Shown: positions 1 through 64,000 of the stretch, piece after piece | Numbering within the stretch: position 1 is the stretch's first letter | Layout: each line of letters opens with the position of its first letter | From: Ostreococcus lucimarinus | Taxonomy: Eukaryota | DNA: 64,000 bases | Strand: one strand, 5' to 3' | Assembly: GCA_000092065.1 (NCBI GenBank) | Contig: CP000597.1 | Made by a program: the position numbers and the translations under genes | The notes under the pieces: model-generated | The model's database searches: none | The model's input: only the letters and a program-made list of their open reading frames with translations | Told to the model about the DNA's origin: nothing

Positions 1-49
1 GGGCGTCGGACGGTCGATCAAGGGCGTGGGGAATCTGCAGCAGACGCTC

Positions 50-1744
50 ATGACGAACATGATGGTGAAGGTCATCGCGGGGGTGTCGGGAACGCTGAGC
101 GGGTTGTTGCTCGCGGGATTGGCGTATAAGGTGGTGGGAGGATATCAAGATGAGATAAAAGAGGCGAGGCGGGAGGTGCAGCGGCAACACCAGGAGAGGA
201 AGGCGCGATTGGCGCAGGTGAGACGATTGCTGAGCGGACCGCTGCGGGCGGCGGCGAAAGATTTGAGAAACAGATTGGAGTTTATATTAAAGGTGCCGCC
301 GAGACGTTCGAGCGGGGAACCGCCGAAGATTCGGGCGAATTATTTTGCGGCGCATTATCCCGATAATCCCAACGAAGCGGTGAATTCGACATTGTTTCGG
401 TTGTGTCGGTATTTGCACTGGGTCGAGCAGTTTCAACGCGGGGTGCAGTTGGAAGGCGTGAGCGAGCAGGACACGTGGCAGTTCGCGTTGGATCAACAGC
501 TTGATCGCGTGGCGATGGAGTTGGAGGTGAGCAACGAGCGCTACGACGCAACTGTACCGACAGAGCGTTTGACTGAGGTTTTCGCGCTCATACACGTTCG
601 TGAGGTGGAGAAGGAGAAGCGAGTCGAGGGCGACGGCGCTGACGACGGCGGAGACGAAGGTGAAAAGTTAGCGAGTAAACGGTCTATTTTTCGCCGAATC
701 GATTCCTCATTGAATGAGAAAACGACGGCAATGGAACCTTTAGAGGCTGCGGATTCGGCACCGAAGCGTCGCGTCGGACTCCTCAGCGCAGAGCCTCAGG
801 AACGTCTCAGTCGATTTCCGATGCGCTTGTTTCGCGACACGCAAGTCGCACTGGCGGAGGTTTTTGGTAAGCTCCACACACTTGAATCCGGCGCTGGTCA
901 GCCTCAACATGAAGGTAAGGTAAACCCGCACATGTTGTACACAGAGTTCGTCATGAAACTCGAAGAGGCGCAAATGCTCTACGAGCGCACCGTGGAAGAA
1001 CAAGCCTCCGAAGGTCTCGTTGATGCAGCCACAGTCTTGGTCGCGCAGCAAGAAAATCTCCAAGCCGATCCGTGGTTTAGATGGATGCTTCCGCTGCAGC
1101 TTCAAATTCGACGCTTGGCCATGCTACAGTCCCAGACGTCCAAGCTGTTAACGAGGAAGGAGGCTCGCGAACTCCTCGCCGCGAGGGCACGTTTGCGCGG
1201 CGTCCTCGACGGCTTGAACGGTTTACTTGACGTGCTCGACAGACGATTGGACGATCCGTTGTTCAACAAGCCCAAACACAATTTAAAGCAAAAGCACTTG
1301 GCGACGGCTAAAATCGCAACGAAGAAGGTAAAGTTGGAGGCGTTGAAGCGCGAAAAGTCACTGGCGCGATGGAACAAGTTGAAACAAGCGATCCCTTACG
1401 TCGCAAAGTATCGCCGCCTTCCACCTCCACCTGCGAGCAAGAGATATATCCGTTTAGTGACAGGAGATGAGTTACTGGCGTTCGTTCGACGGTATAAAGC
1501 GAAAGCCGTGGCGGGCGTCGTCTCTGCGGTGAGCACCGCCGTCGTGAGCACTGTCATCTCGAAAGTTGTCCAGCATCAAAACAAGCGGCCAAAAGCGGTT
1601 GAAATCGTGAAAACCGAGAGCGAAAGCGCTGAAAGCGAAGGCACGACTAAGGAGAAAAAGACGAACGATGAAGCAATCGAAGGTGAATTCGCACCGCCCA
1701 CGAAGACGCGTCCTAGACTTCGCAATAGTGTGAAAGTCAAGTGA
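50..1744 (+). CDS. Hypothetical membrane-anchored protein, family not recognised
   Basis: Uninterrupted ORF 26..1744. The track start is GTG and the frame has no stop back to nt 2, so the true start may lie upstream of the window. First ATG is at 50. Hydrophobic segments: VKVIAGVSGTLSGLLLAGLAY (N-terminal) and AVAGVVSAVSTAVVSTVIS (near the C-terminus). Long charged, coiled-coil-like middle. Confidence 0.5.
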   Translation: MTNMMVKVIAGVSGTLSGLLLAGLAYKVVGGYQDEIKEARREVQRQHQERKARLAQVRRLLSGPLRAAAKDLRNRLEFILKVPPRRSSGEPPKIRANYFAAHYPDNPNEAVNSTLFRLCRYLHWVEQFQRGVQLEGVSEQDTWQFALDQQLDRVAMELEVSNERYDATVPTERLTEVFALIHVREVEKEKRVEGDGADDGGDEGEKLASKRSIFRRIDSSLNEKTTAMEPLEAADSAPKRRVGLLSAEPQERLSRFPMRLFRDTQVALAEVFGKLHTLESGAGQPQHEGKVNPHMLYTEFVMKLEEAQMLYERTVEEQASEGLVDAATVLVAQQENLQADPWFRWMLPLQLQIRRLAMLQSQTSKLLTRKEARELLAARARLRGVLDGLNGLLDVLDRRLDDPLFNKPKHNLKQKHLATAKIATKKVKLEALKREKSLARWNKLKQAIPYVAKYRRLPPPPASKRYIRLVTGDELLAFVRRYKAKAVAGVVSAVSTAVVSTVISKVVQHQNKRPKAVEIVKTESESAESEGTTKEKKTNDEAIEGEFAPPTKTRPRLRNSVKVK

Positions 1745-1781
1745 AGTAGCGGCGACCCGCGCGAAATGTGTAATTAAAACG

Positions 1782-1995
1782 TAAAATCGTAAAGTCTTTG
1801 TCGCTCGTTTTCATCCTCCTTTAAGTTCTTCTAAAGTCTTCTTATTCGCAATCTTGGTCGCTCTGTTAATGGCTCCCGCGGCGTAGTATAAAATCGTAAA
1901 GTCTTTGTCGCTCGTTTTCATCCTCCTTTAAGTTCTTCTAAAGTCTTCTTATTCGCAATCTTGGTCGCTCTGTTAATGGCTCCCGCGGCGTAGTA
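1782..1995. repeat. Perfect tandem duplication, 2 x 107 bp, covering the 3' end of the minus-strand gene
   Basis: Units 1782-1888 and 1889-1995 read identically by eye. Unit 2 carries the last 25 codons plus the stop (1918-1920) of the 1918..4362 gene. Unit 1 is a silent copy in the convergent 3' spacer. Confidence 0.85.
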
Positions 1996-4362
1996 CCACT
2001 CGGCCCACTGTATGACGCCGTCGCCGTTCAAATCAGCCGCTTTGGCAATTTTCTGAACGGTCGCGTTGTGAGAGTCCCACAACTTGGCACCCGGAACGAG
2101 GGTTTCGATGAACATATCAATCGTCTTCGCGAACTGCTCTTGATTGAGGTAGGGGAACGGAAACTTTTCATCCGGATTGGACGCGTTGGCTTCAAACAAC
2201 GCGAAGACCTCTTTGTCGAAATCGATTGCAACCGCCGACCTTGTCTCCGCAGAACCTCCAGCGTTCAAACCAGTGCGAGAGCCGATGGCGAACACATCTT
2301 GCGCGAAAGCTTCGATCGCTGAAACGAGTGATTCGTTCAATGCATCCGTAACCGCCGGCCCTGCAGATTCCATCACAGTCGCTTCGGCTCTTCTACTCAA
2401 ACCCGTGTTGAGTCGATGACCGACGACGGTCACCTCAAAATCAGAAGCTACTTGAGCGACGAAAGCAAGAACAAAAGCGTAAACGTTGCCCATGATCTCT
2501 TGAACCGAAGGGATGTCAGCAAAGTCCTTGGTGATCTCCCTCAACGCTCGCGCGTCCGGACGGAAGCGGCTGAGGTCCTTGACGTCGCGCTTCGGCGCTT
2601 GGCGCACCAGCATTCGGATTCTTCGCCCGAGCATGTCGAGCTCAAAATCGGACAACACTGTAGATAAAATATCCACTATGAGTTCAAAACAGTTAATGTA
2701 CAGCAAACGCTCAATGTTATCGGGAATAGCCTTGACGTTGTACATGGGATCGCGAAGGAGGTAGTCGACAAATTCCGAAATCGCCTCTCGAGTCTGCTTT
2801 TGTGCCTTTTTTCTCGCAGCTCTGCTCGGGTCTTCATCACCGTCGATGCTCACACCCAAAATTTGACGTGCCTCCGAGGCTATGTTGCTAAAGTCGCCTC
2901 TACGAATTTCGTTCCCCATTTGCTGCAGGAGGTCGCGGGCGCTGGGTGTCTTCTTCGCGGCGTCGCCTTCGTCGAATGTCAAGGCGTCGTCGTCGAACGA
3001 CGCTGACACGTTTGCTCCGCTCGACGGACTGAGCACACGCATAGAAATGTTGAAACCCAAGTTACTCAACACGGGCTCTTTTCCTATCTCACCGAACAAG
3101 CCGGTGAGGAGGTTGATGTACGTGTCGCGCTCGATTCGTCGGGGAAGAAACACTGACGAGATGGCCATCGCTCGAGTGTCCATATATTCATCGACGCACA
3201 CTTCGATAAGTTGCTTCACCGCGCGCTGCGTCTCCAAACGATCCTCGTCGGAAAAGGAGATGTTTGCAAACGCCTCTCGAGTATCGTCGTCGTAAGGCTC
3301 TAACGCAAACTCCACGGTGAATCCTTTAATCTTTGCCTCCATCGTGAGCGCCTCGGATAACATACCCACCGCAACCTTGGCGACGTTTTCTTGGAGATGC
3401 GGGAACAGATTTGTCGGTGGCGGGGCTTTGAGCTCTTCGCGCGCAATCTTGCGGAGCGTTTGATTCGACAGATTCGGCACGATGTCTAAGTAGCCGTCGC
3501 CGCTCGCGACGAGCTTAGTCCTTCGCCCTTCCGCCATGCCATCCTCTTCGCTCGACACTTCAAAGACGAATTCCCGGTCGAAAAGTTGCAACTTGAACGT
3601 TTTTAACGTATCTTCGAACACGGTCCATCCCGTGAGCGCGCCGTTCGTGTAGAGCTTCCTTTCGAGCGGCCCGGGTAACAAGACGGGAATCCCGCTCGTT
3701 TCGCCGACGACGTCGCCGATAAACTTTGCGAGCTCCTGCTCCTTGATACCACTCTTTTCCGGAACGTGTCTGGCGTCCAGATAATCGCTCATGATCAGAG
3801 GATGCCCCAAAACGCTCGCTCCGACGAGGTTCTGTCGTAAGTTCTTCATCGCCGACGCGTACGCCGCCTTGCAAACCTCGCGATACACCTCGCTCTCCGC
3901 GAACTCCGGAACGAACGGAATATCGTACGCATCGTTAATAATCTTCGCGTAACGATCCAAAACCTTCGCCTCCGCGGATTTCTTCTTCCCTCTCGACGCC
4001 CTGGCCAGCGCCACCGCGGCGGCCCCTCCCGCGACCGCGACGCCCGCGCCCGCCGCCGCGCTCGCCCCCGCCCCGCGCGTCCCCTCCCGCGCTCGCGCTT
4101 CCGCCGCCGTCGACACCGACGCCACCATCTTCGTCCCATCGCGCGCGCGCGCCGGTCGCAATCCCTCCATCGCGTCCTTCGCCGTCCTCTTCGCGCCCTC
4201 GTCCGTCTTCTTCGCGTTCGCGTTCGCGTTCGCGTTCGCGTTCGCGCGTCCCGCGCCCCGCGCCGGTCGCCCTCGCCGATCGCGCGTCCGTCCGACCCGC
4301 GCGCGCGTCGTCGACCCGCGTCCGCCGGTCGTCGCGCGCGCGCGAGACGCTCGCGTCGCCAT
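1918..4362 (-). CDS. 814-aa protein with a C-terminal EF-hand, otherwise unassigned
   Basis: ATG at 4362 (cat 4360-4362). Long uninterrupted ORF. Canonical 12-residue EF loop DLNGDGVIQWAE at 1999-2034. Arg/Ala-rich N-terminus with an (Ala-Asn)n run, then non-repetitive protein-like sequence of moderate GC. Confidence 0.7.
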   Translation of the reverse strand: MATRASRARATTGGRGSTTRARVGRTRDRRGRPARGAGRANANANANANAKKTDEGAKRTAKDAMEGLRPARARDGTKMVASVSTAAEARAREGTRGAGASAAAGAGVAVAGGAAAVALARASRGKKKSAEAKVLDRYAKIINDAYDIPFVPEFAESEVYREVCKAAYASAMKNLRQNLVGASVLGHPLIMSDYLDARHVPEKSGIKEQELAKFIGDVVGETSGIPVLLPGPLERKLYTNGALTGWTVFEDTLKTFKLQLFDREFVFEVSSEEDGMAEGRRTKLVASGDGYLDIVPNLSNQTLRKIAREELKAPPPTNLFPHLQENVAKVAVGMLSEALTMEAKIKGFTVEFALEPYDDDTREAFANISFSDEDRLETQRAVKQLIEVCVDEYMDTRAMAISSVFLPRRIERDTYINLLTGLFGEIGKEPVLSNLGFNISMRVLSPSSGANVSASFDDDALTFDEGDAAKKTPSARDLLQQMGNEIRRGDFSNIASEARQILGVSIDGDEDPSRAARKKAQKQTREAISEFVDYLLRDPMYNVKAIPDNIERLLYINCFELIVDILSTVLSDFELDMLGRRIRMLVRQAPKRDVKDLSRFRPDARALREITKDFADIPSVQEIMGNVYAFVLAFVAQVASDFEVTVVGHRLNTGLSRRAEATVMESAGPAVTDALNESLVSAIEAFAQDVFAIGSRTGLNAGGSAETRSAVAIDFDKEVFALFEANASNPDEKFPFPYLNQEQFAKTIDMFIETLVPGAKLWDSHNATVQKIAKAADLNGDGVIQWAEWYYAAGAINRATKIANKKTLEELKGG
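4211..4246. repeat. (TTCGCG)6 hexanucleotide microsatellite inside a CDS
   Basis: Six exact hexamers. They encode the ANANANAN run near the N-terminus of the 1918..4362 protein. Confidence 0.9.
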
Positions 4363-4715
4363 CGCGTCCGCGCTCGCCCTTCGTTCGTGCGTTCGTTCGA
4401 GCGATTAATCGATCGATCGGGTCGATGAATCGATCGATTAATCGAGCGGGCGTTCGCGCGCGCGCGCGCTCGATCCGCCGTGTCGTCGCCGCGCGATCGC
4501 GCTCGATCCGCGCGCGCGCGATCGTCCTCGCGCGCGAACGTCTCGAGCTCGCCGCGCGTCCGCGCGGGGGGGAACGATCGCGCGCGACGCGGAAGAGGTC
4601 TGTGTTTTTAGGAGACGTCGATTTTCGACGCGCGACGCGCGCCGCGGAGACCGACGGCGAAACCGCGCGGGTTCGGAATGGATGACGTCGCGCTGTGTAA
4701 AACTGTGACTTTACG

Positions 4716-4817
4716 AAACTTGAAAAGACTTGAAACGCGCGACGACTGGATAAAACTTGAAAAGACTTGAAACGCGCGACGACTGGATAAAACTTGAAAA
4801 GACTTGAAACGCGCGAC
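4716..4817. repeat. 37-bp tandem repeat, about 2.75 copies, in an intergenic spacer
   Basis: Unit aaacttgaaaagacttgaaacgcgcgacgactggata starts at 4716, 4753 and 4790. Each unit contains ACTTGAAA twice. It lies between the stop of the RCC1-like gene (4956) and the start of the 1918..4362 gene (4362). Confidence 0.85.
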
Positions 4818-4955
4818 GGGCCGCGCCACCGTTTTGTAACCGCGCGCGGTCGTCGGTACGGCTGAAGTTTGTCGCGAGCGCGACGACCTCTTCCATGCAA
4901 ACGCACGACGATGGTATAGCGAGAAGGGCGGTGATTGCGAGGACGACGAGCGCGC

Positions 4956-6284
4956 TCACGTTTGAATAACGATGACTTGCGGCTGTTGCGGCGTAACGGC
5001 GACGGGAGCGCCGCGGGTGGGGATGCCGAGGCGCGCGCGGAGCTTGTCGTCGGCGCGGCGGCGCGACCTGACGCAGAGCCCGATGAGAGTCAAGATGATG
5101 ACGAACGCAATACAACCGACGGCAATACCGGCGATTTCAACGTCGCTCAACGTATCCGCGGAGCGCAACGGAACGATGGTGCCCGGAACGCCGCCGCCAC
5201 CCGAGGAGCCACCCGCGGAGACTGACGTCGTCGTCGTGATGCCCAAAACCTGGACGGGAATATTCGAGCTTGTAGTAGCGTTGTTTCCGAGCTGACCTTT
5301 GTCATTGTAACCCCAGCACTGCACCGTGTCGCCGGCGAGCGTGGCGCAATTGAAGTCGTAACCCGCGGAGACTGACGTCGCCGTCGTGATGTTGGAAACC
5401 TGGACGGGAATATTCGAGCTTGTAGTAGTGCCGTCTCCGAGCTGACTATTGACATTGACACCCCAGCACTGCACCGTGCCGTCGGCGAGCATGGCGCAAT
5501 TGTGGCTGCCACCCGCGGAGACCGACGTCGCCGTCGTGATGCCCGAAACCAGGACAGGAGTAAGTCGGTTTGTCTTAGTGCCGTCTCCGAGCCGACCGTC
5601 GAGATTGTAACCCCAGCACTGCACCGTGCCGTCGGCGAGCATGGCGCACGTGTGGGCGCCACCCGTGGAGACCGACGTCGCCGTCGTGATGCCCGAAACC
5701 AGGACAGGAGTAGGTCGGTGTGTAGTAGTGCCGTCTCCGAGCTGACCTTTGTCATTGTAACCCCAGCACTGCACCGTGCCGTCGGCGAGCGTGGCGCACG
5801 TGTGGCCGCCACCCGCGGAGACTGACGTCGCCGTCGTGATGCCCGAAACCAGGACGGGAGTAAGTCGGTTTGTAGTAGTGCCGTCTCCGAGCTGACCGTT
5901 GGCATTGTAACCCCAGCTCTGCACCGTGCCGTCGGCGAGCAGGGCGCACGTGTGGCTGCCACTCATGGAGCCACCCGCGGAGACTGACGTCGCCGTCGTG
6001 ATGCCCGAAACCAGGACGGGAGTAAGTCGGTATATAGTAGTGCCGTCAGCGAGCTGACCGTCGCCATTGCTACCCCAGCACTGCACCGTGCCGTCGGCGA
6101 GCGTGGCGCACGCGTGGTCGCCGTGTCTCGCGGAGACCGACGTCGCCGTCGTGATGTTGACAACCTGGACGGCGGTATGTCGCTCAACCTTCGACCCGTC
6201 TCCGAGCTAACCGTTGTCATTGATACCCCAGCAATACACCGCGCCGCCGATCTCGACGCACATGCGAGAGTAACCGTTACCCAT
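4956..6284 (-). CDS. RCC1-like seven-blade beta-propeller protein with C-terminal TM anchor; reading frame interrupted by an in-frame TAG at 6207-6209
   Basis: Repeated (Q)CWG(Y/V/S)N..GQLGDGTT blades with a 150-162 bp nucleotide period; the ccccagcact motif occurs at 5311, 5461, 5611, 5761, 5911, 6073 and 6227. TM segment IAGIAVGCIAFVIILTLIGLCV precedes a basic tail. The clean ORF is 4956..6086. Blade 1 and an ATG at 6284 continue in the same frame beyond the TAG. Confidence 0.6.
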
Positions 6285-6803
6285 CGCGCGCGATTCGAAA
6301 ACCCTTCGATCGCCCGCTCGCCCGCGGCTCGTCCGCGCCGCGCGCGTCGCCCGTCGCGCACCGCCCGGGTCTCTCGCGCCGCGCGCGTCGCGATCGGTTC
6401 CTCTCGCACCGACGGTCGCGCGCGCGAGTCCGGCGACGGCGCGCGCGCGACGCGACGCGACGGCGAAAACTCAAAACCCAACGCGGGCGTCCGAGTCCGA
6501 GTCGACGCCCCGTCGACGCGTCGTGTCTGACGCGTAAAATGTTAGAAATCTGAAGAGTAAAATATGACGTATAGCTTTCCCTAGTTAACCTATAATTGTA
6601 ATCATCATCACTCATCGACGCACTAGGCCCGATTGCTCACGATCATATAAGGTATAGCTCGCAAAAACGGGCCTTTTCTGAAACTCGATTTTTGCTAGGG
6701 TTTAGCGACTCCGGTTTTCCGACGGAGGAATTGCGTGCGGGTAGTTCGCATCGTCGGTACTCGTCGACGCCACTCGTCGTTGCGCGAGTTGATCGATATA
6801 CTC

Positions 6804-7085
6804 ATGGGCGCGTGCTTCGGGCGATTCATGGGAGAGACCCAGGCGGAAGAATGGGAACGAAAGCAACGAAAGCTCGAGAAGAAACGAGCCAAGGATGAAC
6901 AGTGCAAACGGGACAACGAAATTTTAAAGGCTGTCTTCAAGGAGGAGGTTCGGGACCTCATCGGTGGCATTCCGGTGCTTCAAAACTTCATCGAGCGACG
7001 GTCGGGGCGAAAAATTACGGCTCGCACAAAAGATGAGAAGATGCGTGACCATGAGGCAGCGCAACGTATAGGGAAGCCCGTTTAA
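6804..7085 (+). CDS. Small hypothetical protein (93 aa) starting MGAC (possible N-acylation)
   Basis: ATG at 6804 inside ORF 6735..7085. Lys/Glu-rich, non-Arg-biased composition unlike the spurious GC-driven ORFs. No family recognised. Confidence 0.35.
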   Translation: MGACFGRFMGETQAEEWERKQRKLEKKRAKDEQCKRDNEILKAVFKEEVRDLIGGIPVLQNFIERRSGRKITARTKDEKMRDHEAAQRIGKPV

Positions 7086-7861
7086 GGCCCGCGGCCTAAC
7101 TGACCGCCAGTAGCTCGCATAAAACGTGACGTGTGATCGCGCGGGGTCGGGTCGAATCCGACGACGCGACGCGCGCGCGAGGCTCGATCGCGCGATTTCT
7201 TCGAAAAAGCGCGCGTTCGGGCGAAAGCGTTCCCCATCGCCGCGCCCCGCGCGCGATAAAAAGAGCAGCATAGGGTTAGGGTTCGGCGACGCCGGCGATC
7301 CGACGATCGCGCGCCGCCGGGCGACGCACGCGCGCGCGCGCGCGCGCGCGGCGTCGACGTCGGGCGCGCGCGGTCGAGGCGCGCGCGATCGGATCGCGAC
7401 GAGGTACGGGCGCGCGTGAAGGGACACCTTCGGTGACGCGAGCGTCGAATCGCGATCGCGAACACGCGCCGCGCGGGTCGACGTTCGTTCGACGCGCGCG
7501 GTGCGGCGGAAAATCGGACGACGCGCGACGACCACCGGGCGAAAATCCCCGGGCGCTGCGGCAGAGAGTGTCGGGTCGCGATGACCAGGACCTGGACGCG
7601 CTCGCGCGCGGGAAACCGCGAGCGGGACGTCGAGTAACTCGCCGAGGCACAGTCATGTGTCCACCGCGGAGACAACGCGGGAACTCAACGGGGTTTACTC
7701 TGAACGCTGACGCCCTCCCCAGTCGTGACGATGCGAACAGGACGCGCGAGAAAACGCGAGGGAACGCGCGAAACGCGGCGTTTGTGAACGCCCGCACTCG
7801 ACGAAAGAATTGTTTTTCGGCGAGAGGCAAACTAATTAACGCTCTAAACGCTTCGACGGAG

Positions 7862-8875
7862 CTACTCGGAGACGGCGCCGTCTTCGTCTTCGTCTTCGTC
7901 TTCGTCTTCGCCGTCTTCGACTCGATCGTCGCCGATTTTTACGCCGTGGCGCGATAAAATATCGATCGCGCACTCGGTCCATATTTGTTTTTTGTCGCCG
8001 TCGCTCACGAAGGCGAACAAGACGTCGTCGACGAGCTCGAACTCGTCCTCCGCGGCGCGCGCGTAGGCGAGCGCGCCGTCGAAGATGACGTCCAGCGCGC
8101 TCGCGCGTCTTCGAGCGCGAGCCTCGTTCGCGGCGGTTTCGTCGCTCAACTCTCTCACGACGAGCTTATCTATGATTCTACGCGCCAGTTTTTCAAATTC
8201 CGCCTTCAACGACGCCTCGACGGCGAGTCGATGCGCCTCGTACAGCGTCCTCGCGCGCGCCTCCCCTCCGCGCAATCTCGACACGTCGTCCCGACCCATG
8301 GGATCGCCCACCAAGTCCCGTCGAAACGCTTCGTCGTACGAACGCGCGTACGTCTTCACGCGTTCGGCGCACAACGCCTGAAACGCCGCCTCCGCCTCGT
8401 CGTCCAACAATCGCTCCTTCCGAAACCGCGCCTCGCGTTCATCCCTTCGCCGTCGTTCGCTCGCCTCCGACTCCCTCGCCCTCAACGCTCGCGCCCTCCG
8501 CGCGTCCGCGTCCGCCTCGTCTTCCCCCCGCGCCGCCCTTCGTCTCTTCTCCCCCTCCCTCTTCTCCTCCGCCGCGCGTCGCCGCAGCGCGTCGAACGCC
8601 GCGCGTCGCTCCGAGTGCGTCTTCAGCGCGCGAAACCGCGCGTCGCGCCGCATCTTCATCAGCGCGCGCTCCCAGCGCGCGTCCGCGAGTCCGTCGCCCA
8701 GCCGCGCGCGCACCATCGCCTCGAACGCCTCGACGTCCGCGCGCTTTTCCGTCGTCGCGCGTCGCCACTGCGCGTCGAAATTCGACGATTCGTCGTCGCG
8801 CGTCCCGTCGGTCGCGTCGTCGTCGTACGCGTCCGGGTCGAGGACGACGCCCGCGGCGTCGGCCGCCGTCGCCAT
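7862..8875 (-). CDS. FF-domain protein (PRP40 / transcription-elongation-regulator-like FF repeats, no WW domain seen)
   Basis: ATG at 8875. FF-like motifs: W..ALMKMRRDARFRALKTHSERRAAFDAL, and AAFQALCAERVKTYARSYDEAFRRDL. Acidic (ED)n tail encoded by a (TCTTCG)n run near 7880-7915. Confidence 0.6.
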   Translation of the reverse strand: MATAADAAGVVLDPDAYDDDATDGTRDDESSNFDAQWRRATTEKRADVEAFEAMVRARLGDGLADARWERALMKMRRDARFRALKTHSERRAAFDALRRRAAEEKREGEKRRRAARGEDEADADARRARALRARESEASERRRRDEREARFRKERLLDDEAEAAFQALCAERVKTYARSYDEAFRRDLVGDPMGRDDVSRLRGGEARARTLYEAHRLAVEASLKAEFEKLARRIIDKLVVRELSDETAANEARARRRASALDVIFDGALAYARAAEDEFELVDDVLFAFVSDGDKKQIWTECAIDILSRHGVKIGDDRVEDGEDEDEDEDEDGAVSE

Positions 8876-9071
8876 CGCCGCGGCGCGGAGTGGCGCGCGT
8901 CGCCGCCTCGTCACTGACACCCATACCCACACGTCCGAACACTCTCGATTTATTTATCGGCCCAACATCAAAAAAGCGTCGCTGGATCACGTACGCCGGT
9001 GCGCGCGAACGCGATGAAGGATTCAGGTCAACTCGCTTTTCCCGCGCGCGCGCACACGACGACGCGCGGCG

Positions 9072-11618
9072 ATGTCGCCGCCCGACGCGCGCGCGGGCGC
9101 GCGCCTGCGCGTCGCCACCATGTTCACCGGCGCCGGCGCGATCGACTACGGGTGCGTCGCGCGCGACGCGCGACGGCGCGACGGCGCGGGAAACGCGCGA
9201 AACGCAAAACCGAACGCCGAACGAACGCGAACGACGACGACGACGGATTCGACGCGCGACGACGACGACGACGACGCGCGACGACGCGAGATCGGGACGA
9301 CAAGGGGAGGATGGCGCGCGAAGACGCGAAGGCGCGCGCGACGGGAGCCCCGGGAGGACGAACGCGCGACTGACGAGACGCGAATTCGGGACGCGCGCGC
9401 GACCAGGCTGACGCGGGCGGGGCACGAGGTGACGCTGCAGTGCGAACGCGACGAGCGCGCGCGGGCGGTGCTGGACGCGCGATTTCAGGGCGTGCGACGG
9501 GCGAGGGAAGCGAGCGAGATCGAGGCGCTGCCGAGGGACGTGGACGTGCTGGTGTGCGGATTGATGACGAGGGAGTACGAGGGGTCGTGGCGAGAGTCGT
9601 GGACGAGAGACGGCGCGGCGGGGGCGCTGAAACACGCGCTGAGGCTGGGGGCGAGCGCGCGCGTGCCGTGGTTGGTGATCGAAGCGAGAGGGAAGATATT
9701 AGATCGTGGAGTCGATGGGAGCGAGGCGCCGTTGATTCATGAGTTTGTGAGCGAGCTGGAGCGAGCGGGGTACGCGTGGGCGCATCGCACGGTGGCGGCG
9801 GCGGCGTTCGGGGTGCCGGATGTCGCCGCGCGGGTGTTGCTCGTCGCCAGTAGATGCGGGGATCCGAGAGATGTGTTATTGACAGAAGACGCGGGGGCGT
9901 TGAAAGTCGATGCGAGGGATCCCGCGGATGAGCACACGTTTGTGTTTAATCGGCACCCCGAACGAGGGTTGTGCGCGTACGCCGACGTGTGCGAAGGATT
10001 TCATCCCGAGCCTGAGGCGTGCATGCTCACCGCCGCGGGTGGTTTGATGCCGCTCACCGTGCATGACGCTGAAAGATTGCAAGGATTGCCTCCGGGATGG
10101 ACGATGACGACGAGACCGAGCGTTCAAGGAAGTCAAGGGGAGGAGCTCACGGCGCGTTGGGACGCTTTGGCGAAGACGTACGGATGCGTCCCAAGTTCAT
10201 ATTGGCTGGGAACTCGGTTAGCGGACCCGTATGCTTTGAAATTTTCTGCCGATGCGGTTCCATTTAGAGAGTCTGTGCCGCACGCTTGGCCGGGGGCGGC
10301 GTACAACGTTGGACACGGGCGTGCGAGCGCCTTGTGCTCGCCGTTTGTCCGTGAAATCACGGAGTTGCCGTGTCTCGGCACGTTTATTTCCACGTCCTTT
10401 TTCGAAGGCGGTCCGCTGGTGCCGAAAGAGACCGCCGTGGCGTGCGCGCGCGTGCTTAGAGAGTCTGGCTGGGAGGTCCCTCCCCAGCTAGAGGCTTTGG
10501 AAAACGGCGAGGGAGAGATCGCCGTCGTCGAGCCGCGGGTGAAGAACGAACAGGCGCCTGCGGTCGAGCCACTGACGATAGCGACTCCGGCGGCACGGGC
10601 GCAGACCTCTCGCTACGATGAGTTTGTTTCAGCGCCACCGGCTTTGGTCGAACGCACGTTGCCTTTGATAAAGACGAAGAGCGGACATTTAATCGTCGAC
10701 CAAGACGAGGTGAAACGTTCGTCCAATTTTCCCATCGACATCGAGGCGAAGCGGTACAAGAGAAGCATCACGCCATCGTCGGCGGATATCGAGCCTGGAT
10801 CGCCAGGATCAACTCCGGGAACCATGACGTTCATCGCCGGCGTCGGTTTAGCTGCGCCAAGACGAAACCAGCTCGTTTGGGCCAAGCTCCCAGGTCATCC
10901 ATTTTGGCCGGGATTGCGAGCGGATTTGGACAAGGACTTCATCCCAGCGGATGCTCTCGCGATGGCGAGAGAAAACGAAGTACTCGTCGTGTTCTTTGGA
11001 GAAAATTCATTCGGTTGGCTGCGGGCGGAGCATTGCTTAGATTTTACCGAGCACTACGCATCGAAGAGTCGGGATCCGGCGAGGAACAAGGCGCGCTTCC
11101 AAGCGGCGGTGAAGCAAGCGAACGAGGAGCTGCAAATACGAGAGACGTTGCACGAGCGCGATAGATTACGTAAAATGGCGACGCAAAGTACTGCGCATAA
11201 GTTCCGTTCGCGCGGTGGCTCACCCATGCCCGAATTGAAGGGTTGTACGTGCAAGTCGTGCACGAGCATCTCCGCCGACGGTTCGGAATCGCCCAAGTGC
11301 ATACGTGTAGAAGCCGCCGAGAAGGCTAGTCGAGGTCACACAGGCGCCAAGCTTACGATTCAAGGTAGAACTATCATCGGTAAGCAAATTTTGGTGTTTT
11401 GGCCTCTCGACCGAGCGTCATATCCGGGTAAAATAGTCGATTACGATCCCGTCGAGCTTAGACATTGCGTCGAGTATGCCGAAGACGGCGTTAAAGAATT
11501 CTTGTCGCTGTGGAAGGAAGATGTAACATTACCGCCGGGTGAAAGACTCGGCCCGACTCTTCCAGAAGCAGATGAAGCTGGTGCTGATTTGTTGCTGGGA
11601 CTCACGGCGAGAGGATAA
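9072..11618 (+). CDS. DNA (cytosine-5) methyltransferase-fold protein with degenerate catalytic motifs, fused to PWWP and Tudor-like domains
   Basis: ATG at 9072. Motif I MFTGAGAIDYG. At the motif IV position, VDVLVCGLMTREY (9552-9578) has no Pro-Cys. Motif VI is IEAR (ENV-like). Motif VIII is FGVPDVAARVLLVAS (the Q.R.R pattern is degraded). Motif IX/X is AERLQGLPPGWT. PWWP: LVWAKLPGHPFWPG at 10869-10913. C-terminal SH3-fold/Tudor-like GKQILVFWPLDRASYPGKIVDYDP at about 11379-11530. Confidence 0.8.
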   Translation: MSPPDARAGARLRVATMFTGAGAIDYGCVARDARRRDGAGNARNAKPNAERTRTTTTTDSTRDDDDDDARRREIGTTRGGWRAKTRRRARREPREDERATDETRIRDARATRLTRAGHEVTLQCERDERARAVLDARFQGVRRAREASEIEALPRDVDVLVCGLMTREYEGSWRESWTRDGAAGALKHALRLGASARVPWLVIEARGKILDRGVDGSEAPLIHEFVSELERAGYAWAHRTVAAAAFGVPDVAARVLLVASRCGDPRDVLLTEDAGALKVDARDPADEHTFVFNRHPERGLCAYADVCEGFHPEPEACMLTAAGGLMPLTVHDAERLQGLPPGWTMTTRPSVQGSQGEELTARWDALAKTYGCVPSSYWLGTRLADPYALKFSADAVPFRESVPHAWPGAAYNVGHGRASALCSPFVREITELPCLGTFISTSFFEGGPLVPKETAVACARVLRESGWEVPPQLEALENGEGEIAVVEPRVKNEQAPAVEPLTIATPAARAQTSRYDEFVSAPPALVERTLPLIKTKSGHLIVDQDEVKRSSNFPIDIEAKRYKRSITPSSADIEPGSPGSTPGTMTFIAGVGLAAPRRNQLVWAKLPGHPFWPGLRADLDKDFIPADALAMARENEVLVVFFGENSFGWLRAEHCLDFTEHYASKSRDPARNKARFQAAVKQANEELQIRETLHERDRLRKMATQSTAHKFRSRGGSPMPELKGCTCKSCTSISADGSESPKCIRVEAAEKASRGHTGAKLTIQGRTIIGKQILVFWPLDRASYPGKIVDYDPVELRHCVEYAEDGVKEFLSLWKEDVTLPPGERLGPTLPEADEAGADLLLGLTARG

Positions 11619-11702
11619 TGATATAGCCGCACGTCACGAACGATACGATCCGAAGATTTTTGTGATAACAAAGCCTGTCTGTACTAAAAGCTTACTTCGC
11701 CG

Positions 11703-13058
11703 CTAAGCTGACGCGGATTCGAAGGTATCGTATATCGAGTCGCTCGATTCGACGTGCTTGAGCGTTTCGTTTACTGTTGTGAAGTGCTCGATTTCGTCGC
11801 TCTGATCGAACGCGGCTGCGCGTTTGACGGAGCTCTCGCTCAATTCAAATGTGTCCAATCGAGAAAGAAACGACGGTGACAAAGAGGTATCGTTCGTCGA
11901 TGGCGACACGATATCATCGGAGACGTGATTCAAGTACGATCGCGTCGCCTTCTGTACGTCCGCTGTGGCTCGCGTCACGCGATCCATGGCATCTATCATC
12001 ACTTTGGCCATCGCGCGACCCTCCTCCGTGGAGACGTCGACAGAGTTGAAAGCCACCATGTTCTCGGGCCTGAGAATCGATGCATTCATAATTTCAGCCA
12101 TATTCTTGCGCATGTCAATAAGCTCGTCTTCGTACTCGCGCGTCACTCGCATTCGCTCCTCGTGCTCAGCCACGAGCTGCTCGCTCAAGTCCCGAATCTT
12201 TGTCTCGTACAAGCGCGTTGACCTCGGCGATGTTGCGCCGCGAAGTCGCTCGATTTCCCTTGCCCGCTCCTCGCTAATCTCATTGATCTTCTCTAATTCC
12301 CATCGAAGTTCTGTAATAGTTTCCCAATCATCGATCGTCATCGTCGCCGGCCGCCCGTCGATCGGCTCGTTCGACTTGCGCTTCTGCTTGGTTTCTCTCG
12401 CGTTTGGCTCGCGCTTCTGCTCAATTTCACTCGCGCTCGCCAAACTCGCTCGACTCGCCTTTCTGCTCGATTTCTTCGCCGCCGTCTCCATCTCCCGTTG
12501 CGCTAGTCGCACCGCGCGCGCGCGCGTCTCCTCGCTCTGACAATACGCCACCGCCCCGGGTCCCAACTTTCTCGCAAACGAAATCGCCGTCGCCGCGCCG
12601 CTCGCCGCATTCGCTCGCACTTCGCACGTCCAATACATCACCGCCAACGCATCAAACGTCGCCTGAAACTCCCCTCGCTCGACACCATCGACCGATATCG
12701 CATTTGCCGGCACCCGCTCTCTCGCTAAAATCCCTCGCAGCGTCTGAAACGGGTGTTTCATCGCCGCGGCGCCGCCGCGCGTCGACGCGCTCGTCCCCGC
12801 TCGCGACGTCCCCGTCAACGCCTCGAACGATTCCGGCCACGCGCGCGCGGCGCACGCCAACGCTCCGACACTACGTTTTAGATCACTCCACACCAGCGCG
12901 CTCGTATCGCTCTCGCCCCCACGCGTCGCGCGCACGGCGTCGACGCTTCGCCGCGCGAACTCGAGCAGTTCAGATTTCCCAACCTCAATCCCCGTCTCCG
13001 TCGTCCGCGCGCGCGTCGACGCGCTGTTCGACGCGCCGTTCGATGCGACGTCGCGCAT
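11703..13058 (-). CDS. Hypothetical coiled-coil protein (451 aa)
   Basis: ATG at 13058. Long ORF with a heptad-like central region (ELEKINEISEERAREIERLR...EHEERMRVTREYEDELIDMRKNM). No family recognised. Confidence 0.55.
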   Translation of the reverse strand: MRDVASNGASNSASTRARTTETGIEVGKSELLEFARRSVDAVRATRGGESDTSALVWSDLKRSVGALACAARAWPESFEALTGTSRAGTSASTRGGAAAMKHPFQTLRGILARERVPANAISVDGVERGEFQATFDALAVMYWTCEVRANAASGAATAISFARKLGPGAVAYCQSEETRARAVRLAQREMETAAKKSSRKASRASLASASEIEQKREPNARETKQKRKSNEPIDGRPATMTIDDWETITELRWELEKINEISEERAREIERLRGATSPRSTRLYETKIRDLSEQLVAEHEERMRVTREYEDELIDMRKNMAEIMNASILRPENMVAFNSVDVSTEEGRAMAKVMIDAMDRVTRATADVQKATRSYLNHVSDDIVSPSTNDTSLSPSFLSRLDTFELSESSVKRAAAFDQSDEIEHFTTVNETLKHVESSDSIYDTFESASA

Positions 13059-13275
13059 ACTTTCGATCCGCGCGCTTCGAGCGCCCGAAATCGCCGCGCG
13101 CGCGTCACCGAGTGCGGATTTAACCGGTTTTCGCTTGAAAAAGATGCCATCTAATCTCGGCGATCGCCATCACATCGCGACGTCGCTCGCGCGCGCGACG
13201 CCTGTCGCGCCCCCGCGCGTCGCGATCGCGAAGAAATCGTAAGTTCGCGCTCGTCGACGGTGAGATCGGGACGAC

Positions 13276-16200
13276 ATGGAGTACGTCGACGCGTCAACGC
13301 TGCGAAAACTGTCGACGTCGGGTGACATCATCATCGTCGACGCGAGCTGGGCGATCGCGAACGACGTCGAGCGCGCGCGCGCGGCGCACGAGAGCGAGCG
13401 CATCCCGAACGCGACGTTTTATGATCACGACGAGGTGTGCGACCTGTCGTCGCCGCTGCCGCAGGCGTTCCCGCCGCGGGAAGCGTTCGCGCGAGGCGTC
13501 GGCGGCGGACTCGGGGCGACGAAGACGCGAGACGTGGCGATATACGCGAAAAACGGCGCGTCTTGCGCGGCGGAGGCGTGTGCGTTCGCGTTCTTGGAAT
13601 ATGGACATCGAGGACGGGTGATGGTGCTCAAGGGAGGGATGGAGGCGTGGAAGGCGGAAGGCTACGAGACGGAGGTCGGGGCGGAGACGATGCGCGAGCG
13701 GGCGACGGTGGAGTACGACGAAGACGGATCGAACGGAACGCGCGAGGGGAAGAAATCGGGATTCGTCGACGCGAAAGATTTGTTGACGAACTTGAGCACG
13801 CAGCGGTTGCAAGTGCTGGATTGCCGACAGTCGGAGGTGTTCGCGGGAGGGGCGAGAGACGCGGCGTACGTTCGGATTCAGGATCGAGCGATTCAGTTCG
13901 AGGGCTTCCGCGAAGGGCACATTCCGGGGGCGAAGAATTTACCGTACACGCGGTTGTTCGACGTCGCGGACGAAAACTTGCGAGAAATATTCGAGGGCGC
14001 GGGGTTGGACCTGTCCATGCCCGTGGCCGTGGTCGGTTCGGGGGGCGTCGACGCGGCGCCGATGGTGGCGTCAGCGCTCACGCGCGCCGGGTGCGCCGAC
14101 GCCGTGGTGCTAAAGAACGGTATGTGTGCGTGGTGCACGGCGCAAGGGAGCTCGTATCCGATGTCCATCGCTAGCACTTCTCCGCACGCTTCGCACAACG
14201 AAAAGCGCCTGATCGTTTGGGCGGTGACTCGATCGCGCGGCACCGCGCTCGAACGCTCGTTCTCTATGCACTCCGAGGCGATGGTCATGCACGAGTTACT
14301 CACGGAGCCGTGCTTGAAGGAGAATAATCCGGAAAATTACGCCAAGATTGTCAGTGGACAATCTGAACATCATGTCGCGAGCAGTGGATGCAGCTATGCG
14401 ACGATGTTAGAGGTGATGACGGCGGATTACTCCGCGCAAGGACGTCCATTCTTCTTCTCCAAAGAGCTGTCGTGTTACTTTGACTTGAAGCAAATGAAGT
14501 CGAGCTGGTTAAAACGGTTCACGCACGTGGTGTTGATTCGACAACCGACGGAAACGATAGAGTCATTTTATCGCGTCTCCATTGAACACAAGGAAGGGAG
14601 CTGCTATTATGATCCATCTGAGGCTGGATTTGCGGAAGCTTTTGGTATCGTAAACGCGTTGAAGCGTATCAATGCCAAGGTTATGGTCGTCGACGCTGAC
14701 GCGGATTTGCTGTCGCGACCAGAGGAGACGCTCCAAGAGATGTGTTCGCTGGCAAACGTGAACTTTGAGAGTTCGATGTTGTCATGGAAGCCCGCAGAGT
14801 TGTCAACGTGGATCAAATTTCGCGGTTGGCACGACGATGCGGCGAGATCGAGCGAGTTCAAAGCTGTCGACAAGGCACCGATGCAAAACGTACCGCCGGA
14901 ACTCTGCGTCGATGCGGCGAAGCAACAACCGTATTACGACGCCATAGGGTGGGAGCGCAAAGAAACTTCCAAGCGTTGGCCGTTCTTACGCCAGCTCACG
15001 AATCCGACGCATCGGTTCTCCGTCGTCGTGTGCGCATCGGATGAAGGCGCTATGGATATGTTCCCTCGTCTTGCCGCCGCGCGTCTGAGCGGCGTCAACT
15101 TGTACGAGTTCAAGCCGAGCGAAGTTGATCAGGCGATGAATAAATGCCCGTATATTTTCGACGACCCGATCGTTCTAGTGGGCGCACACGGACCCACGCT
15201 GCACATGGCCGAGGCACTGCGCGAGCGTGCGCAGAAGGACGGAACTTTGTGCATCGTACGCATAGTTCTCGTCGACGCTTCGGCGCATCGCGTTCGACCC
15301 GAAGGATTCGAGCACAGCTGGGTCCCAGAAGATTCGCTCAAGGATCAAACCAGCATGGACGAAGTTTTACAGAGTATTTTAGTCGACATCGAAACGGCAC
15401 AAAGCAAAAGTGCGAAGGAGATGGCGGATGTGAACGCGTTAGCCTCGACGACGACGTCGGCGGCGACGCACTGGCGCTCGGGTTTGGCGACGGCGTTGCA
15501 AGACGCTCGCTCCGACAAACCTTGCGTTACAGATGCGACGAGTACGTACACGATGAAAGAAGTGTACTCGCGTGCGTATCACGTCGCAGATATGCTCACC
15601 GAACGCGGTGCGCTGAACTCTCGTGTGGGTTTGTTTGTGCAAGCCTCCGCGGCGTCGGTGTGGTGCGCCATGGGTTCACTCTTGTGTGAATCTGTGTTTT
15701 GCGAAATCCCCGCGTGGTATCGCGACACCGACCTCGAACGCGTGTTGCGTTTGAACGAGTCGAAAGTCATAATAACTTCTCGTGATCTCGTGCAGTTCGT
15801 ACCCACCGCGTACAGAGACTTGGTCGTGGTCGTCGAGGACATGGAGTACGACGTCGACTTGAGCGGCGAGCTTCATCCGGCGCTGACGCGTCCTGACACT
15901 CCCGATGCCCCCGGGTTCTCCGTACTCACCAGTGGCACTACTGGTGTGAGTAAAATTCTGTGCTGTCCACAATCCGCGCTGACGGACTCGCAATCGGTCA
16001 TTGGGCCACACATGCGTGGCGACGATGTCATGGGGAGCTTTTGGGTCTATTATTACTTCTTCATTCCGCTCCTCGCTGGTCGCACGCTGAGCGTCATCCC
16101 GAACGATTTCTTCCTCAAGCCCCGAGAGTTGATTTCGTATGTGCGAAGTCAAAAAATGACCATGCTTTACCTCAGTCCGAGTATCCTGGAGAGCTGTTTG

Positions 16201-19200
16201 TTGCACTGCACGCCGCAAGAGTTCTCCGAAGGGATGCAAGACGTGCACACAATTTTATTGACCGGTGAACGCGTGCGAAGAGAGACTCGTATGCTTCTCG
16301 CCGAGCGTCTCACCCGTACGCGTTTGATTGACGTGTACAGCACGAACGAAACGGGTGATTTGGCGATATCTGATTACGGTGGAGCGTTCTTCCTGCGTGA
16401 GGGCACGCAAGCGCGCGTGTTGACGGATGACGGCAAGCCAGCTGTTCGCGGCACCGTCGGCCAGCTTCACGTTAAAAAGAGTGGTTTGCTCGTTGGCTTC
16501 TACACGGATAACGGTTACGCGAAGATCGAAAGCGAGTGGTATCCAACTGGCGATCTCGTTCGTTGGTTAGGTCGCAACAGGTTGACTTTTGAATCTCGTC
16601 AAAAGTCGGCATACGTCAAGATTCGTGGCTTCAAGGTTTCGCCGGTCATGGTACAAGACGTCATGCTCAAGATGCCAGTGATTAAACAGGCCATCGTGAG
16701 CACGATCGGACAGTCTGACATTGACCAGCAACTCGTCGCTGCTATCTCCTTCAACAACGGTGCGCGAGCGAAGGAGAGCGAATTGCGGGCACACATGGCA
16801 GCGCACGTGCCGCACTACATGATTCCGTCGACGTTTTACGACCTCGGCAACAAAGTGTCCACAGCTACCTCTGGTAAAGTGGTCAAGCTTGATGTCGATA
16901 GGCTGGACAAAATCACCGATAGTAACGAAGTGCAACTGACTACAAAGCAAAATGAGGTCGTGGAGGTGTGGCGCCAAGTGTTAGATCAACCGGAGAAGAA
17001 CTTCGCGGCGACGGAGAGCTTTTTCGACTACGGCGGAAGCTTGAAATTTGTTGAGCTTGCGGCGGCACTTTCGAAGAAATGGGGGGTGAGTTTGACGGTT
17101 CCCGAAGTCATCGCCAAGCCGACGCTGGCTGAGATGGCCCTACTTATGGAAGATTATAAAAACGCCAAGTTTGAGCCCGAGGTCGAAGTCGCAAAGTATG
17201 ACTTTTCCGAGTTCAAGCGAGCGCCAAAGAAGAATACTGCGGCGGGCAAGAAGAATATTCTCCTTACCGGCGCTACTGGTTTTCTTGGTGCGTACTTGCT
17301 TCAAGAACTCGCCGCAAGCGATGAAATTGATCAGATTTACGCTATCGTGCGCGCAAAAGACAAGTTTGCGGCGCAAAATCGCGTGCTCGATGTCTTCCGT
17401 AAGCGCGGGCTCACGTTTACCGATCAAATAACGCAAAAGACAACGTTCATGTGTGGTGACATGTCAATGCCGTTGTACGACATACCCGAAGCCACGCTCG
17501 CGCCAGTTTTGGAAGTGATTGACGTTGTCATCAGCGGTGGCGCGGAAGTCAATATGGTGAAGTCTTATTCAGCGTTAGAAAAGGTAAACGTCGGAGGAAC
17601 GTTCAACGGGCTCGAGATCGCGTCGCGCGCCGGCGCTAGACACGTTCTCATTTCCACGCAGTATCCGCTTCCGGGTGAAGTTTCAACGGGATACCGACGA
17701 AGTAAAGAGGTCGCGGAGATGCTATGCGAGCGCGCGCAGAAAGAAGTTGGCGTTGAGTCGGCCGTTTTATTGTTTGGTGACATCGGTATTTCTCGTGCCG
17801 TCGGTTCGCTCGCGCCCGACGATGACTACATCGTCATCTTCCTCCGCGCCTGCCTCGCGACAGGTTTCTTCCCACGTACCGAGTGGGCTGTTAGTATCTT
17901 GTGCGTCGATGATTGCGTGAAGATGCTCACGTCAATCTCATTATCCGGCCAAGTCGATCGTTATGCGTTTGACGGCGTCGCGCGTGAAGTAAAGGGTAAA
18001 CTGATGCCGTTTTCTCAACTTTACGAATGGCTCTCCAAGGAGTACGCGTTGCAGCTGTGCAGCTACGATGGCTGGCTCAATGCAGTTAAGGCTGGCGCCG
18101 CCGAAGGCAACACGATCCTTCAGCGCGCGCTCCTGACGATTGATTCCATGGAAGTCGAACTCAGAGCGGAGGGTGAGCACTTCAACTCGCAGGCGGCGTC
18201 AGATGCGCTCTTCTCCGTGGACGAAGCGTGGGGTAAGAACCTCGTCGGTGCGCTAATTCTCGAACTCTACAGCGAACTTCAAAATGACGACAAAGACACC
18301 ACCATCGGCTTCGCCGCGTTGGCGCAAGGCGAAGATTTGGTTCCGTTCAAGTATCGCCTCCCAGACATGACCCCGACGTCTGTCGAGGTGAAGGTCGAGT
18401 ACTGCGGCTTGTGCGGAAGTGATGATCACTTGATCGTGGGTGACTATGGTGAATATGCGGTGTGGCCGCAAGTTTGCGGACACGAAGTCGTGGGTACGGT
18501 CACCCAAGTTGGCACGGCGGTGACGACGCTAAAAGCCGGTCAACGCGTTGGCGTCGGCTGGCAGAGCTCGTCTTGCCACGATTGCGAGTGGTGCGCGCGA
18601 GGCGATGAGCAGCTGTGCTCTAGTGTCGGTTGTACATGCTGCGAAGGTAACAAAGGTGGTTTCGCCGATCGCATGCGCTTAAACGACTCGCAATTCTGCT
18701 ACAAAATCCCAGACGCGCTGTCTTCCGCGGAAGTCGCGCCGTTGCTATGCGGTGGCCAAACCGTTTGGACGCCTTTGAACGAGCAAACGAAGTCTAGCGA
18801 TCGCGTCGGCATTCTCGGCCTCGGTGGACTCGGTCACATGGCCATCAAGTTCGCCAAGGCGCTCGGTCGAGAAGTCACCGCGATTTCGTCTTCGGCGTCG
18901 AAGCGCGCCGACGCCCTGTCGCACGGCGCGTCGCGCTTTTTGGTGCACACCAACCAAGAAGAGATGGATGCCGCCGCCTCATCGCTCGACTTCATCCTAG
19001 TCACCATCGCCACGAATAAAGAGGTGGACTTCGCGAAGTTTTTCCCCTTGTTACGCCCGCGTGGGACGATTTGTTTCGTCGGCATGTGCCCTCCCATCCA
19101 AGCCGACGTCTTCACTCTCGGCTTCACCATGAACAACATCACAACGAGTAACACCGGGGGCAAAAAGGACATGGTTCAAATGCTCGAATTCTGCGCCCGA

Positions 19201-19374
19201 CACAAGATCGGCGCCTCCGTCGCCGTGAGTCCGCTCAGCGAGATCAACACCGCCATCACGGCTTTGCGCACGGGCGAATCCCACTTCCGACACGTCCTCG
19301 TCAACGACGTCTCGAGCGGTAGTCAACACCGTCGCATGGCCAGCGCCTTCGGCAGCGGCTTCCCTTCCCGTTAA
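13276..19374 (+). CDS. Multidomain megasynthase: rhodanese x2 - sulfotransferase-like - adenylation - carrier - thioester reductase - Zn alcohol dehydrogenase
   Basis: ATG at 13276 and a single 2,032-codon ORF. Rhodanese pair spans about 13276-14150. Sulfotransferase-like PAPS motifs: VTRSRGTAL (about 14220) and VVLIRQPTETIESFYR (about 14527-14575). A-domain cores: TSGTTGVSK (15928-15954), YSTNETGD, YPTGDL, KIRGFKV, SGKVVKLD. Carrier FFDYGGSLKF with Ser codon at 17038-17040. R domain LLTGATGFLGAYL (about 17260) and YRRSK (about 17691). ADH motifs GLCGSDDH (about 18405), CGHEVVG, GLGGLGH (about 18817). Confidence 0.9.
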   Translation: MEYVDASTLRKLSTSGDIIIVDASWAIANDVERARAAHESERIPNATFYDHDEVCDLSSPLPQAFPPREAFARGVGGGLGATKTRDVAIYAKNGASCAAEACAFAFLEYGHRGRVMVLKGGMEAWKAEGYETEVGAETMRERATVEYDEDGSNGTREGKKSGFVDAKDLLTNLSTQRLQVLDCRQSEVFAGGARDAAYVRIQDRAIQFEGFREGHIPGAKNLPYTRLFDVADENLREIFEGAGLDLSMPVAVVGSGGVDAAPMVASALTRAGCADAVVLKNGMCAWCTAQGSSYPMSIASTSPHASHNEKRLIVWAVTRSRGTALERSFSMHSEAMVMHELLTEPCLKENNPENYAKIVSGQSEHHVASSGCSYATMLEVMTADYSAQGRPFFFSKELSCYFDLKQMKSSWLKRFTHVVLIRQPTETIESFYRVSIEHKEGSCYYDPSEAGFAEAFGIVNALKRINAKVMVVDADADLLSRPEETLQEMCSLANVNFESSMLSWKPAELSTWIKFRGWHDDAARSSEFKAVDKAPMQNVPPELCVDAAKQQPYYDAIGWERKETSKRWPFLRQLTNPTHRFSVVVCASDEGAMDMFPRLAAARLSGVNLYEFKPSEVDQAMNKCPYIFDDPIVLVGAHGPTLHMAEALRERAQKDGTLCIVRIVLVDASAHRVRPEGFEHSWVPEDSLKDQTSMDEVLQSILVDIETAQSKSAKEMADVNALASTTTSAATHWRSGLATALQDARSDKPCVTDATSTYTMKEVYSRAYHVADMLTERGALNSRVGLFVQASAASVWCAMGSLLCESVFCEIPAWYRDTDLERVLRLNESKVIITSRDLVQFVPTAYRDLVVVVEDMEYDVDLSGELHPALTRPDTPDAPGFSVLTSGTTGVSKILCCPQSALTDSQSVIGPHMRGDDVMGSFWVYYYFFIPLLAGRTLSVIPNDFFLKPRELISYVRSQKMTMLYLSPSILESCLLHCTPQEFSEGMQDVHTILLTGERVRRETRMLLAERLTRTRLIDVYSTNETGDLAISDYGGAFFLREGTQARVLTDDGKPAVRGTVGQLHVKKSGLLVGFYTDNGYAKIESEWYPTGDLVRWLGRNRLTFESRQKSAYVKIRGFKVSPVMVQDVMLKMPVIKQAIVSTIGQSDIDQQLVAAISFNNGARAKESELRAHMAAHVPHYMIPSTFYDLGNKVSTATSGKVVKLDVDRLDKITDSNEVQLTTKQNEVVEVWRQVLDQPEKNFAATESFFDYGGSLKFVELAAALSKKWGVSLTVPEVIAKPTLAEMALLMEDYKNAKFEPEVEVAKYDFSEFKRAPKKNTAAGKKNILLTGATGFLGAYLLQELAASDEIDQIYAIVRAKDKFAAQNRVLDVFRKRGLTFTDQITQKTTFMCGDMSMPLYDIPEATLAPVLEVIDVVISGGAEVNMVKSYSALEKVNVGGTFNGLEIASRAGARHVLISTQYPLPGEVSTGYRRSKEVAEMLCERAQKEVGVESAVLLFGDIGISRAVGSLAPDDDYIVIFLRACLATGFFPRTEWAVSILCVDDCVKMLTSISLSGQVDRYAFDGVAREVKGKLMPFSQLYEWLSKEYALQLCSYDGWLNAVKAGAAEGNTILQRALLTIDSMEVELRAEGEHFNSQAASDALFSVDEAWGKNLVGALILELYSELQNDDKDTTIGFAALAQGEDLVPFKYRLPDMTPTSVEVKVEYCGLCGSDDHLIVGDYGEYAVWPQVCGHEVVGTVTQVGTAVTTLKAGQRVGVGWQSSSCHDCEWCARGDEQLCSSVGCTCCEGNKGGFADRMRLNDSQFCYKIPDALSSAEVAPLLCGGQTVWTPLNEQTKSSDRVGILGLGGLGHMAIKFAKALGREVTAISSSASKRADALSHGASRFLVHTNQEEMDAAASSLDFILVTIATNKEVDFAKFFPLLRPRGTICFVGMCPPIQADVFTLGFTMNNITTSNTGGKKDMVQMLEFCARHKIGASVAVSPLSEINTAITALRTGESHFRHVLVNDVSSGSQHRRMASAFGSGFPSR

Positions 19375-19527
19375 ATCGCGTCATCATCGCACACGTTATT
19401 AATCCACACCTATCGCAGCCCATCGCCGCCGCCCTCCGTCGCGAACGCGTCCCGCTGGAAAATCTCCGGCTGCACTCCACAACCGATCGCGCACCTCACA
19501 TCGCGCCTCGCGCGCGCGTTCGCCGCG

Positions 19528-21192
19528 ATGGCGCCCGAGGACGCGCACGCAAACGACCATTCCGCCGCACGTTCGCAATCTGCCGAACGCGCCCGCGCGC
19601 CCGCGAACGCCGCACCCAAACGCACGAAAAGCAACAAAGGACTGAAGCTGATCAACAAACTCGCGCGAGACGCCGTGGACGACGCCGCCGGTGCGCTCAC
19701 GCGCGGGTTCAGCTTCACCAAACAACGGATTACTAAGCAAATGAAGCGCCTGAACGTCGGACGGGCGAGTCGGCGCACGAAACAAATGCGAAGACTGTGG
19801 ACAAAGGTGCACCGCGGCAACCGGTTGGGGACGGCGGACGGCGACGTGCTGACGAATCATCTCGGATTGTGCCTCCAGTTGGCGTTCACGGCGCAAAGTA
19901 GGGGTGCAAGTGGTGACGCTAGCGGTGGTGGTGAGGCGGCGGAGGAAACGGTGAAGCGGGAAGTGTATGCGGTGAAGAAGATGGAGATGGCGAACGGGGA
20001 GCTGCTGCCGAATTTCTCGTACACGGTGGAGGCGCCGAAGAAGTTCGAGGAGTTGAGGTTGTTGTGGGGAATGGATGCGCACTCGTACAGGAGTGCGTTC
20101 GCGATTCCGGATGTAAGGACGGTTTGTGATGACGTACAGACTCAGAACGGCGAGATCCGCGGGAACATGCGCACGGAAACTGGGAAGTTGGAGGCGACGT
20201 CGACGTCGTTGCGGGTGATTTCGCAGGCGCTCGCGAGCGGCAAGTCGAGGAGTTGGTTCTTTTGTAGCGAAGACGGCACACTGCTGGTGAAGACGTGCAA
20301 CGTAGCGGAAAAACGGACGCTACTGAAAATGTTGCCTGAATACACTGAGTACGTGAGAGAAAACAGCACGGTGAGCATGCTGCCGCAATTTTATGGATTG
20401 TACACGATTAAATTCAACGGCACGCGGCCGTTGTCCTTCATCGTAATGAATTATTGGTTCGCGTCGACGAAAATCATTCAGAAGAGGTTTGATCTCAAAG
20501 GTAGCACGTTCGGTCGGCGCGCAAGCGCGCGCGAGCTCGCCAAGGGCTCGGTGTGTATTTATAAAGACAACGATTTTCGCGAGGAGGACGCCGTGCACAC
20601 GCGACATTCGCAAAATATTTGCGACGTATTGAAGAAGGACAGCGAGTTTCTTGCCAAGAGAAATCTCATAGACTATTCACTAGTATTCGGCGAGTACCAA
20701 GCGGTGACGCCAACAGATATTTTCGAGGCTAACAAGGCGTTTGAAGAGTTTGAGACGGATCATGCGGATTGGAAGGACCAGCGCGCCGCCGCCGTCGCCG
20801 TCGCCGAATCCGACGAAGGCAAGAGCGACACGAATAGCTTGGCGGACAGCGATGCCGTATCCGAAAAAAGCGAAGAGTTCTTGATGTTGGAAAAAGCCTC
20901 GATGTTCACTCCATTCTTGCACGACGTCGCGCGCTTGAACCAGTTGCGCATGGTGAACAAACCCAAGGGCGCGGTGTTTTGCGGCATCATCGACATCTTG
21001 ACTGAGTGGGGACCGAGGAAGAAGTTGGAGCGATTTTTCACCAGCCAAATTTGCTGCGGTCGGGACGTTTCGTGTCAACGACCCGATGTCTACGCGAAGC
21101 GATTCAGCGCTTTCATGAATCAGAATGTCTTCCTCCCCGCGATTGAGCGCGCAACTGCAGACGACGTCGGGTTCACGCTCGCGGAGCGCTGA
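19528..21192 (+). CDS. PIP5K: Phosphatidylinositol phosphate kinase (PIP5K-type catalytic core)
   Basis: ATG at 19528. PIPK core motifs: GKSRSWFFCSEDGTLLVKT, LLKMLPEYTEYV, MLPQFYGLYTIKF, FIVMNY, FDLKGSTFGRRAS, LIDYSLV, GIIDILTEWGPRKKLE. Confidence 0.85.
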   Translation: MAPEDAHANDHSAARSQSAERARAPANAAPKRTKSNKGLKLINKLARDAVDDAAGALTRGFSFTKQRITKQMKRLNVGRASRRTKQMRRLWTKVHRGNRLGTADGDVLTNHLGLCLQLAFTAQSRGASGDASGGGEAAEETVKREVYAVKKMEMANGELLPNFSYTVEAPKKFEELRLLWGMDAHSYRSAFAIPDVRTVCDDVQTQNGEIRGNMRTETGKLEATSTSLRVISQALASGKSRSWFFCSEDGTLLVKTCNVAEKRTLLKMLPEYTEYVRENSTVSMLPQFYGLYTIKFNGTRPLSFIVMNYWFASTKIIQKRFDLKGSTFGRRASARELAKGSVCIYKDNDFREEDAVHTRHSQNICDVLKKDSEFLAKRNLIDYSLVFGEYQAVTPTDIFEANKAFEEFETDHADWKDQRAAAVAVAESDEGKSDTNSLADSDAVSEKSEEFLMLEKASMFTPFLHDVARLNQLRMVNKPKGAVFCGIIDILTEWGPRKKLERFFTSQICCGRDVSCQRPDVYAKRFSAFMNQNVFLPAIERATADDVGFTLAER

Positions 21193-21266
21193 GAGTAACG
21201 CCATGTTTCGGAAAATCGAACTCGGCATCGTGTGACGACCATACCGCACAACGCCGACCACCCAAA

Positions 21267-21725
21267 ATGCCGAAAGACAATCGCGGCCTAAGCGGCGTTC
21301 GCGCCACGGCCGTCTTCCTACTGCTCCGCGCGTGGTACTGCGAAGCCGCGCGTCCGCTGCGTCCGTACGAAGCGCCGCTGGTCGCGCCTTTCGTCGCGCC
21401 GGAGGCGTTGATCAAATGGCAACCCGCGGAGTGGTCCATCGCGCTCGCCCCGTCGTCCGAAGATCCATACGTTCCATCGACGAACGCCGACGACGCCATC
21501 GTCGCCGAATCACTCGATCTCACCGACGAATCGCTCGATCTCACCGACGTTTCGCGCGTCTCCCACGGCCACGCGGCGCGTCTCTGGCGCGCGTTCGCGA
21601 ATCGCGCCCGCGACGTCTCCATCGAACCCATCGCCGCCGCGGTCGCCATCAAGCGCGAGGGTTGGACCGGCGGCTCGATACAATCTTCCGCTTCGTTCGC
21701 CGTCGTCGACGACGCGCGCGATTGA
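21267..21725 (+). CDS. Hypothetical small protein with signal-peptide-like N-terminus
   Basis: ATG at 21267. N-terminal segment AVFLLLRAWYCEA. Contains a 21-bp tandem duplication encoding ESLDLTD twice (about 21508-21549). An overlapping ORF in another frame (21332..) makes the model uncertain. Confidence 0.3.
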   Translation: MPKDNRGLSGVRATAVFLLLRAWYCEAARPLRPYEAPLVAPFVAPEALIKWQPAEWSIALAPSSEDPYVPSTNADDAIVAESLDLTDESLDLTDVSRVSHGHAARLWRAFANRARDVSIEPIAAAVAIKREGWTGGSIQSSASFAVVDDARD

Positions 21726-21856
21726 GCGCGTCGTCTCTTAATACCTCTCCGGCGACGCTTCGTCTTTTAATACCTCAGAAGTGCTTCGTCGCGAACCGTC
21801 ACCGACACTCATCGACGCTTCGTCGCGACGCCGGCGCCGTCTTCGTCGCGATCGGC

Positions 21857-22498
21857 ATGCGGCGTCGCGACAGAGACGTCCCGCGCGACGAGAATCCGCG
21901 GCGCGTCATCGACGCGCACTTCGGACGACGCGACGACGACGACGCGCCGCCGCTCCTGGACTCGAGCGAACAGCGCGACGCGCTCCGCGCCTTCGACGAC
22001 GCGATCGCGACGCATCGACGGCGCGCGAGCGCGCTGCTGGGCGCGAGCGGACTCGCGATCGGCGTGGGATGGTTTTGGGGACGGTGCGCGCTCGGCGCGC
22101 TCGGCGGCGGCGACGTGTGGGCGCGGTGCCCGGCGCACCGAAGCGTGTACGGCGAACGCGCGTCGGCCGAGGCGCTGGTGCTCGCGTGCGACGCGCTCGC
22201 GGGCGGGACGTTCGCGCTGTCCGGGGCGGGATGTTGGCGGTTGCGCGTCGGCGACGACGCCGGCGACGCGGCGGCGAGACGCGCGGGACGCGCGGCGACG
22301 CGTTTGGGCGCCGTCGCGGGGGGGCTGTGGGTCGTCGCGGCGATCGCGGCGTCGTCGTCGAGCGGCGCGACGACGTTGCAGGCGGCGGTACCGGTGGTGT
22401 ACGCGTGGCTGTGCGCGTCGGTGGCGTCGGCGACGGCGGAGCAGACGCGAACGATTCGGCGACTGCGAGCTTCGACGTACGCGCACAAAAAGGTGTGA
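21857..22498 (+). CDS. Hypothetical multi-pass membrane protein (213 aa)
   Basis: ATG at 21857 inside ORF 21332..22498. Hydrophobic segments ALLGASGLAIGVGWFWGRCALGALG and LGAVAGGLWVVAAIAA. The upstream part of this ORF looks like GC-driven noise. Confidence 0.3.
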   Translation: MRRRDRDVPRDENPRRVIDAHFGRRDDDDAPPLLDSSEQRDALRAFDDAIATHRRRASALLGASGLAIGVGWFWGRCALGALGGGDVWARCPAHRSVYGERASAEALVLACDALAGGTFALSGAGCWRLRVGDDAGDAAARRAGRAATRLGAVAGGLWVVAAIAASSSSGATTLQAAVPVVYAWLCASVASATAEQTRTIRRLRASTYAHKKV

Positions 22499-22575
22499 GC
22501 CGGCGGAGCGTGCGCGCGTAGAATGATAGAACGTAGATTGTAGAACGATTGACTAAGTGGTGAGCGTTATCGCGT

Positions 22576-23649
22576 TCACGCGAACCCGCCGCCGGGGTTG
22601 GAGAGCAAGCGTTCGACGGCGGCGTGGACGTTGCCGCCCGTCGCCTGCAAGGCGCGAATGTTTTCCTCTTGCGAGAAAAATCCCATGTCGTTCAATTGCG
22701 AGAGTTGCGAAGCGTACACTTCTTCGGGTGGACCCGCCGGTGCGACGGGAGGCGCGAACATCGATCCCCCGAGACCGCCGCCCAATCCACCGCCCGGCAT
22801 CGCGTCGCCGAACAACTGTTGCATTTGCGCCATCGCGCGCAAATTTTCAGGATTCATCATTTGGCGAAGAAATTCCGGATTGGAGAGCGTCTCGCGCATT
22901 TGCGGGTTCGCCTCCATCATTTGACGCGCCTGGGGGTGCATGTTCAGCATGGACTCTAGCATTTGCGGGTTCGACATCACGCTATCCATCGCCGCGCGCA
23001 TTTGCGGATTTTGCATCATCTCCGCCATTTGCTCAATCTGCGAAGCCCCAGCGCCGCCGCCGATACCGCCCATGGAAAATCCCCCGCCCGCGGGCGGCAT
23101 CGCGGCGCCGCCGCCGCCCGCGCCGCCGCCCGCGCCGCCCCACGGGTTCGGCAAAGGCTCATCGGGATTCACCGTCCTCGTCGCCGTCGGCGCCGCGGCG
23201 TCCATATCGCGTTCCGCCGCGCGTTCCATCGGCGCTTGCACATCCGTGTACATCCTTCGCAGCGCGTTAAATCCACCCGGCATCATTTCAATGTTCGACA
23301 TCGCGCGATCGTTATTCCGCATCTGTTCCGCCATCAAAGACGGATTCGTCATCGTATTCATCATCCGCCTCAACGTCTCCGGATCCGTCAACGCGCTCGC
23401 GAGTTCCGGATTCGCCGCCATCGCCTCCCGCATCCCGGGCTGACTCTCCATCATCTCCCTCAACGTCTCCGGCCGCTCGCTCAACAGCGCCTCCATCTGC
23501 GACCGCACGAATGGATTATTCATCAAATCGAGCGCCCCCGAACCGCCGAGCGCCGCGCCGCCGCCGCCGAATCCCCCGAACGGCGCGTCGCTCGCCGTCG
23601 CCGTCCCTCGACCGCCGATCGCCGTCGCCGCCGTCGCCGCCGCGGTCGC

Positions 23650-23700
<51 letters not shown>

Positions 23701-23946
23701 CGTCACGACGTGCACCACGCTCTCGTTCGCGCATCCGCACGCCGCCAGCGTCGCCTCGTCCCTGAGCACGCGCCCCTTAAAGATCAACCGCACGTTCGCG
23801 CTCGCGTCGATCGTCGCGTCGCTCTCGGCGAGTCGCGCGGCGACGCGCGCGCGCGCGTCGCGCACGGTGAGCGTCGTCGCGTCGACGTCCTCGAGCGTGA
23901 TTTTCGCGCCGTTCGCGCGCTTGAAGTGGAGCGCGATCGTCGACAT
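22576..23946 (-). CDS. Ubiquilin / DSK2-like shuttle factor (UBL - STI1 repeats - UBA)
   Basis: ATG at 23946. N-terminal ubiquitin-like domain (IALHFKRANGAKITLEDV...VRLIFKGRVLRDEATL). Met/Gln/Pro-rich STI1-like repeats (NPQMRAAMDSVMSNPQMLESMLN). C-terminal UBA (YASQLSQLNDMGFFSQEENIRALQATGGNVHAAVERLL). Confidence 0.85.
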
Positions 23947-24275
23947 GAGGCGCGGTCGAGCGCGTCGCGGTCGCGTCGACGCGTGCGCGCGTCGCGGTGC
24001 GCGGCGACGGCGACGCGCGCGCGCGCGACGCGACGGGGCGATGCGCGGGGTCCTACAGGCAAACAGTGAGAATGCAAATACGAGTCCAGTGGGCTTCGTA
24101 GAGTAATGATGGTGCGAACTCGAGATATAGATACACGGTGTTTGACTTTGATGGTATACGTGTCGAATGTCCGGTAACGTGTGTTTATGTTATCGCGCGC
24201 GCGCGCGACGACGCGCGCCGTCGGCGCGGTAAATCGCGACGCTCGGCGCGCGACGACGGACGACGGACGACGGCG

Positions 24276-24302
24276 ATGTCGATCACCGCGCTCACGAACA
24301 CG
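24276..24302 (+). CDS. Putative 27-nt first exon (MSITALTNT) of the organellar uL15 gene
   Basis: The uL15 ORF at 24589 has no ATG and begins right after an AG. ATG at 24276 followed by donor ACG|GTACGC at 24303 joins in phase 0 to 24589. ACTGAC branch motif lies at 24556-24561, 28 nt before the acceptor. Confidence 0.45.
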
Positions 24303-24588
24303 GTACGCATCGATTCGCGCGACGCGGCGAGCGAACGGCGCGCGCGTCGCGACGCGCGGACGCGACGCCGCGCGACGTCGCGCGTTACCCTAGGGCTTCG
24401 CGACGACGCGATGACGACGGCGCGCGGCGCGGACGCGGCGCGCGGAAGGGCGGCGCGGGACGCGCGCGCGGCGGGAAAAATTATTGCGGACGCGGCGACG
24501 GGCGATGGGCGACGGCGACGGCGAATCGAGGACGCGCGAGAGGCTGGAACGCACGACTGACGACTGAGGGTACGGCGACGCGACGCAG

Positions 24589-24803
24589 GTGTCCGCGCTC
24601 TCGTTGAGCTCGCGTGGGAACGCTCGCGGGACGTTCCGGGTGCGCGCGGTGCGACCGACGAAGAGTTTCTCTTCGGCGGTCGTCGCGTCGGATGATGAAC
24701 GATTGCGATTGCACAACTTGAGCCCGCTCAAGGGGTCGCGTCGCGAGAAGAAGCGCATCGGTCGCGGTTACGGCGCGGGTCAAGGTGGCTCTTGCGGCGA
24801 CGG
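24589..24803 (+). CDS. Organellar ribosomal protein uL15, middle exon
   Basis: Transit-like S/R/A-rich sequence followed by the uL15 signature [29 protein letters not shown]. Donor G|GTAAGT with GT at 24804-24805. Confidence 0.8.
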
Positions 24804-25006
24804 GTAAGTGGTTTTTTTGTTTTTGTGCGCGCGCTGAATCGCGCGCGCGACCTCGTTCGGACATCGCGAGACAACAGTGGATTGTTTTTGCGTGCGCGAC
24901 CTGTCGGGCAAACGCGGAACATCGCGGGACAACTGTGGTTTTTTTGTGCGCGCGACCTCGTCCTGACATCGCGAGACTGACGTACGCCCAAAATCCGGGA
25001 ACTTAG
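24804..25006 (+). other. Spliceosomal intron (203 nt, GT-AG, phase 2) composed of three degenerate internal tandem repeats
   Basis: Removing 24804-25006 joins GG|C to give ...GDG-MRGQRARSG..., matching the bacterial uL15 spacing GRG.KGQK.RSG exactly. ACTGAC at 24976-24981. Repeat units start at 24808, 24878 and 24936, each GTGG(T/A)TT.TTTG..GTGCGCGCGACCT...ACATCGCG.GAC. Confidence 0.8.
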
Positions 25007-25433
25007 CATGCGCGGTCAACGCGCAAGGAGCGGCCCTGGCGTGCGCCCCGGCTTTGAGGGCGGGCAAACACCCATGTACCGCCGCTTCCCCAAACTCAAG
25101 GGCATCGCCGGCGGCATGGGCGCCGGCAAACCGAAGTTTGTCACTGTGAACGTCGGCGACCTCGAGGCGGCCGTCCAAGCGAAGAAACTCGACGCGAGCG
25201 CCGAGATCACGATCGAAGCGCTCAAGAGCGCCGGCGTGATCAAAGCGACTGGCTACTACAGAAACTTGCCGTTGAAGGTTTTGGGTGAGGGCGAGGTGTC
25301 GGGCTTGAAGGTGAAGGCGGCCTCCTTTTCTCAAAGCGCCTCGGAGAAGCTCACCGCGGCTGGCGGTGCGGCGGAAGTTTTGCCGGCGAAGGAAAAGTGG
25401 AGTCGTCAGGCTGCCGCCGCGGCCAAGGCGTAA
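25007..25433 (+). CDS. Organellar ribosomal protein uL15, last exon
   Basis: MRGQRARSGPGVRPGFEGGQTPMYRRFPKLKG matches the conserved uL15 core (KGQ.ARSG...GFEGGQ.P..RR.PK). Stop at 25431-25433. Confidence 0.85.
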
Positions 25434-25537
25434 ACGTCTTCGTACGTTTCGTCGAGGTCGAACAATCATTCATCCTGTAGAACTGAGTCGGGCTTAACCC
25501 GCGCGCATTCAATTACAACAACCTAAAAATATCTCAA

Positions 25538-26068
25538 CTACCGACCGTCCAAAACGCTCGCGTCCACGCCGTCGAGGTTCATCTTATTGCGCACCGCCTG
25601 CGCGGGCACGCCCATCTTCAGCATCTTGAAGTAAATGGAGTACTTCGGATCGCTCGCGCGCGCGTTCGTCTCCGGCGTCGCCGCCGTCGCCGCCTCCGCC
25701 GTCGCCGCCTCCGCCGTCGCCGTCGCCGCCGTCGCCGCCGCCGCCGTCGCCGTCGCCGCCTCCGCCGTCGCCGCGTCCGCCGCGTCCGCCGCGTCCGCGC
25801 CCCGACCGTCGTCCTCGCGCGTCGCCGCCTCCGCCGTCGTCGTCGTCGTCGTCGCCGTCCCCGCCTCGAGCGCGCGCTCCAACAGCGCCGTCCTCGCCTC
25901 CGCCTCTCGCAGCGCGCGCGCCGCCGCGCCCAGCTTCGCCTCCGCGCTCGCGCACAGCGCGTCGAGCGTCGTCGCCGTCCGCGCCGCCCGCGCGTTCAGC
26001 GCGCTCGCCATCGCCTGGTCGTTCGCCGCGGGCAAGCGCGCGCGAAGTCTCGCCAGCGCGTCGCCCAT
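25538..26068 (-). CDS. WASHC3: WASH complex subunit 3 (CCDC53)-like protein
   Basis: ATG at 26068 (first ATG not overlapping the divergent neighbour). N-terminal coiled coil LDALCASAEAKLGAAARALREAEARTALLERAL resembles the CCDC53 helix (C.EEKL...R...E..L..L..KL). C-terminal DPKYSIYFKMLKMGVPAQAVRNKMNLDGVDASVL resembles human DPRYARYLKMVQVGVPVMAIRNKMISEGLDPDLL. Ala/Thr low-complexity linker. Confidence 0.5.
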   Translation of the reverse strand: MGDALARLRARLPAANDQAMASALNARAARTATTLDALCASAEAKLGAAARALREAEARTALLERALEAGTATTTTTTAEAATREDDGRGADAADAADAATAEAATATAAAATAATATAEAATAEAATAATPETNARASDPKYSIYFKMLKMGVPAQAVRNKMNLDGVDASVLDGR

Positions 26069-26133
26069 GCGTCGGTCGTCGCGCGCGCGTCGCGACGTGC
26101 GGACGACGCGCGCGTTCGAATTCAAACGCGCGC

Positions 26134-26188
26134 GGCATCGCTCGACGCGCGCGGCATCGCTCGACGCGCGCGGCATCGCTCGACGCGC
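26134..26188. repeat. 19-bp tandem repeat x3 in a bidirectional promoter spacer
   Basis: ggcatcgctcgacgcgcgc starts at 26134, 26153 and 26172. It lies between start codons 26068 (-) and 26238 (+). Confidence 0.8.
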
Positions 26189-26237
26189 CGTCTTCGCGCC
26201 GACGCGCGCGTCGGCGGGCGCCATAATACACGTCGCG

Positions 26238-26930
26238 ATGTCGGCGTCGCCGCGATTGAGCGCGGTGCGGCTCGCGGCGAGCGTCGAGGCGCGCATCGAC
26301 GAGACGCGCGAATCGATCGAACACGTGCGAATCGCGTGCGAAGCGGCGACGGAGGCGGCGCGGATCGCCGAACGGGACGCGAGAGGGTCGTCGAAGGCGC
26401 TGCGAGCGAAGGTGGAGGCGCTGTGCGAGCTGAAGCGGGAGAAGCTGGCGCGGGTGGACGCGCTGGAGGCGCTGCGGCGAGAGTACGAGTGCGCGGCGAC
26501 GACGGAGTTTAATTTTGAGGAATACCTGACGAAGAAGACGAAACATTACGCGAGTAAGCGTCGACAAGAGTTGGAATACTTGATAGCGTTCGATGAGGCG
26601 GTGCGGGGGGTGGATGGGGACGATTTGGACGCGGATTTGGTGTTGGACGAAGAAGACGGGACGGCGGGGGCGAGAAACGCGAAGTGTCCGCTGACGGCGA
26701 AACGGATCGAGGCGATCGATGAGCCGGTGGAGGATAAGATGGGATTCATCTACGAGAAGGACGCGATCATGAGGTACATCGGGTCGAAAAAATCGGTGGA
26801 TTGCCCAGAGGCGGGGACGAGGCACAAGGTGAGTAAGGCGGATCTCAAGCCTTCGCGGACGGCGCTCAAGATGAAACAAAGAGCCGAGGGACTGGACGAG
26901 GACGATTCCGGGCAGTTACTGTCGCCGTGA
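26238..26930 (+). CDS. NSE2: NSE2/MMS21-like SP-RING protein (SMC5/6 SUMO ligase family) with degenerate zinc ligands
   Basis: ATG at 26238. N-terminal coiled coil. SP-RING-like KCPLTAKRIEAIDEPVEDKMGFIYEKDAIMRYIGSKKSVDCPEAGTRHKV at about 26681-26831, compared with human [30 protein letters not shown]...CPQIGCSH. Confidence 0.6.
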   Translation: MSASPRLSAVRLAASVEARIDETRESIEHVRIACEAATEAARIAERDARGSSKALRAKVEALCELKREKLARVDALEALRREYECAATTEFNFEEYLTKKTKHYASKRRQELEYLIAFDEAVRGVDGDDLDADLVLDEEDGTAGARNAKCPLTAKRIEAIDEPVEDKMGFIYEKDAIMRYIGSKKSVDCPEAGTRHKVSKADLKPSRTALKMKQRAEGLDEDDSGQLLSP

Positions 26931-27048
26931 GCGAGCGCGCGAGCGAGCGAGCACGAAACGATGTACGACCGATCGCGCGACCACATAGGAGAGGAAAAAT
27001 ATGTTATTAGATGTGATTATTACCGAGAACAGAAAAATTCACGCCCCA

Positions 27049-28773
27049 CTAATAAAGACCGATCACCTTCCACCAAAGACCGCCGAAGACGAGCCAGATG
27101 AGAACGTTGGCGACGCCACAGATGGCGCCGATGCGGAAGTAATCCTTAAGCTCGACGAAGCCGGCGCCGAAGTAGCACGCGGATTGCCCCGAGGCGTAGT
27201 GCGTGATGCCGCCGAAGAGGTTGGTGTGGAAAGCCATGGTGAGGCCGACCAATATGGGCGGCGCGCCGGCAGCCATCATCATCGCCATGAACGCCGTGGA
27301 AAGCGCGGCGACTTGCGCGGTTTGAGACGCGAACAAGTAGTGAATGGAAAAGTAGCAACCGTGGAGCAAAAGCATGACTTGCGGCCACGCCAAGTTGGCC
27401 GCCGTCAATGCGCCGGCGACGGTGGTGGAGAGATAATCGATGAAACCCAGGGCGTTGAGCTGACCAGACATACCGATCAAGACGGCGAACCACAACAACG
27501 TATCCCAAGCGCCCTTTTCGTTCAAGCACTCGGCCCAGGAAATGACGCCGGAGATGAGTTGAAGGGACATCCCGAACATGGCGGCGACGACGGGCGCGAT
27601 GCCAAAGGGTTGGAAAATCCACATGAACACCGTGATGCTCATCGTAGCGACGACCATGAGCTCATCTTGAGACAAAGGACCGAGTTCTTTCAGCTTTGCC
27701 GCCGCCTCCGCGGGAGCGTCGGGCGTGCTTTGCACCTCCGGTGGGTACAACTTGTACACCAAGAGCGGGGTGACGAGCAAACCGATGATCGCCGGGACGC
27801 ACGCCGCCTTGAACCACGTGATCCACGGCGAAGCGACGATGATGCCGAGAGAAGCCGCGAGCTTGAGACTCAACAAGTTTTGAGCCGCCGCGGTCATGCA
27901 CATCGCGCTCGAGTGTCCGCTCGATTGCAGTTGCGTTTGCACCAAAAACGCCCCGAGCTTGCGCGACGTCGGCCCCGGCTCTGACCCCGCCTGCTTGGCG
28001 AGGGACGTGATGATGGGCAAGTACACCCCACCCGCGCGCGCCGTCGTGGACGGCATCGCGGGCGCGAGCAAAGCCTCAGAGATGGTCAGACCGTAAGACA
28101 GACCGAGCGTAGACTTGCCGAGCGCGCGCACGAACATCGTCGCCACGCGGTCGCCCAACCCCGTGCGCACGAAACCGCGCGCGAAGAAGAACGCGAGCAC
28201 GATGAGCCAAATCACATCATTCGTCATCGCTCCGAACGCCGCTTGAAAGCTCAGCGTCTTCGTCACCACCGCCGTGGTCAACCCGACGAACGCCCACGCC
28301 CCCACCGGCAACGGCCCCAACACGAGCCCGCAAATCGTCGACAAAAAAATGCTCAACAGCGCCCACGCCTGCGGCACGACCGCCTCCGGTCGCGGCACAA
28401 TAAAGTTCACCACCAACCCCACGCCCACGGACGCGGCGAGCGGGACCAAATTCGCTCCCTTCCACACGAACGGCGTCGCCGCCGCGCTCGCGTTCGCCGC
28501 GCGCGCCGCGCCCGCGACCACCGCCTCTCGCCGTCGCGCTCGCGTCGCGCCCGCCGCGCCTCGCGCGCTCGCGCACGTCGCACACGCGCACGCGCGCGCG
28601 TGCGCGTCTCCGCGCGTCGTCGGCAGCGCCATCGTCGTCGCCGTCGTCGTCGTTCGCGCGCGTCGTCCCGTCGTCGTCGTCGTCGTTCGCGCGCGTCGTC
28701 CCTTCGTCGCGCCGTCGCGCGCGCGCGCGTCGACGCGCGCGCCGATCGCTCTCGCGCTCATCACCGCGCGCAT
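27049..28773 (-). CDS. DiT: Plastidic 2-oxoglutarate/malate (dicarboxylate) translocator, DASS/DiT family
   Basis: ATG at 28773 (MRAVMSARAIG, Thr/Arg-rich transit-like leader). About 12 TM segments with DiT-type conserved blocks: FARGFVRTGLGDRVA, APAMPSTTARAGGVYLPII, HTNLFGGITHYASGQSA. The upstream part of ORF 27049..29352 is Arg-rich noise. Confidence 0.9.
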   Translation of the reverse strand: MRAVMSARAIGARVDARARDGATKGRRARTTTTTTGRRARTTTTATTMALPTTRGDAHARACACATCASARGAAGATRARRREAVVAGAARAANASAAATPFVWKGANLVPLAASVGVGLVVNFIVPRPEAVVPQAWALLSIFLSTICGLVLGPLPVGAWAFVGLTTAVVTKTLSFQAAFGAMTNDVIWLIVLAFFFARGFVRTGLGDRVATMFVRALGKSTLGLSYGLTISEALLAPAMPSTTARAGGVYLPIITSLAKQAGSEPGPTSRKLGAFLVQTQLQSSGHSSAMCMTAAAQNLLSLKLAASLGIIVASPWITWFKAACVPAIIGLLVTPLLVYKLYPPEVQSTPDAPAEAAAKLKELGPLSQDELMVVATMSITVFMWIFQPFGIAPVVAAMFGMSLQLISGVISWAECLNEKGAWDTLLWFAVLIGMSGQLNALGFIDYLSTTVAGALTAANLAWPQVMLLLHGCYFSIHYLFASQTAQVAALSTAFMAMMMAAGAPPILVGLTMAFHTNLFGGITHYASGQSACYFGAGFVELKDYFRIGAICGVANVLIWLVFGGLWWKVIGLY

Positions 28774-29022
28774 CGTTCGCGTCGAGCGTCGCGCGCGCGC
28801 GTGTGCGGCGTCGCGCGCGTCGAGGTCGTTAGGGCAAATCGAGGCCCCCTCGGAGATAAATGCCGGGAATCGCGTATTCGACGCGTTCGAACGCCGTGTA
28901 TATATATCCGAATGTCCGAATTCATACATCACCGCGCACTGAATGCCCACACGAAGGCGCGCCGACGTCGCCCGCCCCCGCGCCGCGCGCGCGCGCGTCG
29001 CCACACGTCGACGCCCGTCGAC

Positions 29023-29238
29023 ATGTTCACGCTCGCGACGCGCCCGACGACGACGCGCGCGACGCGCGTCCCGACCGCGAGCCGACGCCGCTCGACCGCC
29101 GTCGCGCTGACGATGCGCGCGTCGACGACGCCGAACGCGCTCGCGCTCGGCGACACGCCGCGCCGAGTCGCGCTGCAGCGCCGACGGATGACGACGACGA
29201 CGGCGGCGGCGCCGCGAGGCGTCGTCGCGGCGACGGAG
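29023..29238 (+). CDS. Putative first exon (transit peptide) of the organellar uL22 gene
   Basis: The uL22 ORF starts right after an in-frame TAG that doubles as a 3' splice site (ttttaccgcgcgtag|GTT). ATG at 29023 through donor GAG|GTGCGC at 29239 is phase 0. TACTGAC at 29614-29620 lies 28 nt before the acceptor. The exon encodes a Thr/Arg/Ala-rich leader. Confidence 0.45.
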
Positions 29239-29647
29239 GTGCGCGCGCGCGAGCGATGCGATCGACAAAAATTTGCGCGAGCGATCGGGGAGGCGCGGGA
29301 GGCGCGGAGACGCGCGCGGCGCGCGGGGGGGGGCGAGACGACGCGCGAACAAACCCTGGATGGGGTTTCGAGGCGTCGCGCGCGATGGCGCGATGGCGCG
29401 GTGACGCGCGCGGGGGGGGCGACGCGGACGCGCGCGCGCGGTGGAGAAGAAACGAGCGCATCGCGCGGGCGATGCGGGGGACGACGCGCGCGCGAGGAAG
29501 GGGTGGGAGGCGCGAGAGAACGAGAAGGCGATAGGGTTGGCGCTCGGCGGCGAGGACGGCGAGGACGCGGGCGCGAGGGGCGCGCGCGCGATGGACGCGC
29601 GTGGGATATGGAGTACTGACGATGTGTTGATGTTTTACCGCGCGTAG

Positions 29648-30001
29648 GTTGAAGCCGAGAAGAAGGAGGCGGTGTGCTACTTGCGAGGCGTGCGCATGTC
29701 GGCGTCGAAGATTCGTCGCGTGTTGGACGTCATTCGCGGGAAGAGCTACGAGGAGTGCTTGATCATGCTTGAATTCATGCCGTACCGCTCGTGCGAACCG
29801 ATTCTTAACGCGCTGTTCTCTTGCGCGTCGAACGCGAAGAACAACATGGGGATGAACAAGGCGAAGCTGTACGTCTCGGAGTGCTACGCGGACGGCGGGG
29901 CGACGATGAAGCGTTTCCGCCCGCGCGCGCAAGGGCGTCCGTTCTCCATCCGTAAGCGCACGGCGAGCATCACGCTTAAGATGGCTGAGCGTGAAGATTG
30001 A
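29648..30001 (+). CDS. Organellar ribosomal protein uL22, main exon
   Basis: YLRGVRMSASKIRRVLDVIRGKSYEECLIMLEFMPYRSCEPI...RFRPRAQGRPFSIRKRTASITL matches plastid/bacterial uL22 (.RMS..KARRV.D.IRG.SY.EAL..L...P.RA...PRA.GR...I.K.T.HIT). Confidence 0.85.
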   Translation, partial: VEAEKKEAVCYLRGVRMSASKIRRVLDVIRGKSYEECLIMLEFMPYRSCEPILNALFSCASNAKNNMGMNKAKLYVSECYADGGATMKRFRPRAQGRPFSIRKRTASITLKMAERED

Positions 30002-30304
30002 GCGAACACACATTTATTTGGCATGAGACGTTAGTAGGCTTAGCAACGAACACACCTTAAAATCCGCGAGCGCGCTCGCGTTGTAACGCACGACGCGCGT
30101 TCATTGAATCGATCGAACGAATCACCGAATCGCCGCACCTCCGACGCCATCGCCCGAGCACGCTTCCGCGCGCGCAACCGTCTACATATTTCATTACATC
30201 ACGACGCCGCGCGACGCGCTCGCGCGCCGACGACGCGTCCTCGCCCGCGCCGCTCCGTCGCGTCGCGTCGATCGCCGCCCGACGTCCCGGCGCCGTCCTC
30301 GCGC

Positions 30305-30475
30305 CTACCGCGCGCCCTTCGCCTTGGCCTCGCGTCGCTCGATCGCGACGTCCATCTCGTCCTTTCGCACCTTCATCACGGTGTACCAGTACGCCGCCCC
30401 GCAAAACGTCAACAGCGCCCCCGCGATCGCGGCGTTCCCCGTCGCGCGCGCCGCGTGTCGCTCGCTGAACGCCAT
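30305..30475 (-). CDS. Small single-pass membrane protein (56 aa), hypothetical
   Basis: ATG at 30475 within ORF 30305..30808. MAFSERHAARATGNAAIAGALLTFCGAAYWYTVMKVRKDEMD... has one clear TM segment. The upstream part of the ORF is Arg-rich noise. Confidence 0.3.
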   Translation of the reverse strand: MAFSERHAARATGNAAIAGALLTFCGAAYWYTVMKVRKDEMDVAIERREAKAKGAR

Positions 30476-31239
30476 CTCGCGCGCGCGCGTCGAGCGATGC
30501 TTCGCGCGTGTCGACGCGCCGCGCGCCGCGGACGCCGTCGCGCGACGCGAGCGACCGTCGCGCGCGTGGGAGTGGCGCGAACCGGGCTTCGTTCGTCGGA
30601 CGGCGAACGTCAGTCGTCGTCGCGCGGCGCGACGCGCGGCGCGACGCGCGGAGGCGATCGTTCGACGCGAAAAAATGTTTCGGTGCGTTCGACGCGCGCG
30701 AGGGCGCGTCGAGGACGTCGCGCGAGGTGGACGAGGGGTGAATGCGGCGACGCGCGAACGCATCCGCGCCGCCGGACGACGCGCGAATGAACGGCGTGAC
30801 GACCACACATGCCGCCCCAGTCAGACGACGTTTCGGCGTACGTGGTGATTGGTTTAAGTATACAGTCATGCACGCATGATCGGACCGTTCGTTCGCGACG
30901 TCGGCGCGGAAGGGGCGCGAGGATGGAGAGGTGGAGATGGAGGCGGCGACGACGCGGCGGCGCGGCGGCGCGGCGCGTTTTTCGTTCGTTCGTTCGTTCG
31001 TCATCTGAGCTCGGGAACGCGCGATGCGCGTCGTGAAGAATCGCGAGGAAGATCGAACGCTATTAACCCAGCTCGCTTTGAGCCTCGGCTTTGAAGAGAC
31101 TTGTTCCAAACTACACGACAATTGTCTGAGCGAAATTCGCGCCGACCCGCGCGCGGGAACGAGGAAGATGACGAACGGACGAATGAATGCATCGATGAAC
31201 GCGGGAGATGAGACGGGATGAAGTTTGTTTGTTTCGCGC

Positions 31240-33050
31240 ACTGACGTTGGATTCGGTCGTCGCGAATTCGCGAAATCGCAGAGAACGAACGCGCTCGGAG
31301 ACGCAGAGGCGGGTGGACGTTTGTTTGGTTAAATGAGGTGCGTCTCGGACGTTCTTGTGTTTTCTCTCTTCTTCGCCGAAAAGCGAATCGTTACGGAAAT
31401 GAGGACCTCTCTTTCCCCAATTGATCGAAGATGAAAAGCATATAGAAGGCCGGTGCCACCGGCTATACTTGCCAGTATTATCTGATCCGTCAACGATTCG
31501 CCGAACGCATTCGGCGAAGAATGGTTTTTCTTTTTTCTGTGACCGAACGAGGGACGACGCGGACGACGACGCGGGCGCGACGAGCGCGCCCAAAGATTCT
31601 CTGGGGCGTCGCGCGAGTGGAGATGAGGAAATTGATGGTCCGTGTTTACGAATTACGGTGATGAGACAACAAACATCGGGTGTGACAACCCAGTTCCGAT
31701 CTGTTTACGTTCTCGAAGGCCCCCATTGGTCGATGCGTCGTCATCGTCGTCCACGTTATTCGCGTTTTCACATCACTCGTTTGTTTGCTTCGCTAAGTTG
31801 GGCACTTTACTCCGTCAGTGTTTCTTTGCCCCGTTCCCTAGAAGCTAGAACGATAGGTCGGCCCGTTGAATCGAAGCTTCGGGTTCGGTCGCGCAACTGG
31901 TTTCTCGCTATGTTTATTCGCTGCTTACCGCGGGTAAATACATTGAGGCCAGACATCTATCGATGCATTTACGATGACCATTTCGTCGCGCGGGATCGCC
32001 GAGTGGTTTGCGGGCTGTTACTTCAGGCAGCCGGGCGTGGAATCCCATCCATGTTTGGCGTTAATCAGCCCGTAAAGTAACGAGCTCGCATTCTGAGCGG
32101 CCGCGGGGAAGTTACTTACTATCTCGGCCCCGATGCAGTTTGCTCTGGAAACCGGGCTTACACCTACTTCTGCCTTACCTCTGTTTTCGAATCTCTCATC
32201 TCGCGCGTTTTCTCGGTCACTCACCGAGTTGTTTAATTTTCCCATCGCAGAAATCGCTAGCGTCGAGCTTTCCAAGACGACGCGAGCGTACACGGGTAGA
32301 AGTTTTATAGGTGCGTGCATCGTCGAACGGCGCGAATGTTTCGTTTATTTTCTATGGATGCGCGTCATGGCGAGAGTGATGAAATGGTGATGATTGCGAT
32401 GATTATAACCTCGAGGCTGTTTGTTAGAAGGCCATGTGCCTGTGCGCTCAATCACTTCAAAAACGACTTCTCCTTTCGCTGAGCAATCATCACTTCAATG
32501 TTAAGAACTCTCGTCGGCACAGCCGATGATGCAGCAATTTCGTGTGCAGCGCAGTACGTCGTCGGGGAATCTGGATTTCCAGGCGAACCTTCCTCGATCG
32601 CGGCGTATGAGAATCCGTTCTCGGCTTGGCACAAATCGCGCGGTTACGCCGCTGTCTGAGGCTTGTCGCTGACCATCTTTTTTCTTTACTCGTGGCGAAC
32701 AAATTTCACCATACTGACCCCGATCGTTTGGGTTTGCGCTCCACTCAGTACACATAGGATATAGACGGTTAGATGCATAGATGATTAGAGATTTGGTTAC
32801 GACTCGAGCGCGAACGACTTCGCGAGCGGCGCAAGGACATGACGAAATACCATTGTTTCACGACGGTCTTCTGATGCCTCGGTTTTGATGACTTGCATGG
32901 TGCTAGTACTCCGATCCTTTCTGTCGCTCGCACGTCGTTCGTACGACGAATCATTAGCGCGCGCGCGCACCGTTTGTAAAAATAACGTCGCGCACAAAAA
33001 AACTTGTCTGGCAATTTAGCGCAAAGCCGCGTCTCGTGTTACAAAAAAAC
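31240..33050. other. About 1.8-kb ORF-poor island with about 50% GC (unassigned: intron-rich or decayed gene, or non-coding RNA locus)
   Basis: Hand counts on sampled 60-nt lines gave 47-55% GC, against 70-80% in other spacers of this window. The only long ORF is 31421..32080 (+), which has a non-ATG start, atypical codon use and no recognisable family. This is the largest stretch of the window without a convincing gene. Confidence 0.4.
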
Positions 33051-33053
33051 TAA

Positions 33054-33668
33054 TCAAGGACACATCAAACTCAGCGCCGTGATGTTCCCAGTCACCGGAT
33101 TCTCCCCATCAGCCACCTTACACAGTCCCGTCAGCACATCCTTTCGCACGATCACATCCGACCAGTCACTATTCGTAAGCTTCACCTCGTCCAACTGCGC
33201 GCTGCTCACGATGGCGCCGCTAAGAATCGCGTTCGTGAAATCCGCTCCCGTCAGGTTCGCCTGCCCCAGGTTTGCGTTGCTCAAATTCGCGTTCACAAAC
33301 GTCGCGTTGGATAAATCCGCCCCGAACAGCGTGATTCCGGTCAAATTCGCGTCGTTGAAGTTCGCGCGCTTGAGCGACCCCTTCGTGAAGTACTCGCCGG
33401 TGCCCTCGAAGTTCTTCCCGCTGTAGTCGTACCCATCGCACGAGTTCGTCGCGCACTCGCTCGTCTGCGGGATCGCCAGCGCGACGGGCGCCGCGGACGC
33501 GCTCATCGCGAGCGCGGCGAGCGCGGCGACGAGCGCGGGCGCGGCGTCGGACCGCGGTGACGTCGTCGGGACGGCGCGCGGCGGGACAGCGCGCGCGCGC
33601 GGCGCGGTGACGCGGTGCGCGGGCGCGCGGGCGATGGGAGCGAACGTCGTCGTCGCGGTGGCGCGCAT
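33054..33668 (-). CDS. Thylakoid-lumen-type pentapeptide-repeat protein (TL15-like)
   Basis: ATG at 33668. Bipartite transit-like leader ending in a hydrophobic segment ALVAALAALAMSASAAPVALA. Pentapeptide run ANFNDANLTGITLFGADLSNATFVNANLSNANLGQANLTGADFTNAILSGA. Confidence 0.8.
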   Translation of the reverse strand: MRATATTTFAPIARAPAHRVTAPRARAVPPRAVPTTSPRSDAAPALVAALAALAMSASAAPVALAIPQTSECATNSCDGYDYSGKNFEGTGEYFTKGSLKRANFNDANLTGITLFGADLSNATFVNANLSNANLGQANLTGADFTNAILSGAIVSSAQLDEVKLTNSDWSDVIVRKDVLTGLCKVADGENPVTGNITALSLMCP

Positions 33669-33746
33669 TCGGCGAGCGTGGGGCGGTGCGCGCGGAGATG
33701 TGAGGTGGTTTAAAGAATCGGTGAGTTGGAGTAAAAAATGCAAGCG

Positions 33747-35132
33747 TCAACGTCGCCGCTTGACGCCGTGGATGATGGAGGCGTACAAATCGAACTGAAA
33801 GCTCGCGGCGACGTCGTCAGCGAATGGATAAGGCGCACCACAGCGGTACGCGGCGACGAGACCGGAAATGATGGCGATCTCGTGCGTGTTGACCGAAGTG
33901 TACGAGCCGGCGTAGAGCGTACGACGCTTGTTTTGGACGAAACGCCAAAAAGGTACGGCGCGCGTGAAATGCCGAACCGTGTGGCCGAATTGTCGCCACC
34001 ACTTGACGAGTAAAACGCGATTTGGGTCGATTTCGTCGCGAGTCCATCGCGATTTGTCTTTTGCGGCGTTCAAGAAGATGGATTGATACACTCGCTCGCC
34101 GTTCGCGCCCTTGGCGAACGGTTGGTACGCCGTCAGGTCGAAGCTCATCTCGCACAGCGACGGATCATCGTCGTAAGATTTGATAAAGTACATATCGCGC
34201 ACGTCTTCCGCGACTTCGTAGTGCTTCTTCATGTAAGCCTCATCGGAATGCGTGACGGAGACGTCGTCAAAGTACTCGATGTTGTTGAAAATGTGGCGCT
34301 CCATCATCGACGTCCCCGTGCCCGCATCGAGCATCGCCTTCGACTGCTCGGTGTTACACGCGAAAATCACGCGATCGCACTCTCGCACCTCGATCGCCCC
34401 TTCGGCGTTTTCAAAGTGCACTCGAACGCACTTTTTCTCGCGCTCAACCTTGACCACGCGCGCGTTCAACGTCACCCGACCCCCGTGACTCGTTATGTCC
34501 TCCCCGATCCGACGATACATCTCCGAAAACTTTGGAAACGCAAACATTTTCGGCGCTTCGCTCATAAACCGCACGGGATCGTAATCATACAACCGCAATC
34601 GATCATCGTTGAACACGCGCGCGAGCACGATGCTGCTCACCTTGCGCGTGCAGTTCCCCGTCCCAAAAAACAACGCCGTCGTCGCGTACACCATCCGATC
34701 CCGAAACGCCTTCGAGTGTCCGTGCCATCGCAGCGCTCGCTCCACGCTCACGAACGCGTACAGCGCCTCGAACCGTTTTATGCGTTTCAGCGTCTTTTCA
34801 AACCTCGCGATGTCGTCTCGCAGCGCTCGCGTCAGCGCCGTCGCCTCCCCGTGATTCCGCCAGTGCGCCTCTCCTCGCCCGAAGCTCACTCGGACGTCCA
34901 CCCAATGCGGCGTCTCCGTCCCGCACGCCTCCATGATCGCTCGCGCGTTCGCGTAGCTCGTCGCGCCGCCCTGCACGCCGTCGTTGATGGTCGTCCCGCC
35001 CACGACCTCGCTCGTCGCGACGCCGCCGAGCGCGTCGCCGCGCTCGAGCGTCTCCACGTCCGCGCCCGCGCGCGCGAGCGCGAACGACGCCGCGCACCCG
35101 GCCGCGCCGCCGCCGACGACGACGACGCGCAT
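33747..35132 (-). CDS. FAD/NAD(P)-binding oxidoreductase (amine-oxidase-fold family)
   Basis: ATG at 35132. N-terminal Rossmann dinucleotide motif MRVVVVGGGAAGCAASFALARAGADVETLERGDALGG. 461 aa of non-repetitive sequence. Confidence 0.75.
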   Translation of the reverse strand: MRVVVVGGGAAGCAASFALARAGADVETLERGDALGGVATSEVVGGTTINDGVQGGATSYANARAIMEACGTETPHWVDVRVSFGRGEAHWRNHGEATALTRALRDDIARFEKTLKRIKRFEALYAFVSVERALRWHGHSKAFRDRMVYATTALFFGTGNCTRKVSSIVLARVFNDDRLRLYDYDPVRFMSEAPKMFAFPKFSEMYRRIGEDITSHGGRVTLNARVVKVEREKKCVRVHFENAEGAIEVRECDRVIFACNTEQSKAMLDAGTGTSMMERHIFNNIEYFDDVSVTHSDEAYMKKHYEVAEDVRDMYFIKSYDDDPSLCEMSFDLTAYQPFAKGANGERVYQSIFLNAAKDKSRWTRDEIDPNRVLLVKWWRQFGHTVRHFTRAVPFWRFVQNKRRTLYAGSYTSVNTHEIAIISGLVAAYRCGAPYPFADDVAASFQFDLYASIIHGVKRRR

Positions 35133-35318
35133 CGCGCGCGTCGCTCGCGCGTCGGCGTGTCCCGACGGTTCGCGTCGCGTGACGTCACCCCGCACACGAC
35201 GACGCGCGCGCGCGCGCGCGATCGCGCGCGCGCGACGGCGGCGAGGCGCGCGCGACCGACGCGCGGCGACCGACGCGCGGCGAACGCGCGCGACGCGACG
35301 CGCGCGCGAGCGAGAGAG

Positions 35319-36767
35319 ATGGATTCGTTGGTGAATGATGACGCGGCGGCGGCGGCGGCGGCGATGACGCGCGAGGACGACGCGACGGCGGCGATCGACG
35401 GCGCGGAGACGCGCGAGACGGGCGATGGCGGTGACATCGACGCACCGCGCGCGGACGAAGCGCGGAAACCGCCGACGAATCCGAATAAGAAACGGAAGTG
35501 CGCGGTGACGTTTGCCTACGTCGGCGCCGGGTACGCGGGCATGCAGCGAAACCCGGGCGTGCGGACGATCGAGGGGGAGCTGGAGGGCGCGATCGCGCGC
35601 GCGGGAGGGATATCCGATGCGAATGCGGGCGATTTCGCGAAAGTGCAGTGGACGCGGGCGGCGAGGACGGATAAGGGGGTGTCGGCGGTGGGGCAGGTGG
35701 TGGCGCTGAAGATGGTGTTGGAACCGAGCGGGATGGTGGAGAGGATTAACGCGGCTTTGCCGGAGCGATTTGAGGTGTTTGGGATCGATCGAGTCACCGG
35801 GGGGTTTAACGCGAAGACGATGTGCGATCGGCGACGGTATGAGTACGTGATACCGACGCGGGCGTTTGATCCGAATCTCGGCGCCGAGGGCGCGGCGGAG
35901 GCGTTCGCGTTTACGGAGGAGACGCGCTCGCGGGTGGACGGTGTGCTAAAAAATTACTGCGGGACGCATAATTTTCATAACTATACGGTTAAGGTGAAAC
36001 CAACGGACGCGCAAGCGAAGCGCTACATCATAAGCTTCGAATGCTCGGCGCCGTTTGAGGTGGAGGGCGAGCAATTCGTTCGGTGCCAAGTCGTCGGGCA
36101 GTCGTTCATGTTGCACCAGATTCGCAAGCTCATCGGCACCATGCTCGCCGTCGTTCGAGGTGAGCTGACCGAGGACGACCAGAAATTTGCACTGCTCACG
36201 CACGAATTCGTGCCGACGCCCATGGCGCCCGAACTCGGGCTCTTCCTTTGCGAGTGCATCTACAAGGCGTACAACGACAAATTCGGCGGCGTGCACGAAA
36301 ACTTTGAACTGGCCAAGTACAGCGAGCGAAGCGAGTCGTTCAAGCAAACGCACGTGTACCCGCACATCGCGAAACAAGAGCGAGAGGAATCAACCATGCA
36401 AAACTGGATCCGCGACGTCCTCTGCGGGCGCGATTTACGCGACCAATTCGACGCCGCCATGGCCGCCTCGCTCGCCCGAGACGAAACCCTCGACGTCTCG
36501 CGCGTCGGCCACAGACAATCAAAGAAGCGTCAATCCCTCGAGGATTCCCGCGCCGCGCGCGCCGACGCCGACGCCTTTCGAGACGTCCTCCTCGCCGGCG
36601 CCGATCGCGCCAAGTCTCGCAAGCTCTCCGTTCGTTTCAACGACAGGAGCGCCGAAATCGACCGCGCCGCGTCCGCCGCGCGCGTCGTCCCCATCGCGCC
36701 CCCCCCGCCCCCGACTTCTCGCGCTCGCGCGCTCGACGACGCCGAGCTCAGCGACGGTTCGCTGTAA
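35319..36767 (+). CDS. PUS1: tRNA pseudouridine synthase, TruA/PUS1 family
   Basis: ATG at 35319 (the ORF 34083.. extension is antisense to the neighbouring gene). Motifs: CAVTFAYVGAGYAGMQRN, catalytic RTDKGVSA, RRYEYVIP, GTHNFHNYT, FMLHQIRKLIG. Confidence 0.85.
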   Translation: MDSLVNDDAAAAAAAMTREDDATAAIDGAETRETGDGGDIDAPRADEARKPPTNPNKKRKCAVTFAYVGAGYAGMQRNPGVRTIEGELEGAIARAGGISDANAGDFAKVQWTRAARTDKGVSAVGQVVALKMVLEPSGMVERINAALPERFEVFGIDRVTGGFNAKTMCDRRRYEYVIPTRAFDPNLGAEGAAEAFAFTEETRSRVDGVLKNYCGTHNFHNYTVKVKPTDAQAKRYIISFECSAPFEVEGEQFVRCQVVGQSFMLHQIRKLIGTMLAVVRGELTEDDQKFALLTHEFVPTPMAPELGLFLCECIYKAYNDKFGGVHENFELAKYSERSESFKQTHVYPHIAKQEREESTMQNWIRDVLCGRDLRDQFDAAMAASLARDETLDVSRVGHRQSKKRQSLEDSRAARADADAFRDVLLAGADRAKSRKLSVRFNDRSAEIDRAASAARVVPIAPPPPPTSRARALDDAELSDGSL

Positions 36768-36950
36768 CGCCCATCGACGCCCATTTTCATCGCTTCGCCT
36801 CCCTCGCGCCTCGCGTCCCGCGTCCGTCGCTCCCGCCTAACCACCCCTGACGAGTCGTGACCCATCGGGACCCCCGTCGAGTTTAAACCGTGCGCGCGAG
36901 CCGCGGGCGGTCGCGCACTTCGCGACGCGCCGTCGCGCGCTACGACGCGC

Positions 36951-39900
36951 ATGCGGCTCGACGACGGCGACGACGCGCGACGAAGGGACGCGCGCGCGGT
37001 TCGAGCGCGCGCGACGCGGACGCCGACGCGCGCGGCGACCACGCGCGGCGATGTCGTCGACGCCGCTGCCGCCGATGATGACATCGACGACGACGCCGTC
37101 GCGCGACCGGACGCGACGCGACGACGACGACGCGACGACGACGCGACGACGACGACGCGCGATGATGAGACGACGCGCGCGCGAGAGGGCGCGAGCGGAC
37201 GCCGGCGAGCGCGGGAACGAGGGAGAGCGACGAGGCGTCGTCGACGGCTCGGGACGGCGGCGGCGGCGGCGGCGACGGCGGCGTTGGCGGCGACGGTCGA
37301 GCGCGTCGGCGTGGACGCGTCGACGGCGCTCACGAAGGGGGTGGCGAGGAATGGTTTCGTGTCGTCGAGCGGGTATAAGTACTATAAGGTGAATGTGGCG
37401 TGCGTGGAGGCGGCGCAGCCGCTGACGTTGGAGCTGACGACGAGCAACGGGGACGCGAACTTGTACGTGTCTCGATCGGCGCAGCCGACGACTTCGTCGT
37501 ACGAACAGCGGAGCGTGAACGTTGGAAATGCGTTGGATTCGGTGACGATCACGAGTCCGGTGAATGGGTACTATTACGTGAGCGTGTACGGCGCGCTGTC
37601 CAGCACGTACAAGCTTCGAGCGCTCACGACGATGTTTACCGGGAAACATCCGTGCACGGGATTTCGAATCACCGATAGCGACGTCTCGAGCGTTGGCTCG
37701 GGATCTGGAAATCAGTTCATACTGCAAGAAGCGCTCACCGCGAGCGCGGCGGCGGGATTCACCGCGGATGTGTCCGTCGACGGCGACGTCATCCTCGGCG
37801 ACGCGTACACCGATTCGGTGACGGCGAAAGGAGAGCTCAAGCTCGGCGTGACGGACAGTACGTACTACGCCATCACGCGACAATCGCCGAGCGCACCGAG
37901 CAGCAACCCGGGCGGCGCTTTGTCGATCGTCGGCGCGAACGCGACCTATCAGGGGGGATCGGTAAAGATTCTCGGCGGAACGGGCGGTTCGGGGGCGGGC
38001 GGCGACGTCGTGATCGAGGCGGGGTCGGCGTCTGGCGGCAACGGTGGCGATTTGAAGTTACGTGGCGGCACGTCGAACTCAGGAACGGGCGGCGACGTCG
38101 TCATAGATGCCGGAGATAGCACGACACAAGCATCTTCGTACGAGGGCATCATTCACATAGGTCCAACTTCTGCGTCGTTTGTGCGCGTCGGCGAGAGTTC
38201 AAATAAGCAAGTTCAAACCGATATTTTCGGCGACTTGACGGTGCACGGAAATCTCTTGACAACGAATGATGTGGTGTACGCGAACAGCTACACGAGTTAC
38301 GTGCAGGTTTCAACCTCTCAAGACGGCATGTTTCATCAAGAAGTGCGCGCGCCAAAGATTACAGGTCTGGACGCGGAGGACATCACGGGCACTCCAACGA
38401 GCACGTTGACTTTAGACGCTGGCATGCGAGGGAGTCAGCAACACGTCGTGATCGCTCCGAGCGAGGCAACGGCGGTTTACATAGGTAGCAGCACATCCAC
38501 GATTCCGGTCTCGATAAGGCAAGGCGCGAACGCAGGAGACGTGCGAGTGCACGCTGATGGCAGCGGCGCGCTGTCCGTGACTTCGGCCGCAGGGCAGGAC
38601 CTGACGCTCGCGTCCGGCGACGACGTGGTGGTGACCACCGCGGCGAGTAAGACGCTCGCGCTGAAGCAGGACTCGACGAGCATTTTGAGCTGGGACGCGG
38701 CCGGCGCTGTGACTGTGAACTCCGTGAGCGGGCAGGACCTGACGCTGAGCACGGGCGGTAGCGCGGCCGTGACTGTGGACTCGACCGGGCAGGTGGGCAT
38801 CGGGACGACGACGCCGGGGAAGACGCTGGACGTCACCGGGACGGCGCGCGTGAGTGGCGCGACGACGCTGAGTAGCACGCTTGACGTGACTGGCGCTACG
38901 ACGCTCGCATCCGTGGGCGTGACCGGTGCGGCCACCGTCGGCGGGACTTTAGGTGTGACTGGCGCTACGACGCTCGCATCCGTGGGCGTGACCGGCGCGG
39001 CCACCGTCGGCGGGACTTTAGGTGTGACTGGCGCTACGACGCTCGCATCCGTGGGCGTGACCGGCGCGGCCACCGTCGGCACGACGCTCGGCGTGACTGG
39101 CGCTACGACGCTCACCGGCGACGTGACGATGAGCAACGACTTGACCGTGAGCGGTGCGCTTACTGTGACATCTGATGCCGCTGTGAGTTTGACCTCTGCA
39201 AGTGGTTCGGACGTGAGCTTGACGAGCGCCGGTACGGGTGGCATCGTGTTGACGTCGACGGACGACATCACGCTCGATGCTGCCGATGATGTGACGATCG
39301 ATGCCGCCGGTGCTTTGTCTTTGGAGCAGGGCGGGACGAGTATTTTGAGCTGGACCGACACCGGCGCTGTGACTTTGAACTCCTTAGGCGGGCAGACCCT
39401 GAGCGTGTCGAGCCTCAGCTCGGCCGGGAACGCGGGCGCCGTGAGCGTGTCCGGCGGCACGACGACTGGGACGTCCTCGAACACCGGCGGCGACTTGACG
39501 CTGCAATCTGGCGGCGCGCCCGCTGGCAGCGTGAACGGTGACGTTCTGGTGGACTCGGCCACTGGTCTAGGCACCGCCGGCTCGATCACGCTTCGCCAGG
39601 GGGTGGGCGGTGAGCGTGTTTCTGTGGACGCGAACGGCGCCGTGAGTCTGGACACGCACTCCGGGCAGGACCTGACGCTGAGCACGGGCGGTAGCGCGGC
39701 CGTGACTGTGGACTCGACCGGGCAGGTGGGCATCGGGACGACGACGCCGGGGAAGACGCTGGACGTCACCGGGACGGCGCGCGTGAGTGGCGCGACGACG
39801 CTGAGTAGCACGCTTGGCGTGACTGGCGCTACGACGCTCGCATCCGTGGGCGTGACCGGTGCGGCCACCGTCGGCGGGACTTTAGGTGTGACTGGCGCTA

Positions 39901-42900
39901 CGACGCTCGCATCCGTGGGCGTGACCGGCGCGGCCACCGTCGGCACGACGCTCGGCGTGACTGGCGCTACGACGCTCACCGGCGACGTGACGATGAGCAA
40001 CGACTTGACCGTGAGCGGTGCGCTTACTGTGACATCTGATGCCGCTGTGAGTTTGACCTCTGCAAGTGGTTCGGACGTGAGCTTGACGAGCGCCGGTACG
40101 GGTGGCATCGTGTTGACGTCGACGGACGACATCACGCTCGATGCTGCCGATGATGTGACGATCGATGCCGCCGGTGCTTTGTCTTTGGAGCAGGGCGGGA
40201 CGAGTATTTTGAGCTGGACCGACACCGGCGCTGTGACTTTGAACTCCTTAGGCGGGCAGACCCTGAGCGTGTCGAGCCTCAGCTCGGCCGGGAACGCGGG
40301 CGCCGTGAGCGTGTCCGGCGGCACGACGACTGGGACGTCCTCGAACACCGGCGGCGACTTGACGCTGCAATCTGGCGGCGCGCCCGCTGGCAGCGTGAAC
40401 GGTGACGTTCTGGTGGACTCGGCCACTGGTCTAGGCACCGCCGGCTCGATCACGCTTCGCCAGGGGGTGGGCGGTGAGCGTGTTTCTGTGGACGCGAACG
40501 GCGCCGTGAGTCTGGACACGCACTCCGGGCAGGACCTGACGCTGAGCACGGGCGGTAGCGCGGCCGTGACTGTGGACTCGACCGGGCAGGTGGGCATCGG
40601 GACGACGACGCCGGGGAAGACGCTGGACGTCACCGGGACGGCGCGCGTGAGTGGCGCGACGACGCTGAGTAGCACGCTTGGCGTGACTGGCGCTACGACG
40701 CTCGCATCCGTGGGCGTGACCGGTGCGGCCACCGTCGGCGGGACTTTAGGTGTGACTGGCGCTACGACGCTCGGCGGGACTTTAGGTGTGACTGGCGCTA
40801 CGACGCTCGCATCCGTGGGCGTGACCGGCGCGGCCACCGTCGGCACGACGCTTGGCGTGACTGGCGCTACGACGCTCGGCGGGACTTTAGGTGTGACTGG
40901 CGCTACGACGCTCGCATCCGTGGGCGTGACCGGCGCGGCCACCGTCGGCACGACGCTCGGCGTGACTGGCGCTACGACGCTCGCATCTGTGGGCGTGACC
41001 GGTGCGGCCACCGTCGGCGGGACTTTAGGTGTGACTGGCGCTACGACGCTCACCGGCGACGTGACGATGAGCAACGACTTGACCGTGAGCGGTGCGCTTA
41101 CTGTGACATCTGATGCCGCTGTGAGTTTGACCTCTGCAAGTGGTTCGGACGTGAGCTTGACGAGCGCCGGTACGGGTGGCATCGTGTTGACGTCGACGGA
41201 CGACATCACGCTCGATGCTGCCGATGATGTGACGATCGATGCCGCCGGTGCTTTGTCTTTGGAGCAGGGCGGGACGAGTATTTTGAGCTGGACCGACACC
41301 GGCGCTGTGACTTTGAACTCCTTAGGCGGGCAGACCCTGAGCGTGTCGAGCCTCAGCTCGGCCGGGAACGCGGGCGCCGTGAGCGTGTCCGGCGGCACGA
41401 CGACTGGGACGTCCTCGAACACCGGCGGCGACTTGACGCTGCAATCTGGCGGCGCGCCCGCTGGCAGCGTGAACGGTGACGTTCTGGTGGACTCGGCCAC
41501 TGGTCTAGGCACCGCCGGCTCGATCACGCTTCGCCAGGGGGTGGGCGGTGAGCGTGTTTCTGTGGACGCGAACGGCGCCGTGAGTCTGGACACGCACTCC
41601 GGGCAGGACCTGACGCTGAGCACGGGCGGTAGCGCGGCCGTGACTGTGGACTCGACCGGGCAGGTGGGCATCGGGACGACGACGCCGGGGAAGACGCTGG
41701 ACGTCACCGGGACGGCGCGCGTGAGTGGCGCGACGACGCTGAGTAGCACGCTTGGCGTGACTGGCGCTACGACGCTCGCATCCGTGGGCGTGACCGGTGC
41801 GGCCACCGTCGGCGGGACTTTAGGTGTGACTGGCGCTACGACGCTCGGCGGGACTTTAGGTGTGACTGGCGCTACGACGCTCGCATCCGTGGGCGTGACC
41901 GGTGCGGCCACCGTCGGCGGGACTTTAGGTGTGACTGGCGCTACGACGCTCGGCACGACGCTCGGCGTGACTGGCGCTACGACGCTCGCATCCGTGGGCG
42001 TGACCGGCGCGGCCACCGTCGGCACGACGCTCGGCGTGACTGGCGCTACGACGCTCACCGGCGACGTGACGATGAGCAACGACTTGACCGTGAGCGGTGC
42101 GCTTACTGTGACATCTGATGCCGCTGTGAGTTTGACCTCTGCAAGTGGTTCGGACGTGAGCTTGACGAGCGCCGGTACGGGTGGCATCGTGTTGACGTCG
42201 ACGGACGACATCACGCTCGATGCTGCCGATGATGTGACGATCGATGCCGCCGGTGCTTTGTCTTTGGAGCAGGGCGGGACGAGTATTTTGAGCTGGACCG
42301 ACACCGGCGCTGTGACTTTGAACTCCTTAGGCGGGCAGACCCTGAGCGTGTCGAGCCTCAGCTCGGCCGGGAACGCGGGCGCCGTGAGCGTGTCCGGCGG
42401 CACGACGACTGGGACGTCCTCGAACACCGGCGGCGACTTGACGCTGCAATCTGGCGGCGCGCCCGCTGGCAGCGTGAACGGTGACGTTCTGGTGGACTCG
42501 GCCACTGGTCTAGGCACCGCCGGCTCGATCACGCTTCGCCAGGGGGTGGGCGGTGAGCGTGTTTCTGTGGACGCGAACGGCGCCGTGAGTCTGGACACGC
42601 ACTCCGGGCAGGACCTGACGCTGAGCACGGGCGGTAGCGCGGCCGTGACTGTGGACTCGACCGGGCAGGTGGGCATCGGGACGACGACGCCGGGGAAGAC
42701 GCTGGACGTCACCGGGACGGCGCGCGTGAGTGGCGCGACGACGCTGAGTAGCACGCTTGGCGTGACTGGCGCTACGACGCTCGGCGGGACTTTAGGTGTG
42801 ACTGGCGCTACGACGCTCGCATCCGTGGGCGTGACCGGCGCGGCCACCGTCGGCACGACGCTCGGCGTGACTGGCGCTACGACGCTCGCATCCGTGGGCG

Positions 42901-45900
42901 TGACCGGCGCGGCCACCGTCGGCACGACGCTCGGCGTGACTGGCGCTACGACGCTCACCGGCGACGTGACGATGAGCAACGACTTGACCGTGAGCGGTGC
43001 GCTTACTGTGACATCTGATGCCGCTGTGAGTTTGACCTCTGCAAGTGGTTCGGACGTGAGCTTGACGAGCGCCGGTACGGGTGGCATCGTGTTGACGTCG
43101 ACGGACGACATCACGCTCGATGCTGCCGATGATGTGACGATCGATGCCGCCGGTGCTTTGTCTTTGGAGCAGGGCGGGACGAGTATTTTGAGCTGGACCG
43201 ACACCGGCGCTGTGACTTTGAACTCCTTAGGCGGGCAGACCCTGAGCGTGTCGAGCCTCAGCTCGGCCGGGAACGCGGGCGCCGTGAGCGTGTCCGGCGG
43301 CACGACGACTGGGACGTCCTCGAACACCGGCGGCGACTTGACGCTGCAATCTGGCGGCGCGCCCGCTGGCAGCGTGAACGGTGACGTTCTGGTGGACTCG
43401 GCCACTGGTCTAGGCACCGCCGGCTCGATCACGCTTCGCCAGGGGGTGGGCGGTGAGCGTGTTTCTGTGGACGCGAACGGCGCCGTGAGTCTGGACACGC
43501 ACTCCGGGCAGGACCTGACGCTGAGCACGGGCGGTAGCGCGGCCGTGACTGTGGACTCGACCGGGCAGGTGGGCATCGGGACGACGACGCCGGGGAAGAC
43601 GCTGGACGTCACCGGGACGGCGCGCGTGAGTGGCGCGACGACGCTGAGTAGCACGCTTGGCGTGACTGGCGCTACGACGCTCGCATCCGTGGGCGTGACC
43701 GGTGCGGCCACCGTCGGCGGGACTTTAGGTGTGACTGGCGCTACGACGCTCGCATCCGTGGGCGTGACCGGCGCGGCCACCGTCGGCACGACGCTCGGCG
43801 TGACTGGCGCTACGACGCTCGCATCCGTGGGCGTGACCGGCGCGGCCACCGTCGGCACGACGCTTGGCGTGACTGGCGCTACGACGCTCGGCGGGACTTT
43901 AGGTGTGACTGGCGCTACGACGCTCGCATCCGTGGGCGTGACCGGCGCGGCCACCGTCGGCACGACGCTCGGCGTGACTGGCGCTACGACGCTCGCATCT
44001 GTGGGCGTGACCGGTGCGGCCACCGTCGGCGGGACTTTAGGTGTGACTGGCGCTACGACGCTCACCGGCGACGTGACGATGAGCAACGACTTGACCGTGA
44101 GCGGTGCGCTTACTGTGACATCTGATGCCGCTGTGAGTTTGACCTCTGCAAGTGGTTCGGACGTGAGCTTGACGAGCGCCGGTACGGGTGGCATCGTGTT
44201 GACGTCGACGGACGACATCACGCTCGATGCTGCCGATGATGTGACGATCGATGCCGCCGGTGCTTTGTCTTTGGAGCAGGGCGGGACGAGTATTTTGAGC
44301 TGGACCGACACCGGCGCTGTGACTTTGAACTCCTTAGGCGGGCAGACCCTGAGCGTGTCGAGCCTCAGCTCGGCCGGGAACGCGGGCGCCGTGAGCGTGT
44401 CCGGCGGCACGACGACTGGGACGTCCTCGAACACCGGCGGCGACTTGACGCTGCAATCTGGCGGCGCGCCCGCTGGCAGCGTGAACGGTGACGTTCTGGT
44501 GGACTCGGCCACTGGTCTAGGCACCGCCGGCTCGATCACGCTTCGCCAGGGGGTGGGCGGTGAGCGTGTTTCTGTGGACGCGAACGGCGCCGTGAGTCTG
44601 GACACGCACTCCGGGCAGGACCTGACGCTGAGCACGGGCGGTAGCGCGGCCGTGACTGTGGACTCGACCGGGCAGGTGGGCATCGGGACGACGACGCCGG
44701 GGAAGACGCTGGACGTCACCGGGACGGCGCGCGTGAGTGGCGCGACGACGCTGAGTAGCACGCTTGACGTGACTGGCGTTACGACGCTCGCATCCGTGGG
44801 CGTGACCGGTGCGGCCACCGTCGGCACGACGCTCGGCGTGACTGGCGCTACGACGCTCGCATCCGTGGGCGTGACCGGTGCGGCCACCGTCGGCGGGACT
44901 TTAGGTGTGACTGGCGCTACGACGCTCGGCACGACGCTCGGCGTGACTGGCGCTACGACGCTCGCATCCGTGGGCGTGACCGGCGCGGCCACCGTCGGCA
45001 CGACGCTCGGCGTGACTGGCGCTACGACGCTCACCGGCGACGTGAGCGTCGGGACTTCCTCGGCTTTGAGTTTTGGTTCTGCAACCCGGCAGATGATCAA
45101 CTTATATGGAACAAACAACGCCATCGGCGTGCAATCGTCCACGATGTATTTTCGTAGTGCTTATAACTTTGCCTTTTTTGAAGGCGGCGTGTACACCAAC
45201 ACAGAGCTCGATCCGGGTTCGGGTGGCACTTTGCGCATGATGATTCAGAAAACCACGGGCAACGTCGGTATCGGGACGGCGAGTCCAGATTATGAACTCG
45301 ACGTGGTAGGCGATATCAACTTTTCTGGGAATCTCTATCAGGGTGGTTCGCTGTTTGCCTCCCCCTGGACGGAGAGCAGCGGTAACGTGTATCGCAGTAG
45401 CGGTAACGTCGGCATCGGGCTGACGAATCCGACCTACAATCTGCACGTTGCTGGAACGGGGCGCGTTAGTACGACGCTATCGGTGGGTCAAGATTTAACC
45501 ATCGACACGGCTGGCGACTTGAACTTTGCGGCGACGCATCGTCAGATGATCAACCTCCGCGTCGGCGCCGAGGGTTTCGGGATCGGGACGCAGATGGACA
45601 CGACGTACTTTCGCTCTCCGGGCCACTTTGCGTTCTACGAAGACGGAACGCACAGCACCACTGACTTGGACGCGAACGGTGGCACCGCGCGTCTGGTGAT
45701 CAGGAGCGGCGGGAAGGTGGGCATCGGGCGGACGAATCCGAGCTATGATCTCGACGTGGTAGGCGATATCAACTTTTCTGGGAATCTCTATCAGGGCGGT
45801 TCTCTGTTCCCGTCCCCCTCCCCCTGGACGGAGAGCGGCAGTAACGTGTATCGTAGTAGCGGTAACGTCGGCATCGGGCTGACGAATCCGAGCTACAAAC

Positions 45901-47045
45901 TGGACGTCACTGGAACAGGACACTTCACGGGCGCGACGACGATCGATGACCAACTCACCGTTGGCGGTAACGTATTGATCCAAAGTACAACCAATAAGAT
46001 TTCGTTTGGCAGCACAGCGCGTCAGTTTATTGAAACGAATAACGGTGGAATCGGAACGCAGTCAAAGACGCTGTATTTTCGTTCACAGGATTTTTTCGGC
46101 TTTTACAAAAATGGCGGTCACAACAGCGCCGATCTGAACCCAGGCGGAAGCGGGACTCTCCTTGTCGCCATTCGCGGTGACATCTCTGGTGCTCGAATGG
46201 CGATTGGATCTTCAGACACAGATAGTGGCTACGCTTTTAAGGTCACCGGGTCGGCGCAAGCGACCGCTGCGCTCGACGTAGGCACGACGCTTAATGTGGC
46301 GTCGTACGCGACAATTCGCGGCGACTTGCGCCTCAATACCGGTACTCAGCAAATAAATTTTGGTACCCAGCACCGTCAGGTTGCTGCGCTCGCGACTGGC
46401 GGCATCGGAACGCAGTCGAACACTGTATACTTTCGTTCACAGGACTTGTTTGGCTTTTATAAAGGTGGCGGCCATAGCTCTACCGCTCTTGATCCAGGCG
46501 GAAGCGGGACTCTCCTTGTCACCATTCGCGGTGACGTCTCTGGTCCTCGATTAGGAGTCGGAGTCACGAATCCCTCCTACGCTCTCGAAGTCAATGGAGC
46601 GGCGCACGTGTCTGGCGCACTGAGCAAGGGAAGTGGCTCTTTCAAGATCGATCATCCACTTCCTGAAATGAAAGACACGCATAATTTGTATCACTCCTTC
46701 ATCGAGGGACCACGGGCGGATCTCATCTACAGAGGCAAGGTTCGTTTGCAGAACGGTAGGGCGATGATAGACATCGATGCCGCATCAAACATGACGACAG
46801 GGACATTTGAAGCACTCAATCGCGACGTGCAGTCGTTCACGTCAAATGAAAGCGACTGGGACCCCGTCCGAGGTTCTGTCGTGGGCAACGTCCTCACCAT
46901 TGAGTGTCAAAACCCCACTTCGACGGCACTCATCAGCTGGCTTGTCATCGGTGAGCGTCACGATCAGCACATGTACGACACAGATTGGACCGATGAAAAC
47001 GGTCGTGTCGTTCCGGAACAATTGAAAAAGAGTGCGACGACGTGA
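36951..47045 (+). CDS. Giant (3,364 aa) repeat protein: PPC-like domain, nested tandem repeats, tail-fibre-like C-terminal region
   Basis: ATG at 36951. Arg/Asp leader followed by an Ala-rich hydrophobic anchor (about 37240-37300). PPC-like segment YKYYKVNV...LELTTSNGDANLYVSRS...GYYYVSVYG at about 37371-37630. Repeat array at 38730-45040. Four divergent repeats containing GNVGIG...P.Y.LDV.GDINFSGNLYQGG at 45040-46560. C-terminal FKIDHPLPEMKDTHNLYHSFIEGPRADLIYRGK. Confidence 0.85.
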   Translation: MRLDDGDDARRRDARAVRARATRTPTRAATTRGDVVDAAAADDDIDDDAVARPDATRRRRRDDDATTTTRDDETTRAREGASGRRRARERGRATRRRRRLGTAAAAAATAALAATVERVGVDASTALTKGVARNGFVSSSGYKYYKVNVACVEAAQPLTLELTTSNGDANLYVSRSAQPTTSSYEQRSVNVGNALDSVTITSPVNGYYYVSVYGALSSTYKLRALTTMFTGKHPCTGFRITDSDVSSVGSGSGNQFILQEALTASAAAGFTADVSVDGDVILGDAYTDSVTAKGELKLGVTDSTYYAITRQSPSAPSSNPGGALSIVGANATYQGGSVKILGGTGGSGAGGDVVIEAGSASGGNGGDLKLRGGTSNSGTGGDVVIDAGDSTTQASSYEGIIHIGPTSASFVRVGESSNKQVQTDIFGDLTVHGNLLTTNDVVYANSYTSYVQVSTSQDGMFHQEVRAPKITGLDAEDITGTPTSTLTLDAGMRGSQQHVVIAPSEATAVYIGSSTSTIPVSIRQGANAGDVRVHADGSGALSVTSAAGQDLTLASGDDVVVTTAASKTLALKQDSTSILSWDAAGAVTVNSVSGQDLTLSTGGSAAVTVDSTGQVGIGTTTPGKTLDVTGTARVSGATTLSSTLDVTGATTLASVGVTGAATVGGTLGVTGATTLASVGVTGAATVGGTLGVTGATTLASVGVTGAATVGTTLGVTGATTLTGDVTMSNDLTVSGALTVTSDAAVSLTSASGSDVSLTSAGTGGIVLTSTDDITLDAADDVTIDAAGALSLEQGGTSILSWTDTGAVTLNSLGGQTLSVSSLSSAGNAGAVSVSGGTTTGTSSNTGGDLTLQSGGAPAGSVNGDVLVDSATGLGTAGSITLRQGVGGERVSVDANGAVSLDTHSGQDLTLSTGGSAAVTVDSTGQVGIGTTTPGKTLDVTGTARVSGATTLSSTLGVTGATTLASVGVTGAATVGGTLGVTGATTLASVGVTGAATVGTTLGVTGATTLTGDVTMSNDLTVSGALTVTSDAAVSLTSASGSDVSLTSAGTGGIVLTSTDDITLDAADDVTIDAAGALSLEQGGTSILSWTDTGAVTLNSLGGQTLSVSSLSSAGNAGAVSVSGGTTTGTSSNTGGDLTLQSGGAPAGSVNGDVLVDSATGLGTAGSITLRQGVGGERVSVDANGAVSLDTHSGQDLTLSTGGSAAVTVDSTGQVGIGTTTPGKTLDVTGTARVSGATTLSSTLGVTGATTLASVGVTGAATVGGTLGVTGATTLGGTLGVTGATTLASVGVTGAATVGTTLGVTGATTLGGTLGVTGATTLASVGVTGAATVGTTLGVTGATTLASVGVTGAATVGGTLGVTGATTLTGDVTMSNDLTVSGALTVTSDAAVSLTSASGSDVSLTSAGTGGIVLTSTDDITLDAADDVTIDAAGALSLEQGGTSILSWTDTGAVTLNSLGGQTLSVSSLSSAGNAGAVSVSGGTTTGTSSNTGGDLTLQSGGAPAGSVNGDVLVDSATGLGTAGSITLRQGVGGERVSVDANGAVSLDTHSGQDLTLSTGGSAAVTVDSTGQVGIGTTTPGKTLDVTGTARVSGATTLSSTLGVTGATTLASVGVTGAATVGGTLGVTGATTLGGTLGVTGATTLASVGVTGAATVGGTLGVTGATTLGTTLGVTGATTLASVGVTGAATVGTTLGVTGATTLTGDVTMSNDLTVSGALTVTSDAAVSLTSASGSDVSLTSAGTGGIVLTSTDDITLDAADDVTIDAAGALSLEQGGTSILSWTDTGAVTLNSLGGQTLSVSSLSSAGNAGAVSVSGGTTTGTSSNTGGDLTLQSGGAPAGSVNGDVLVDSATGLGTAGSITLRQGVGGERVSVDANGAVSLDTHSGQDLTLSTGGSAAVTVDSTGQVGIGTTTPGKTLDVTGTARVSGATTLSSTLGVTGATTLGGTLGVTGATTLASVGVTGAATVGTTLGVTGATTLASVGVTGAATVGTTLGVTGATTLTGDVTMSNDLTVSGALTVTSDAAVSLTSASGSDVSLTSAGTGGIVLTSTDDITLDAADDVTIDAAGALSLEQGGTSILSWTDTGAVTLNSLGGQTLSVSSLSSAGNAGAVSVSGGTTTGTSSNTGGDLTLQSGGAPAGSVNGDVLVDSATGLGTAGSITLRQGVGGERVSVDANGAVSLDTHSGQDLTLSTGGSAAVTVDSTGQVGIGTTTPGKTLDVTGTARVSGATTLSSTLGVTGATTLASVGVTGAATVGGTLGVTGATTLASVGVTGAATVGTTLGVTGATTLASVGVTGAATVGTTLGVTGATTLGGTLGVTGATTLASVGVTGAATVGTTLGVTGATTLASVGVTGAATVGGTLGVTGATTLTGDVTMSNDLTVSGALTVTSDAAVSLTSASGSDVSLTSAGTGGIVLTSTDDITLDAADDVTIDAAGALSLEQGGTSILSWTDTGAVTLNSLGGQTLSVSSLSSAGNAGAVSVSGGTTTGTSSNTGGDLTLQSGGAPAGSVNGDVLVDSATGLGTAGSITLRQGVGGERVSVDANGAVSLDTHSGQDLTLSTGGSAAVTVDSTGQVGIGTTTPGKTLDVTGTARVSGATTLSSTLDVTGVTTLASVGVTGAATVGTTLGVTGATTLASVGVTGAATVGGTLGVTGATTLGTTLGVTGATTLASVGVTGAATVGTTLGVTGATTLTGDVSVGTSSALSFGSATRQMINLYGTNNAIGVQSSTMYFRSAYNFAFFEGGVYTNTELDPGSGGTLRMMIQKTTGNVGIGTASPDYELDVVGDINFSGNLYQGGSLFASPWTESSGNVYRSSGNVGIGLTNPTYNLHVAGTGRVSTTLSVGQDLTIDTAGDLNFAATHRQMINLRVGAEGFGIGTQMDTTYFRSPGHFAFYEDGTHSTTDLDANGGTARLVIRSGGKVGIGRTNPSYDLDVVGDINFSGNLYQGGSLFPSPSPWTESGSNVYRSSGNVGIGLTNPSYKLDVTGTGHFTGATTIDDQLTVGGNVLIQSTTNKISFGSTARQFIETNNGGIGTQSKTLYFRSQDFFGFYKNGGHNSADLNPGGSGTLLVAIRGDISGARMAIGSSDTDSGYAFKVTGSAQATAALDVGTTLNVASYATIRGDLRLNTGTQQINFGTQHRQVAALATGGIGTQSNTVYFRSQDLFGFYKGGGHSSTALDPGGSGTLLVTIRGDVSGPRLGVGVTNPSYALEVNGAAHVSGALSKGSGSFKIDHPLPEMKDTHNLYHSFIEGPRADLIYRGKVRLQNGRAMIDIDAASNMTTGTFEALNRDVQSFTSNESDWDPVRGSVVGNVLTIECQNPTSTALISWLVIGERHDQHMYDTDWTDENGRVVPEQLKKSATT
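38730..45040 (+). repeat. Near-identical nested tandem array inside the giant CDS (6 full units plus 1 partial)
   Basis: The QDLTLSTGGSAAVTVDSTGQVGIGTTTPGKTLDVTG landmark recurs at 38730, 39663, 40527, 41601, 42606, 43506 and 44613. Unit lengths are 933, 864, 1074, 1005, 900 and 1107 bp. All length differences are sums of 69-bp (ASVGVTGAATVGGTLGVTGATTL) and 36-bp (GGTLGVTGATTL) sub-repeats. Units are almost identical at nucleotide level by eye. Confidence 0.9.
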
Positions 47046-47163
47046 ACGCGCGTCAGTGTAACACTGACAAACGAGTCGCCGAAACACGCACCTTGAAAAC
47101 GCACGCACGATCAACGGCAAAACGTTACGGCTGTGTGGCGCATTGAGTCTTAATATTGTAAAT

Positions 47164-50100
47164 CTATAGTCTAAAAGATAGCTTTGCGAACTCTCCGTCG
47201 GACACCGCGTCGCTCGTCTGCCCCCCCGTCGCGCCGTCATCGCTCGTTTCGCTTCCGAGCAACGAAGACGCCTTTCGCCGGCGCTCAGGCGAATCGTCCG
47301 CGTCCCGAAAATCGTAGAGATAATCGCTATGCCTTGCATAATGCACCCGCGTCGCTTCTTCTCCTGAGGCATTAAATCTATACGACTCGGGAGAAAATGA
47401 TGACTGAGCGAATCTGTCCTCATCTGACGCGCTCTCTTCGGCGTCGTACGATTCACCCATGGAATACGCCAGTTCGCTCGGTTCACGTTCACTCAGTCCA
47501 TCATTCGGTGTATTCAGCCCTGGTTGGCGTCCACTAGATGGGTCTTTCATCTCAAACGCGTAATGATCGTCATCCGAGTCAGCATCCGTGGAAGATGCGT
47601 AAGCACGCCGCGACTCAAACCTGTTCTCACCAAAAAATGCGGCGCCGCGTAGAGGTTCCGGTGGTTCCAGTTCTAGTTCGGGTTCCGGTTCCGGTCGCAC
47701 TTCCCGTTCTGCTGTCACATCCGTCTCTGGTGCGAGATCTAAGATGGACTGGTTCCGTCCGGGCACGACGTTACCCTGCTCTCCATTCGTCTCGAATGCG
47801 GCGAGCGTCGCGACGTGATCGCGAGCGACACTCCCGCCTCGGTGACCCTTTACGACGGCACGTTCTTCCTGAGCGCTGTGGGTGAATCTCTCAATCACGC
47901 TACGCGCTTTGGTTGATGCGTCAAATAACGCGCCACCAGGTTCGCGCGACCGCACGACTTTCTTTTTAATTCTGATTGCGAGTCGTCGAAGCTGAATCGT
48001 GTGCTTGATAATTTCCACCACCTCCTCGGTGTCGTACAGTCCCTCGTCGTCCGCTGATACTGAGAATCTTTCGAGAATGATCGCCACAAATAAATTTCCG
48101 AGCAAAAATATAGAGATGATGACAAATGATATAAAGTATGGGACCGCAGCAGCGTTATACGAGCAGTCGATGCTGGATTCCAACATGAACGGTGCTTCTG
48201 TGCGTAAGCACGCCTCTGTTTGGTACACCTCGCCGAACGTGCCAACCCAGCCACCCGTGTACACCCCGATGAGAGATGAGCAAGCTGTGGTGAATCGTTG
48301 AAAGTTCGAGTACTTCGATAGCACGCCGCCTTCGAAAGGGCCGGTTTCATCGCCGAAAAGTGAAACACCCATGATGGCGTACGAAAAGATCGCGAGGGAC
48401 GATAGCGCGGCGACGTTTCCGACACCCGGAAGACTCATTATGAACGTGTTGAAGAGCGACCGCAGCCCAGAATGTGCCTTTACCAGTTTCAGTAATCTCA
48501 ACAATCTCACCAATTGTAGGTAATTCATGACACCGCCTGCGTTTAGACTTTGTCCGATCGCCTGTACGATGGAAACTACGACGACGAAGGCGTCCAGCCA
48601 ATTCCAATAATTCCTAAAGTAACGCGTCCGACCTTGCGCCATGAGCAAAAGCATCATTTCCAAAGAGTACACCGCAGTGAACGCGATAGACATGCAGAAG
48701 TGAGCATATTCTGCTGAACTGCTCATATTCGCCGTTTGTGTCAAGAGCTCGATTAAATTTGCGCACACTACCACGAGGATGAAGTACGCAAACTTTTTCG
48801 GCTTTGAGATATGATGCGCAAGTAGACGAGCTCGCGACCAAAGGCTTTTGCCTGGCGGCGGTACGATTCTGCGCCATGCCTCTGAATCTTGCGTGCTTGC
48901 ACGTAGTATAGCCTGCTGCCAGCGCCGCTGCGCTGGGGTGACAAACGTAAGCTTGTCTTGCGAAGCCATCTTGTTAAAGTTGTCCACGAGCGCCGTGACT
49001 AATAAATTCAACCAAAAGAAATTCCCGATGGCGACCGTCAATACAAAATAAAGAGCGGCGGCTTGGTTGTTATCTGTTTTCAAGCCGGTCCCGACGCCTG
49101 TGGTATCCATGGCGACCCACATGATTTCTTGCCAGTCATCGCCGGCGTGCAGTAGAAACGTCGATAAAAGTGCAGCGCCAAAGTTATCAAAGTTGAACTT
49201 TGCATTTCGCCACTTTCCTCCCGCTGCCTCGCACGTTGCTTGTGTAGTGTAGCTACTCGCATCATTCACCACTCGACACGACCAAAACTTACCCATAAAG
49301 AGCTCCATACCAAGAAGTGCGAAAATTGACATGGAAACTAAACCGATGAAGCACACGTAACTTACGGCTGGGATCGCGGAAAGTACAGTGTTAACGACAA
49401 GGCGGAGACCAGGGAAACGACGAATGGATCGAAGCGGGCGCATGATTCGCAAAAGTCGAAGTGCTCGCACGCTTCCGCTGCCATCGTCTGCCGCGGTGAG
49501 CGAAATGATTGATGTAAAGACGACGACGCCATCGAGAATGTTGAAGGAATTCTTCAGATACGCAGTCGGTCGCTCGTACAACCCGTAGGCGAATAACTTT
49601 AATACCATCTCTGCGCCAAATAAAGTCGTAAAAGTAATATCAACCGCGGTGTACACTTTTGCAGTATGAGATCCCGCCACTGGCCAAGTCTTTGTTTCTG
49701 TCGCGAGTAACACGCTACCAGCGATGATCATGCATAGAATGGCGTTCTCAAAGAGGTTGTGTGAAACAATTTTGTGCACCAAGTATTTGTATCTCTCGAC
49801 GGGAATCGTATCGTCGTACAGCGGTATAAAGTCGCCATCTTTTGTGACGATCACGCCCGGTATCTCTGACGACTGTTTCTTCACGCGTGAGGAGATGGAT
49901 CTCGTGATTGTCGCCGCCCAAGGACCGTGCGCGTCAAAGACGACATGCTCGTCTTCCTTACTCTTATCCTCGATGCTTAAACGATTGTTTTGCGCCGCAA
50001 ATCTTTTCGTCATACTGTGCCTAATAGAACTTTTGATAGAGCTAGTCACCCCGAACGCTTTGTCTTGATAGTCTTGATACTCCACAAACTTTGGCGTCAG

Positions 50101-52740
50101 GCGAAGTTGAGCCTCCTTAAGAGCGTGCTCGCTTATGGTCAGTACTTGCGCCGGTGTCTTCAACTTGAATCCGATCGAATCTAGAAATATCCTGCACGCA
50201 GCAACATCTTCGACTGTTTGCTTTCTCAAGCGGTCCTTCTTGACCTGCGCGAGCTTGCCACCGTGATCCGGAGGCTTTAATGCTGCGAGTACGGATGAAA
50301 TCGCCGTAGGCGTACTGCCATCGGCCGTCTTTAAACTCTTTTTCGCTTGCGATTGTATTGCTTGTTCGGCACATTCTTGTTTCCTGGCCGCATCCAAAAG
50401 ATTAAACTTGAAGCTCGTATCACCTCTGTCTTTTATCGAGTCGCCGCGCTTGCTGCGCGCATGTTTTCGCAACGTACTCCTGAATGCGTTCGCCGCGAAT
50501 GTCATGTTTTGCAGTACCCGTTTCGCTTTCCGATTCGGATCTAGCACGATATCACCCGCACGTTCGATGGCAGACCTCAGTCTGCCATCTTCAAGCTCGT
50601 CTTGCGCGCGTTGCTCTTCCTCGATGTCGACGAGCGAACACGAGTCGATTAAAATCCCGAGCACGAGCGACAAGATGACGGTGGATAAAAAAATCCACGC
50701 GATGGTGTACAGAACGACGACGTCGTTACCGGACGCTACCATAGTATTCCACGCGACAACAAACGAGTCCTCTCCCGTGGCGACAACAAACAGCGTCAAC
50801 GCGCTGCGCAAAAAGTTCCTAAACGTCAAGCGCTCGTCGTCGAGCGCTCCTAACCCGGTGAAGAGTTGAAATCCGTAAATGGCAAATATGACTTGAAATA
50901 ATAGCCAAACGATCAAAAACGGCCACATGTCTTGGAAACCGAGATACGCGCTTGAAATGATCTTCCTAAATTCTCTGTTGTTTCTGATGACGCGAAACGT
51001 TCGCAGCGCCCTTCCTATTCGCAAGAGACGAATGAATGACGCGCTCACGCCTTGACTCGTCACCGCCGTACTGATGACACCGGTAAACACGATCAACCCA
51101 TCGACAACGTTTTGCTTTGAGCTCCAGTATCCTCTAAAGCCGTATCCGATGTGTTTAATCGCCATTTCTACAGCAAAACATCCGAGGAAAACATATTCTA
51201 AAATTTCAGAAGCCTTGACGAATCCCGACGACGCCGCGTGATGCTGCGACATCATCAAAATTGTATTAAATATAATAACCACCGTGATGCTGGCATCAAA
51301 ACGTCGGTCTTCAGCGATTTTCCAGCACATTTGACGCGTTGCATCAGACACAAAGAGACGAAAAAAACGCTCACCATTCTTGTGAAAGTTGTTTCCGCGT
51401 CCATCGCTTTCGCCGCGACTGAGCGCCGTCTCGTCGTCCAAGCTTTCTAGTACTTTCTCTGTCTTCGCCTGGCTCGAGTCTTCGGGCGCTTCGTCTTCGT
51501 CGCGAATACCCATTTGCGTCAACGTCGCGCAAATGACGGATGTAAAGAGTTCCATCATAAAAAACCCACCCATCAGAACGACGACGATGAACCAAAGAAA
51601 CGCCGCGGGATAGCCAACCGCGTACGCCGTGGGATTGAGCAACTCATTCCAACCGTCGATGGTCATTCCATTTAACGCGACAATTGAACTTCTCCCAGCG
51701 TTCGCAAAGCTCAGAAATCCGTCATACGGCTCGATGCCCGAATCACAGCACCACTCCGTCGCGCTTCTGTTTGTGTTCCATTCCTTGTAGTTGCACGTGC
51801 TGTCGTACTCATTTGGGTACGTTCCTTCGGCGCCCAACGCGAGAGCGCCCATCCACGCGCCGACCAAGTTCGCACACGTCTCACTCCCCGTCCCCACGGG
51901 AAACACGTAGCTCGCGTTCGTCGCTTGATCCGGCGGCGTCCCGTACCACCGTCCCGTCATCCGACCGCCGAACATCGTCACGCCGCTCACCGCGAAGAAT
52001 ATTAAAAACCACAGCAAAAACAACAGCACGTCCCCCAACAACGGCAGCGCTCGAGCGATCGTTTTCATCGCCAACCTCGCGCTGCGGTACTTCGCGAACA
52101 ACTTGAACGCGTACAACGACCGCAACAGTCGCACCGTCACCACCTGCGAGCCTCCGATCGGCATCAACATCAACGACAGCACGACGAGCGTGAAATCGAA
52201 CCGATGCCAATTCGTCGTCAAGTACGCCCCCTCGCCCAGCGCGAATCCCAGCGCCACGCTCTTCACCAGCGCCTCCGCCGCGAACACCCCCGCGACGACG
52301 TAATTCGCCGCCGTCGCCGCCGTCGCCTCCGCCGCGCCATCCCTCGCCGGTTTCACCACCGCGACGATCGCGCTCGAGCCCACGACGCACATCGCGACGA
52401 CGGCGTGAAACGCGCGCGCCTCGATCGCGCGCGCGCAGAACCGTCGCGTCGCGCCGTCGCGCCGGAACATCAACAGCGACGCGTCGTTCGCGCGCCATCG
52501 CTCGAGCGTCCTCGCGACGCGTCGCGTCACCGCGCCTCCCGCGTCGTCGTCGCCGTCGCGCGCGTCGTCGTCGTCGTCGTCGCGCGCGCGCGCGCCGTCG
52601 CGCGCGTCGCGCGCGTCGCCGTCGTCGTCGTCGTCGTCGCTCGTCGAGCTCGCGCGCGCGCTGTCGTCCACCTTCCGCGCGCGCGCCTCGCGCGCGTCGC
52701 GCGCGCGCGACACGAACGCGTCCGTGAACTGAAAGTTCAT
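47164..52740 (-). CDS. Four-domain voltage-gated cation channel (Cav/Nav superfamily)
   Basis: ATG at 52740. Four 6-TM repeats with Arg/Lys-every-third S4 helices: VRLLRSLYAFKLFAKYR, IRLLRIGRALRTFRVIR, VRALRLLRIMRPLRSIRR, LQLVRLLRLLKLVKAHSGLR. Pore loops: MTIDGWNEL, ATGEDSF, HAGDDWQEI, YTGGWVG. Confidence 0.9.
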   Translation of the reverse strand: MNFQFTDAFVSRARDAREARARKVDDSARASSTSDDDDDDGDARDARDGARARDDDDDDARDGDDDAGGAVTRRVARTLERWRANDASLLMFRRDGATRRFCARAIEARAFHAVVAMCVVGSSAIVAVVKPARDGAAEATAATAANYVVAGVFAAEALVKSVALGFALGEGAYLTTNWHRFDFTLVVLSLMLMPIGGSQVVTVRLLRSLYAFKLFAKYRSARLAMKTIARALPLLGDVLLFLLWFLIFFAVSGVTMFGGRMTGRWYGTPPDQATNASYVFPVGTGSETCANLVGAWMGALALGAEGTYPNEYDSTCNYKEWNTNRSATEWCCDSGIEPYDGFLSFANAGRSSIVALNGMTIDGWNELLNPTAYAVGYPAAFLWFIVVVLMGGFFMMELFTSVICATLTQMGIRDEDEAPEDSSQAKTEKVLESLDDETALSRGESDGRGNNFHKNGERFFRLFVSDATRQMCWKIAEDRRFDASITVVIIFNTILMMSQHHAASSGFVKASEILEYVFLGCFAVEMAIKHIGYGFRGYWSSKQNVVDGLIVFTGVISTAVTSQGVSASFIRLLRIGRALRTFRVIRNNREFRKIISSAYLGFQDMWPFLIVWLLFQVIFAIYGFQLFTGLGALDDERLTFRNFLRSALTLFVVATGEDSFVVAWNTMVASGNDVVVLYTIAWIFLSTVILSLVLGILIDSCSLVDIEEEQRAQDELEDGRLRSAIERAGDIVLDPNRKAKRVLQNMTFAANAFRSTLRKHARSKRGDSIKDRGDTSFKFNLLDAARKQECAEQAIQSQAKKSLKTADGSTPTAISSVLAALKPPDHGGKLAQVKKDRLRKQTVEDVAACRIFLDSIGFKLKTPAQVLTISEHALKEAQLRLTPKFVEYQDYQDKAFGVTSSIKSSIRHSMTKRFAAQNNRLSIEDKSKEDEHVVFDAHGPWAATITRSISSRVKKQSSEIPGVIVTKDGDFIPLYDDTIPVERYKYLVHKIVSHNLFENAILCMIIAGSVLLATETKTWPVAGSHTAKVYTAVDITFTTLFGAEMVLKLFAYGLYERPTAYLKNSFNILDGVVVFTSIISLTAADDGSGSVRALRLLRIMRPLRSIRRFPGLRLVVNTVLSAIPAVSYVCFIGLVSMSIFALLGMELFMGKFWSCRVVNDASSYTTQATCEAAGGKWRNAKFNFDNFGAALLSTFLLHAGDDWQEIMWVAMDTTGVGTGLKTDNNQAAALYFVLTVAIGNFFWLNLLVTALVDNFNKMASQDKLTFVTPAQRRWQQAILRASTQDSEAWRRIVPPPGKSLWSRARLLAHHISKPKKFAYFILVVVCANLIELLTQTANMSSSAEYAHFCMSIAFTAVYSLEMMLLLMAQGRTRYFRNYWNWLDAFVVVVSIVQAIGQSLNAGGVMNYLQLVRLLRLLKLVKAHSGLRSLFNTFIMSLPGVGNVAALSSLAIFSYAIMGVSLFGDETGPFEGGVLSKYSNFQRFTTACSSLIGVYTGGWVGTFGEVYQTEACLRTEAPFMLESSIDCSYNAAAVPYFISFVIISIFLLGNLFVAIILERFSVSADDEGLYDTEEVVEIIKHTIQLRRLAIRIKKKVVRSREPGGALFDASTKARSVIERFTHSAQEERAVVKGHRGGSVARDHVATLAAFETNGEQGNVVPGRNQSILDLAPETDVTAEREVRPEPEPELELEPPEPLRGAAFFGENRFESRRAYASSTDADSDDDHYAFEMKDPSSGRQPGLNTPNDGLSEREPSELAYSMGESYDAEESASDEDRFAQSSFSPESYRFNASGEEATRVHYARHSDYLYDFRDADDSPERRRKASSLLGSETSDDGATGGQTSDAVSDGEFAKLSFRL

Positions 52741-52976
52741 CGAATCCCGGCGCGTCGCGCGCCGCGCGTCGCGCGCGCGCGCCGCTGTGCCGACGAATCG
52801 AATCGAAACCGCATTCGCATTCGCGAATCGCGCGCGTCAGAGCGCCGCGCGACACGCCGCTCGACGCGACGCGCCGCGTCGCGACGCGCGACGCCGCGCT
52901 CGACGCGCGCGCGCGCGCGCGACGCGCTGAAAACGACGCGACGCGCTGAAAACGGCGCGTTCGATCGCGCGCGGGC

Positions 52977-53468
52977 ATGTCGCGGAAACACCTCACGGAC
53001 GAGGAGCTCGCGAGCGCGTGGCCGTACCTCACGCGCGCGCAGGTGCAGGAGTTCAAGGAGGCGTTCGATATATTCGACGTCGACGGCGGCGGGACGATCA
53101 CGGCGGAGGAGCTCGGGGAGGTGATGAAGTCGCTCGGGCAGAAACCGACGAGGGCGCAGCTGGAGGCGATGGTGCGGGAGATCGACGCGGACGGGGACGG
53201 GGCGATCGATTTTCCAGAGTTTTTGACGATGATGCTGCGGAAGATGAACGAGGGTGATCCGGAGAGGGAGCTCAGGGACGTGTTCACGGTGTTCGATAAG
53301 GATCAGAGCGGGACGATTAGCGCGGATGAGCTGAAGAGCGTGATGAAGGTCATCGGGGAGAAACTGACGGAGCAAGAGATCGAGGACGCGATTCGGTTGG
53401 CGGATACCACGGGAGACGGAGAGGTTGATTACGATGAGTTCATCGCGTTCGTGCTGTCGTCGAATTAA
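52977..53468 (+). CDS. Calmodulin-like protein with four EF-hands and a 20-aa N-terminal extension
   Basis: ATG at 52977. EF loops [48 protein letters not shown]. Colinear with calmodulin (EFKEAF.IFD...TI...ELG.VM.SLGQ.PT.A.L..M..E.DADG.G.IDFPEFL.MM). Confidence 0.9.
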
Positions 53469-53633
53469 GATGAAGCGGCGGTGGCGAGCGCGGGGAAAGC
53501 GTTGAGCTAACGACGAACGCGGAGACGCGTTCGTCGGTGTAATGGTATTCTATTGTCTTGAGCTACTCGCGCGCGCGCCCGCGCGCGCTTCTAAATCGCT
53601 AACGACGCGTTCGCGCCTCGCTTCGTCGTCGCG

Positions 53634-54038
53634 CTACGGCGCGTCACCACCACCTCGTCGCCGTCGGTCCTCGCGAAACGCCTCGACGCTCCGCTCGTAC
53701 TCGCGAGGAACGACGTACAAGAACAGGAACCACCACGCCAGGACGGCGGCGCCGACGATGGTGGTGGATAGCGTTCCGAACCAGCCGGCGACGCGCTCGT
53801 CGAGGTGGAGCACGTTCACTGGCGTCGCGGTGGCGAGCACGCCAGTGGCCACGATTGAGTACGGCTGGCACCACGCGGGTTTCGTCTTCCACATATCTGT
53901 CGGCAGATCGTCGTCGCCCTGGGACGACGCGCGAGCAGGGATGGAAACGATACGACGGTGCGCGCGCGTTCCCGGCGCACGCGCGCGGCAACGAAGCCCC
54001 GCTCGCGTGGGCGCCGGTGGGCGCGCGACGCCGCGCAT
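53634..54038 (-). CDS. Small putative plastid-targeted membrane protein, family not recognised
   Basis: ATG at 54038. Arg/Ala/Pro-rich leader, then WKTKPAWCQPYSIVATGV and a TM segment LSTTIVGAAVLAWWFLFLYVV. Confidence 0.45.
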   Translation of the reverse strand: MRGVARPPAPTRAGLRCRARAPGTRAHRRIVSIPARASSQGDDDLPTDMWKTKPAWCQPYSIVATGVLATATPVNVLHLDERVAGWFGTLSTTIVGAAVLAWWFLFLYVVPREYERSVEAFREDRRRRGGGDAP

Positions 54039-54101
54039 GGCGCTGCTAATTGTGAGGCCAACCCGGCTTCGGTTCGGTGGTGAAAGGTTCGGTGATGATT
54101 A

Positions 54102-55676
54102 TCAATTCGAGCGTCGTTGCTGCTTGCTTCTATTTTCCTGCGGGTCGTTGGCTCCTTTGTCCCCTTTATCCCCATCGCGGTGATGACGCTCGCCGCCGAA
54201 CCGCCGCTCGCCGTCGCCGCGCCCTCCTCTGCCCGCGCGCCCGCCGTCGCCGCGCCCGCCCCTGCCGCCGCGCCCGCCGTCGCCGCGCCCGCCGCCTTGG
54301 CGAAACTTACTCGGCTGGCTCAGTTTGTAATTACCATCCCTCCACATATCGCTTCGATGAATTTCGCCGATGCCTTCGAATATGATTTCTCGAAGCTCGA
54401 CGAAGTTTCGCTCGACGAGCGGTAGCGGATACTTTTCGGCGCCTTCGAGCGCATTCTCTAGCACGAAAGCTGCAGCACCGGAGGCGATCGCGAGAGCTTC
54501 TTCGGCCGAAAACTTGAAACAAATATTCCGCACGGTGTCCGCGATGTGCGGCGGTAAACTGCTCGGCTCAAAACGCGCGGCGCGAACCAACTGACCGGGC
54601 GGCAACGGCGGCGGCGCTTGGTCTCGCTCTCGCTTATGACCCGTAATTTTTGCATCAGCATTCGCCGCCGCGACGGCGGCGTACGTCGTCACCGGTGGCG
54701 GTGGTGGCGCTCCCTTGGTCGTTTGCAGCGACGGCGGCGGCGCCGCGCCCGCTTCCCAGTCCAAAGGCGTGTCGCCGGCGTTGCGCACGACGTCTTCAAA
54801 CGGCGCCCGCAGCGCGGCGTAATCTGGGGTTTGCCCATACTCCAACGTCGCGATCGCGCGTGCGAAAGTTTCTATGGCTGTCGGGCACCCGTGTTTCGGG
54901 CACAACAACGCCGGATTCTTCACGCATTTCTTCTTTTCGCGCTCGACGTTTTGCTTGCTCATCTTTTCTTCGCCCGCCTTCCAGGGCAAAACACCCTCGT
55001 GTGCTTCGACCAAGACGTACAAAGCGCTAAACAAGTCGTCACGCGCGCTCTGTTCCTTGTTTTCGTGCGCGTACACGCTCGCGTACGTCGTCGTCCCTCG
55101 AAACGTCGCGTCGTCCCGCTCCGGCAACACGTTTCCGTCGTCGTCGGTGAACTTGCGCGCCAAACCGAAATCGATCAAATACAACCGCTTCATCCCCTCT
55201 TTACCGTTCCCCACGCACACGTTCCCTGGTTTAATATCTCTGTGCACGTATCCCGCGCCGTGCATGCTCTCCAGCGCGTCCAGCATCGCGATCGCGATCG
55301 CGCACGTCGTCCTCGGCCCGAACCGTCCGCCCCGCGCGCGACTTCGCAAATCCGCCAAATTCTCCCCCACCAGTTCCATCGCCAGGAACGGCTTCCCCTC
55401 GTGCGACGATTCCAGCAGTAACTCCGCGAAGTGTTCCTTCCCCGCCATCGCTCGCATCACCCGCGCCTCTCGCGCGCTCGTCCTGTGTTCGCTCTCCACC
55501 TTGACCGCGACGCGCGCGCCGTCCCGCGTCGCGTCGTTCGCCGCGTACACCTCCGCGAACTGTCCTCGTCCCAGCTTCGGCGCCGACGCCACCGTGAACC
55601 GTCCGTCCGCGCCCAATCGCGCGCCCGGTTTCAGCAGATTGTGCGGCTGCGCGAACTGCGTCGTCGATTTGCTCAT
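54102..55676 (-). CDS. Ser/Thr protein kinase, casein kinase 1 / TTBK-like, with RGG-rich tail
   Basis: ATG at 55676. Kinase motifs LGRGQFAEVY, VAVKVE, YVHRDIKPGN, LIDFGLARKF, FRGTTTYAS. C-terminal GGGRGDGGRGGRGGRGDGGRAGRGGRG. Confidence 0.85.
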   Translation of the reverse strand: MSKSTTQFAQPHNLLKPGARLGADGRFTVASAPKLGRGQFAEVYAANDATRDGARVAVKVESEHRTSAREARVMRAMAGKEHFAELLLESSHEGKPFLAMELVGENLADLRSRARGGRFGPRTTCAIAIAMLDALESMHGAGYVHRDIKPGNVCVGNGKEGMKRLYLIDFGLARKFTDDDGNVLPERDDATFRGTTTYASVYAHENKEQSARDDLFSALYVLVEAHEGVLPWKAGEEKMSKQNVEREKKKCVKNPALLCPKHGCPTAIETFARAIATLEYGQTPDYAALRAPFEDVVRNAGDTPLDWEAGAAPPPSLQTTKGAPPPPPVTTYAAVAAANADAKITGHKRERDQAPPPLPPGQLVRAARFEPSSLPPHIADTVRNICFKFSAEEALAIASGAAAFVLENALEGAEKYPLPLVERNFVELREIIFEGIGEIHRSDMWRDGNYKLSQPSKFRQGGGRGDGGRGGRGGRGDGGRAGRGGRGDGERRFGGERHHRDGDKGDKGANDPQENRSKQQRRSN

Positions 55677-56101
55677 CGCGACGCGAATCGCTCGACCGTC
55701 GGCGATCCCGTCCCGTCGCGCCCCGTCGCGTCGCGCCCGCGTCCCGCGTCGCGTCGCGTCGCGCGCGTCGCGCGTCCGCGTTCGCTCGCGCGTCGCGCGT
55801 CGCTCGCGCGGGCGTCGCTCGCGCGGGCGTCGGATTCTGTCGTCACTCCGCGCCGCTCGGTCCGACCGTCATGAGCGACAATCCCGCGATGACGATCGTC
55901 GTCGTCTGCGTCGCGGTCACGGTGACGTTCCTCGCCGCGTGCGTCGCGCTGTTCGCGCGCGCCGAGCGCGCGCGACCGACGCCGAGGCCGAGGAAGAGGC
56001 TGAGCGCGAAGAAGCGCGCGCGCGAGCTCAAGCGACGCTCGACGCGCGAGATCGGGTGACGCGCGCGCGAAGAGCGACGACGCATGGTCGATATCGATCG
56101 A

Positions 56102-57892
56102 TTAATCATCGGCGTCGGAGGGGACGTCGTCGTCGCCGGAGGAGGAGGACGGACGGGAGGAGGCGCGCGCGCGGACGACGAAGGAAGCGTCGCGACGAGC
56201 GACGGCGTCGGGAGCGTCGCGAAGCCGGAGGACGAGGGCGAGGGAGGCGGACGCGGCGAGGGCGCCGATGAGGAAGGTGAAGGGTAAATTCCCGGCGCGG
56301 GGGGTCTGGATCCAGACGTAGACGCCGGATTTCGTGTGGAGGACGAGGTCGGTGAAACCGTCGCCGTCGACGTCTCGAGCGACGAGCGGAGCCGCGGGAG
56401 GGGAGGGGAGCTCGATCGGTGCCGTCGCGCGGTAGCCCTTGGAGTTGACGATGACCATCGAACTCGCGCCGGTGGCGATGGCGAGGTCCAAGTATCCATC
56501 GACGCGTATGGGGAACGACGTCAGCGACGGTTTGACGACGTCGTCGCTCGGCGTCCAATCCGCGGTGGTGCGAATTTGCCAACGCTTTTGCTCACCGTCT
56601 CGCGCGTTGTAACACGTCATCTCACCGCGACTGTTGAGAAAAATCGCGTCCCTTCCCATGCGATCGAGCGGTTTCGCGAGCTCGCTCGATGTTTCCGGTA
56701 ACCTGCGAAGCGAAATCGGCGAAACGACTTCGACGGCGCGAATGTCTCGCCCCGCGGCTTGCGCGGCGCGATGACCGGCCAAGCCGCTCCCGCCTCTGCA
56801 AATACTCGCACTGAGCGTGCGTCCCTCGTCGGGCACTCCCGACGTCACGGTCGCCCAACAGTGCGGAATGTCCTCGGCGCTGCGTAAGTTTCGGCCGTGC
56901 GCCTCGACGTGGTCGACGACGCCGTCGCCGTCGAGATCGACGTGCAATCCCGGACTCTTCAATTTCATTTCGCACACCTTGACGCCCGAGTACAAGTGCA
57001 ACACGTCGATGCCCTCGGCGTGATGTGAGACGACGACGTTCGGTGGTTCTCGTTTTCTCACGCGCCGCGCGTGCGTCGACGCGTGCGGCGGATGCGCGTC
57101 GTCGTCGTCGAGTCTACGTTTCGACTCGCCTTTCAGCGCGTCCAACGCGCGTCCGAACGCGCGCGTCGCCGCGTTCGACGGCACGGCTTTCGCCGCCGCC
57201 GCGCCGCGTTTGCGTTTGCCCGCGCTCGCCTTGTCGCGCGCCATCGCGTTTGCGCGAGATTTGTGTCGTCTAAAGTGCGCCAAACGCATCTTCGTATCCA
57301 CCGGGTGCCGCCACAGATGCGGTAGCCCATCCTGCACGATGCTCTCTCTAAAATCTCGACACGCGCGCTCCACGGCGCCGTCGATCTCGTCGTCGTCCAA
57401 GTTTCTCAGGCTCAACCTCGCGCGCGCGCGCCGACGGTGTTCGTCCTCGCCGCTCGTCTCCGTCCAACGCCTCGCGCCCGTGCGAGCGTCGAACGCGTAA
57501 TATTCAAACTCTCCGCCCTCCTCGTCCTCGAGAACCTCGCGCTCGACCTCATCCACCGCGTCGACCCCCCCGAATCCCCGCGTTCGTCCCCGTCGCGTCT
57601 CCATCGTCATCCGCCGCAGCGCCTCGTCGCTCAACCCGCGTCTCGCCCGTCTCTCGCGCCGCACGCCCACGACGACCAGCCCATCGTCCCCTACCTCCGT
57701 GCCCTCGTTCGTCACGACGATCGACGCCTCCGTCGCTCGCCATCGTCCCGTCGGCGCCGTCTCCGCGCGCCACAGCTCGCGCAGCCCGTCGTCGAACGCC
57801 ACCGCGCGCGCGTCTCGCGTCGCCGCCACGACGATCCCGCGCTTCTCTCGCCCCCGTCCGACGATCCCACGCTCGATGACGATCGCGCCGTA

Positions 57893-57933
<41 letters not shown>

Positions 57934-58267
57934 GCGCCAGACTCGCCGTCGCGCGCGTCGACCGCGTCCGACCAACCACCCCTCCGTACTGTTTACCCAT
58001 ACGTCTTCGCCCAAGCGCGTCCTCCCGCGCCTCGCGCGTCACGCCCTCGCGAATCCGCGCGCCCGCGACGTACGCGTGCGTCCGCGACATCGCCGGCGCG
58101 ACGCCCGCGATCGCGCGCCCCCGTTCGTCGCGTCCCGCGCCTCGGCGCGCGCCGAATCCGTCGTCGAATCGCGCGCTCGGCGCGAACGTCACGCCCTCCC
58201 GCGCGCGCGCGGCGACGAAGCACGCGAGCGCGGCGACGCACAGCGCGAGGACGTCCCTCGCGAGCAT
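56102..58267 (-). CDS. FG-GAP/VCBS-repeat type I membrane protein
   Basis: ATG at 58267 gives a signal peptide MLARDVLALCVAALACFVAARA. Ca-binding-like loops DLDGDGVVDHV and DVDGDGFTDLV. C-terminal TM segment LPFTFLIGALAASASLALVL. The upstream 230 codons of ORF 56102..58957 are antisense to the KH gene. Confidence 0.7.
57894..57932. repeat. (GTC)13 trinucleotide run encoding Asp12 in the FG-GAP gene
   Basis: Uninterrupted cgtcgtcgtc... run. The protein shows DDDDDDDDDDDD. Confidence 0.9.
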
Positions 58268-58379
58268 CGCCGCGCGCGCGCGGCGCGATTCGACGCGCGT
58301 CGACGCGCCGGCGCGTCGCGATGTGATTTCGCGCGCGCGACCGACGACGCGCGCGACGCGCGATTTCGCGACGCGCGCG

Positions 58380-58653
58380 ATGCGCGAGCGCCGCGCGTCG
58401 ACGCGAAGCGACGACGACGACGACGACGCGTGCGGCGCGAAGGCGAGCGCGGGCGACGCGGTGACGGACGCGGAAACGGCGCCGACGCGCGAAGATTCGG
58501 ATTCGGCGCGCGACGGCGCGACGACGACGCGCGACGCGCGAGCGCGCGACGACGCGCGCGACGACGACGGCGACGACGACGGCGAGGTCGCGGACGCGCG
58601 GACGCGGAAACGGCGACGCGCGGACGCGCGGGAGGGGCGGGAGGCGAGACGAC

Positions 58654-58715
<62 letters not shown>

Positions 58716-59666
58716 GCGCGGACGACGCGACGCGACGACGAGGCGGAGGACTCGGTGATCGGGGAAGACCCCGCGGTGACGGCGGCGAAAAACGCGGCGC
58801 GCGCGGGACCGACGGCGGCGGAGGCGGCGGCGGCGGCGGAGGCGGAGGCGGCGCGAAGACGCGCGGAGGAGGCGGCGAACGCGCTCGTCACGCGGACGAT
58901 CGATTGTCCGCAGAGCATGGTGGGGAGAATAATCGGTCGGGGTGGGGAGACGATCAAGGGGCTGCAAGCGTCGTCGGGAGCGCACGTCGCGATCGATCAA
59001 AACGTCGGCGAGGGCGAACCGAGGAAGATTACGATCGCGGGCGCGGCGGCGTGCGTGGACGTCGCGAGCGAGTTGGTGGAGAATTTGCTCCTGGGCACGG
59101 GCGTGGGAGGCGGGTTGTTGGTCACCCCGGGACAGATCACGCGGTCGATCGAGTGCCCGAAGGAATCGGTGGGGAAACTCATCGGGCGCGGCGGCGAGAC
59201 GATTCGCGGGATACAAACAGCCACCGGCGCGCGCATGCAAATCGATCAGACCCGTCAGCCGTGTCAGGTCATCCTCGCCGGTTCCGAGGCGTGCGTGGAA
59301 GCTGGCGCGCAGGTGGTTCAAGAAATCATCGACGGCGGCTCGACGGCGGTGTTTAACGAAATCGCTCGAGGCGGTCAAGGATTCGGCGGTCAAGGATTCG
59401 GCGGTCAAGGATACGGCGCGCAAGCCGCCGGTTGGGGCGCGCCTCAAGCGCAAGCCGCCGCCTACGCCAATCCCGCGGCGTACGCGCAGCAACAAGCGAT
59501 GTACGCGCAAATGTACGCGCAGCACTACGGGCAGCAGTACGCCGCCGTCGCCCCCGTCGCCGCCGCCAACCCGTGGCGCGCGCTCGACGACGGCAAGGGC
59601 AACGTCTACTACTACAACGCCCTCACCGGTGTGTCCCAGTGGGAGAAACCGAGCGAATTGACTTGA
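58380..59666 (+). CDS. RNA-binding protein with two KH domains and a C-terminal WW domain (FUBP/KSRP-like)
   Basis: ATG at 58380 is the most proximal in-frame ATG. KH GXXG loops VGRIIGRGGETIKGLQ and VGKLIGRGGETIRGIQ. Gly/Gln/Tyr-rich region. WW domain PWRALDDGKGNVYYYNALTGVSQWEKP. Confidence 0.75.
58656..58712. repeat. (GAC)19 trinucleotide run encoding Asp19 in the KH-domain gene
   Basis: Uninterrupted gacgacgac... run. The protein shows 19 consecutive Asp. Confidence 0.9.
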
Positions 59667-59832
59667 TTTATAGACGGTGTAATCGATGCCTCGCATCGCG
59701 CGACGGGTCCGACTCGACTTTTTCCTTCGCCGTCGCGAGTCGCCGCACTTCGCGCCTCGCGCCGCGTCGCCGCGCTCGCGCGGCGCGCGCCGATCGCCGC
59801 GCGGCGCCGCCTCTCGCGCGCGCGCATCGCGC

Positions 59833-60015
59833 ATGCGCGTCTCCTCGCGCGCGCTCGCGCCGCGCGACACCGCGCGCGGCGCGCGAGCGCGTCGAAAGCG
59901 CGTCGGCGGCGGCGCCGTCCGCGCGGTGTCGCGCTCGACCGCGCGCGAAAACCGCCGCGAGGAGCTCGTGTGCTACTGGGATTTAGATAACATGCGACCG
60001 CCGTGCGGCGTGGAG
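59833..60015 (+). CDS. NYN-domain protein, exon 1 (start uncertain)
   Basis: The frame of ORF 59686..60282 encodes ELVCYWDLDNMRPPCGVE, the typical start of a limkain-b1/MARF1-type NYN domain. Donor GAG|GTGCGT at 60016. ATG at 59833 was chosen because 59686 lies only 20 nt after the previous stop. Confidence 0.45.
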
Positions 60016-60301
60016 GTGCGTCGACGCCTCGCGCGCGGTTCGTCGACGCGTTTCGTTTGGCTCGTCGCGCGCGCGCCCGGCTTACCAGCTCCACGTTCCG
60101 AACCGAATGAACCGCGAGTTAAACGGCCGGGCAACATCGACGTCGATCATCAGAAGCTCGCTCGTCCTTTTCCGTGGGTGAATGAGTTCATGAGGTCGCG
60201 ACATTCCATCTTTGACGCGCTCGGCGCGACGCGCTCGGCGCGACGAATTTCTTCGAGCCGACGCGCGCGAACGAATTACTGACGCGCGCTTTCACTCGCA
60301 G
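60016..60301 (+). other. Spliceosomal intron (286 nt, GT-AG, phase 0) in the NYN-domain gene
   Basis: Donor GTGCGT at 60016. TACTGAC at 60277-60283. Acceptor ttcactcgcag ends at 60301. Splicing joins ...PPCGVE to ALWAARIVEAS... and restores one continuous NYN domain from two ORFs in different frames. Confidence 0.75.
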
Positions 60302-60958
60302 GCGCTTTGGGCGGCGAGAATAGTCGAAGCGTCGAAATCGTTCGCGAAGAAGTGCGTGGTTCGCGCGTACGCGAATAAGACGACGCTCTCCGCGCCGCGA
60401 TTGCGCGAACGGTTGACGCGCGCCGGCGTCGACATCGTGGAAGTGAGCGACGTCTCGCAGGCGGCGGATGAGAGGTTAATGAGCGACGTATACGTTCGCG
60501 CGCGAGACGCGAATGACGCCGGCGTGGCGAACGAGCTCGCGACGATGGTGATGACGTGCGACGCGCGATTGTCGATTTGCGTAGAACAGAGCCGCGTTCG
60601 CGGGTTGCTCACTATCGCTCTCTCGGATTATCTGCGAACGTGGCGCTCGAGACCAGAGTTCAGACACTTGTTTCAAAAGTTTGCCAAAGTCCACGCGTTG
60701 TATGACGCCAGCTCCTACGAGCGCGCTTTGCAGACGATCGCGCGGAACGGGAAGATGTTCTCACAGAGCAAACTCGCCAAATCCGCCGACGTCGCCCTGG
60801 TGTGGGATCCACGTCGCGTCATGACAGTGACGCCCGCCGAACTCAAGGTCCACAACCGAGTGCACGAGCGCGGCGACGACGATTTCGGTTCCCCCGTGGC
60901 GGCGCCCGGCGGCGTCGTCGGCACCCTTCTCGACGGCGCCATCGTGGTTTGGGCGTAA
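60302..60958 (+). CDS. NYN-domain protein, exon 2
   Basis: CVVRAYANKTTLSAPRLRERLTRAGVDIVEVSDVSQAADERLMSD fits the NYN pattern (rayan...r..l...Gv.....v....aaD..l..d). Stop at 60956-60958. Confidence 0.75.
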   Translation, partial: ALWAARIVEASKSFAKKCVVRAYANKTTLSAPRLRERLTRAGVDIVEVSDVSQAADERLMSDVYVRARDANDAGVANELATMVMTCDARLSICVEQSRVRGLLTIALSDYLRTWRSRPEFRHLFQKFAKVHALYDASSYERALQTIARNGKMFSQSKLAKSADVALVWDPRRVMTVTPAELKVHNRVHERGDDDFGSPVAAPGGVVGTLLDGAIVVWA

Positions 60959-61172
60959 CGCGCGACGAATCGAGCGTCGCTTCGGCAACGACCGCGCGCG
61001 CAAAAACGAAACATTCATTCATTCGCTCACCGATTGTTCGATTCTTCTGTATGCTGCCATGTATTCATTTGTTTGTATTGCTAAAAGTACGAAATGTAAA
61101 ATGTATAAACGCGCGACCTCGCGTCGACGAAACCGCGTCCCTCGCGCGTCCCACCCGCGTCCCTCGCGTCCC

Positions 61173-61658
61173 TCAATTCAACGTGTACAACCCGATCGCC
61201 GGTCCGATGAACCTGAACACCACCCAAAAAAATGCCAATCCTCCCGCGCCGTACAGCGACGCTTGATTCATCCAGTACATCCATCCTTTCTCTCCCGTCC
61301 ACACCGTCCACGCGCGTTCGCCCGCGGGCGTCTCTTCCCACGCCGCCGGGTCCGCCTCCCACATCGCGTACTGCCCGTTCGCTCCCGCGCGCACGCGATT
61401 CTTCTTCGCCGCGGTGTCCAGGTACCCGAACGCGGGATTCGCGCCTCGCGCGCGCGCGTCGCGCGCGTCCGCCGTCGTTTTCGCGTTCGCGCGCTTCGGT
61501 TTCAGTCTCGCCTCGAGGGCTTCGATCGAGTCTCGGTCGTCGCTCGACGCGCGGACGCGCGCGCGGGACGCGCGCGCGGACGCGCGAGACTCTTTACGCG
61601 CGCGGGGACGCGCGAGCGCGGCGCGCGGCGCGGACGGCGCGATGGAGGACGGCGACAT
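61173..61658 (-). CDS. Small putative plastid-targeted protein with one C-terminal TM helix
   Basis: ATG at 61658. Ser/Ala/Arg-rich leader. Trp-rich region WTVWTGEKGWMYWMNQASLYGAGGLAFFWVVFRFIGPAIGLY. Family not recognised. Confidence 0.45.
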   Translation of the reverse strand: MSPSSIAPSAPRAALARPRARKESRASARASRARVRASSDDRDSIEALEARLKPKRANAKTTADARDARARGANPAFGYLDTAAKKNRVRAGANGQYAMWEADPAAWEETPAGERAWTVWTGEKGWMYWMNQASLYGAGGLAFFWVVFRFIGPAIGLYTLN

Positions 61659-61720
61659 GTCGCGGCGAGGCGATAAGTGCGGGGTCGGGCGGAACGCGAG
61701 ACGCGAATACGAATACAAAG

Positions 61721-63643
61721 TCACGAAGACGGCGCGAGCGCGGCGCTGAGCTCGCGCTCGCGAGCGACGGCGTCGCGAAGCTCCTTGACGAGGGCGACGT
61801 ATTGACGCTGAAGACGGACGGCGTCGTCGTGACGCGCGCGACATTCGGCCTCGGCGTCGCGCTCGGATTTGAGCTTGGCGTCGACGAGCTTGATGTTCGC
61901 CGTGACGCCGTCCTGAATCGCGGCTAGGGCGGTGACGAGGGACGATTTCCCGGATAACGTCTCCAACGCCGGCGCGACTTGCTGCTGGACGGAGTTCAGG
62001 AGGGAGATTTCTTTTCGAAGATACTTTTTCGTGTCGGCGAGGACGTTGTACGCGGCAAAGTACTTGCGCGTTTCCTTGAGCTTGGCCTGCACGGTGTCGT
62101 AGAGCTCTTCGAAGCGACGTTCGTATTGAATCAACTCCGGACGCGTTGGGATGTCCTCGAGCTTGCGCCGCAGGAGCGCCACCGCGCGCGAGCGTTTGTT
62201 CAGCATCGCGCGTTCGCCTTCAAATTTTTCCCGTTCGCGGCGGTGCGTCGCGTCCACTTCTTCAATCTGCGCGCGCTCTTCCTCGGTGAGCGTGTGCTCG
62301 CCGCCGCGTTCGATTTCGTCTTTAAGCTCGAGCATGCGCTTTTTACACTCGGCTTTGAACTCTTTTTCGTCCGCCTTGGTGCTCGACGCTCTCTTTATCA
62401 GCGCCATGACGCGCTCGACGGATGCGCGTTGCCCGGGATCGGCGACGGATTCCATGAGACTTTTAGTCTCCGTCTCGCACTTGTCGTTGTACGCCGTCAC
62501 CTTTTCTAACTCTTCCAGCGCGGCGACGACCTCGGCTTGCGCGGCTTCGGCGCGTTGACGCGCCTCGCTCGCCGCCGCGGTCTCCGCCGCGAGCTTGCGC
62601 TCCATGGCGGCGATTTTCCGCTCCACCGCGAGCATCTTCCCCACCGTCCCACCGATCGCGATCTCCCCCCCGAACTTCTCCGCCGCCGCTAAAATTTCCT
62701 CGCCACCGCGCGCGCCTAAAATCGCGCGCGCGACGGCGCTCGAAAGCGTATCCTCGCCGTCCGCGACGGCGAGTTCGGATTCCAAATCCCGCAACGCGTT
62801 CAATTCGCTCACCGCCGCCTCGTCCTCCTCCTCGTCGTCCTCGTCCCCCCCCGCCCCCCCCGCTCCCGGCGCGACGACGAGCGCGCTCACCTTGCTCACC
62901 AACGACGCCGCGCCCTCTCGCCCGCCCTCTCCCGCCTCGCTCGCCCGCGTCGCTCCCGCCGCCTTACCCGCCCGCGTCCTCCGCCTCCATCGAGTCGCCG
63001 CCAACACCGCCGTCGCCGCGCTCGCGAACGCCTCCAACCCCGCGAGTTTATGCCCGTACTCCATCATCACCGATTTCGCCCACCGCGACGCGTTCTCTCG
63101 CGGCGGTTCCTTCCCCGCCGCGCGCTTGTACCGCCGTCTCGCGCCGTACTCTTCGCGCAGCGCGCGTCTCGCTCTCGCCGCCCGCTCGCGCGTCCGCGCC
63201 GTCCCCAGCGCCTCCCGTCCGCACGTTCGTTTGTACGCATACATCGCCCGCGCTCTCGCGTCCCGTTTTCGCCGCTCGCGCGTCTCCAACACCCGCGTTA
63301 TCAACCACCGCGCCGTCGGCAGCAGCGCGTCCGCGTCCAGTCCCCCGATCTGGTGCGCCCTGAGCGCGCCCGGCGCGCCCATGTCCCGCAGCGCGCGCTC
63401 GATCGCCTCGCACGCGCGCAATCGCTCGCCCATCGTCGCGTACAGCGCGTCGGCGTCGACGTCGTCCAGCGCGCCGTCCGCCGCGCGCACCGCCCACGCG
63501 AGCGCGCCGAGCACGCGGTCGAACGGCGCGAGCGACGCGAAGCGCGCGCGGTGGCACCCGGCGGCGACGAACAGGTCGGTGATCTCGTCGACGCGGCTCG
63601 CGTCCGTCGCGCGCGACGCCGCGATCGCGTCGTCGACCGTCAT
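61721..63643 (-). CDS. CCDC93: CCDC93-like coiled-coil protein (CCC/commander complex component)
   Basis: ATG at 63643. N-terminal EITDLFVAAGCHRARFASLAPFDRVLGALAWAV...AHQIGGLDADALLPTARWLITRVLETRE parallels human CCDC93 ([29 protein letters not shown]...[28 protein letters not shown]). Long C-terminal coiled coil. Confidence 0.7.
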   Translation of the reverse strand: MTVDDAIAASRATDASRVDEITDLFVAAGCHRARFASLAPFDRVLGALAWAVRAADGALDDVDADALYATMGERLRACEAIERALRDMGAPGALRAHQIGGLDADALLPTARWLITRVLETRERRKRDARARAMYAYKRTCGREALGTARTRERAARARRALREEYGARRRYKRAAGKEPPRENASRWAKSVMMEYGHKLAGLEAFASAATAVLAATRWRRRTRAGKAAGATRASEAGEGGREGAASLVSKVSALVVAPGAGGAGGDEDDEEEDEAAVSELNALRDLESELAVADGEDTLSSAVARAILGARGGEEILAAAEKFGGEIAIGGTVGKMLAVERKIAAMERKLAAETAAASEARQRAEAAQAEVVAALEELEKVTAYNDKCETETKSLMESVADPGQRASVERVMALIKRASSTKADEKEFKAECKKRMLELKDEIERGGEHTLTEEERAQIEEVDATHRREREKFEGERAMLNKRSRAVALLRRKLEDIPTRPELIQYERRFEELYDTVQAKLKETRKYFAAYNVLADTKKYLRKEISLLNSVQQQVAPALETLSGKSSLVTALAAIQDGVTANIKLVDAKLKSERDAEAECRARHDDAVRLQRQYVALVKELRDAVARERELSAALAPSS

Positions 63644-63706
63644 CGTTTTAATTTTAATGTAATTCGCATCCGATTCGCGCCGCGCCGCACTGTGACGCGC
63701 CTCGCG

Positions 63707-64000
63707 ATGCGCGACGTCGCGATGCGCCCGCGCGCGATCGCCAAGGCGGTCTCGCACGCGCTCGCGCACCCGACGCGCGAGTGCGCGGGCGCGCTGCTCG
63801 TCGACGCGCGCGCGATGGACGACGACGCGCGCGCGGTCGTCGACGCGCAACCGCTGTTCCACGGCGACCGCGCCGCGACGGCGTACGAGGAGATCGCGCT
63901 GGAACAGACGGCGCGGTGCGCGGCGACGCGCGGACGCGTCGTCGTCGGGACGTATCGCGCGCGCGCGCGACGAGGCGACAACGAGGACGCGACGACGAGC
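63707..64000 (+). CDS. EMC8: EMC8/EMC9 (UPF0172)-like protein, 5' partial (runs off the window)
   Basis: ATG at 63707 and open to the window end (98 codons), so absent from the ORF track. AIAKAVSHALAHPTRECAGALL, VVDAQPLFHG and VVVGTYRA parallel human EMC8 ([40 protein letters not shown]). Confidence 0.5.
   Translation, partial: MRDVAMRPRAIAKAVSHALAHPTRECAGALLVDARAMDDDARAVVDAQPLFHGDRAATAYEEIALEQTARCAATRGRVVVGTYRARARRGDNEDATTS

Follow-up and report, generated by a model that had tools for sequence, protein, structure and literature searches.

The Ostreococcus lucimarinus protein XP_001422099, which comparative surveys list among DNA methyltransferases, is almost certainly not one. It is encoded in a 64,000-nucleotide stretch of contig CP000597.1 (the window), and it joins a cytosine C5-methyltransferase fold that has lost its catalytic residues to a PWWP and a Tudor domain. 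Very probably it is a paralogue that has been conserved but cannot methylate cytosine at C5. Since the catalytic residues are lost and two histone-reading domains are kept, the probable role of the protein is to regulate or target DNA methylation and not to carry it out itself, and we infer a lack of activity, histone binding and partnership with the intact paralogue. The whole statement, that this is a non-catalytic ChloroDNMT paralogue acting as partner, activator or targeting subunit of that intact paralogue, is given about an even chance. The initial annotation had likewise described a catalytically inactive methyltransferase; this stands to the extent that the residues of C5 chemistry are missing here and in every orthologue found, and that the gene is under purifying selection, but a sequence insert that formed part of the description proved to be an intron. 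The features of the gene are collected in Table 1.

Table 1. Features of the XP_001422099 gene, in window coordinates
Feature	Positions	Strand	Details	Evidence
Whole gene	9072..11618	+	two exons and one intron	ORF, splice model, XP_001422099 identity
Exon 1	9072..9151	+	start codon, strand beta-1 (RLRVATMF), motif I (FTGAGAIDYG); splits the Gly27 codon after its second base	
Phase-2 intron, 255 nt	9152..9406	+	5' GTGCGT; CTGAC branch-like site at 9370-9374; 3' CAG	
Exon 2	9407..11618	+	includes stop codon	ORF and splice model
C5-methyltransferase-like domain with family-specific C-terminal extension	9105..10511	+	spliced aa 12-395; interrupted by the intron	Pfam PF00145, AlphaFold2, Foldseek
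Motif IV position	9558..9602	+	GLMTREYEGSWRESW; spliced aa 78-92	alignments to relatives and M.HhaI
Motif VI position	9675..9692	+	VIEARG	alignments
Motif VIII position	9807..9836	+	FGVPDVAARV	alignments
Conserved ERLQGFPxxW block before motif X	10062..10103	+	HDAERLQGLPPGWT	alignments
PWWP domain	10869..11132	+	spliced aa 515-602, unspliced aa 600-687	Pfam PF00855, 50.6-50.8 bits (cut-off 25.6)
Four-Cys cluster between PWWP and Tudor	11241..11315	+	GCTCKSC-x12-C-IRVEA	alignments
Single Tudor domain, RDM15/PDS5C type	11361..11525	+		phmmer and family profile against PDB 7de9
C-terminal peptide	11583..11603	+	ADLLLGL (clade: ADLL[LM]GL)	alignment

The 848-codon ATG open reading frame listed for the window spans the whole gene, and its product corresponds to XP_001422099, being identical to the row of that protein in the supplementary alignment of PMC10538959. 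A 120-aa low-complexity insert had been proposed to follow motif I. This segment is not protein but an 85-codon GT-AG intron, which, being in frame and free of stop codons, reads as an 85-aa low-complexity insert. Its removal leaves a product of 763 aa in which IDYG is joined to LTRAGHE, matching LDYGLTQAGHE of homologues, and raises the PF00145 score from 17 bits, below the 22-bit cut-off, to 35 bits (E 1.3e-8). Introns of 193 and 346 nt, both containing stops, lie at the same codon in loci L005 and L006, respectively. In a 99.7%-identical strain, six of the seven differences fall within the intron, among them a 1-nt indel, and the sole exonic difference is synonymous. In the annotated proteins of O. 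tauri and O. mediterraneus the sequence runs unbroken over the junction, and the N-terminus encoded by exon 1 is kept in both (XP_022840525.1 and A0A7S0KK65). A lineage-specific coding insertion as the source of the segment was rejected in view of the introns of the two other loci, the strain differences and the contiguous orthologues. The annotation of XP_001422099 thus needs correcting, as the 848-aa model reads through the intron.

An intron of this gene did prove to have been read as coding sequence, and the GC-rich DNA yields long spurious reading frames (for example, an antisense ORF of 398 aa at 8439-9635); both facts lend some color to the idea that the gene is itself a pseudogene in decay or an artefact of annotation, with the catalytic motifs in an unrecognised exon or the frame open by chance. 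This explanation retains next to no probability in view of the intact orthologous ORFs with invariant blocks in at least three Ostreococcus species groups, in Micromonas and in one further lineage. The residues that replace motif IV are themselves invariant in the protein, dN/dS lies far under 1 (0.12-0.25 in the methyltransferase-like part, 0.05-0.07 in the PWWP and Tudor domains), and the O. mediterraneus entry A0A7S0KK65, a UniRef sequence whose accession range presumably derives from transcriptome assemblies, carries the spliced sequence.

Membership in the C5-methyltransferase family, first suggested by motif I (FTGAGAIDYG, nucleotides 9123-9151 plus base 9407) and by ERLQGLPPGW, is confirmed by the PF00145 match of the spliced protein, by the alignments and by structural modeling. 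An AlphaFold2 model of the methyltransferase-like domain, computed from an 80-sequence alignment, reached a pLDDT of 92.8 and a pTM of 0.91 and has the two-domain fold of the family, and Foldseek matched it to M.HaeIII and M.HhaI at E 1e-12; the input alignment consists mostly of active enzymes, and the model is mute on whether the pocket works. A 22-sequence alignment restricted to the family had given an unusable model (pLDDT 50.1), and the larger alignment was used instead. When the family's own profile was searched against the PDB at E <= 0.001, no methyltransferase was matched, only the Tudor structure 7de9, and alignment of the family to M.HhaI depended on catalytically intact intermediates.

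Motifs were assigned in three ways: from the 80-sequence alignment with intact relatives, from a profile alignment to M.HhaI residues 8-172, and from an HMM alignment of about 170 relatives. All three bear out the earlier reading of degraded motifs IV, VI and VIII. At the motif IV position the protein has VLVCGLMTREY and no Pro-Cys dipeptide, Met80-Thr81 standing in place of the catalytic Pro80-Cys81 of M.HhaI; all Ostreococcus and Micromonas members share the GSWRESW that follows, which is TGWRESW in the divergent member P0089. Motif VI reads IEAR instead of ENV, such that Glu119 is kept and Asn120-Val121 of M.HhaI become Ala-Arg (V-D-C in P0089). Motif VIII reads GVPDVAARV instead of GxPQxRxR, with Q161 replaced by Asp and R163 by Ala, while R165 is kept as Arg169, a residue invariant in 80 of the 80 aligned sequences. 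The proposed motif IX/X region holds in part: the ERLQGFPxxW block is present (here as ERLQGLPPGW) and is kept in Pro-Cys-less and intact relatives alike, but the register of motif X is uncertain, as MAFFT places GNAV on A-K-T-Y and not on the nearby GCVP, and Gly-Asn is absent in both registers. Judged by its sequence, then, the protein lacks the motifs of an active C5 enzyme at IV, VI, VIII and X, and retains F-x-G-x-G of motif I and the acidic residue of motif II.

A displaced but intact catalytic set was looked for in the alignments and none was found. The protein has a single Pro-Cys dipeptide, in ELPCLG (aa 348-349), where Micromonas has Pro-Thr, and Cys77, which lies close to the motif IV site, gives way to Ala or Val in that genus; no nearby Cys is conserved. 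It is very unlikely, for these reasons, that the protein is still an enzyme that binds S-adenosylmethionine (SAM) through motifs I-III and uses another nucleophile, target atom or substrate, or that it serves as a SAM sensor. Such a function would suit the cofactor-pocket residues that are kept in motifs I-III (Phe18, Gly20, Gly22, Glu40 and an acidic residue at 61, which include the FxGxG of motif I and the Glu of motif II) and the invariant new EGSWRESW loop at the catalytic-loop position. However, the Cys81 position varies in the clade among Thr, Ala, Asp and Ser, the Gly-Asn of motif X is lost, and the DPPY-type motif of N-methyltransferases is absent; residue 18 is Phe, Tyr or Leu within the clade, which speaks for a SAM site that has been relaxed and not preserved.

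Loss of Pro-Cys is a trait of the whole clade, comprising Ostreococcus, Micromonas and one further lineage, and the dipeptide is missing from every orthologue found in related algae. In the HMM alignment the clade follows the pattern M.xE.EGSWRESW / IEA / PD..xRV, with TGWRESW / VDC / PDDRGRL in P0089, whereas about 110 other relatives all have GFPC / ENV / Q-R-R (QRRRR). A neighbor-joining (NJ) tree made here recovered the clade as monophyletic with 100% bootstrap and a long stem, and grouped it with green-algal DNMTs, the bootstrap for deep placement being below 50. The deep placement was accordingly taken from the published maximum-likelihood (ML) tree and not from the NJ tree; there the clade is supported at 99.7/100, and its sister group, with support of 96.2/97, is a green-algal clade that contains Pro-Cys (PMC10538959).

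The same study lists XP_001422099 as 'Chlorophyta DNMT6-like'/ChloroDNMT (PMC10538959), the gene having been catalogued as a DNMT in other surveys as well (PMC12344493, PMC3457860), and one O. tauri annotation names the orthologue a 'site-specific DNA-methyltransferase'. No description of catalytic loss in an Ostreococcus ChloroDNMT was found in the literature searched, where absence is no proof. O. lucimarinus also encodes an intact paralogue, XP_001417930, with GFPCNDCS at motif IV, and both copies are likewise present in the M. pusilla genome (XP_003056440 and XP_003064391). The intact and Pro-Cys-less genes do not lie side by side in the window, which counts against a partnership. P0233, a near-identical full-length form of XP_001417930, is collinear with the present protein, at 34% identity over 360 aa (E 7e-48) and at 26% over 239 aa across the PWWP domain, Cys cluster and Tudor domain (E 3e-15). 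The layout of methylase, PWWP, Cys cluster and Tudor is thus common to both copies, and the C-terminal PWWP and Tudor domains agree with the ChloroDNMT lineage, which 'often contains a PWWP' (PMC12344493). Placement in ChloroDNMT is favored by the collinearity with P0233 and by the published ML support, the grouping in our NJ tree having negligible bootstrap. The protein is in these respects like ChloroDNMT (XP_001417930, P0233): homologous and collinear over its full length, of the same architecture and of the same green-algal distribution. Typical ChloroDNMTs keep GFPC, ENV, Q/H-x-R-R-R and GNAV, however, and the Pro-Cys-less clade keeps none of these; it is also without the Cys-rich insert in the target-recognition region of the intact paralogues and has features of its own in the EGSWRESW loop and the C-terminal peptide.

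The two reader domains recognised earlier in the C-terminal half are both upheld, the PWWP domain with a larger extent in Pfam than the 10869-11060 first given. Its core, LVWAKLPGHPFWPG ... VVFFGENSFGW, matches the PWWP structures of MSH6, NSD3 and HDGF weakly. In alignment to MSH6/HDGF-type domains, the residues that we take to form the aromatic cage are His, Trp and Phe, compared with the usual Tyr/Phe, Trp and Phe. The Tudor/Agenet-like domain, proposed at about 11379-11530, matches 7de9 over unspliced aa 764-814 (11361-11513), at E 2.6e-6 for the single sequence in phmmer and at E 1.1e-9 for the family profile; Pfam gave no match on the C-terminal 122 aa alone, and the Tudor call rests on the PDB sequence match. 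The structure is that of the Tudor domain of RDM15/PDS5C, an H3K4me1 reader in an otherwise unrelated host protein, and the family profile matched no other PDB entry at E <= 0.001. Its aromatic cage, W616, Y623 and Y641 in RDM15 (PMC8184781), is conserved as Trp, Tyr and Tyr, and D643 and E647 also have identical counterparts; the counterpart of D645 is Val, so that the two-Asp clamp for monomethyl specificity is incomplete. With His in first place in the PWWP cage and the second Asp of the clamp missing, both domains are best taken as putative methyl-lysine readers. The four-Cys cluster between the two domains, which may bind zinc, is common to the intact paralogues too. Conservation of the C-terminal ADLLLGL peptide, a candidate docking motif, is limited to the Pro-Cys-less clade; P0233 and P0234 lack it.

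Several of these features would also suit a protein that acts on its own as a chromatin reader or adaptor, with the dead fold as a DNA-binding or scaffolding module only, and this is considered a possible though distinctly less probable explanation. Such a protein could recruit DNMT5, a remodeller or repair factors, or could compete for the marks of the active paralogue. The PWWP domain is better conserved here, at 50.8 bits, than in intact paralogues (30 bits in P0094, and no PF00855 match on record for P0233), the clade has its own C-terminal peptide and has lost the Cys-rich target-recognition insert, and RDM15-type Tudor domains recruit diverse machineries (PMC8184781). Against this, the whole fold is retained at a dN/dS of about 0.2 with Glu119 and Arg169 kept, which suggests more than a spacer, and both well-studied dead DNMT paralogues, DRM3 and DNMT3L, act with active sisters (PMC2965745).

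The preferred explanation, a non-catalytic partner of the intact paralogue, would begin with a whole-gene duplication before the Ostreococcus/Micromonas split, giving two proteins with the same methyltransferase-PWWP-Cys cluster-Tudor layout. One copy would have kept GFPC / ENV / Q(H)xRRR, and the other would have lost the Pro-Cys nucleophile, the Asn-Val of ENV, the Gln and first Arg of motif VIII and the Gly-Asn of motif X, and gained the invariant EGSWRESW in place of the catalytic loop. The dead copy would not methylate cytosine at C5; its PWWP and Tudor domains would anchor it to chromatin, the dead fold would dock it on DNA, and it would serve XP_001417930 as partner, activator or targeting subunit, as DNMT3L does for DNMT3A/B and DRM3 for DRM2.

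The logic of such dead paralogues is established for DRM3 and DNMT3L. Arabidopsis DRM3 belongs to a conserved paralogue clade without the Pro-Cys of motif IV and residues of motif IX/X, keeps the accessory layout of its active sister DRM2 and co-occurs with it (PMC2965745), which is paralleled here by the PWWP and Tudor domains. DRM3 is of the DRM/DNMT3 lineage with rearranged motifs and has UBA domains, whereas the present protein is a ChloroDNMT with canonical motif order and a PWWP domain, Cys cluster and Tudor domain; the need for DRM3 in methylation was shown genetically, whereas the corresponding role of this protein is a prediction. DNMT3L, which stimulates and targets active enzymes (summarised in PMC2965745), is similarly a non-catalytic DNMT paralogue with a histone-reading module, retained alongside active enzymes. 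The present protein, of independent evolutionary origin, differs from it in keeping the full-length fold, motifs I-III and both readers. DNMT3L is truncated: PWWP, motifs IX-X and the target-recognition region are all missing from it, and it fails to bind SAM. The cofactor motifs of both DNMT3L and DRM3 are degraded and motifs I-II are kept here, so that some cofactor-dependent function may persist. An analogy to DNMT3L with a different domain set had been drawn in the initial annotation; the co-occurrence with an intact paralogue agrees with it, but the PWWP-Tudor set is the same as that of the protein's own active paralogue, which makes DRM3 the closer analogue. DNMT3A and 3B also combine a PWWP reader with a C5-methyltransferase fold, but their PWWP is N-terminal rather than C-terminal, and the present protein has no ADD and is catalytically degenerate; the association of PWWP with methyltransferases has been judged independent of DNMT3 (PMC3457860, PMC12344493).

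The dead fold might have a more direct role. There is a slim chance that it has been exapted as a base-flipping DNA reader, an idea based on the retention of the cytosine-gripping residues of M.HhaI (Glu119 and R165, here Arg169) and of most of the cofactor pocket, and on the invariant Trp-rich EGSWRESW in place of the catalytic loop, which could insert into DNA. Were this true, the methylation state of DNA (or CpG in its unmethylated or hemimethylated form) and histone methylation would be read together by one protein, which would link chromatin marks to the methylation of nucleosome linkers in Mamiellales and would constitute a new DNMT-derived class of 5mC/CpG reader.

In summary, this gene is almost certainly miscounted as a methyltransferase, which makes the DNMT tally for Mamiellales one too high. 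If partnership with the intact paralogue is correct, this would be the third independent case of a dead DNMT beside an active sister, after DNMT3L in mammals and DRM3 in angiosperms, and would suggest that de novo DNA methylation has repeatedly come to rely on an enzyme paired with a dead twin. The methylome of Mamiellales is unusual in its DNMT5-dependent nucleosome-linker methylation, and to our knowledge these algae have no DNMT1 or DNMT3. O. tauri is genetically manipulable, and the pair of dead and intact genes is an obvious candidate for the de novo methylation module of Mamiellales.

The reading frame had initially been annotated as a dead DNMT-fold protein with PWWP and Tudor-like readers and a low-complexity insert after motif I. 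All of the peptide strings quoted were found in the ORF and the observation was largely right, but the insert is an intron, as indicated by homologue continuity, stop codons in related introns, strain differences and a higher PF00145 score. Motif I is uninterrupted in all Micromonas-type homologues (...FSGCGVLDYGLTQAGHEI...), and excision joins IDYG to LTRAGHEV, giving a protein of 763 aa. Two further Ostreococcus lineages also have a GT-AG intron splitting the Gly codon of IDYG (contigs L005, 193 nt, and L006, 346 nt), both with stop codons on read-through. Over 2651 nt, one metagenomic strain differs from the window at seven positions (99.7% identity): six lie inside the intron, among them a 1-nt deletion, and the seventh is a synonymous GGC to GGT change; in P0326, from another strain, the "insert" peptide differs via compensating frameshifts. 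The PF00145 C5-methylase match is 17 bits in the unspliced ORF, under the cut-off of 22, and 35 bits (E 1.3e-8) in the spliced protein, above the curated cut-off. The O. tauri (XP_022840525.1, 765 aa) and O. mediterraneus (A0A7S0KK65, 762 aa) entries are correctly spliced, with no gap at the junction; O. tauri entries name the orthologue "PWWP" in one case and "site-specific DNA-methyltransferase" in another.

Features of the DNMT-like gene and of its neighbors in the window
Feature	Position	Strand	Remarks
FF-domain protein, 356 aa	7862-8932	-	divergent upstream neighbor, 139 nt from DNMT-like start codon; synteny kept in L006
DNMT-like ORF, ATG-initiated, 848 codons	9072-11618	+	ORF scan
Intron, 255 nt	9152-9406	+	GTGCGT after IDYG; 3' end CTGAC...CAG, then G CTG ACG CGG GCG GGG CAC
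C-terminal peptide [AV]DLL[LM]GL	11583-11603	+	
Unusual NRPS-like megaenzyme, single ORF, 2032 aa	13276-19374	+	two rhodanese, sulfotransferase, AMP-binding, PP-binding, terminal reductase (NAD_binding_4), zinc alcohol-dehydrogenase; adjoins DNMT-like gene in L005 and L006 too
ORF, 3364 aa	36951-47045	+	sole Pfam match PPC (pre-peptidase C-terminal) domain
ORF, 2221 aa	38477-45142	-	antisense to 3364-aa ORF; probably by-product of GC-rich sequence
Four-repeat voltage-gated-type cation channel, 1858 aa	47164-52740	-	Ion_trans, 566 bits, 4 stretches; lowest GC of window (~0.50 vs 0.60-0.70 elsewhere)

The gene is not new and has already been catalogued. Funabiki et al. 2023 (PMC10538959) include in their supplementary alignment a row "XP_001422099_Ostreococcus_113-298" (LTRAGHEVTLQCERDERARAVLDARFQGVRRAREASEI...VLVCGLMTREYEGSWRESW...) that is identical to the window ORF, which places the window in Ostreococcus lucimarinus; the numbering of the row is consistent with the unspliced 848-aa model, which reads through the intron; the M. 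pusilla orthologue is XP_003064391. Funabiki et al. class XP_001422099 as "Chlorophyta DNMT6-like"; in MBE in 2025 the lineage was called "ChloroDNMTs" and said to be one that "often contains a PWWP domain" (PMC12344493), and two O. tauri "putative DNA-methyltransferases" with C-terminal PWWP had been pointed out in 2012 (PMC3457860). Catalytic-residue loss is not mentioned in the searchable text of the three papers. That the protein is a dead paralogue under conservation seems not to have been recognized before.

Motifs were mapped by an 80-sequence profile against M.HhaI residues 8-172 (E 1.8e-33) and by column-by-column comparison. M.HhaI uses C81 as its nucleophile and grips the flipped cytosine with E119 and R165. 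In the window protein, motif I (M.HhaI F18, G20, G22) and motif II (E40) are kept, the motif III Asp is Glu61, P80-C81 of motif IV is Met80-Thr81, and E119 of motif VI is kept with Ala-Arg at N120-V121; motif VIII has Asp and Ala at Q161 and R163 and keeps the Arg of R165 (R169, invariant in 80/80), and GNAV of motif X is A-K-T-Y, with GCVP shortly downstream. Four of five tests for active C5-methyltransferase motifs are failed. With only family members as input, AlphaFold2 gave a poor model (pLDDT 50); a model from 80 sequences including intact relatives, an alignment dominated by active enzymes, reached pLDDT 92.8 and pTM 0.91; the top 50 Foldseek matches were C5-methyltransferases only, with M.HaeIII and M.HhaI at E ~1e-12.

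Searching 1.84 billion representatives exhaustively with the profile gave 3706 relatives at E <= 0.001, and all fetched sequences were HMM-aligned. Every member of the Pro-Cys-less clade has M-x-x-E-x-E-G-S-W-R-E-S-W, I-E-A and P-D-x-x-x-R-V, apart from the divergent P0089 (ELETGWRESW, VVDCG and PDDRGRL; contig L008, GC 52%, without the intron after motif I), whereas about 110 other relatives have GFPC, ENV and Q-R-R-x-R. The linkers of P0089 are Asn-rich and of low complexity, and it has lost even the Glu of motif VI; Bathycoccus or some other lineage of Mamiellophyceae may be the source of L008. Where the catalytic Cys would stand, clade members have T, A, D or S, and there is therefore no conserved replacement nucleophile. 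The window protein in all likelihood lacks C5-methylation activity, and a residual or different enzymatic activity is improbable. The clade is monophyletic on a long stem in our NJ tree (100% bootstrap; deep nodes without support), and a published ML tree gives it 99.7/100, as sister (96.2/97) to a Pro-Cys-containing green-algal clade (PMC10538959); by ancestry the protein probably falls within the ChloroDNMTs.

Nei-Gojobori dN/dS among three Ostreococcus orthologues was 0.12-0.25 in the methyltransferase-like parts, 0.05-0.07 in PWWP and Tudor, and 0.19-0.40 in the linker, ratios that are approximate because dS (0.8-2) is near saturation. The methyltransferase-like domain is constrained, less so than the reader domains, and a pseudogene or artefact is hardly credible. 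The PWWP (50.6 bits, aa 600-687 of the unspliced ORF; core LVWAKLPGHPFWPG...VVFFGENSFGW) has His, Trp and Phe as cage residues on alignment to MSH6 and HDGF-type PWWPs, and unspliced aa 764-814 match the 66-residue Tudor domain 7de9 (E 2.6e-6, phmmer vs PDB). The RDM15 Tudor cages the methyl group with W616, Y623 and Y641, clamps the monomethyl-ammonium with D643 and D645, and binds H3R2 through E647 (PMC8184781); the window protein has W, Y and Y at the cage positions, D and V at those of the clamp, and E at that of E647. With these PWWP and Tudor cage residues, the window protein is very likely a methyl-lysine reader, of a specificity not readable from sequence.

A second O. lucimarinus protein, XP_001417930 (...VVAGFPCNDCSCEN...), is intact: P0233 (820 aa), a full-length form almost identical to it, carries FSGIGG, GFPC, ENV and PHKRRRV, then a PWWP-like domain, Cys cluster and Tudor. 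P0233 is collinear with the window protein in two aligned stretches, one of 360 aa at 34% identity (E 7e-48) and one of 239 aa at 26% (E 3e-15). The Micromonas-type contig L001 contains, after removal of two introns, the equivalent intact gene (FSGIGG...GFPCP/DVS...ENV...QRRRR, then PWWP-like and Tudor), the first intron having an apparent GC rather than GT start (CAG/GCGCGT). A zf-4CXXC_R1 (CDCA7-type) gene lies ~2.5 kb upstream of this paralogue (1548-2810 and 5364-8970); CDCA7 is linked to DNA-methylation maintenance. Intact PF00145 + PF00855 proteins, with or without Tudor, occur in Trebouxia, Chlorella, Tetradesmus, Cymbomonas, Pedinophyceae and Klebsormidium. The dead and intact copies, with the same layout and collinear, thus arose by duplication of the whole gene, before Ostreococcus and Micromonas split.

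The inactive-methyltransferase reading is plausible, and much better founded than at first by the clade-wide loss, selection and the intact twin. That the protein acts as an independent reader or adaptor is favored by the conserved C-terminal peptide specific to the Pro-Cys-less clade, and by its loss of a Cys-rich insert of the target-recognition region (C..EC...ECYEC, between motifs VIII and IX of intact paralogues P0233/P0234), but is considered rather unlikely. DNMT3L is analogous, but truncated; the closest analogue is DRM3, a dead clade with accessory domains shared with an active sister, for whose function it is needed (PMC2965745). A partnership of the window protein with its intact twin is the best-supported reading, at an even chance or somewhat less: the pseudo-methyltransferase would dock on marked chromatin and DNA and, so docked, would assist, target or modulate the twin.

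Follow-up and report, generated by a model that had tools for sequence, protein, structure and literature searches.

What might a single protein do that joins two rhodanese domains, a sulfotransferase (ST), an unassigned segment (X), an A-T-R module and a Zn-dependent alcohol dehydrogenase (Zn-ADH)? The question is raised by a gene of Ostreococcus lucimarinus CCE9901, a marine picoalga, in the 64,000-nucleotide stretch of DNA that we analysed (the window).

One gene encodes the whole protein

The domains are encoded, in the order just given, by an open reading frame (ORF) of 6,099 nt (13276..19374, + strand), which starts with ATG, has an in-frame TGA 15 nt upstream of this codon, and translates without internal stop into a complete product of 2,032 aa plus the stop codon. 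The reference model XP_001422100.1 corresponds to residues 1625-2032 only, i.e., the last 408 aa. Other Ostreococcus clades and Bathycoccus share the full architecture, with two full-length transcripts among these. The O. mediterraneus MMETSP transcriptome is the source of a 2,044-aa product, a 2,142-aa homologue is the sole gene on a contig of 6,553 nt, and the Bathycoccus protein CAL6311780.1 has an annotated length of 2,042 aa. Identities are 67-78% for seven other protein clusters with the same architecture, 47% across the whole protein for the Bathycoccus homologue and 38% for a further picoeukaryote homologue; no frame breaks were seen relative to any algal homologue compared. Because it is conserved in the seven clusters, in Bathycoccus and in the further picoeukaryote, the architecture is not due to chance. 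The ORF encodes one polypeptide and is one gene.

A preliminary description of this DNA had proposed a single uninterrupted frame, as the stop-free translation and the full-length homologues bear out. The motifs that it quoted are all present (VTRSRGTAL, VVLIRQPTETIESFYR, TSGTTGVSK, YSTNETGD, YPTGDL, KIRGFKV, SGKVVKLD, FFDYGGSLKF, GATGFLG, YRRSK, GLCGSDDH, CGHEVVG and GLGGLGH), and every domain that it proposed scored above the Pfam gathering cut-off, in the right order. It knew of no characterised enzyme with this complete architecture; consistent with this, our literature searches returned no characterised counterpart.

The tandem rhodanese has lost its catalytic cysteine

The first rhodanese domain (13282..13659, +) is the N-terminal, normally non-catalytic half of a tandem resembling 3-mercaptopyruvate sulfurtransferase (3-MST) or TST, and the second (13771..14139, +) carries the active-site loop VVGSGGVDA. 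Both were proposed at the outset and are recognised by Pfam (65.9 bits), and the best PDB matches of the pair are 3-MST (5wqk, E 1e-18) and bovine rhodanese. The NCBIfam 3-MST model matches residues 3-286 with 79.7 bits, below its cut-off of 250 bits. In the alignment with 5wqk, ATCGSGVTA lies opposite VVGSGGVDA, and the column of the catalytic Cys holds Gly254 (codon 14035..14037, +); among the aligned algal homologues, only P0006 and P0134 have a Cys there. Since Gly254 replaces this residue, no persulfide is expected to form and the pair is predicted to be catalytically dead in O. lucimarinus. This speaks against the sulfur donation once suggested for it, and it can at most serve in anion binding or regulation.

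Bacteria encode the same module in two genes

Homologues of the ST-X-A-T-R part, collinear with the algal protein, are present in about ten Pseudomonas species, Halomonas and Rhodobacter (e.g., Pseudomonas veronii, P. gessardii, P. baltica, Halomonas caseinilytica and a Rhodobacter MAG), where NCBI labels them 'SDR family oxidoreductase'. The O. lucimarinus protein matches the bacterial ones with 326-518 bits over ST, X, A, T and R, against 170 bits for the best generic NRPS.

In every intact cluster examined, the bacterial gene is directly followed by a separate gene for an Ahr-type ADH, and we conclude from this position that the two work together. This agrees with the earlier idea of an A-T-R module followed by a second reductase. 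The algal Zn-ADH domain (18307..19299, +) is a Zn-dependent MDR aldehyde reductase of the Ahr/YahK/CAD type (ADH_N, 80.7 bits; ADH_zinc_N, 55.2 bits) with its Zn ligands present and the motifs GLCGSDDH, CGHEVVG, four structural-Zn Cys, GLGGLGH and ISSSASK. It matches the ADHs adjoining the bacterial genes with about 300 bits, and Ahr is the best NCBIfam match of both, at 318.5 bits for the algal domain, which is below the equivalog cut-off of 470 bits. The domain is the counterpart of the separate bacterial gene. Judged by sequence, the algal gene appears to be the bacterial two-gene module (ST-X-A-T-R plus Ahr-type Zn-ADH) fused to an N-terminal tandem rhodanese.

All clusters examined also encode an EamA small-molecule exporter; these ST-X-A-T-R, ADH and EamA clusters are new here and uncharacterised. 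The Pseudomonas-type clusters have a neighbouring Rieske oxygenase; among solved structures, the carnitine monooxygenase CntA is nearest to it (E 3e-58), and its best NCBIfam match is GbcA. Its next matches, 3vca and 4qup, are named in the PDB only 'ring-hydroxylating dioxygenase' and 'monoxygenase; demethylase'; we take them to be stachydrine-demethylase-type enzymes. These clusters also encode an enolase-superfamily protein with matches to 4e8g, 2pmq and 4h2h, named in the PDB only as MR/MLE enzymes and presumably the proline-betaine epimerase HpbD. A second type of cluster encodes SHMT-like, FAD amine oxidase-like, NQO-like and DUF1330 proteins and a SABATH-type methyltransferase, and its neighbour genes give no clear betaine signal.

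The sulfotransferase and the role of sulfate

The ST domain (14200..14946, +) is a Sulfotransfer_5 domain (28.1 bits, cut-off 23.2). It has a 5'-PSB loop, WAVTRSRGTALER (residues 315-327), followed by His339-Glu340 and by Arg422 and Ser430 with the spacing of the 3'-phosphate motif; R422, S430 and W504 are invariant in 56 family members. Its AlphaFold model (pLDDT 90.9) has sulfotransferases as its top 21 PDB fold matches in Foldseek. The bacterial relatives are linked to APS kinase, which is present in 10 of the 11 Pseudomonas-type clusters (223 bits, cut-off 163) and close to the majority of the distant Sulfotransfer_5 genes recovered from Rubrobacter and Streptomyces; an independent Aldedh-ST fusion has CysDNC-type genes next to it. 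The model, its fold matches, R422/S430 and the linked APS kinase all uphold the original assignment as a PAPS-type sulfotransferase. By our reading of the alignment by eye, the Bathycoccus ST has lost the Arg of the PSB loop and Glu340. In the P0134 lineage, the His/Glu Zn ligands of the ADH are lost. Therefore, not every step is retained in every alga.

The CurM ST (4gbm) is both the sole PDB sequence match of the domain and its best fold match. In CurM, sulfate serves as a leaving group and not as an end product, and the 'sulfation-assisted ring formation' enzyme LGS1 is also among the fold matches. The ST might thus activate a hydroxyl on either the acid bound to the carrier or the alcohol product, with the sulfate then eliminated or displaced to give a sulfate-free alkene, ring or substitution product. 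We regard this as rather unlikely, in part because of segment X (14947..15495, +; about residues 558-740, 180 aa). X is predicted to form a three-layer alpha/beta (flavodoxin-like) domain and a long helix, and CheY and flavodoxin folds match it to the same degree. Every algal and bacterial homologue contains it, yet no residue of it is invariant across them, so that a Ser-His-Asp triad is absent. Lacking any conserved residue, X is probably a structural, non-catalytic scaffold, and this, with its generic fold, speaks against an additional catalytic module in the segment, which had first been given as unassigned and of about 250 aa. Nor do the two bacterial cluster types share an enzyme for a follow-up step. 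The EamA exporter beside the core module suits a small polar end product, although it is compatible with a leaving group too.

The A-T-R module and a possible cationic acid

The adenylation domain (15505..16905, +; AMP-binding, 92.1 bits) is highly divergent but has A3 LTSGTTGVSK, A5 YSTNETGD, A7 YPTGD, A8 KIRGFK and the A10 Lys1201. The carrier domain (16954..17139, +; PP-binding, 37.7 bits) has its presumed phosphopantetheine site, Ser1255, in an atypical yet family-invariant GGS motif (FFDYGGSLKF), and the Halomonas cluster contains a PPTase gene. The thioester reductase (17254..18111, +; NAD_binding_4, 114 bits) has TGATGFLG and Tyr1473-x3-Lys1477, and matches TIGR01746 with 152.8 bits, below the cut-off of 213. 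The A3, A5, A8 and A10 residues, Ser1255, GxTGxxG and Tyr1473/Lys1477 are family-invariant.

We aligned the A domain with TycA and 25 NRPS A domains using MAFFT. The A4 region (SFWVYYYFF, residues 921-929; 16036..16062, +) has a 5-residue deletion that takes out the canonical FDxS, so that Asp235 is absent. Algae and bacteria alike keep Trp923 and Tyr927 without exception, and Asp1028 (codon 16357..16359, +; specificity-code position 330), invariant across the family, is a candidate to balance the charge of a cationic head group. Positions 239, 278 and 299 are Y, Y and L in algae, where the first two add further aromatics, versus G/C, M and an aromatic W in bacteria; this assignment spans the deletion and is ambiguous for positions 235-239. 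The predicted pocket resembles the betaine pocket of ATRR, which has F201/W204/W270 and E304 and has lost Asp235 (bioRxiv 10.1101/559534). Binding of a primary amine (beta-alanine, GABA) by an Asp and aromatics is equally possible.

The module could instead reduce a fatty acid, giving a fatty alcohol and then an alkyl sulfate (a surfactant or lipid sulfate), as weak NCBIfam matches to long-chain fatty-acid-CoA ligases (85 bits) and the 'male sterility' fatty acyl reductase family of NAD_binding_4 would allow. This is very improbable: NCBIfam models of NRPS amino-acid adenylation score at least as high, the closest solved structures are NRPS A domains (best E 8e-21), the predicted pocket is occupied by Trp/Tyr and Asp, and the bacterial exporter is of the small-metabolite EamA type among betaine-type enzymes. 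Least probable of all are the sulfonate routes, from cysteate to cysteinolate or from sulfolactate to DHPS, in which the ST or the rhodanese domains would provide or process the sulfur group. Four-electron carboxylate reduction is the right chemistry and such sulfonates are abundant in marine algae, but the rhodanese pair has no catalytic Cys, neither product needs an O-sulfotransferase, the bacterial neighbours indicate quaternary-ammonium chemistry, and the predicted pocket, with its invariant Asp and aromatics, has by alignment no Arg/Lys for a sulfonate. Of the reactions first put forward, conversion of glycine betaine via choline to choline-O-sulfate fits the pocket and the bacterial neighbours, while those of cysteate and sulfolactate do not fit this pocket.

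A possible route to a zwitterionic sulfate ester

From the observed domains, catalytic motifs, conservation and bacterial synteny, we infer the order of the steps, the sulfate acceptor and the kind of acid. The A domain would adenylate a small carboxylic acid with a quaternary ammonium or sulfonium head group and load it onto the phosphopantetheine arm at Ser1255; the R domain would release it as an aldehyde with NADPH; the Zn-ADH domain would reduce the aldehyde to the alcohol; and the ST would transfer sulfate from PAPS to a hydroxyl, in the simplest case that of the new alcohol. The product would be a zwitterionic sulfate ester resembling choline-O-sulfate. We tentatively favour this route from a betaine- or sulfonium-type acid, giving it slightly less than an even chance; glycine betaine and DMSP, its leading candidate acids, are guesses. 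If true, it has so far been characterised by nobody.

A variant is that the enzyme reduces DMSP or another sulfonium acid to 3-dimethylsulfoniopropanol, the head-group alcohol of PDPT, with sulfation secondary or regulatory. This sulfonium phospholipid replaces phosphatidylcholine in Ostreococcus, and four-electron reduction of DMSP would formally yield its head group. The predicted A pocket resembles a cation-pi cage, and the degenerate ST of Bathycoccus accompanies a retained A-T-R-ADH. We nevertheless consider this improbable: there are close homologues in Pseudomonas and Halomonas, neither of which is, to our knowledge, known to produce PDPT, and since the bacterial clusters encode APS kinase, sulfation is an integral step in them. 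We saw no link to a kinase or cytidylyltransferase and found no PDPT data for Bathycoccus or Micromonas in the literature searched. In favour of the variant, O. tauri completely lacks phosphatidylcholine and contains PDPT (PMC7407893); for the route to choline-O-sulfate, this removes the obvious use of choline, though not of choline sulfate. ATRR, also in the variant's favour, accepts the sulfonium analogue of glycine betaine at a reduced rate, but it rejects DMSP and beta-alanine betaine (bioRxiv 10.1101/559534).

Comparison with known systems

The glycine betaine reductase ATRR (A-T-R1-R2) of fungi and plant-parasitic nematodes likewise performs, in one polypeptide, a four-electron reduction from carboxylate via aldehyde to alcohol with a dedicated second reductase, and its A domain, as in the alga, lacks Asp235 and has aromatics and one acidic residue at apparently equivalent pocket positions. 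The two differ in the second reductase (SDR-type R2 in ATRR, a Zn-dependent MDR ADH of the Ahr/CAD type in the alga), and the N-terminal ST, X and two rhodanese domains are additions of the algal protein. Sequence searches with the algal A domain retrieve almost nothing, and no specific sequence relationship with ATRR is detectable. The CAR and Lys2-type enzymes share the A-T-R order, the phosphopantetheine carrier and the SDR-type Y-x3-K reductase, but the A domain of O. lucimarinus is very divergent with FDxS deleted, its carrier motif is GGS instead of GGxS, and the aldehyde would not be the end product.

The ST of CurM and the olefin synthases (ACP-ST-TE), which among solved sulfotransferases is closest in both sequence and fold, also lies within a carrier-protein assembly line and is followed by an alpha/beta domain. 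In O. lucimarinus, the ST instead precedes A-T, and release is reductive, with no catalytic thioesterase, whereas CurM uses a thioesterase and hydrolytic release. The two-domain rhodanese fold is common to 3-MST and thiosulfate sulfurtransferases, which have the catalytic Cys where O. lucimarinus has Gly254; the second substrate-binding Arg of 3-MST is apparently missing too. A further close system is the bacterial ST-X-A-T-R, which at 24-29% identity has the same invariant pocket residues and the same type of ADH. Its genes lie in operons with accessory enzymes, which the alga lacks nearby, and it has a separate ADH gene and no rhodanese domains, whereas the alga has both fused into one protein.

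The 2,032-aa protein is encoded by a single, largely unannotated gene

The preliminary description had proposed that one uninterrupted ORF joins two rhodanese modules, a sulfotransferase domain (ST), an unassigned segment (X), an adenylation-carrier-thioester reductase module (A-T-R) and a zinc alcohol dehydrogenase (ADH). We recovered exactly this ORF, which starts with ATG and has 2,032 codons (window 13276-19374, + strand), found all the quoted motifs in its translation, and obtained Pfam matches above the gathering score for every proposed domain: the two Rhodanese domains (residues 3-288), Sulfotransfer_5 (387-557), AMP-binding (744-1076), PP-binding (1227-1288), NAD_binding_4 (from residue 1330), ADH_N (1700-1813) and ADH_zinc_N (1851-1974). 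The family-level matches in NCBIfam are 3-mercaptopyruvate sulfurtransferase (residues 3-286), the thioester-reductase domain and the Ahr-type aldehyde reductase. An extension of the ORF upstream of its ATG is ruled out by an in-frame TGA 15 nt 5' of it, and for this reason the longer N-termini of two homologous protein clusters (P0004 and P0007) are probably artefacts of ORF calling. The reference gene model (XP_001422100.1 / ABP00417.1, "predicted protein", 408 aa; window 18148-19374, + strand, ORF residues 1625-2032) shares the stop codon of the ORF and takes the internal Met1625 as its start. The first 1,624 residues, four fifths of the gene, are therefore without annotation in the reference genome.

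The whole architecture is present in seven more protein clusters, at 67-78% identity, one of which holds a 2,044-aa product from the O. mediterraneus MMETSP0929 transcriptome. The Bathycoccus prasinos protein CAL6311780.1 (2,042 aa) falls in a cluster with the same domains (2,011 aa, 632 members). A more distant homologue, P0134 (2,142 aa, 38% identity), is the only protein encoded on a transcript-like contig of 6,553 nt. No frame break relative to the window ORF was seen in any homologue aligned.

Bacteria encode a collinear counterpart within two types of gene clusters

When 1.8 billion representatives were scanned with HMMER, residues 291-740 as query recovered 728 relatives. Some of these come from bacteria (Pseudomonas sp. 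UBA4194, Halomonas caseinilytica, a Rhodobacter MAG): proteins of 1,340-1,450 aa whose domains run ST-X-A-T-R, with neither rhodanese nor ADH, a counterpart that is new here. They score 326-518 bits against the algal protein, versus 170 bits for the best generic NRPS. The gene that follows encodes an Ahr-type Zn-ADH in every intact cluster inspected, with about 300 bits to the algal ADH domain. The conserved core consists of ST-X-A-T-R, the ADH and an exporter, and the algal gene is this core in fused form with a rhodanese pair in front.

A separate scan, in which each bacterial species was represented by one genome, found 14 close loci of two cluster types. Type P, a conserved and apparently undescribed bacterial gene cluster, occurs in ten Pseudomonas-group genomes and one Aestuariivirgaceae MAG, in the order SAM methyltransferase, 2OG oxygenase, HIBADH-like protein, enolase-superfamily protein, Rieske oxygenase, LysR, EamA (exporter), ST-X-A-T-R and ADH. 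An APS kinase scoring above the curated cut-off is present in 10 of the 11 clusters; at the Type P loci (L002, L008-L014 and L016-L018 of Pseudomonas spp., and L007) it is listed between the Rieske oxygenase and LysR. The closest solved relative of the Rieske protein is the carnitine monooxygenase CntA (E 3e-58), followed by 3vca and 4qup, which we take to be enzymes of the stachydrine-demethylase type, and its best NCBIfam match is GbcA. The enolase-superfamily protein matches 4e8g, 2pmq and 4h2h in the PDB (about E 1e-49), presumably all proline-betaine epimerase HpbD, and has cis-3-hydroxy-L-proline dehydratase as its best NCBIfam match.

Type R occurs in the Rhodobacter MAG (L004/L006), in Halomonas caseinilytica (L001/L019) and on one metagenome contig (L005), in the order SHMT-like, ST-X-A-T-R, ADH, FAD amine-oxidase-like, NQO-like, DUF1330, SABATH-type methyltransferase, EamA and LysR. 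A sequence search of the PDB with the FAD oxidase of the Rhodobacter-type cluster returned no match. Directly downstream of the Halomonas cluster are a PPTase and a LuxI/LuxR pair, the latter hinting at control by quorum sensing.

Two further loci (L015 of Pseudomonas kairouanensis and L059 of P. neuropathica) have kept the LysR and EamA genes of Type P, with a short or partial sulfotransferase match only and no match to A-T-R or ADH; they may be decayed or deleted Type P clusters. Two more findings agree with a link to sulfation. An APS kinase lies within the fetched locus for most of the more distant Sulfotransfer_5 genes recovered from Rubrobacter and Streptomyces. Sulfotransfer_5 is also fused, independently, to an aldehyde dehydrogenase / LuxC-like reductase (690 aa; locus L066, 8001-10073); this further pairing of a reductase with a sulfotransferase adjoins sulfate-activation genes of the CysD/CysNC type, together with genes for a radical SAM enzyme, for an aminotransferase and for an MFS transporter.

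The sulfotransferase domain resembles that of CurM

The match of the algal ST to Sulfotransfer_5 (PF19798) reaches 28.1 bits, for a cut-off of 23.2, and covers profile positions 68-222 only, versus 36-42 bits over the full profile for the bacterial homologues. The sole match of residues 291-740 in a sequence search of the PDB was the sulfotransferase of CurM (an activating sulfotransferase paired with a thioesterase). An AlphaFold model of the domain, built from an alignment of 56 family sequences, has a pLDDT of 90.9 and a pTM of 0.89, and its best 21 Foldseek matches in the PDB are all sulfotransferases, with CurM ST first and TPST1/2 next. Across the 56 sequences R422, S430 and W504 are invariant, and R319, T323, R327 and E340 nearly so. 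We take the segment WAVTRSRGTALER (residues 315-327) to be the 5'-phosphosulfate loop, and the spacing of R422 and S430 presumably corresponds to the 3'-phosphate motif of PAPS enzymes. The Bathycoccus domain differs at R319N, T323D, R327C, H339Y and E340K (alignment read by eye).

The similarity to CurM bears on the fate of the sulfate. Sulfate serves as a leaving group in CurM, the closest ST of solved structure, and an end product free of sulfate is therefore a serious rival to a sulfated one. The CurM parallel and a "GAHGP" string had also led us to consider X as a thioesterase; we discarded a catalytic role for X, which has no conserved residue and only a generic fold match. The pairing of ST with a catalytic thioesterase that characterises CurM is thus not found in the studied protein.

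The adenylation pocket suggests an onium acid

The A domain has the core motifs A3 (LTSGTTGVSK), A5 (YSTNETGD), A7 (YPTGD) and A8 (KIRGFK), as well as K1201, with key residues invariant in 12 homologues; given its SGKVVKLD motif and its invariance, Lys1201 is taken as the A10 lysine. No solved A domain is close to it (best PDB E 8e-21), and a homologue search gave three matches only, all uninformative. We read the specificity code after aligning the domain by MAFFT to TycA and to 25 NRPS A domains. The studied family has a 5-residue deletion exactly at FDxS, and Asp235 and Ala236 are therefore absent. The rest of the code in this alignment, whose assignment crosses the deletion and is ambiguous at positions 235-239, is Y926, Y965, L994, T996, V1020, D1028 and L1029 in algae and G/C, M, W, S, L, D and V in bacteria. 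W923, Y927, D1028 and K1201 are invariant across both.

In ATRR, an NRPS-like glycine betaine reductase, activity on glycine betaine was explained by a pocket of F201, W204, W270 and E304 with Asp235 lost (bioRxiv 10.1101/559534). The family studied here has Asp235 deleted, and its invariant W923, Y927 and D1028 may be equivalent to the ATRR residues, as judged from spacing alone. Taken with the betaine-type neighbours in Type P, the loss of Asp235 and the invariant Trp, Tyr and Asp lead us to favour a quaternary-ammonium or sulfonium carboxylate as substrate. A primary amine as head group would also suit, the pocket Asp and aromatics fitting it equally well, and the neighbours in Type R give no clear pointer to betaines.

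Three reactions had been proposed at the outset. With an onium acid as the favoured substrate, the route from glycine betaine via choline to choline-O-sulfate fits best, owing to the pocket features, the Type P neighbours and the apparent likeness to the ATRR pocket, whereas the sulfonate proposals fit poorly because the pocket has no basic residue. We add DMSP as a fourth candidate substrate: the head-group alcohol of PDPT (a sulfonium phospholipid) would be its four-electron reduction product, and O. tauri lacks phosphatidylcholine and contains PDPT (PMC7407893).

A four-step chain is predicted, with domains decayed in some algae

The carrier domain (PP-binding, 37.7 bits) has an invariant GGS, and Ser1255 falls at the serine of GGxS once a gap of one residue is allowed. 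The R domain matches NAD_binding_4 (114 bits) and TIGR01746 (152.8 bits, under the cut-off of 213), with TGATGFLG and Y1473/K1477 (Y-x3-K) invariant. The ADH domain has both catalytic and structural Zn ligands (C1713, H1736/E1737 and four Cys in 1767-1781), together with GLGGLGH and an ISSSASK string that we assume to be typical of NADPH-using CAD-type enzymes. It scores 318.5 bits against the NCBIfam Ahr model NF047908, below the equivalog cut-off of 470, and is best read as a family-level relative of E. coli Ahr, not an Ahr orthologue. In the simplest reading, the A domain would load the acid on Ser1255, R would release it as the aldehyde, ADH would turn the aldehyde into the alcohol and ST would sulfate a hydroxyl with PAPS.

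The tandem rhodanese fold is present, with mammalian 3-MST (5wqk) as the best-aligned structure (E 1e-18). In the alignment the catalytic Cys of 5wqk (CGSGVT) corresponds to Gly254; the Cys is kept in P0006 (one Ostreococcus clade) and P0134 only, and is Ala in Bathycoccus. The rhodanese of the O. lucimarinus protein thus cannot carry a persulfide, and we rejected it as a sulfur donor in this species. In P0134 the Zn ligands of ADH are lost (CGHE to SGGQ). The residues missing from the rhodanese (most Ostreococcus, and Bathycoccus), from the ST loop and Glu340 (Bathycoccus) and from the ADH Zn site (P0134) suggest lineage-specific trimming. As domains have decayed in different algae, the full four-step chain would not be universally kept.

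Base composition and genomic neighbourhood

The GC content of the studied ORF is 0.564, versus 0.62 for the window; it is below that of its surroundings except in the rhodanese part (0.65), and lowest in the ST-to-R part (0.51-0.58). A foreign origin of the ST-to-ADH part would agree with this pattern of composition. GC is strongly heterogeneous along the window (0.50 to 0.72 in 2-kb windows).

No gene clustering was seen around the algal gene, whose neighbours are a PWWP protein, a 450-aa ORF and PIP5K. The nearby ORF at 9072-11615 is identical to XP_001422099.1 of O. lucimarinus CCE9901. The 450-aa ORF (11703-13058, - strand) lies directly upstream of the studied gene and divergent from it; Pfam gave no match for it, and the protein collection lacks its exact sequence.

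Two large ORFs lie elsewhere in the window. One of 3,364 aa (36951-47045, + strand) has a bacterial pre-peptidase C-terminal (PPC) domain as its sole Pfam match, is rich in 36-, 69- and 105-nt tandem repeats coding for Gly/Thr/Ala/Val-rich units, and carries a 2,221-aa ORF on its opposite strand; between 38 and 46 kb the GC skew is strongly positive (+0.11 to +0.13). The other, of 1,857 aa (47164-52740, - strand), has four Ion_trans repeats, i.e., the four-domain voltage-gated cation channel type, and sits in the lowest-GC stretch of the window (0.50-0.54).

Discussion

Ostreococcus and Bathycoccus rank with the most abundant eukaryotic phototrophs of the sea, and public metagenomes contain 220 and 632 members of the clusters that hold the studied protein. 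The protein is conserved in these globally abundant picoalgae, and the reference genome annotates it wrongly. Should it turn a betaine-type acid into an alcohol that is sulfated or bears a sulfonium group, it would add an unrecognised route to the organosulfur and osmolyte pool that feeds marine bacteria. A bolder proposal, which we consider improbable, is that this is the missing enzyme for a sulfur-containing onium alcohol in the most abundant picoeukaryotes: a single polypeptide, acquired from bacteria as a fused operon, would convert DMSP to 3-dimethylsulfoniopropanol (the PDPT head group) or make an overlooked zwitterionic organosulfate (choline-O-sulfate or its sulfonium analogue). If true, either option would give the marine network of organosulfur compounds and osmolytes a new node. 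The question is directly testable because bacteria that carry the clusters can be cultivated (P. veronii DSM 11331, P. gessardii DSM 17152 and H. caseinilytica JCM 14802).

The literature searched, on the domain combination, on algal choline sulfate and sulfotransferases and on PDPT in Mamiellophyceae, contained no characterised counterpart, in line with the initial statement that no characterised enzyme with the complete architecture was known to its author. To our knowledge, ATRR is the one characterised A-T-R-R enzyme. Its logic of A-T-R plus a second reductase would here gain a built-in sulfotransferase.

The studied protein shares with 3-MST/TST the tandem fold but lacks the catalytic Cys, and so has no functional rhodanese. 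It has the sequence elements of an NRPS-like carboxylate reductase, namely the A motifs, the carrier Ser and the terminal SDR-type thioester reductase, and would be expected to turn a free acid into an aldehyde at the expense of ATP and NADPH. The second reductase of ATRR is an SDR-type R2 fused after R1, whereas that of the studied protein is a Zn-dependent MDR (ADH_N/ADH_zinc_N); since the two come from different superfamilies, the protein is not in the ATRR family. From its sequence, it would work like an ATRR or a carboxylic acid reductase (CAR) combined with a PAPS sulfotransferase.

Follow-up and report, generated by a model that had tools for sequence, protein, structure and literature searches.

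A conserved aromatic A4 motif lacking Asp235 in the adenylation domain of a predicted carboxylate-to-alcohol reductase of Ostreococcus lucimarinus

Introduction

What does an NRPS-like adenylation (A) domain activate when the aspartate that binds the alpha-amino group of its substrate is missing? The question arises from a 64,000-nucleotide stretch of Ostreococcus lucimarinus DNA (contig CP000597.1; hereafter the window), where positions 16036-16062 (plus strand) are codons 921-929 of the ORF 13276..19374 and read S921-F-W-V-Y-Y-Y-F-F929. An earlier note had proposed that this aromatic run stands at core A4 in place of the alpha-amino-binding Asp and might form a cation-pi cage for a betaine- or DMSP-type carboxylate. 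Our analysis suggests a remodelled A4 of the gate-keeping A domain in an NRPS-like carboxylate-to-alcohol reductase, with the following modules:

13276..19374, plus strand: single intron-less ORF of 2032 aa in the order Rhod-Rhod-ST-X-A-T-R-ADH (domain searches; identical protein elsewhere)
13282..14139, plus strand: tandem rhodanese (Rhod) module, 3-mercaptopyruvate sulfurtransferase (MST)-like, with Gly254 (14035-14037) at the catalytic Cys position (domain search, MST alignment)
14203..14955, plus strand: PAPS-sulfotransferase-fold (ST) domain with the 5'-phosphosulfate-loop-like motif W-A-V-T-R-S-R-G-T (fold comparison)
14983..15432, plus strand: X domain, flavodoxin/CheY-like alpha/beta fold (fold comparison)
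15505..16890, plus strand: A domain, aa 744-1205 (Pfam AMP-binding, hhalign, AF2, Foldseek)
16954..17139, plus strand: carrier (T/PCP) domain, with Ser1255 in FFDYGGSL as the expected phosphopantetheine site (domain search, translation)
17254..18108, plus strand: thioester reductase (R) domain, with TGATGFLG at 1331 and YRRSK at 1473 (domain search, translation)
18307..19299, plus strand: Zn-dependent Ahr-like aldehyde reductase (ADH) with CGLCGSD, GHE, a four-Cys structural Zn site and GLGGLG (NF047908, 3.9e-95)

The identical 2032-aa protein was present on many marine contigs, and the enzyme is carried by hundreds of them. The public O. lucimarinus model XP_001422100.1 spans the last 408 aa only, and the existing annotation of the enzyme is just [quoted passage not shown]. 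The neighbouring genes in the window are of common eukaryotic types (PWWP, PIP5K, ubiquilin and a four-domain ion channel), and this gene-cluster context gave no functional clue. Horizontal transfer of the gene was considered and rejected: its GC (0.56) is below that of the flanks, yet its GC3 (0.68) is the same as that of its neighbours.

Results and discussion

The A4 motif has no equivalent of Asp235

The A domain matched Pfam AMP-binding at 4e-26, and its AF2 model (pLDDT 91.4) has the two-subdomain ANL fold, with Foldseek matches to PltF, EntF, PheA and DltA at ~1e-33. The ANL core motifs LTSGTTGVSK (A3), YPTGDLVR (A7), VKIRGFKV (A8) and SGK1201 (A10) are present and invariant in the family. 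The domain resembles canonical NRPS A domains (GrsA-PheA 1AMU, TycA) in fold and in cores A3, A7, A8 and A10; moreover, their 239 helix and the motifs for code positions 278, 299/301, 322 and 330/331 align readily with the family. On the other hand, unlike PheA and TycA, to which identity is ~23%, it has no FDxS with Asp235, carries Trp at 236 and reads YSTNE at A5. The elements that bear on specificity are:

15925..15954, plus strand: core A3, LTSGTTGVSK, aa 884-893 (translation)
16036..16062, plus strand: A4-position motif S921 F W V Y Y Y F F929, with F922 nearest 235, W923 at 236 and Y926 at 239 (translation, hhalign, AF2 model)
16336..16362, plus strand: variant A5 core Y-S-T-N-E-T-G-D-L, containing the family-invariant D1028 (16357-16359) at code position 330 (family alignment, hhalign)
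16876..16878, plus strand: K1201, the A10 lysine, code position 517 (family alignment)

The motif occupies the A4 position, between core A3 and the helix bearing code position 239, and the reading of an aromatic, Asp-less A4 was borne out by the frame, the alignment and family conservation. The spacing from A3 was misjudged, however: instead of the canonical distance (~37 residues) that the earlier note had assumed, it is 8 residues below canonical. Both hhalign and phmmer showed the family to be 6 residues shorter exactly at the canonical M-S-F-D-A-S, and because of this shortening there is no strict equivalent of Asp235. Profile-profile alignment (hhalign) of the specificity code, one of the checks that the note had suggested, placed W923 at 236, Y926 at 239 and D1028 at 330 and gave no acidic 235 equivalent; the AlphaFold prediction, another, agreed with an Asp-less A4, as the AF2 model has a strand at 918-921, coil at F922-W923 and a helix starting at V924. 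A gap-free phmmer alignment to FscH agrees with this register. Therefore, as judged from alignment and model, the closest correspondence is F922 = 235, W923 = 236 and Y926 = 239, so that the claimed loss of Asp stands while its replacement by Trp is probably off by one: given the helix register and the FscH alignment, Phe more likely occupies that place.

Asp and Glu are absent from the four-residue linker S-F-W-V between the strand and the A4 helix in every family member. This makes it unlikely that the substrate is an ordinary alpha-amino acid, in support of what the note had argued, and the F-D-x-S with Asp235 that marks amino-acid-activating NRPS A domains is not found here.

The motif is conserved across the family and rare outside it

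The pattern G-[SL]-F-W-x-Y-Y is kept in 13 lineages, down to ~31% identity: F922, W923, Y925 and Y926 are invariant (13/13), Y927 is found in 12 of the 13, and the conservation also covers T(301), D(330) and K(517). The motif recurs in stand-alone A-T-R proteins and transcripts. Among canonical A domains drawn at random (n=121), Asp235 was present in 113/121, Trp236 in 0/121 and Asp330 in 3/121; the sole code of the sampled domains with Asp330 was DIWSxTADD, which we take to be a diaminobutyrate-type code, i.e., one for a short cationic side chain. By its conservation in sequence, the A4 motif is more than chance, and we hold it highly probable that it represents a real, conserved, Asp-less A4 within a functional reductase.

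The family was recovered only by an exhaustive HMMER search and a metagenome pattern scan, while word-indexed searches for homologues, run with the A domain or with the family profile, yielded nothing but generic A domains of <=26% identity. No Micromonas-like form of the family was seen in the homologue searches, though Micromonas makes DMSP.

The predicted pocket resembles that of the fungal betaine reductase ATRR

The fungal ATRR is an A-T-R1-R2 reductase with an SDR-type R2 that converts glycine betaine to choline; its A domain has lost D235, holds the substrate in a cage of F201, W204 and W270 with E304, and also accepts the sulfonium analogue. The family shows the same combination of a missing Asp235, aromatic cage positions and an anionic residue, namely W923 (236), Y926 (239), Trp, Leu or Met (299) and D1028 (330), where the equivalence of ATRR F201/W204/W270/E304 with 236/239/299/330 is inferred from spacing and quoted residue numbers rather than from an alignment. 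Position 330 is Asp, invariant across the 13 lineages, and position 299 is Trp in the non-Mamiellales members and Leu or Met in Mamiellales. Such a cation-pi layout with a counter-charge points to a small onium carboxylate without an alpha-amino group as the probable substrate.

The proposed cage thus fared well in part. It is consistent with Asp at 330, Trp at 299 outside Mamiellales, the parallel with ATRR, the downstream T-R-ADH and the presence of DMSP and PDPT in Ostreococcus. On the other hand, Mamiellales themselves lack Trp at 299, and several Tyr and Phe of the motif sit on a helix, and as consecutive helix residues cannot all face the pocket, they cannot all line the cage. Anionic substrates (cysteate, sulfolactate and the DHPS type) were also considered and appear unlikely, with the conserved pocket Asp and no basic residues at code positions.

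The downstream modules predict a four-electron reduction of acid to alcohol

The A domain, Ser1255, TGATGFLG (1331) and YRRSK (1473) make up the A-T-R layout of a carboxylic acid reductase (CAR), with a TIGR01746 match at 1.5e-44, and the second reductase is ADH_N/ADH_zinc_N, Ahr-like. Layout and NAD_binding_4 thioester reductase chemistry are shared with CARs and Lys2-type A-T-R enzymes; those enzymes, however, end at the aldehyde and take aryl or aliphatic acids or alpha-aminoadipate, whereas in the Ostreococcus enzyme an aldehyde reductase is fused on and the pocket is of the aromatic/Asp kind. As in ATRR, an A-T-R is followed by a second reductase, which predicts two sequential two-electron reductions from acid to alcohol; by sequence and by analogy, T-R-ADH is a four-electron acid-to-alcohol reductase like ATRR. 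It differs from ATRR in four respects: i) the second reductase is a Zn-dependent MDR alcohol dehydrogenase, functionally equivalent to the SDR R2; ii) its place varies in the family (C-terminal, N-terminal or in a separate gene); iii) the A domain has the 6-residue A4 deletion and the FWxYYY signature, and its pocket acid is Asp instead of Glu; iv) rhodanese, sulfotransferase and flavodoxin-like modules are added.

The modules are joined in three different ways in other eukaryotes: A-T-R-ADH in L057, ADH-A-T-R as one ORF in L055, and in L003 an A-T-R divergent to an ADH that continues in frame into the N-terminus of an ST. Therefore they probably serve one pathway, from acid through aldehyde to alcohol and then probably to an O-sulfate. 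Pfam gave no match for the membrane domain at the C-terminus of L051 and L053.

The mechanism we propose is as follows: i) the 6-residue deletion, seen in the alignment and in the secondary structure of the model, removed the FDxS strand that normally presents Asp235 to the alpha-amino group; ii) by alignment, the pocket would be lined by Phe922, Trp923, Tyr926, mostly Trp299 in relatives, and the invariant Asp1028; iii) the acid would be adenylated and loaded onto Ser1255 of the T domain; iv) the R domain would release the aldehyde; v) the fused Zn-ADH would reduce the aldehyde to the alcohol, these three steps being suggested by intact catalytic motifs and by A-T-R/ADH fusions that arose repeatedly and independently; and vi) the ST module would probably O-sulfate the alcohol, ST and ADH being genetically linked in a distant eukaryote as well. 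Taken as a whole, this cationic-substrate mechanism has in our view an even chance of being correct.

Candidate substrates

That the substrate is cationic and lacks an alpha-amino group we consider slightly more probable than the contrary. DMSP is the first specific candidate, though a tentative one, with glycine betaine or another algal betaine next. DMSP is present in O. tauri, which has DSYE, as does Bathycoccus; PDPT is a main non-plastid lipid of O. tauri, its head group (ion C5H14O4PS+) is reduced DMSP, and sulfonium alcohols are able to enter phospholipids via normal head-group pathways. Reduction of DMSP by the enzyme would yield 3-dimethylsulfoniopropanol, the PDPT head-group alcohol. 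As a speculation that we rate as rather unlikely in its full form, the family may be the DMSP reductase, i.e., the missing enzyme for 3-dimethylsulfoniopropanol as the PDPT head group in Ostreococcus, Bathycoccus and probably haptophyte-like algae, with the linked ST either making a new sulfonium sulfate-ester zwitterion or activating the alcohol for transfer. Nothing came up in literature searches on any DMSP reductase, on dimethylsulfoniopropanol, on how PDPT is made or on NRPS-like enzymes of Ostreococcus.

Two other readings of the pocket seem unlikely to us to about the same degree. In the first, the enzyme is the algal counterpart of ATRR and reduces glycine betaine to choline, from which the ST would make choline-O-sulfate, an osmolyte and sulfur store. 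The logic would be that of ATRR, A-T-R, ADH and ST are linked accordingly, ATRR-like transcripts have been reported from marine eukaryotes, choline sulfotransferase activity is known, and PMC12442346 describes choline-O-sulfate as environmentally ubiquitous. Against this, the reported non-plastid lipids of O. tauri are DGTA and PDPT, not PC, and our literature search found no report of choline-O-sulfate for these algae; moreover, with a Zn-ADH in place of the SDR R2, the 6-residue A4 deletion and ~23% identity to TycA, compared with 34% between ATRR-A and its TycA template, the enzyme is not obviously an ATRR orthologue.

In the second, the substrate is not cationic at all: the aromatics would mainly pack the helix or present a hydrophobic face to an acid of the aryl, aliphatic or hydroxy type, as generic CARs and aryl-acid A domains do, with D1028 hydrogen-bonding a hydroxyl. 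According to the ATRR paper, most characterised A domains without Asp235 indeed use aryl, keto or hydroxy acids, and aryl-acid and CoA-ligase structures are among the Foldseek matches at similar scores. However, the buried Asp330 is invariant in 13 lineages, in the canonical sample Asp330 is confined to codes that hold two acidic residues, and the Trp/Tyr/Trp plus Asp pattern resembles that of ATRR, for which betaine binding is proven.

A beta- or omega-amino acid such as beta-alanine or GABA, with its primary amine held by D1028 and the resulting amino alcohol then O-sulfated, is less probable still. It would fit the shift of the Asp from 235 to 330 and the beta-aminoacyl-ACP synthetases among the PDB matches, and canonical codes with an acidic 330/331 go with short cationic side chains. 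Known beta-alanine codes (VDWVISLADK being one) nevertheless keep Asp next to 235, as does LDWSVSLAD in the canonical sample, and so dense a lining of aromatics would rather be expected around a quaternary or tertiary onium than around a primary amine. Finally, that the A domain is a degenerate, non-catalytic relic whose motif means nothing we regard as very improbable, since despite the deviating A5 (YSTNE instead of NxYGPTE) and the adjoining rhodanese module without catalytic Cys, A3, A7, A8, the A10 Lys, the serine of the T domain, Tyr and Lys of the R domain and the zinc ligands of the ADH are all intact, and the motif is strongly conserved over ~31-100% identity, also in stand-alone A-T-R proteins.

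If the pocket binds an onium carboxylate, as we favour, betaine reduction of the ATRR type would extend from fungi and nematodes to marine algae, and NRPS enzymology would gain a second, apparently independent, predicted specificity pocket in which aromatic and acidic residues take the place of Asp235. If the substrate is DMSP, the reductase would be the sulfur counterpart of the betaine-to-choline route; it would explain the origin of the PDPT head group, a question on which we found no paper, and would add to the marine sulfur cycle a new DMSP sink that is neither lyase nor demethylation. Few eukaryotic phytoplankton are as abundant as Ostreococcus and Bathycoccus, and with the FWxYYY / YSxNExGD signature such enzymes can easily be sought in meta-omic data.

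The N-terminal modules

The rhodanese module shares the tandem rhodanese fold with 3-mercaptopyruvate sulfurtransferase (~1e-18 to mammalian MST). Unlike in MST and rhodanese, the catalytic Cys of the C-terminal active-site loop is found in only one sister Ostreococcus species; it is Gly254 here and Ala in Bathycoccus, and the stand-alone paralogs lack it. As the Cys is not kept, persulfide chemistry is not a conserved function, and catalytic rhodanese activity as a conserved part of the pathway was rejected.

The ST domain has the fold of PAPS-dependent sulfotransferases and a motif like their 5'-phosphosulfate-binding loop, with marginal sequence similarity (E 0.004) to the ST domains of CurM/olefin synthases and to tyrosylprotein sulfotransferases; unlike in CurM/olefin synthases, no thioesterase follows it. 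We know of no sulfate ester of dimethylsulfoniopropanol as a metabolite. Were the alcohol to end up in phospholipid head groups, no obvious role would be left for the closely linked sulfotransferase. In Mamiellales the ST domain is always coupled to a rhodanese domain, Cys-less save in that one sister species, and the X domain is conserved together with ST in the stand-alone Mamiellales paralogs.

Domain architecture and gene model

The 6.1-kb ORF at 13276..19374 (+) encodes a product of 2032 aa, which was divided via Pfam and NCBIfam as follows:

aa 3-288, +: two rhodanese domains, 3-mercaptopyruvate sulfurtransferase-like
between the rhodanese pair and the ~150-aa stretch, +: Sulfotransfer_5 domain (ST)
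between Sulfotransfer_5 and the AMP-binding domain, +: ~150-aa stretch without Pfam/NCBIfam assignment (X)
aa 744-1205, +: AMP-binding (adenylation, A) domain
aa 1227-1288, +: carrier domain (T)
aa 1327-1611, +: thioester reductase (R)
aa 1678-2008, +: Zn alcohol dehydrogenase (ADH), Ahr-like (3.9e-95)

By exact-sequence look-up, the protein belongs to a 220-member cluster of marine proteins, O. lucimarinus XP_001422100.1 among them, which marks the window as nuclear DNA of Ostreococcus. In the reference O. lucimarinus annotation this entry (XP_001422100.1 / ABP00417.1) comprises 408 aa, the C-terminal ADH only, whereas gene calls from metagenomes and transcriptomes span all 2032 aa; compared with those calls, the public model seems truncated. 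The adjoining genes are ordinary eukaryotic ones, and the codon GC3 of the 2032-aa gene equals that of its neighbours. On a low-coverage contig from a sister Ostreococcus (L001), frameshifts have left the orthologue as many short gene calls, while the flanking PWWP, PIP5K and ubiquilin genes are the same as in the window, thus the locus is syntenic between the two.

A six-residue deletion at the A4 motif

Codons 921-929 of the ORF, i.e., bases 16036-16062 (+), read S-F-W-V-Y-Y-Y-F-F and lie after core A3 (LTSGTTGVSK, 884-893) and before the helix aligned with the W239-E240 helix of TycA/PheA, which bears out the motif and its placement at A4 in the earlier note. The register differed among pairwise phmmer alignments with A domains of solved structure: one sets Trp against Asp235, the gap-free FscH alignment sets Phe there, and others put FDxS in an insertion. 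The conflict was settled by profile-profile alignment of six family members against 121 canonical A domains (TycA included); its anchors, GDRVG/DRIG and YYYFFIPLLAG/VWEMFMALLSG (family/canonical), are solid. Between the anchors there are four residues (S-F-W-V) in the family versus ten in the canonical domains, thus the family carries a 6-residue deletion in which M-S-F-D-A-S was lost. For aa 720-1220, AlphaFold (pLDDT 91.4) predicts a strand (918-921), then F922 and W923 in coil, then a helix from V924; on this predicted structure, counting back from the helix start gives F922 as position 235, W923 as 236 and Y926 as 239. In its core the earlier claim stands: the alpha-amino-binding Asp is missing and the cluster is aromatic. 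The accompanying claim that Trp replaces Asp235 was probably off by one, and strictly Asp235 has no counterpart in the family. We infer the pocket-facing side chains of the motif.

Conservation across the family

In an exhaustive HMMER search over 1.8 billion representatives, only five relatives rose above the generic NRPS background, and a pattern scan of metagenomes yielded 54 further loci. Thirteen distinct lineages are represented: three Ostreococcus-like, two Bathycoccus-like and, at 31-39% identity, eight others known from eukaryotic contigs or transcripts. F922, W923, Y925, Y926, T996 (position 301) and D1028 (330) are invariant in all 13, and 12 of them also have Y927. Ten lineages have sequence at K1201 (517): nine carry Lys there, and metagenomic locus L051 carries Gly. 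Position 278 is Ser or Thr; at position 299, Mamiellales have Leu or Met, and every other lineage has Trp. Among 121 random canonical A domains, Asp235 was found in 113, Trp236 in none and Asp330 in three; the code of those three, DIWSxTADD, is presumably of the diaminobutyrate type, in which we take the acidic 330/331 pair to hold a short cationic side chain. Judged from sequence, the A4 motif is more than chance.

Linkage of the reductase to ADH and sulfotransferase

Downstream of the A domain, the catalytic motifs of the carrier domain (Ser1255), the reductase (TGATGFLG and YRRSK) and the ADH (both zinc sites and GLGGLG) are all intact. Stand-alone A-T-R forms exist (P0148, P0194 and P0307), and ADH is joined to A-T-R in three independent ways: i) C-terminal fusion, in the window protein and metagenomic locus L057; ii) N-terminal fusion within a single ORF, in L055; iii) divergent neighbour, in the TARA scaffold L003 (1-1423 (-) and 1564-4656 (+)), where A-T-R and an ADH gene with introns are arranged head-to-head. 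Identity to the window protein is 51-64% for ADH versus only ~32% for A-T-R. On comparative grounds, these three arrangements argue strongly for a two-step reduction, in which A-T-R and ADH would convert an acid via an aldehyde to an alcohol. Moreover, the ADH reading frame of L003 runs straight into a sulfotransferase N-terminus (PILLWAPPRSTSTAFERA), i.e., an ADH-ST fusion; therefore the sulfotransferase is part of the same pathway, where most simply it would sulfate the alcohol product.

Two GC-rich family members carry a ~300-aa multi-pass hydrophobic domain C-terminal to A-T-R (L051 3961-5013; L053 4260-5306). The two domains share 32% identity and the motifs RPHAC, DR...ELS and EESLW; Pfam search found no significant match for either, with one weak sub-threshold match in L053 (FLILHELTA, E 0.017).

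Candidate substrates

The A domain of ATRR, the fungal glycine betaine reductase, is without Asp235; its aromatic F201, W204 and W270 together with E304 build the cation-pi cage that holds glycine betaine, and the sulfonium analogue is also taken, more slowly (Hai et al.). Residue spacing suggests that these four occupy positions 236, 239, ~299 and ~330/331, for which the putative equivalents here are W923, Y926, W/L/M994 (across the family) and D1028. Because of this parallel and the invariant buried Asp, a small cationic, non-alpha-amino carboxylate would be the best-supported substrate class. The earlier suggestion of a cation-pi cage for a betaine- or DMSP-type substrate, still a hypothesis, draws partial support from conservation, architecture and organismal chemistry.

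Within this class we favour DMSP as a tentative candidate, which would be reduced to the head-group alcohol of the sulfonium phospholipid PDPT, for four reasons: i) DMSP occurs in O. tauri along with DSYE, a gene for its synthesis that is also found in Bathycoccus; ii) among the non-plastid phospholipids of O. tauri, PDPT is the main one; iii) its head-group ion, C5H14O4PS+, is phospho-3-dimethylsulfoniopropanol, i.e., DMSP reduced by four electrons; iv) ordinary head-group pathways can build sulfonium alcohols into phospholipids. A literature search for a DMSP-PDPT link or a DMSP reductase found no paper. However, such a lipid route leaves the linked sulfotransferase unexplained, and the sulfate ester of dimethylsulfoniopropanol is no known metabolite. 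The main rival is conversion of glycine betaine via choline to choline-O-sulfate; neutral acids (aryl or hydroxy) and beta- or omega-amino acids are further candidates. If true, the DMSP reading would bear on how these very abundant algae metabolise DMSP and sulfonium lipids.

Relation to known systems

ATRR follows the same acid-aldehyde-alcohol logic but employs an SDR (R2) as second reductase, where the window protein has a Zn-ADH and thus departs from the ATRR architecture. Its way of working is like that of carboxylic acid reductases, while its A domain lacks the defining A4 feature of amino-acid-activating domains. The protein is best described as a previously undescribed variant of the NRPS-like reductase kind, distinguished by a specificity pocket arising from the deletion, by modular ties to Zn-ADH and sulfotransferase, in Mamiellales by a rhodanese without Cys alongside a flavodoxin-like domain, and in two distant members (L051 and L053) by a novel multi-pass membrane domain.

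Rhodanese module and other observations

At the catalytic Cys site of the second rhodanese domain the window protein has Gly254 (14035-14037); the residue is Cys in an 80%-identical sister Ostreococcus and Ala in Bathycoccus, and the catalytic Cys is absent from stand-alone Rhod-ST-X paralogues, e.g., O. tauri P0317 (567 aa). Given this variation, persulfide chemistry is no conserved part of the system, and the module is probably non-catalytic and perhaps anion-binding. The stand-alone proteins (P0312-P0328), also encoded by Mamiellales, are 40-50% identical to aa ~170-720 of the window protein, and many of their ST residues are invariant (KELSCYFD, SFYRV and KFRGWH among them).

Bathycoccus-type orthologue loci (L032-L049, L052 and L054) have 39-41% GC over 9-17 kb, which we take to be below the Bathycoccus genome average and might mean an outlier-chromosome location. 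Elsewhere in the window, a 3364-aa ORF (36951-47045, +), with a PPC (pre-peptidase C-terminal) domain as sole match, probably encodes a giant extracellular protein of repetitive sequence; antisense to it runs a 2221-aa ORF (38477-45142, -), in DNA of 62-68% GC and strong GC skew, and next to the 3364-aa ORF lies an ion channel of the four-repeat voltage-gated type (47164-52740, -).

Follow-up and report, generated by a model that had tools for sequence, protein, structure and literature searches.

A three-unit tandem array inside intron 2 of the plastid ribosomal protein uL15 gene of Ostreococcus lucimarinus

The genome of Ostreococcus is among the most streamlined of eukaryotic genomes. Introner elements (IEs) of Micromonas, a member of the same order, were reportedly described by Worden in 2009, and introners are said to have been interpreted by Huff in 2016 as non-autonomous DNA transposons. 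Introner elements are defined by the presence of many similar introns per genome, and among the Mamiellophyceae such repeat introns are unique to Micromonas, where they do not occur in ribosomal protein genes (Verhelst 2013, PMC3879977). The IEs of Micromonas carry a complement to the 5' splice site tens of nucleotides downstream of it (Simmons 2015, PMC4540971). In the scheme of Gozashti 2022 (PMC9860276), an introner family needs at least four introns that are similar to both ends, by a route other than paralogy or microsatellites, and similarity stemming from microsatellites inside introns is filtered out; many introner families, though not all, show target site duplications (TSDs) of 3-9 bp and terminal inverted repeats (TIRs) of at least 6 nt. 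Ostreococcus introners were not the subject of any title or abstract matched in our literature search.

Here we examine the second intron of the uL15 gene in a 64-kb stretch of O. lucimarinus DNA, referred to below as the window. An initial annotation had noted that this intron is built of three degenerate repeat units and had proposed that it either belongs to a family of introners of apparently recent origin, as in Micromonas, or arose by local duplication. Our analysis indicates that intron 2 is very probably a regular, already annotated U2-type spliceosomal intron with a minisatellite-like interior. The repeat itself is ordinary, and the presence and absence of the intron among relatives is a mildly interesting by-product.

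The uL15 gene and the array inside intron 2

The gene is nuclear and encodes a plastid ribosomal protein, a bacterial-type uL15. On the plus strand of the window, exon 1 (24276..24302) encodes MSITALTNT and is followed by intron 1 (24303..24588; 286 nt, GTACGC...CAG), by exon 2 (24589..24803), which encodes the transit peptide and the N-terminus of mature uL15 and ends ...GGSCGDG, by intron 2 (24804..25006; 203 nt, canonical GT-AG, phase 2), and by exon 3 (25007..25433), which begins C|ATG CGC GGT... and includes the stop codon. Translation of the spliced coding sequence (24276-24302 + 24589-24803 + 25007-25433) is exactly XP_001422103.1, the 'plastid ribosomal protein L15' of Ostreococcus lucimarinus CCE9901. 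This three-exon, two-intron model is the sole GT-AG solution that reproduces a database protein exactly, and it confirms the 203-nt GT-AG intron at 24804-25006 of the initial annotation. Intron 2 begins GTAAGT, ends CTTAG and splits the Gly codon GG|C in the motif ...GGSCGDG|MRGQ...; its retention would lead to a stop codon at once (GGG TAA). A nearly identical, transcript-derived MMETSP protein (P0177) is uninterrupted over the exon 2/exon 3 junction.

As in canonical introns of the Mamiellophyceae, GT-AG removal of intron 2 restores a conserved protein, and a (N)CTGAC motif, extended to GACTGACG, lies near the 3' end. Ostreococcus introns have GACTGACG as their canonical extended branch point (PMC3879977). 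In intron 2 it is read from the sequence at 24975..24982 on the plus strand, which would place the putative branch A at 24980, 26 nt from a 3' splice site that is TAG and not CAG. Intron 2 is also a singleton within the 64-kb window, intron 1 of the same gene included: the two introns of uL15 show no similarity to each other (z = 0.0).

The interior of intron 2 consists of three degenerate head-to-tail units followed by a 24-nt unique tail, all given here on the plus strand. Unit 1 (24808..24877) comprises a T-run and GTGCGCGCG[CTGAATCGCGCGC]GCGACCTCGTTCGGACATCGCGAGAC and has a degenerate, branch-like end, AACAG. Unit 2 (24878..24935) reads GTGGATTGTTTTTGCGTGCGCGACCT(C)GTCGGG[CAAACGCGGA]ACATCGCGGGACAACTG, and unit 3 (24936..24982), which has the intact predicted branch site, reads GTGGTTTTTTTGTGCGCGCGACCTCGTCCTGACATCGCGAGACTGACG. 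The unique 3' tail (24983..25006), TACGCCCAAAATCCGGGAACTTAG, carries the 3' splice site. Three significant matches to a unit profile, and no others in the window, were obtained with nhmmer at 24808-24876 (E = 9e-13), 24877-24934 (E = 7.5e-11) and 24935-24982 (E = 6e-12), E-values that are partly circular in that the profile was made from these same units. The initial annotation's picture of three degenerate units filling most of the intron is upheld by this profile, with unit starts within 1 nt, and by the shuffles described below.

Gapped pairwise identity is 93% between units 1 and 3 (46 nt), 89% between units 2 and 3 (45 nt) and 85% between units 1 and 2 (54 nt). The units are set apart by indels of 11-22 nt: unit 1 has an extra 22 nt of its own (GCGCGC-CTGAATC-GCGCGC), and unit 2 an extra ~11 nt (GCAAACGCGGA). 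The gap-free consensus offered earlier for the three units is only approximate on account of these indels. Intact ACTGAC (24976-24981) is found only in unit 3, units 1 and 2 ending in GACAACAG and GACAACTG, so the observation that the last unit supplies this motif was correct, and the ends of the other units are degenerate.

A repeat search of intron 2 returned a 30-nt block at 28/30 identity (24843-24872 = 24948-24977) and a 36-nt block with 83% identical copies at a spacing of 58 nt. The best off-diagonal self-match of the intron, 28/30 at offset 105, has a score of 26; in 500 dinucleotide-preserving shuffles the score had a mean of 8.9 (sd 1.4, max 17), and 0/500 reached 26. Adjacent head-to-tail units are thus more alike than by chance, which is one mark of tandem duplication. 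Tandem Repeats Finder, run on 24000-26000 even at a score of 30, missed the array of intron 2, whose units are separated by indels too large for it. Over the 64-kb window the same program gave 107 rows, a count in which overlapping rows for the same array are included, at dozens of sites. The window abounds in tandem arrays (periods of 12-70 nt), among them the GC-rich internal tandem repeats of uL15 intron 1 (arrays at 24318-24382 and 24427-24471).

There is next to no chance, in our estimation, that the units merely look alike by coincidence in low-complexity, CG-rich sequence or that the array is an artefact of assembly. Such a reading could appeal to a genome that is 62% G+C with many CGCG runs and to the silence of Tandem Repeats Finder on the array. 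Neither accounts for a self-match score that no dinucleotide-preserving shuffle attained, and the same three units are present in 15 independent metagenome contigs, which shows that the array is not an assembly artefact.

Intron 2 in populations and relatives of O. lucimarinus

Contigs of the O. lucimarinus population (L021-L030, L081, L093, L099, L100 and L137) are ~99-100% identical to the window and contain intron 2 at 203-206 nt; the presence of intron 1 in this population is read from the window. All three units are found in each of the 16 O. lucimarinus alleles (8 distinct), with variation limited to the length of the poly-T tract, a few SNPs and one 1-nt indel. Unit 2 of the window has a private 1-nt deletion relative to 15/15 environmental alleles. 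A further, partial member of the population (L014) is a contig that begins inside intron 2. No within-species copy-number polymorphism of the units was seen among the 16 alleles, and with its unit number so constant the array does not behave as a minisatellite that is actively unstable.

Relatives were taken as contigs encoding uL15 homologues found by protein search, and gene order (PIP5K, ubiquilin, uL15, CCDC53, zf-Nse, Na/sulfate symporter) is kept throughout them. In an uncultured lineage (L155-L159 and L013) that is collinear with the window at 89-92% identity over ~13 kb, intron 1 is present and intron 2 is absent to the base. For L155-L159 the collinearity includes intron 1 and intergenic DNA and breaks exactly at 24803|25007, and L013 likewise is without the exact 203 nt of intron 2. 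The filled site reads GGCGACGG|GTAAGT...ACTTAG|CATGCG and the empty site GGCGACGG|AATGCG. Intron 1 is also present and intron 2 absent in a lineage ~82% identical to the window (L019/L020). Exon 2 of this lineage is 94-98% and its exon 3 80% identical, but both flanks are ~82%, and its interpretation as a recombinant or chimera was rejected.

Most of the remaining relatives align with the window in coding sequence only. In one such lineage (L015-L018, 71-88%), intron 1 is absent and intron 2 is present at the identical nucleotide and phase, with a length of 149 nt. Both introns are absent, leaving a single ORF, from L007-L012 and from the O. tauri-like L160. Intron 2 is absent from the Bathycoccus-like contigs (L001-L006, 50% G+C) and from Micromonas-like proteins, assigned from sequence only and compared at the protein level, whose ORFs are continuous over the intron 2 site. 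Basal Ostreococcus contigs (L163-L168, the lineage of MMETSP protein P0155) have intron 1 and, near the intron 2 site, a different intron of 167 nt that lies 4 nt downstream, in phase 0 after ATG; no homology of this intron to that of O. lucimarinus or of L015 was detected (z = 0.6 and 1.4, respectively). The distant Chlamydomonas incerta and Chlorella sorokiniana have no intron at the intron 2 site. Their intron lies 20 nt upstream of it, after GAGQ and in phase 0, and the idea of an ancient conserved intron position was discarded for this reason. In the comparison of orthologues in relatives that had been proposed at the outset, intron 2 is absent from L155-L159/L013 and shorter in L015-L018. 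Intron 2 is polymorphic for presence and absence at a novel position among close relatives, as introners are, a pattern also shown by ordinary introns that were lost.

The introns of O. lucimarinus and L015 are homologous. Their local alignment scored 24.5 against 10.2 ± 1.7 for shuffles (z = 8.5, 0/300), and when the trimmed intron of O. lucimarinus was run with nhmmer against the loci of seven relatives, it matched only the L015 intron, exactly placed (E = 3e-6). Unit 1 of the L015 intron has a CTGAATCG insert, as does unit 1 of O. lucimarinus; its unit 2 is without a T-rich head, has a ACGCGGAAC insert as in unit 2 of O. lucimarinus, and ends in a predicted working branch site, AATGACTGACGA. 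Alignment revealed no counterpart of unit 3 in the L015 intron. The L015 tail, CAAAAATTTCGGACACTCAG, resembles the O. lucimarinus tail, CCAAAATCCGGGAACTTAG, by eye, and the semi-global alignment left the two tails unpaired. Since the inserts of units 1 and 2 are common to both lineages, these two units appear to be older than the split between them. Unit 3 is without either insert, and its core is 28/30 identical to that of unit 1, compared with 22/30 for the orthologous unit 1 cores of the two lineages (the latter counted by hand). This identity, together with the lack of a counterpart in L015, suggests that unit 3 is a later local copy. Unit number also differs at orthologous loci, with approximately two units in L015-L018 versus three in O. 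lucimarinus, a second mark of tandem duplication. A homologous, shorter orthologue and an identity between units 1 and 3 that exceeds the identity between orthologues support local duplication. Of the two origins considered in the initial annotation, this is the one that held; the introner family did not, no second copy having been found in the 64-kb window or among the listed metagenome matches of Ostreococcus type.

From this anatomy we infer that the interior of the intron was lengthened by stepwise local tandem duplication of a segment that begins with the T-rich tract and ends in the region of the branch site, by replication slippage or by unequal exchange between short repeats. Units 1 and 2 would have been in place before O. 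lucimarinus split from the distant Ostreococcus lineage. Unit 3 would be a later copy of ~44 nt of the unit 1 core, inserted just ahead of the branch point; it is flanked by ...GACAACTG and ACGTAC..., and its position coincides with an ACTG microhomology. The last unit alone would retain an intact GACTGACG, the upstream copies being degenerate and probably inert. The units may then be neutral, minisatellite-like filler, and growth of the array would be due to local tandem duplication and not to insertion of a foreign element. Derivation of the intron from a duplicated flanking exon was also considered and rejected, as the ends of the intron are unlike the neighbouring exons.

The two introns of uL15 are distributed differently. 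Intron 1 occurs in O. lucimarinus, L157, L019 and L164 and is missing from L015, L007 and the O. tauri-like contig; intron 2 occurs in O. lucimarinus and L015 and is missing from L157/L013, L019, L007 and the O. tauri-like contig. Because intron 2 is present in the distant L015 and missing from the ~90% identical L157, the simplest reading is that an old intron was lost. Differential loss from a two-intron ancestor likewise predicts that introns 1 and 2 should be patchy in different ways. The patchy distribution is best explained by differential precise loss and not by recent mobile insertion. An ancestral intron 2 would have been lost precisely several times, probably by cDNA-mediated conversion. 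The recent origin suggested by the initial annotation is in keeping with the absence of intron 2 from the closest relative, but the homologue at the same site in a distant lineage favours loss.

An ancestral intron 2 requires at least three independent exact losses, and the differential-loss model does not account for the intron at +4 nt in the basal L163-L168. The choice between loss and gain rests on the homology of the two introns and on a weakly resolved single-gene tree. In the neighbour-joining tree, O. lucimarinus groups with L013/L157 at 71% with L019 included; support for this group is 71-95% depending on the taxon set, the 95% coming from a run with a mis-framed L019. Placement of L015 has at most 53% support, and the deeper nodes of the tree are poorly resolved.

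Further copies and alternative origins

Neither the intron nor its unit has a second copy in the 64-kb window, ~0.5% of the O. lucimarinus genome, as judged by blastn, self-blast and the nhmmer unit profile. The BLASTN count of copies that had been proposed for the whole genome thus has an answer for the window, where intron and unit are unique. The best outside blastn match (19523-19633, minus strand, 66% over 112 nt) beat mononucleotide shuffles; it falls in the N-terminal PIP5K coding region, on the other strand, and was dismissed as compositional. A blastn match at 6423-6480 lies in an intergenic CG-rich tract, and a marginal nhmmer match (4869-4909, E = 0.015) also falls between genes; both were set aside.

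A scan of metagenomes, which required the exact 17-base core GCGCGACCTCNNNNNGACATCG, gave at least 120 matches. Among the matches listed, five were of Ostreococcus type, and 5/5 were this uL15 intron, each with the two units that match; the remaining 115 listed were lone chance matches in unrelated contigs, with flanks unlike the unit. Other genomic copies with this core would be expected to be sampled as often as the uL15 copies, so the listed matches argue against their existence. A scan of viral contigs with the core pattern returned four chance matches in phage coding sequence, which were discarded. As far as tested, by the 64-kb window and the exact-core metagenome scan, intron 2 is single-copy; given the scope of these searches, an old, diverged, low-copy family may exist.

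These results bear on the proposal that uL15 recently received an insertion from a mobile, intron-generating family, of which intron 2 or its 45-70-nt unit would be one copy. We now consider this extremely improbable. The proposal draws on the presence/absence difference between ~90% identical genomes, on a position that is not common to the Chlamydomonas, Chlorella, Bathycoccus or Micromonas-like orthologues, and on the T-rich tract and GACTGAC motif, as noted for Micromonas IEs. The connection by way of Micromonas cannot be maintained, however, as the host is Ostreococcus lucimarinus and intron 2 is unlike the IE-C/ABC-IE sequences (GTGAGTTTATT..TATGGACAATTAGACTGACGTGGTTTTTTT..CAG, Verhelst supplement), with which it has only the generic branch motif GACTGACG in common; Micromonas IEs are, moreover, absent from ribosomal protein genes. 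The structural marks of an introner also fail to appear: the TSD is at most 1 nt, the termini match in inverted orientation over 5 nt (TAAGT/ACTTA), below the 6-nt threshold, and no complement of the 5' splice site follows within tens of nucleotides, the first ~60 nt of intron 2 containing no ACTTAC-like stretch and the sole complement lying at the 3' end. The stability of the predicted RNA fold is not above that of shuffles (z = +0.56). A second copy was not found in 64 kb, all five listed metagenome matches of Ostreococcus type are the uL15 locus itself, and a set of at least four introns similar to both ends was found neither in the window nor among the listed matches. Finally, L015, a lineage that aligns only in coding sequence (71-88%), has a homologous intron at this site, and its presence in so distant a lineage indicates that intron 2 is old. 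It also seems very improbable to us that the GCGCGACCTC...GACATCGCGRGAC blocks are binding sites or structured RNA whose copies are kept by selection, for instance to enhance splicing, for autoregulation, or as a small RNA hosted by the intron. The core is recognisable in both O. lucimarinus and L015, between which intergenic DNA cannot be aligned with blastn, and three units are maintained in 16/16 O. lucimarinus alleles, but the lineages differ in unit number, and the nearest relative and most Ostreococcus lineages do without the intron altogether. Intron 2 has no Rfam match, the same fold prediction gives no advantage over shuffles, and the substitutions between orthologues, judged by eye and uncounted, are mostly CG-to-TG and resemble neutral decay.

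Recurrent gain is a different matter, as it competes with loss for the same distribution. O. lucimarinus, L015 and L164 might have acquired introns independently in the same 4-nt stretch, by reverse splicing and recombination or through an introgressed intron-bearing allele, the intron-less relatives never having had one. Introns of three lineages do lie within 4 nt, that of L164 is unlike the others, and the loss model needs its three or more losses on a single-gene tree. A cluster of differences points in the same direction: the window and the intron-less L157 differ at 9 positions within the first 25 nt of exon 3, compared with ~8-10% elsewhere. We nevertheless regard recurrent gain as unlikely. 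The introns of O. lucimarinus and L015 are homologous and share the identical nucleotide and phase, for which descent is far likelier; intron 1 is equally patchy with a different distribution, as expected from differential loss in intron-poor genomes; and a donor copy was not found. A related suggestion, that the Gly-Met junction of Ostreococcus uL15 is a site of repeated intron turnover with more than one gain within 4 nt, strikes us as decidedly unlikely. Were it true, O. lucimarinus and L015 would have homologous introns at 0 and L164 an unrelated intron at +4, the difference between O. lucimarinus and L157 would be a recent gain or an introgressed allele, the 9 substitutions in 25 nt by the 3' splice site would be its scar, and the unit could be what is left of a low-copy intron-generating element specific to Ostreococcus.

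Precise loss of an old intron whose interior grew by local duplication remains the reading we prefer. On the introner question the result is mainly negative, and a false lead is removed. What the comparison adds is that, of wild Ostreococcus lineages ~90% identical to one another, some have and others lack, to the nucleotide, a 203-nt intron in the gene for a plastid ribosomal protein. The polymorphism of intron 2 provides a clean, PCR-testable marker of Ostreococcus lineages in metagenomes, and the locus would be a small natural case for the study of how introns are precisely lost and how they lengthen by duplicating their own interior.

Comparison with known systems

Intron 2 is like the Micromonas IEs (IE-A/D-IE, IE-C/ABC-IE and E2-IE) in being spliceosomal, in having a lineage-specific position with presence and absence in close relatives, in its T-rich tract and GACTGAC branch motif, and in a host of the order Mamiellales. 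It differs from them in host genus, in predating a deep Ostreococcus split, and in copy number, as the IEs have tens to thousands of copies per genome and here no second was found in the window or among the listed matches. With introners that are DNA transposons it has in common an indel that is exact at the splice boundaries and leaves mRNA length unchanged. Unlike them, intron 2 is without a TSD of 3-9 bp or a TIR of at least 6 nt, and no family of at least four members was found in the window or among the listed matches.

The absence of intron 2 from relatives is similar to cDNA-mediated (reverse-transcriptase) loss in several respects: a close relative lacks exactly the bases of the intron, L157, L013 and L019 keep the 5' intron while missing the one nearest the 3' end, and the two uL15 introns are lost patchily and independently of each other. 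L015, which is without the 5' intron and has kept the 3' one, does not follow this pattern, and the mechanism suggested here is drawn from the distribution of the introns.

The array itself resembles intronic minisatellites, with head-to-tail units of 45-70 nt that contain indels, a unit number that varies between orthologues, a youngest copy that is near-identical to its source, microhomologies at the junctions (ACTG, GTGG) and a surrounding genome rich in similar arrays. It departs from them in that three units are fixed in 16/16 O. lucimarinus alleles, among which it is the poly-T length that varies. As an intron, it differs from canonical introns of Ostreococcus and other Mamiellophyceae in its three-unit interior and in a TAG rather than a CAG 3' splice site. 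It resembles them in its GT-AG ends, a strong GTAAGT 5' site, GACTGACG near the 3' end, a G+C-rich interior, a length in the 100-200 nt class, singleton status within the window and a position that varies between relatives.

Sequence differences in and beside uL15 intron 2

Intron 2 of the plastid uL15 gene in the reference strain reads GACCTGTCGGG at 24899-24900, within its second repeat unit, while all 15 environmental alleles compared, with contigs L021-L030 of the O. lucimarinus population among them, read GACCTCGTCGGG. The cultured strain, or else its assembly, is alone in having this 1-nt deletion.

The start of exon 3, immediately 3' of intron 2, was compared with the sister lineage that lacks this intron. 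Nine mismatches fall within 25 nt (window 25007-25031 against L157 6165-6189), relative to a divergence between the two of ~4% across the 48 nt upstream of this stretch and 8-10% overall. The cluster may represent a complex mutation adjoining the splice site, or it may merely mark a fast-evolving loop. P0177, the MMETSP protein of a relative, is also divergent at the same exon 3 start (QNARAGRSV). We also observed that the O. lucimarinus sequence CGCGCAAGG at this position resembles a rotation of the AAGGCGCGC found in relatives, with the encoded K-A-R becoming R-A-R.

Other introns of uL15

Intron 1 (24303-24588, 286 nt) contains GC-rich tandem repeats and, like intron 2, is patchily distributed across lineages, being found in O. 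lucimarinus, the sister lineage L157/L013, L019 and L164-type loci and missing from the divergent lineage L015, from L007-L012 and from the O. tauri-like L160. The basal Ostreococcus loci L163-L168, the lineage of MMETSP protein P0155, carry a 167-nt phase 0 intron located 4 nt downstream of the O. lucimarinus intron 2 site (about 2793-2959 in L164, for example; GGC ATG/GTACGT...CACAG/AGA GGA). Comparison of the two introns detected no sequence similarity. The 4-nt offset could have arisen by intron sliding or by independent gain.

Tandem repeats and a large ORF elsewhere in the window

Highly repetitive coding sequence probably accounts for the nested tandem-repeat block at 38700-45050 (~6.3 kb). 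Its periods are 36, 69 and 105 nt plus one of ~1 kb, copy identity is as high as 99.8%, and the consensus unit begins GTGACTGGCGCTACGACGCTCGCATCCGTGGGCGTGACCGGCGCGGCC. On the minus strand, an array with a 150-nt period (4956-6250; 6.8 copies, 83%) corresponds to a protein in which RCC1-like repeats (...CWGYNxxGQLGDGTTTxRxTPVLVSGITTATSVSAGG...) precede a transmembrane-like tail. Two perfect tandem duplications at 1782-1995 and 4716-4818, one of 107 nt in 2.0 copies and the other of 37 nt in 2.8 copies (100% identity each), lie in AT-richer, non-coding-looking DNA, and both look very recent.

A single plus-strand ORF of 2032 aa spans 13276-19374. Its product matches rhodanese, sulfotransferase, AMP-binding, PP-binding, NAD-binding (reductase) and zinc-ADH domains, as assigned via near-identical contigs. 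The protein is an NRPS-like megaenzyme of the carboxylate-reductase type, an unusual one given the small size of the genome.
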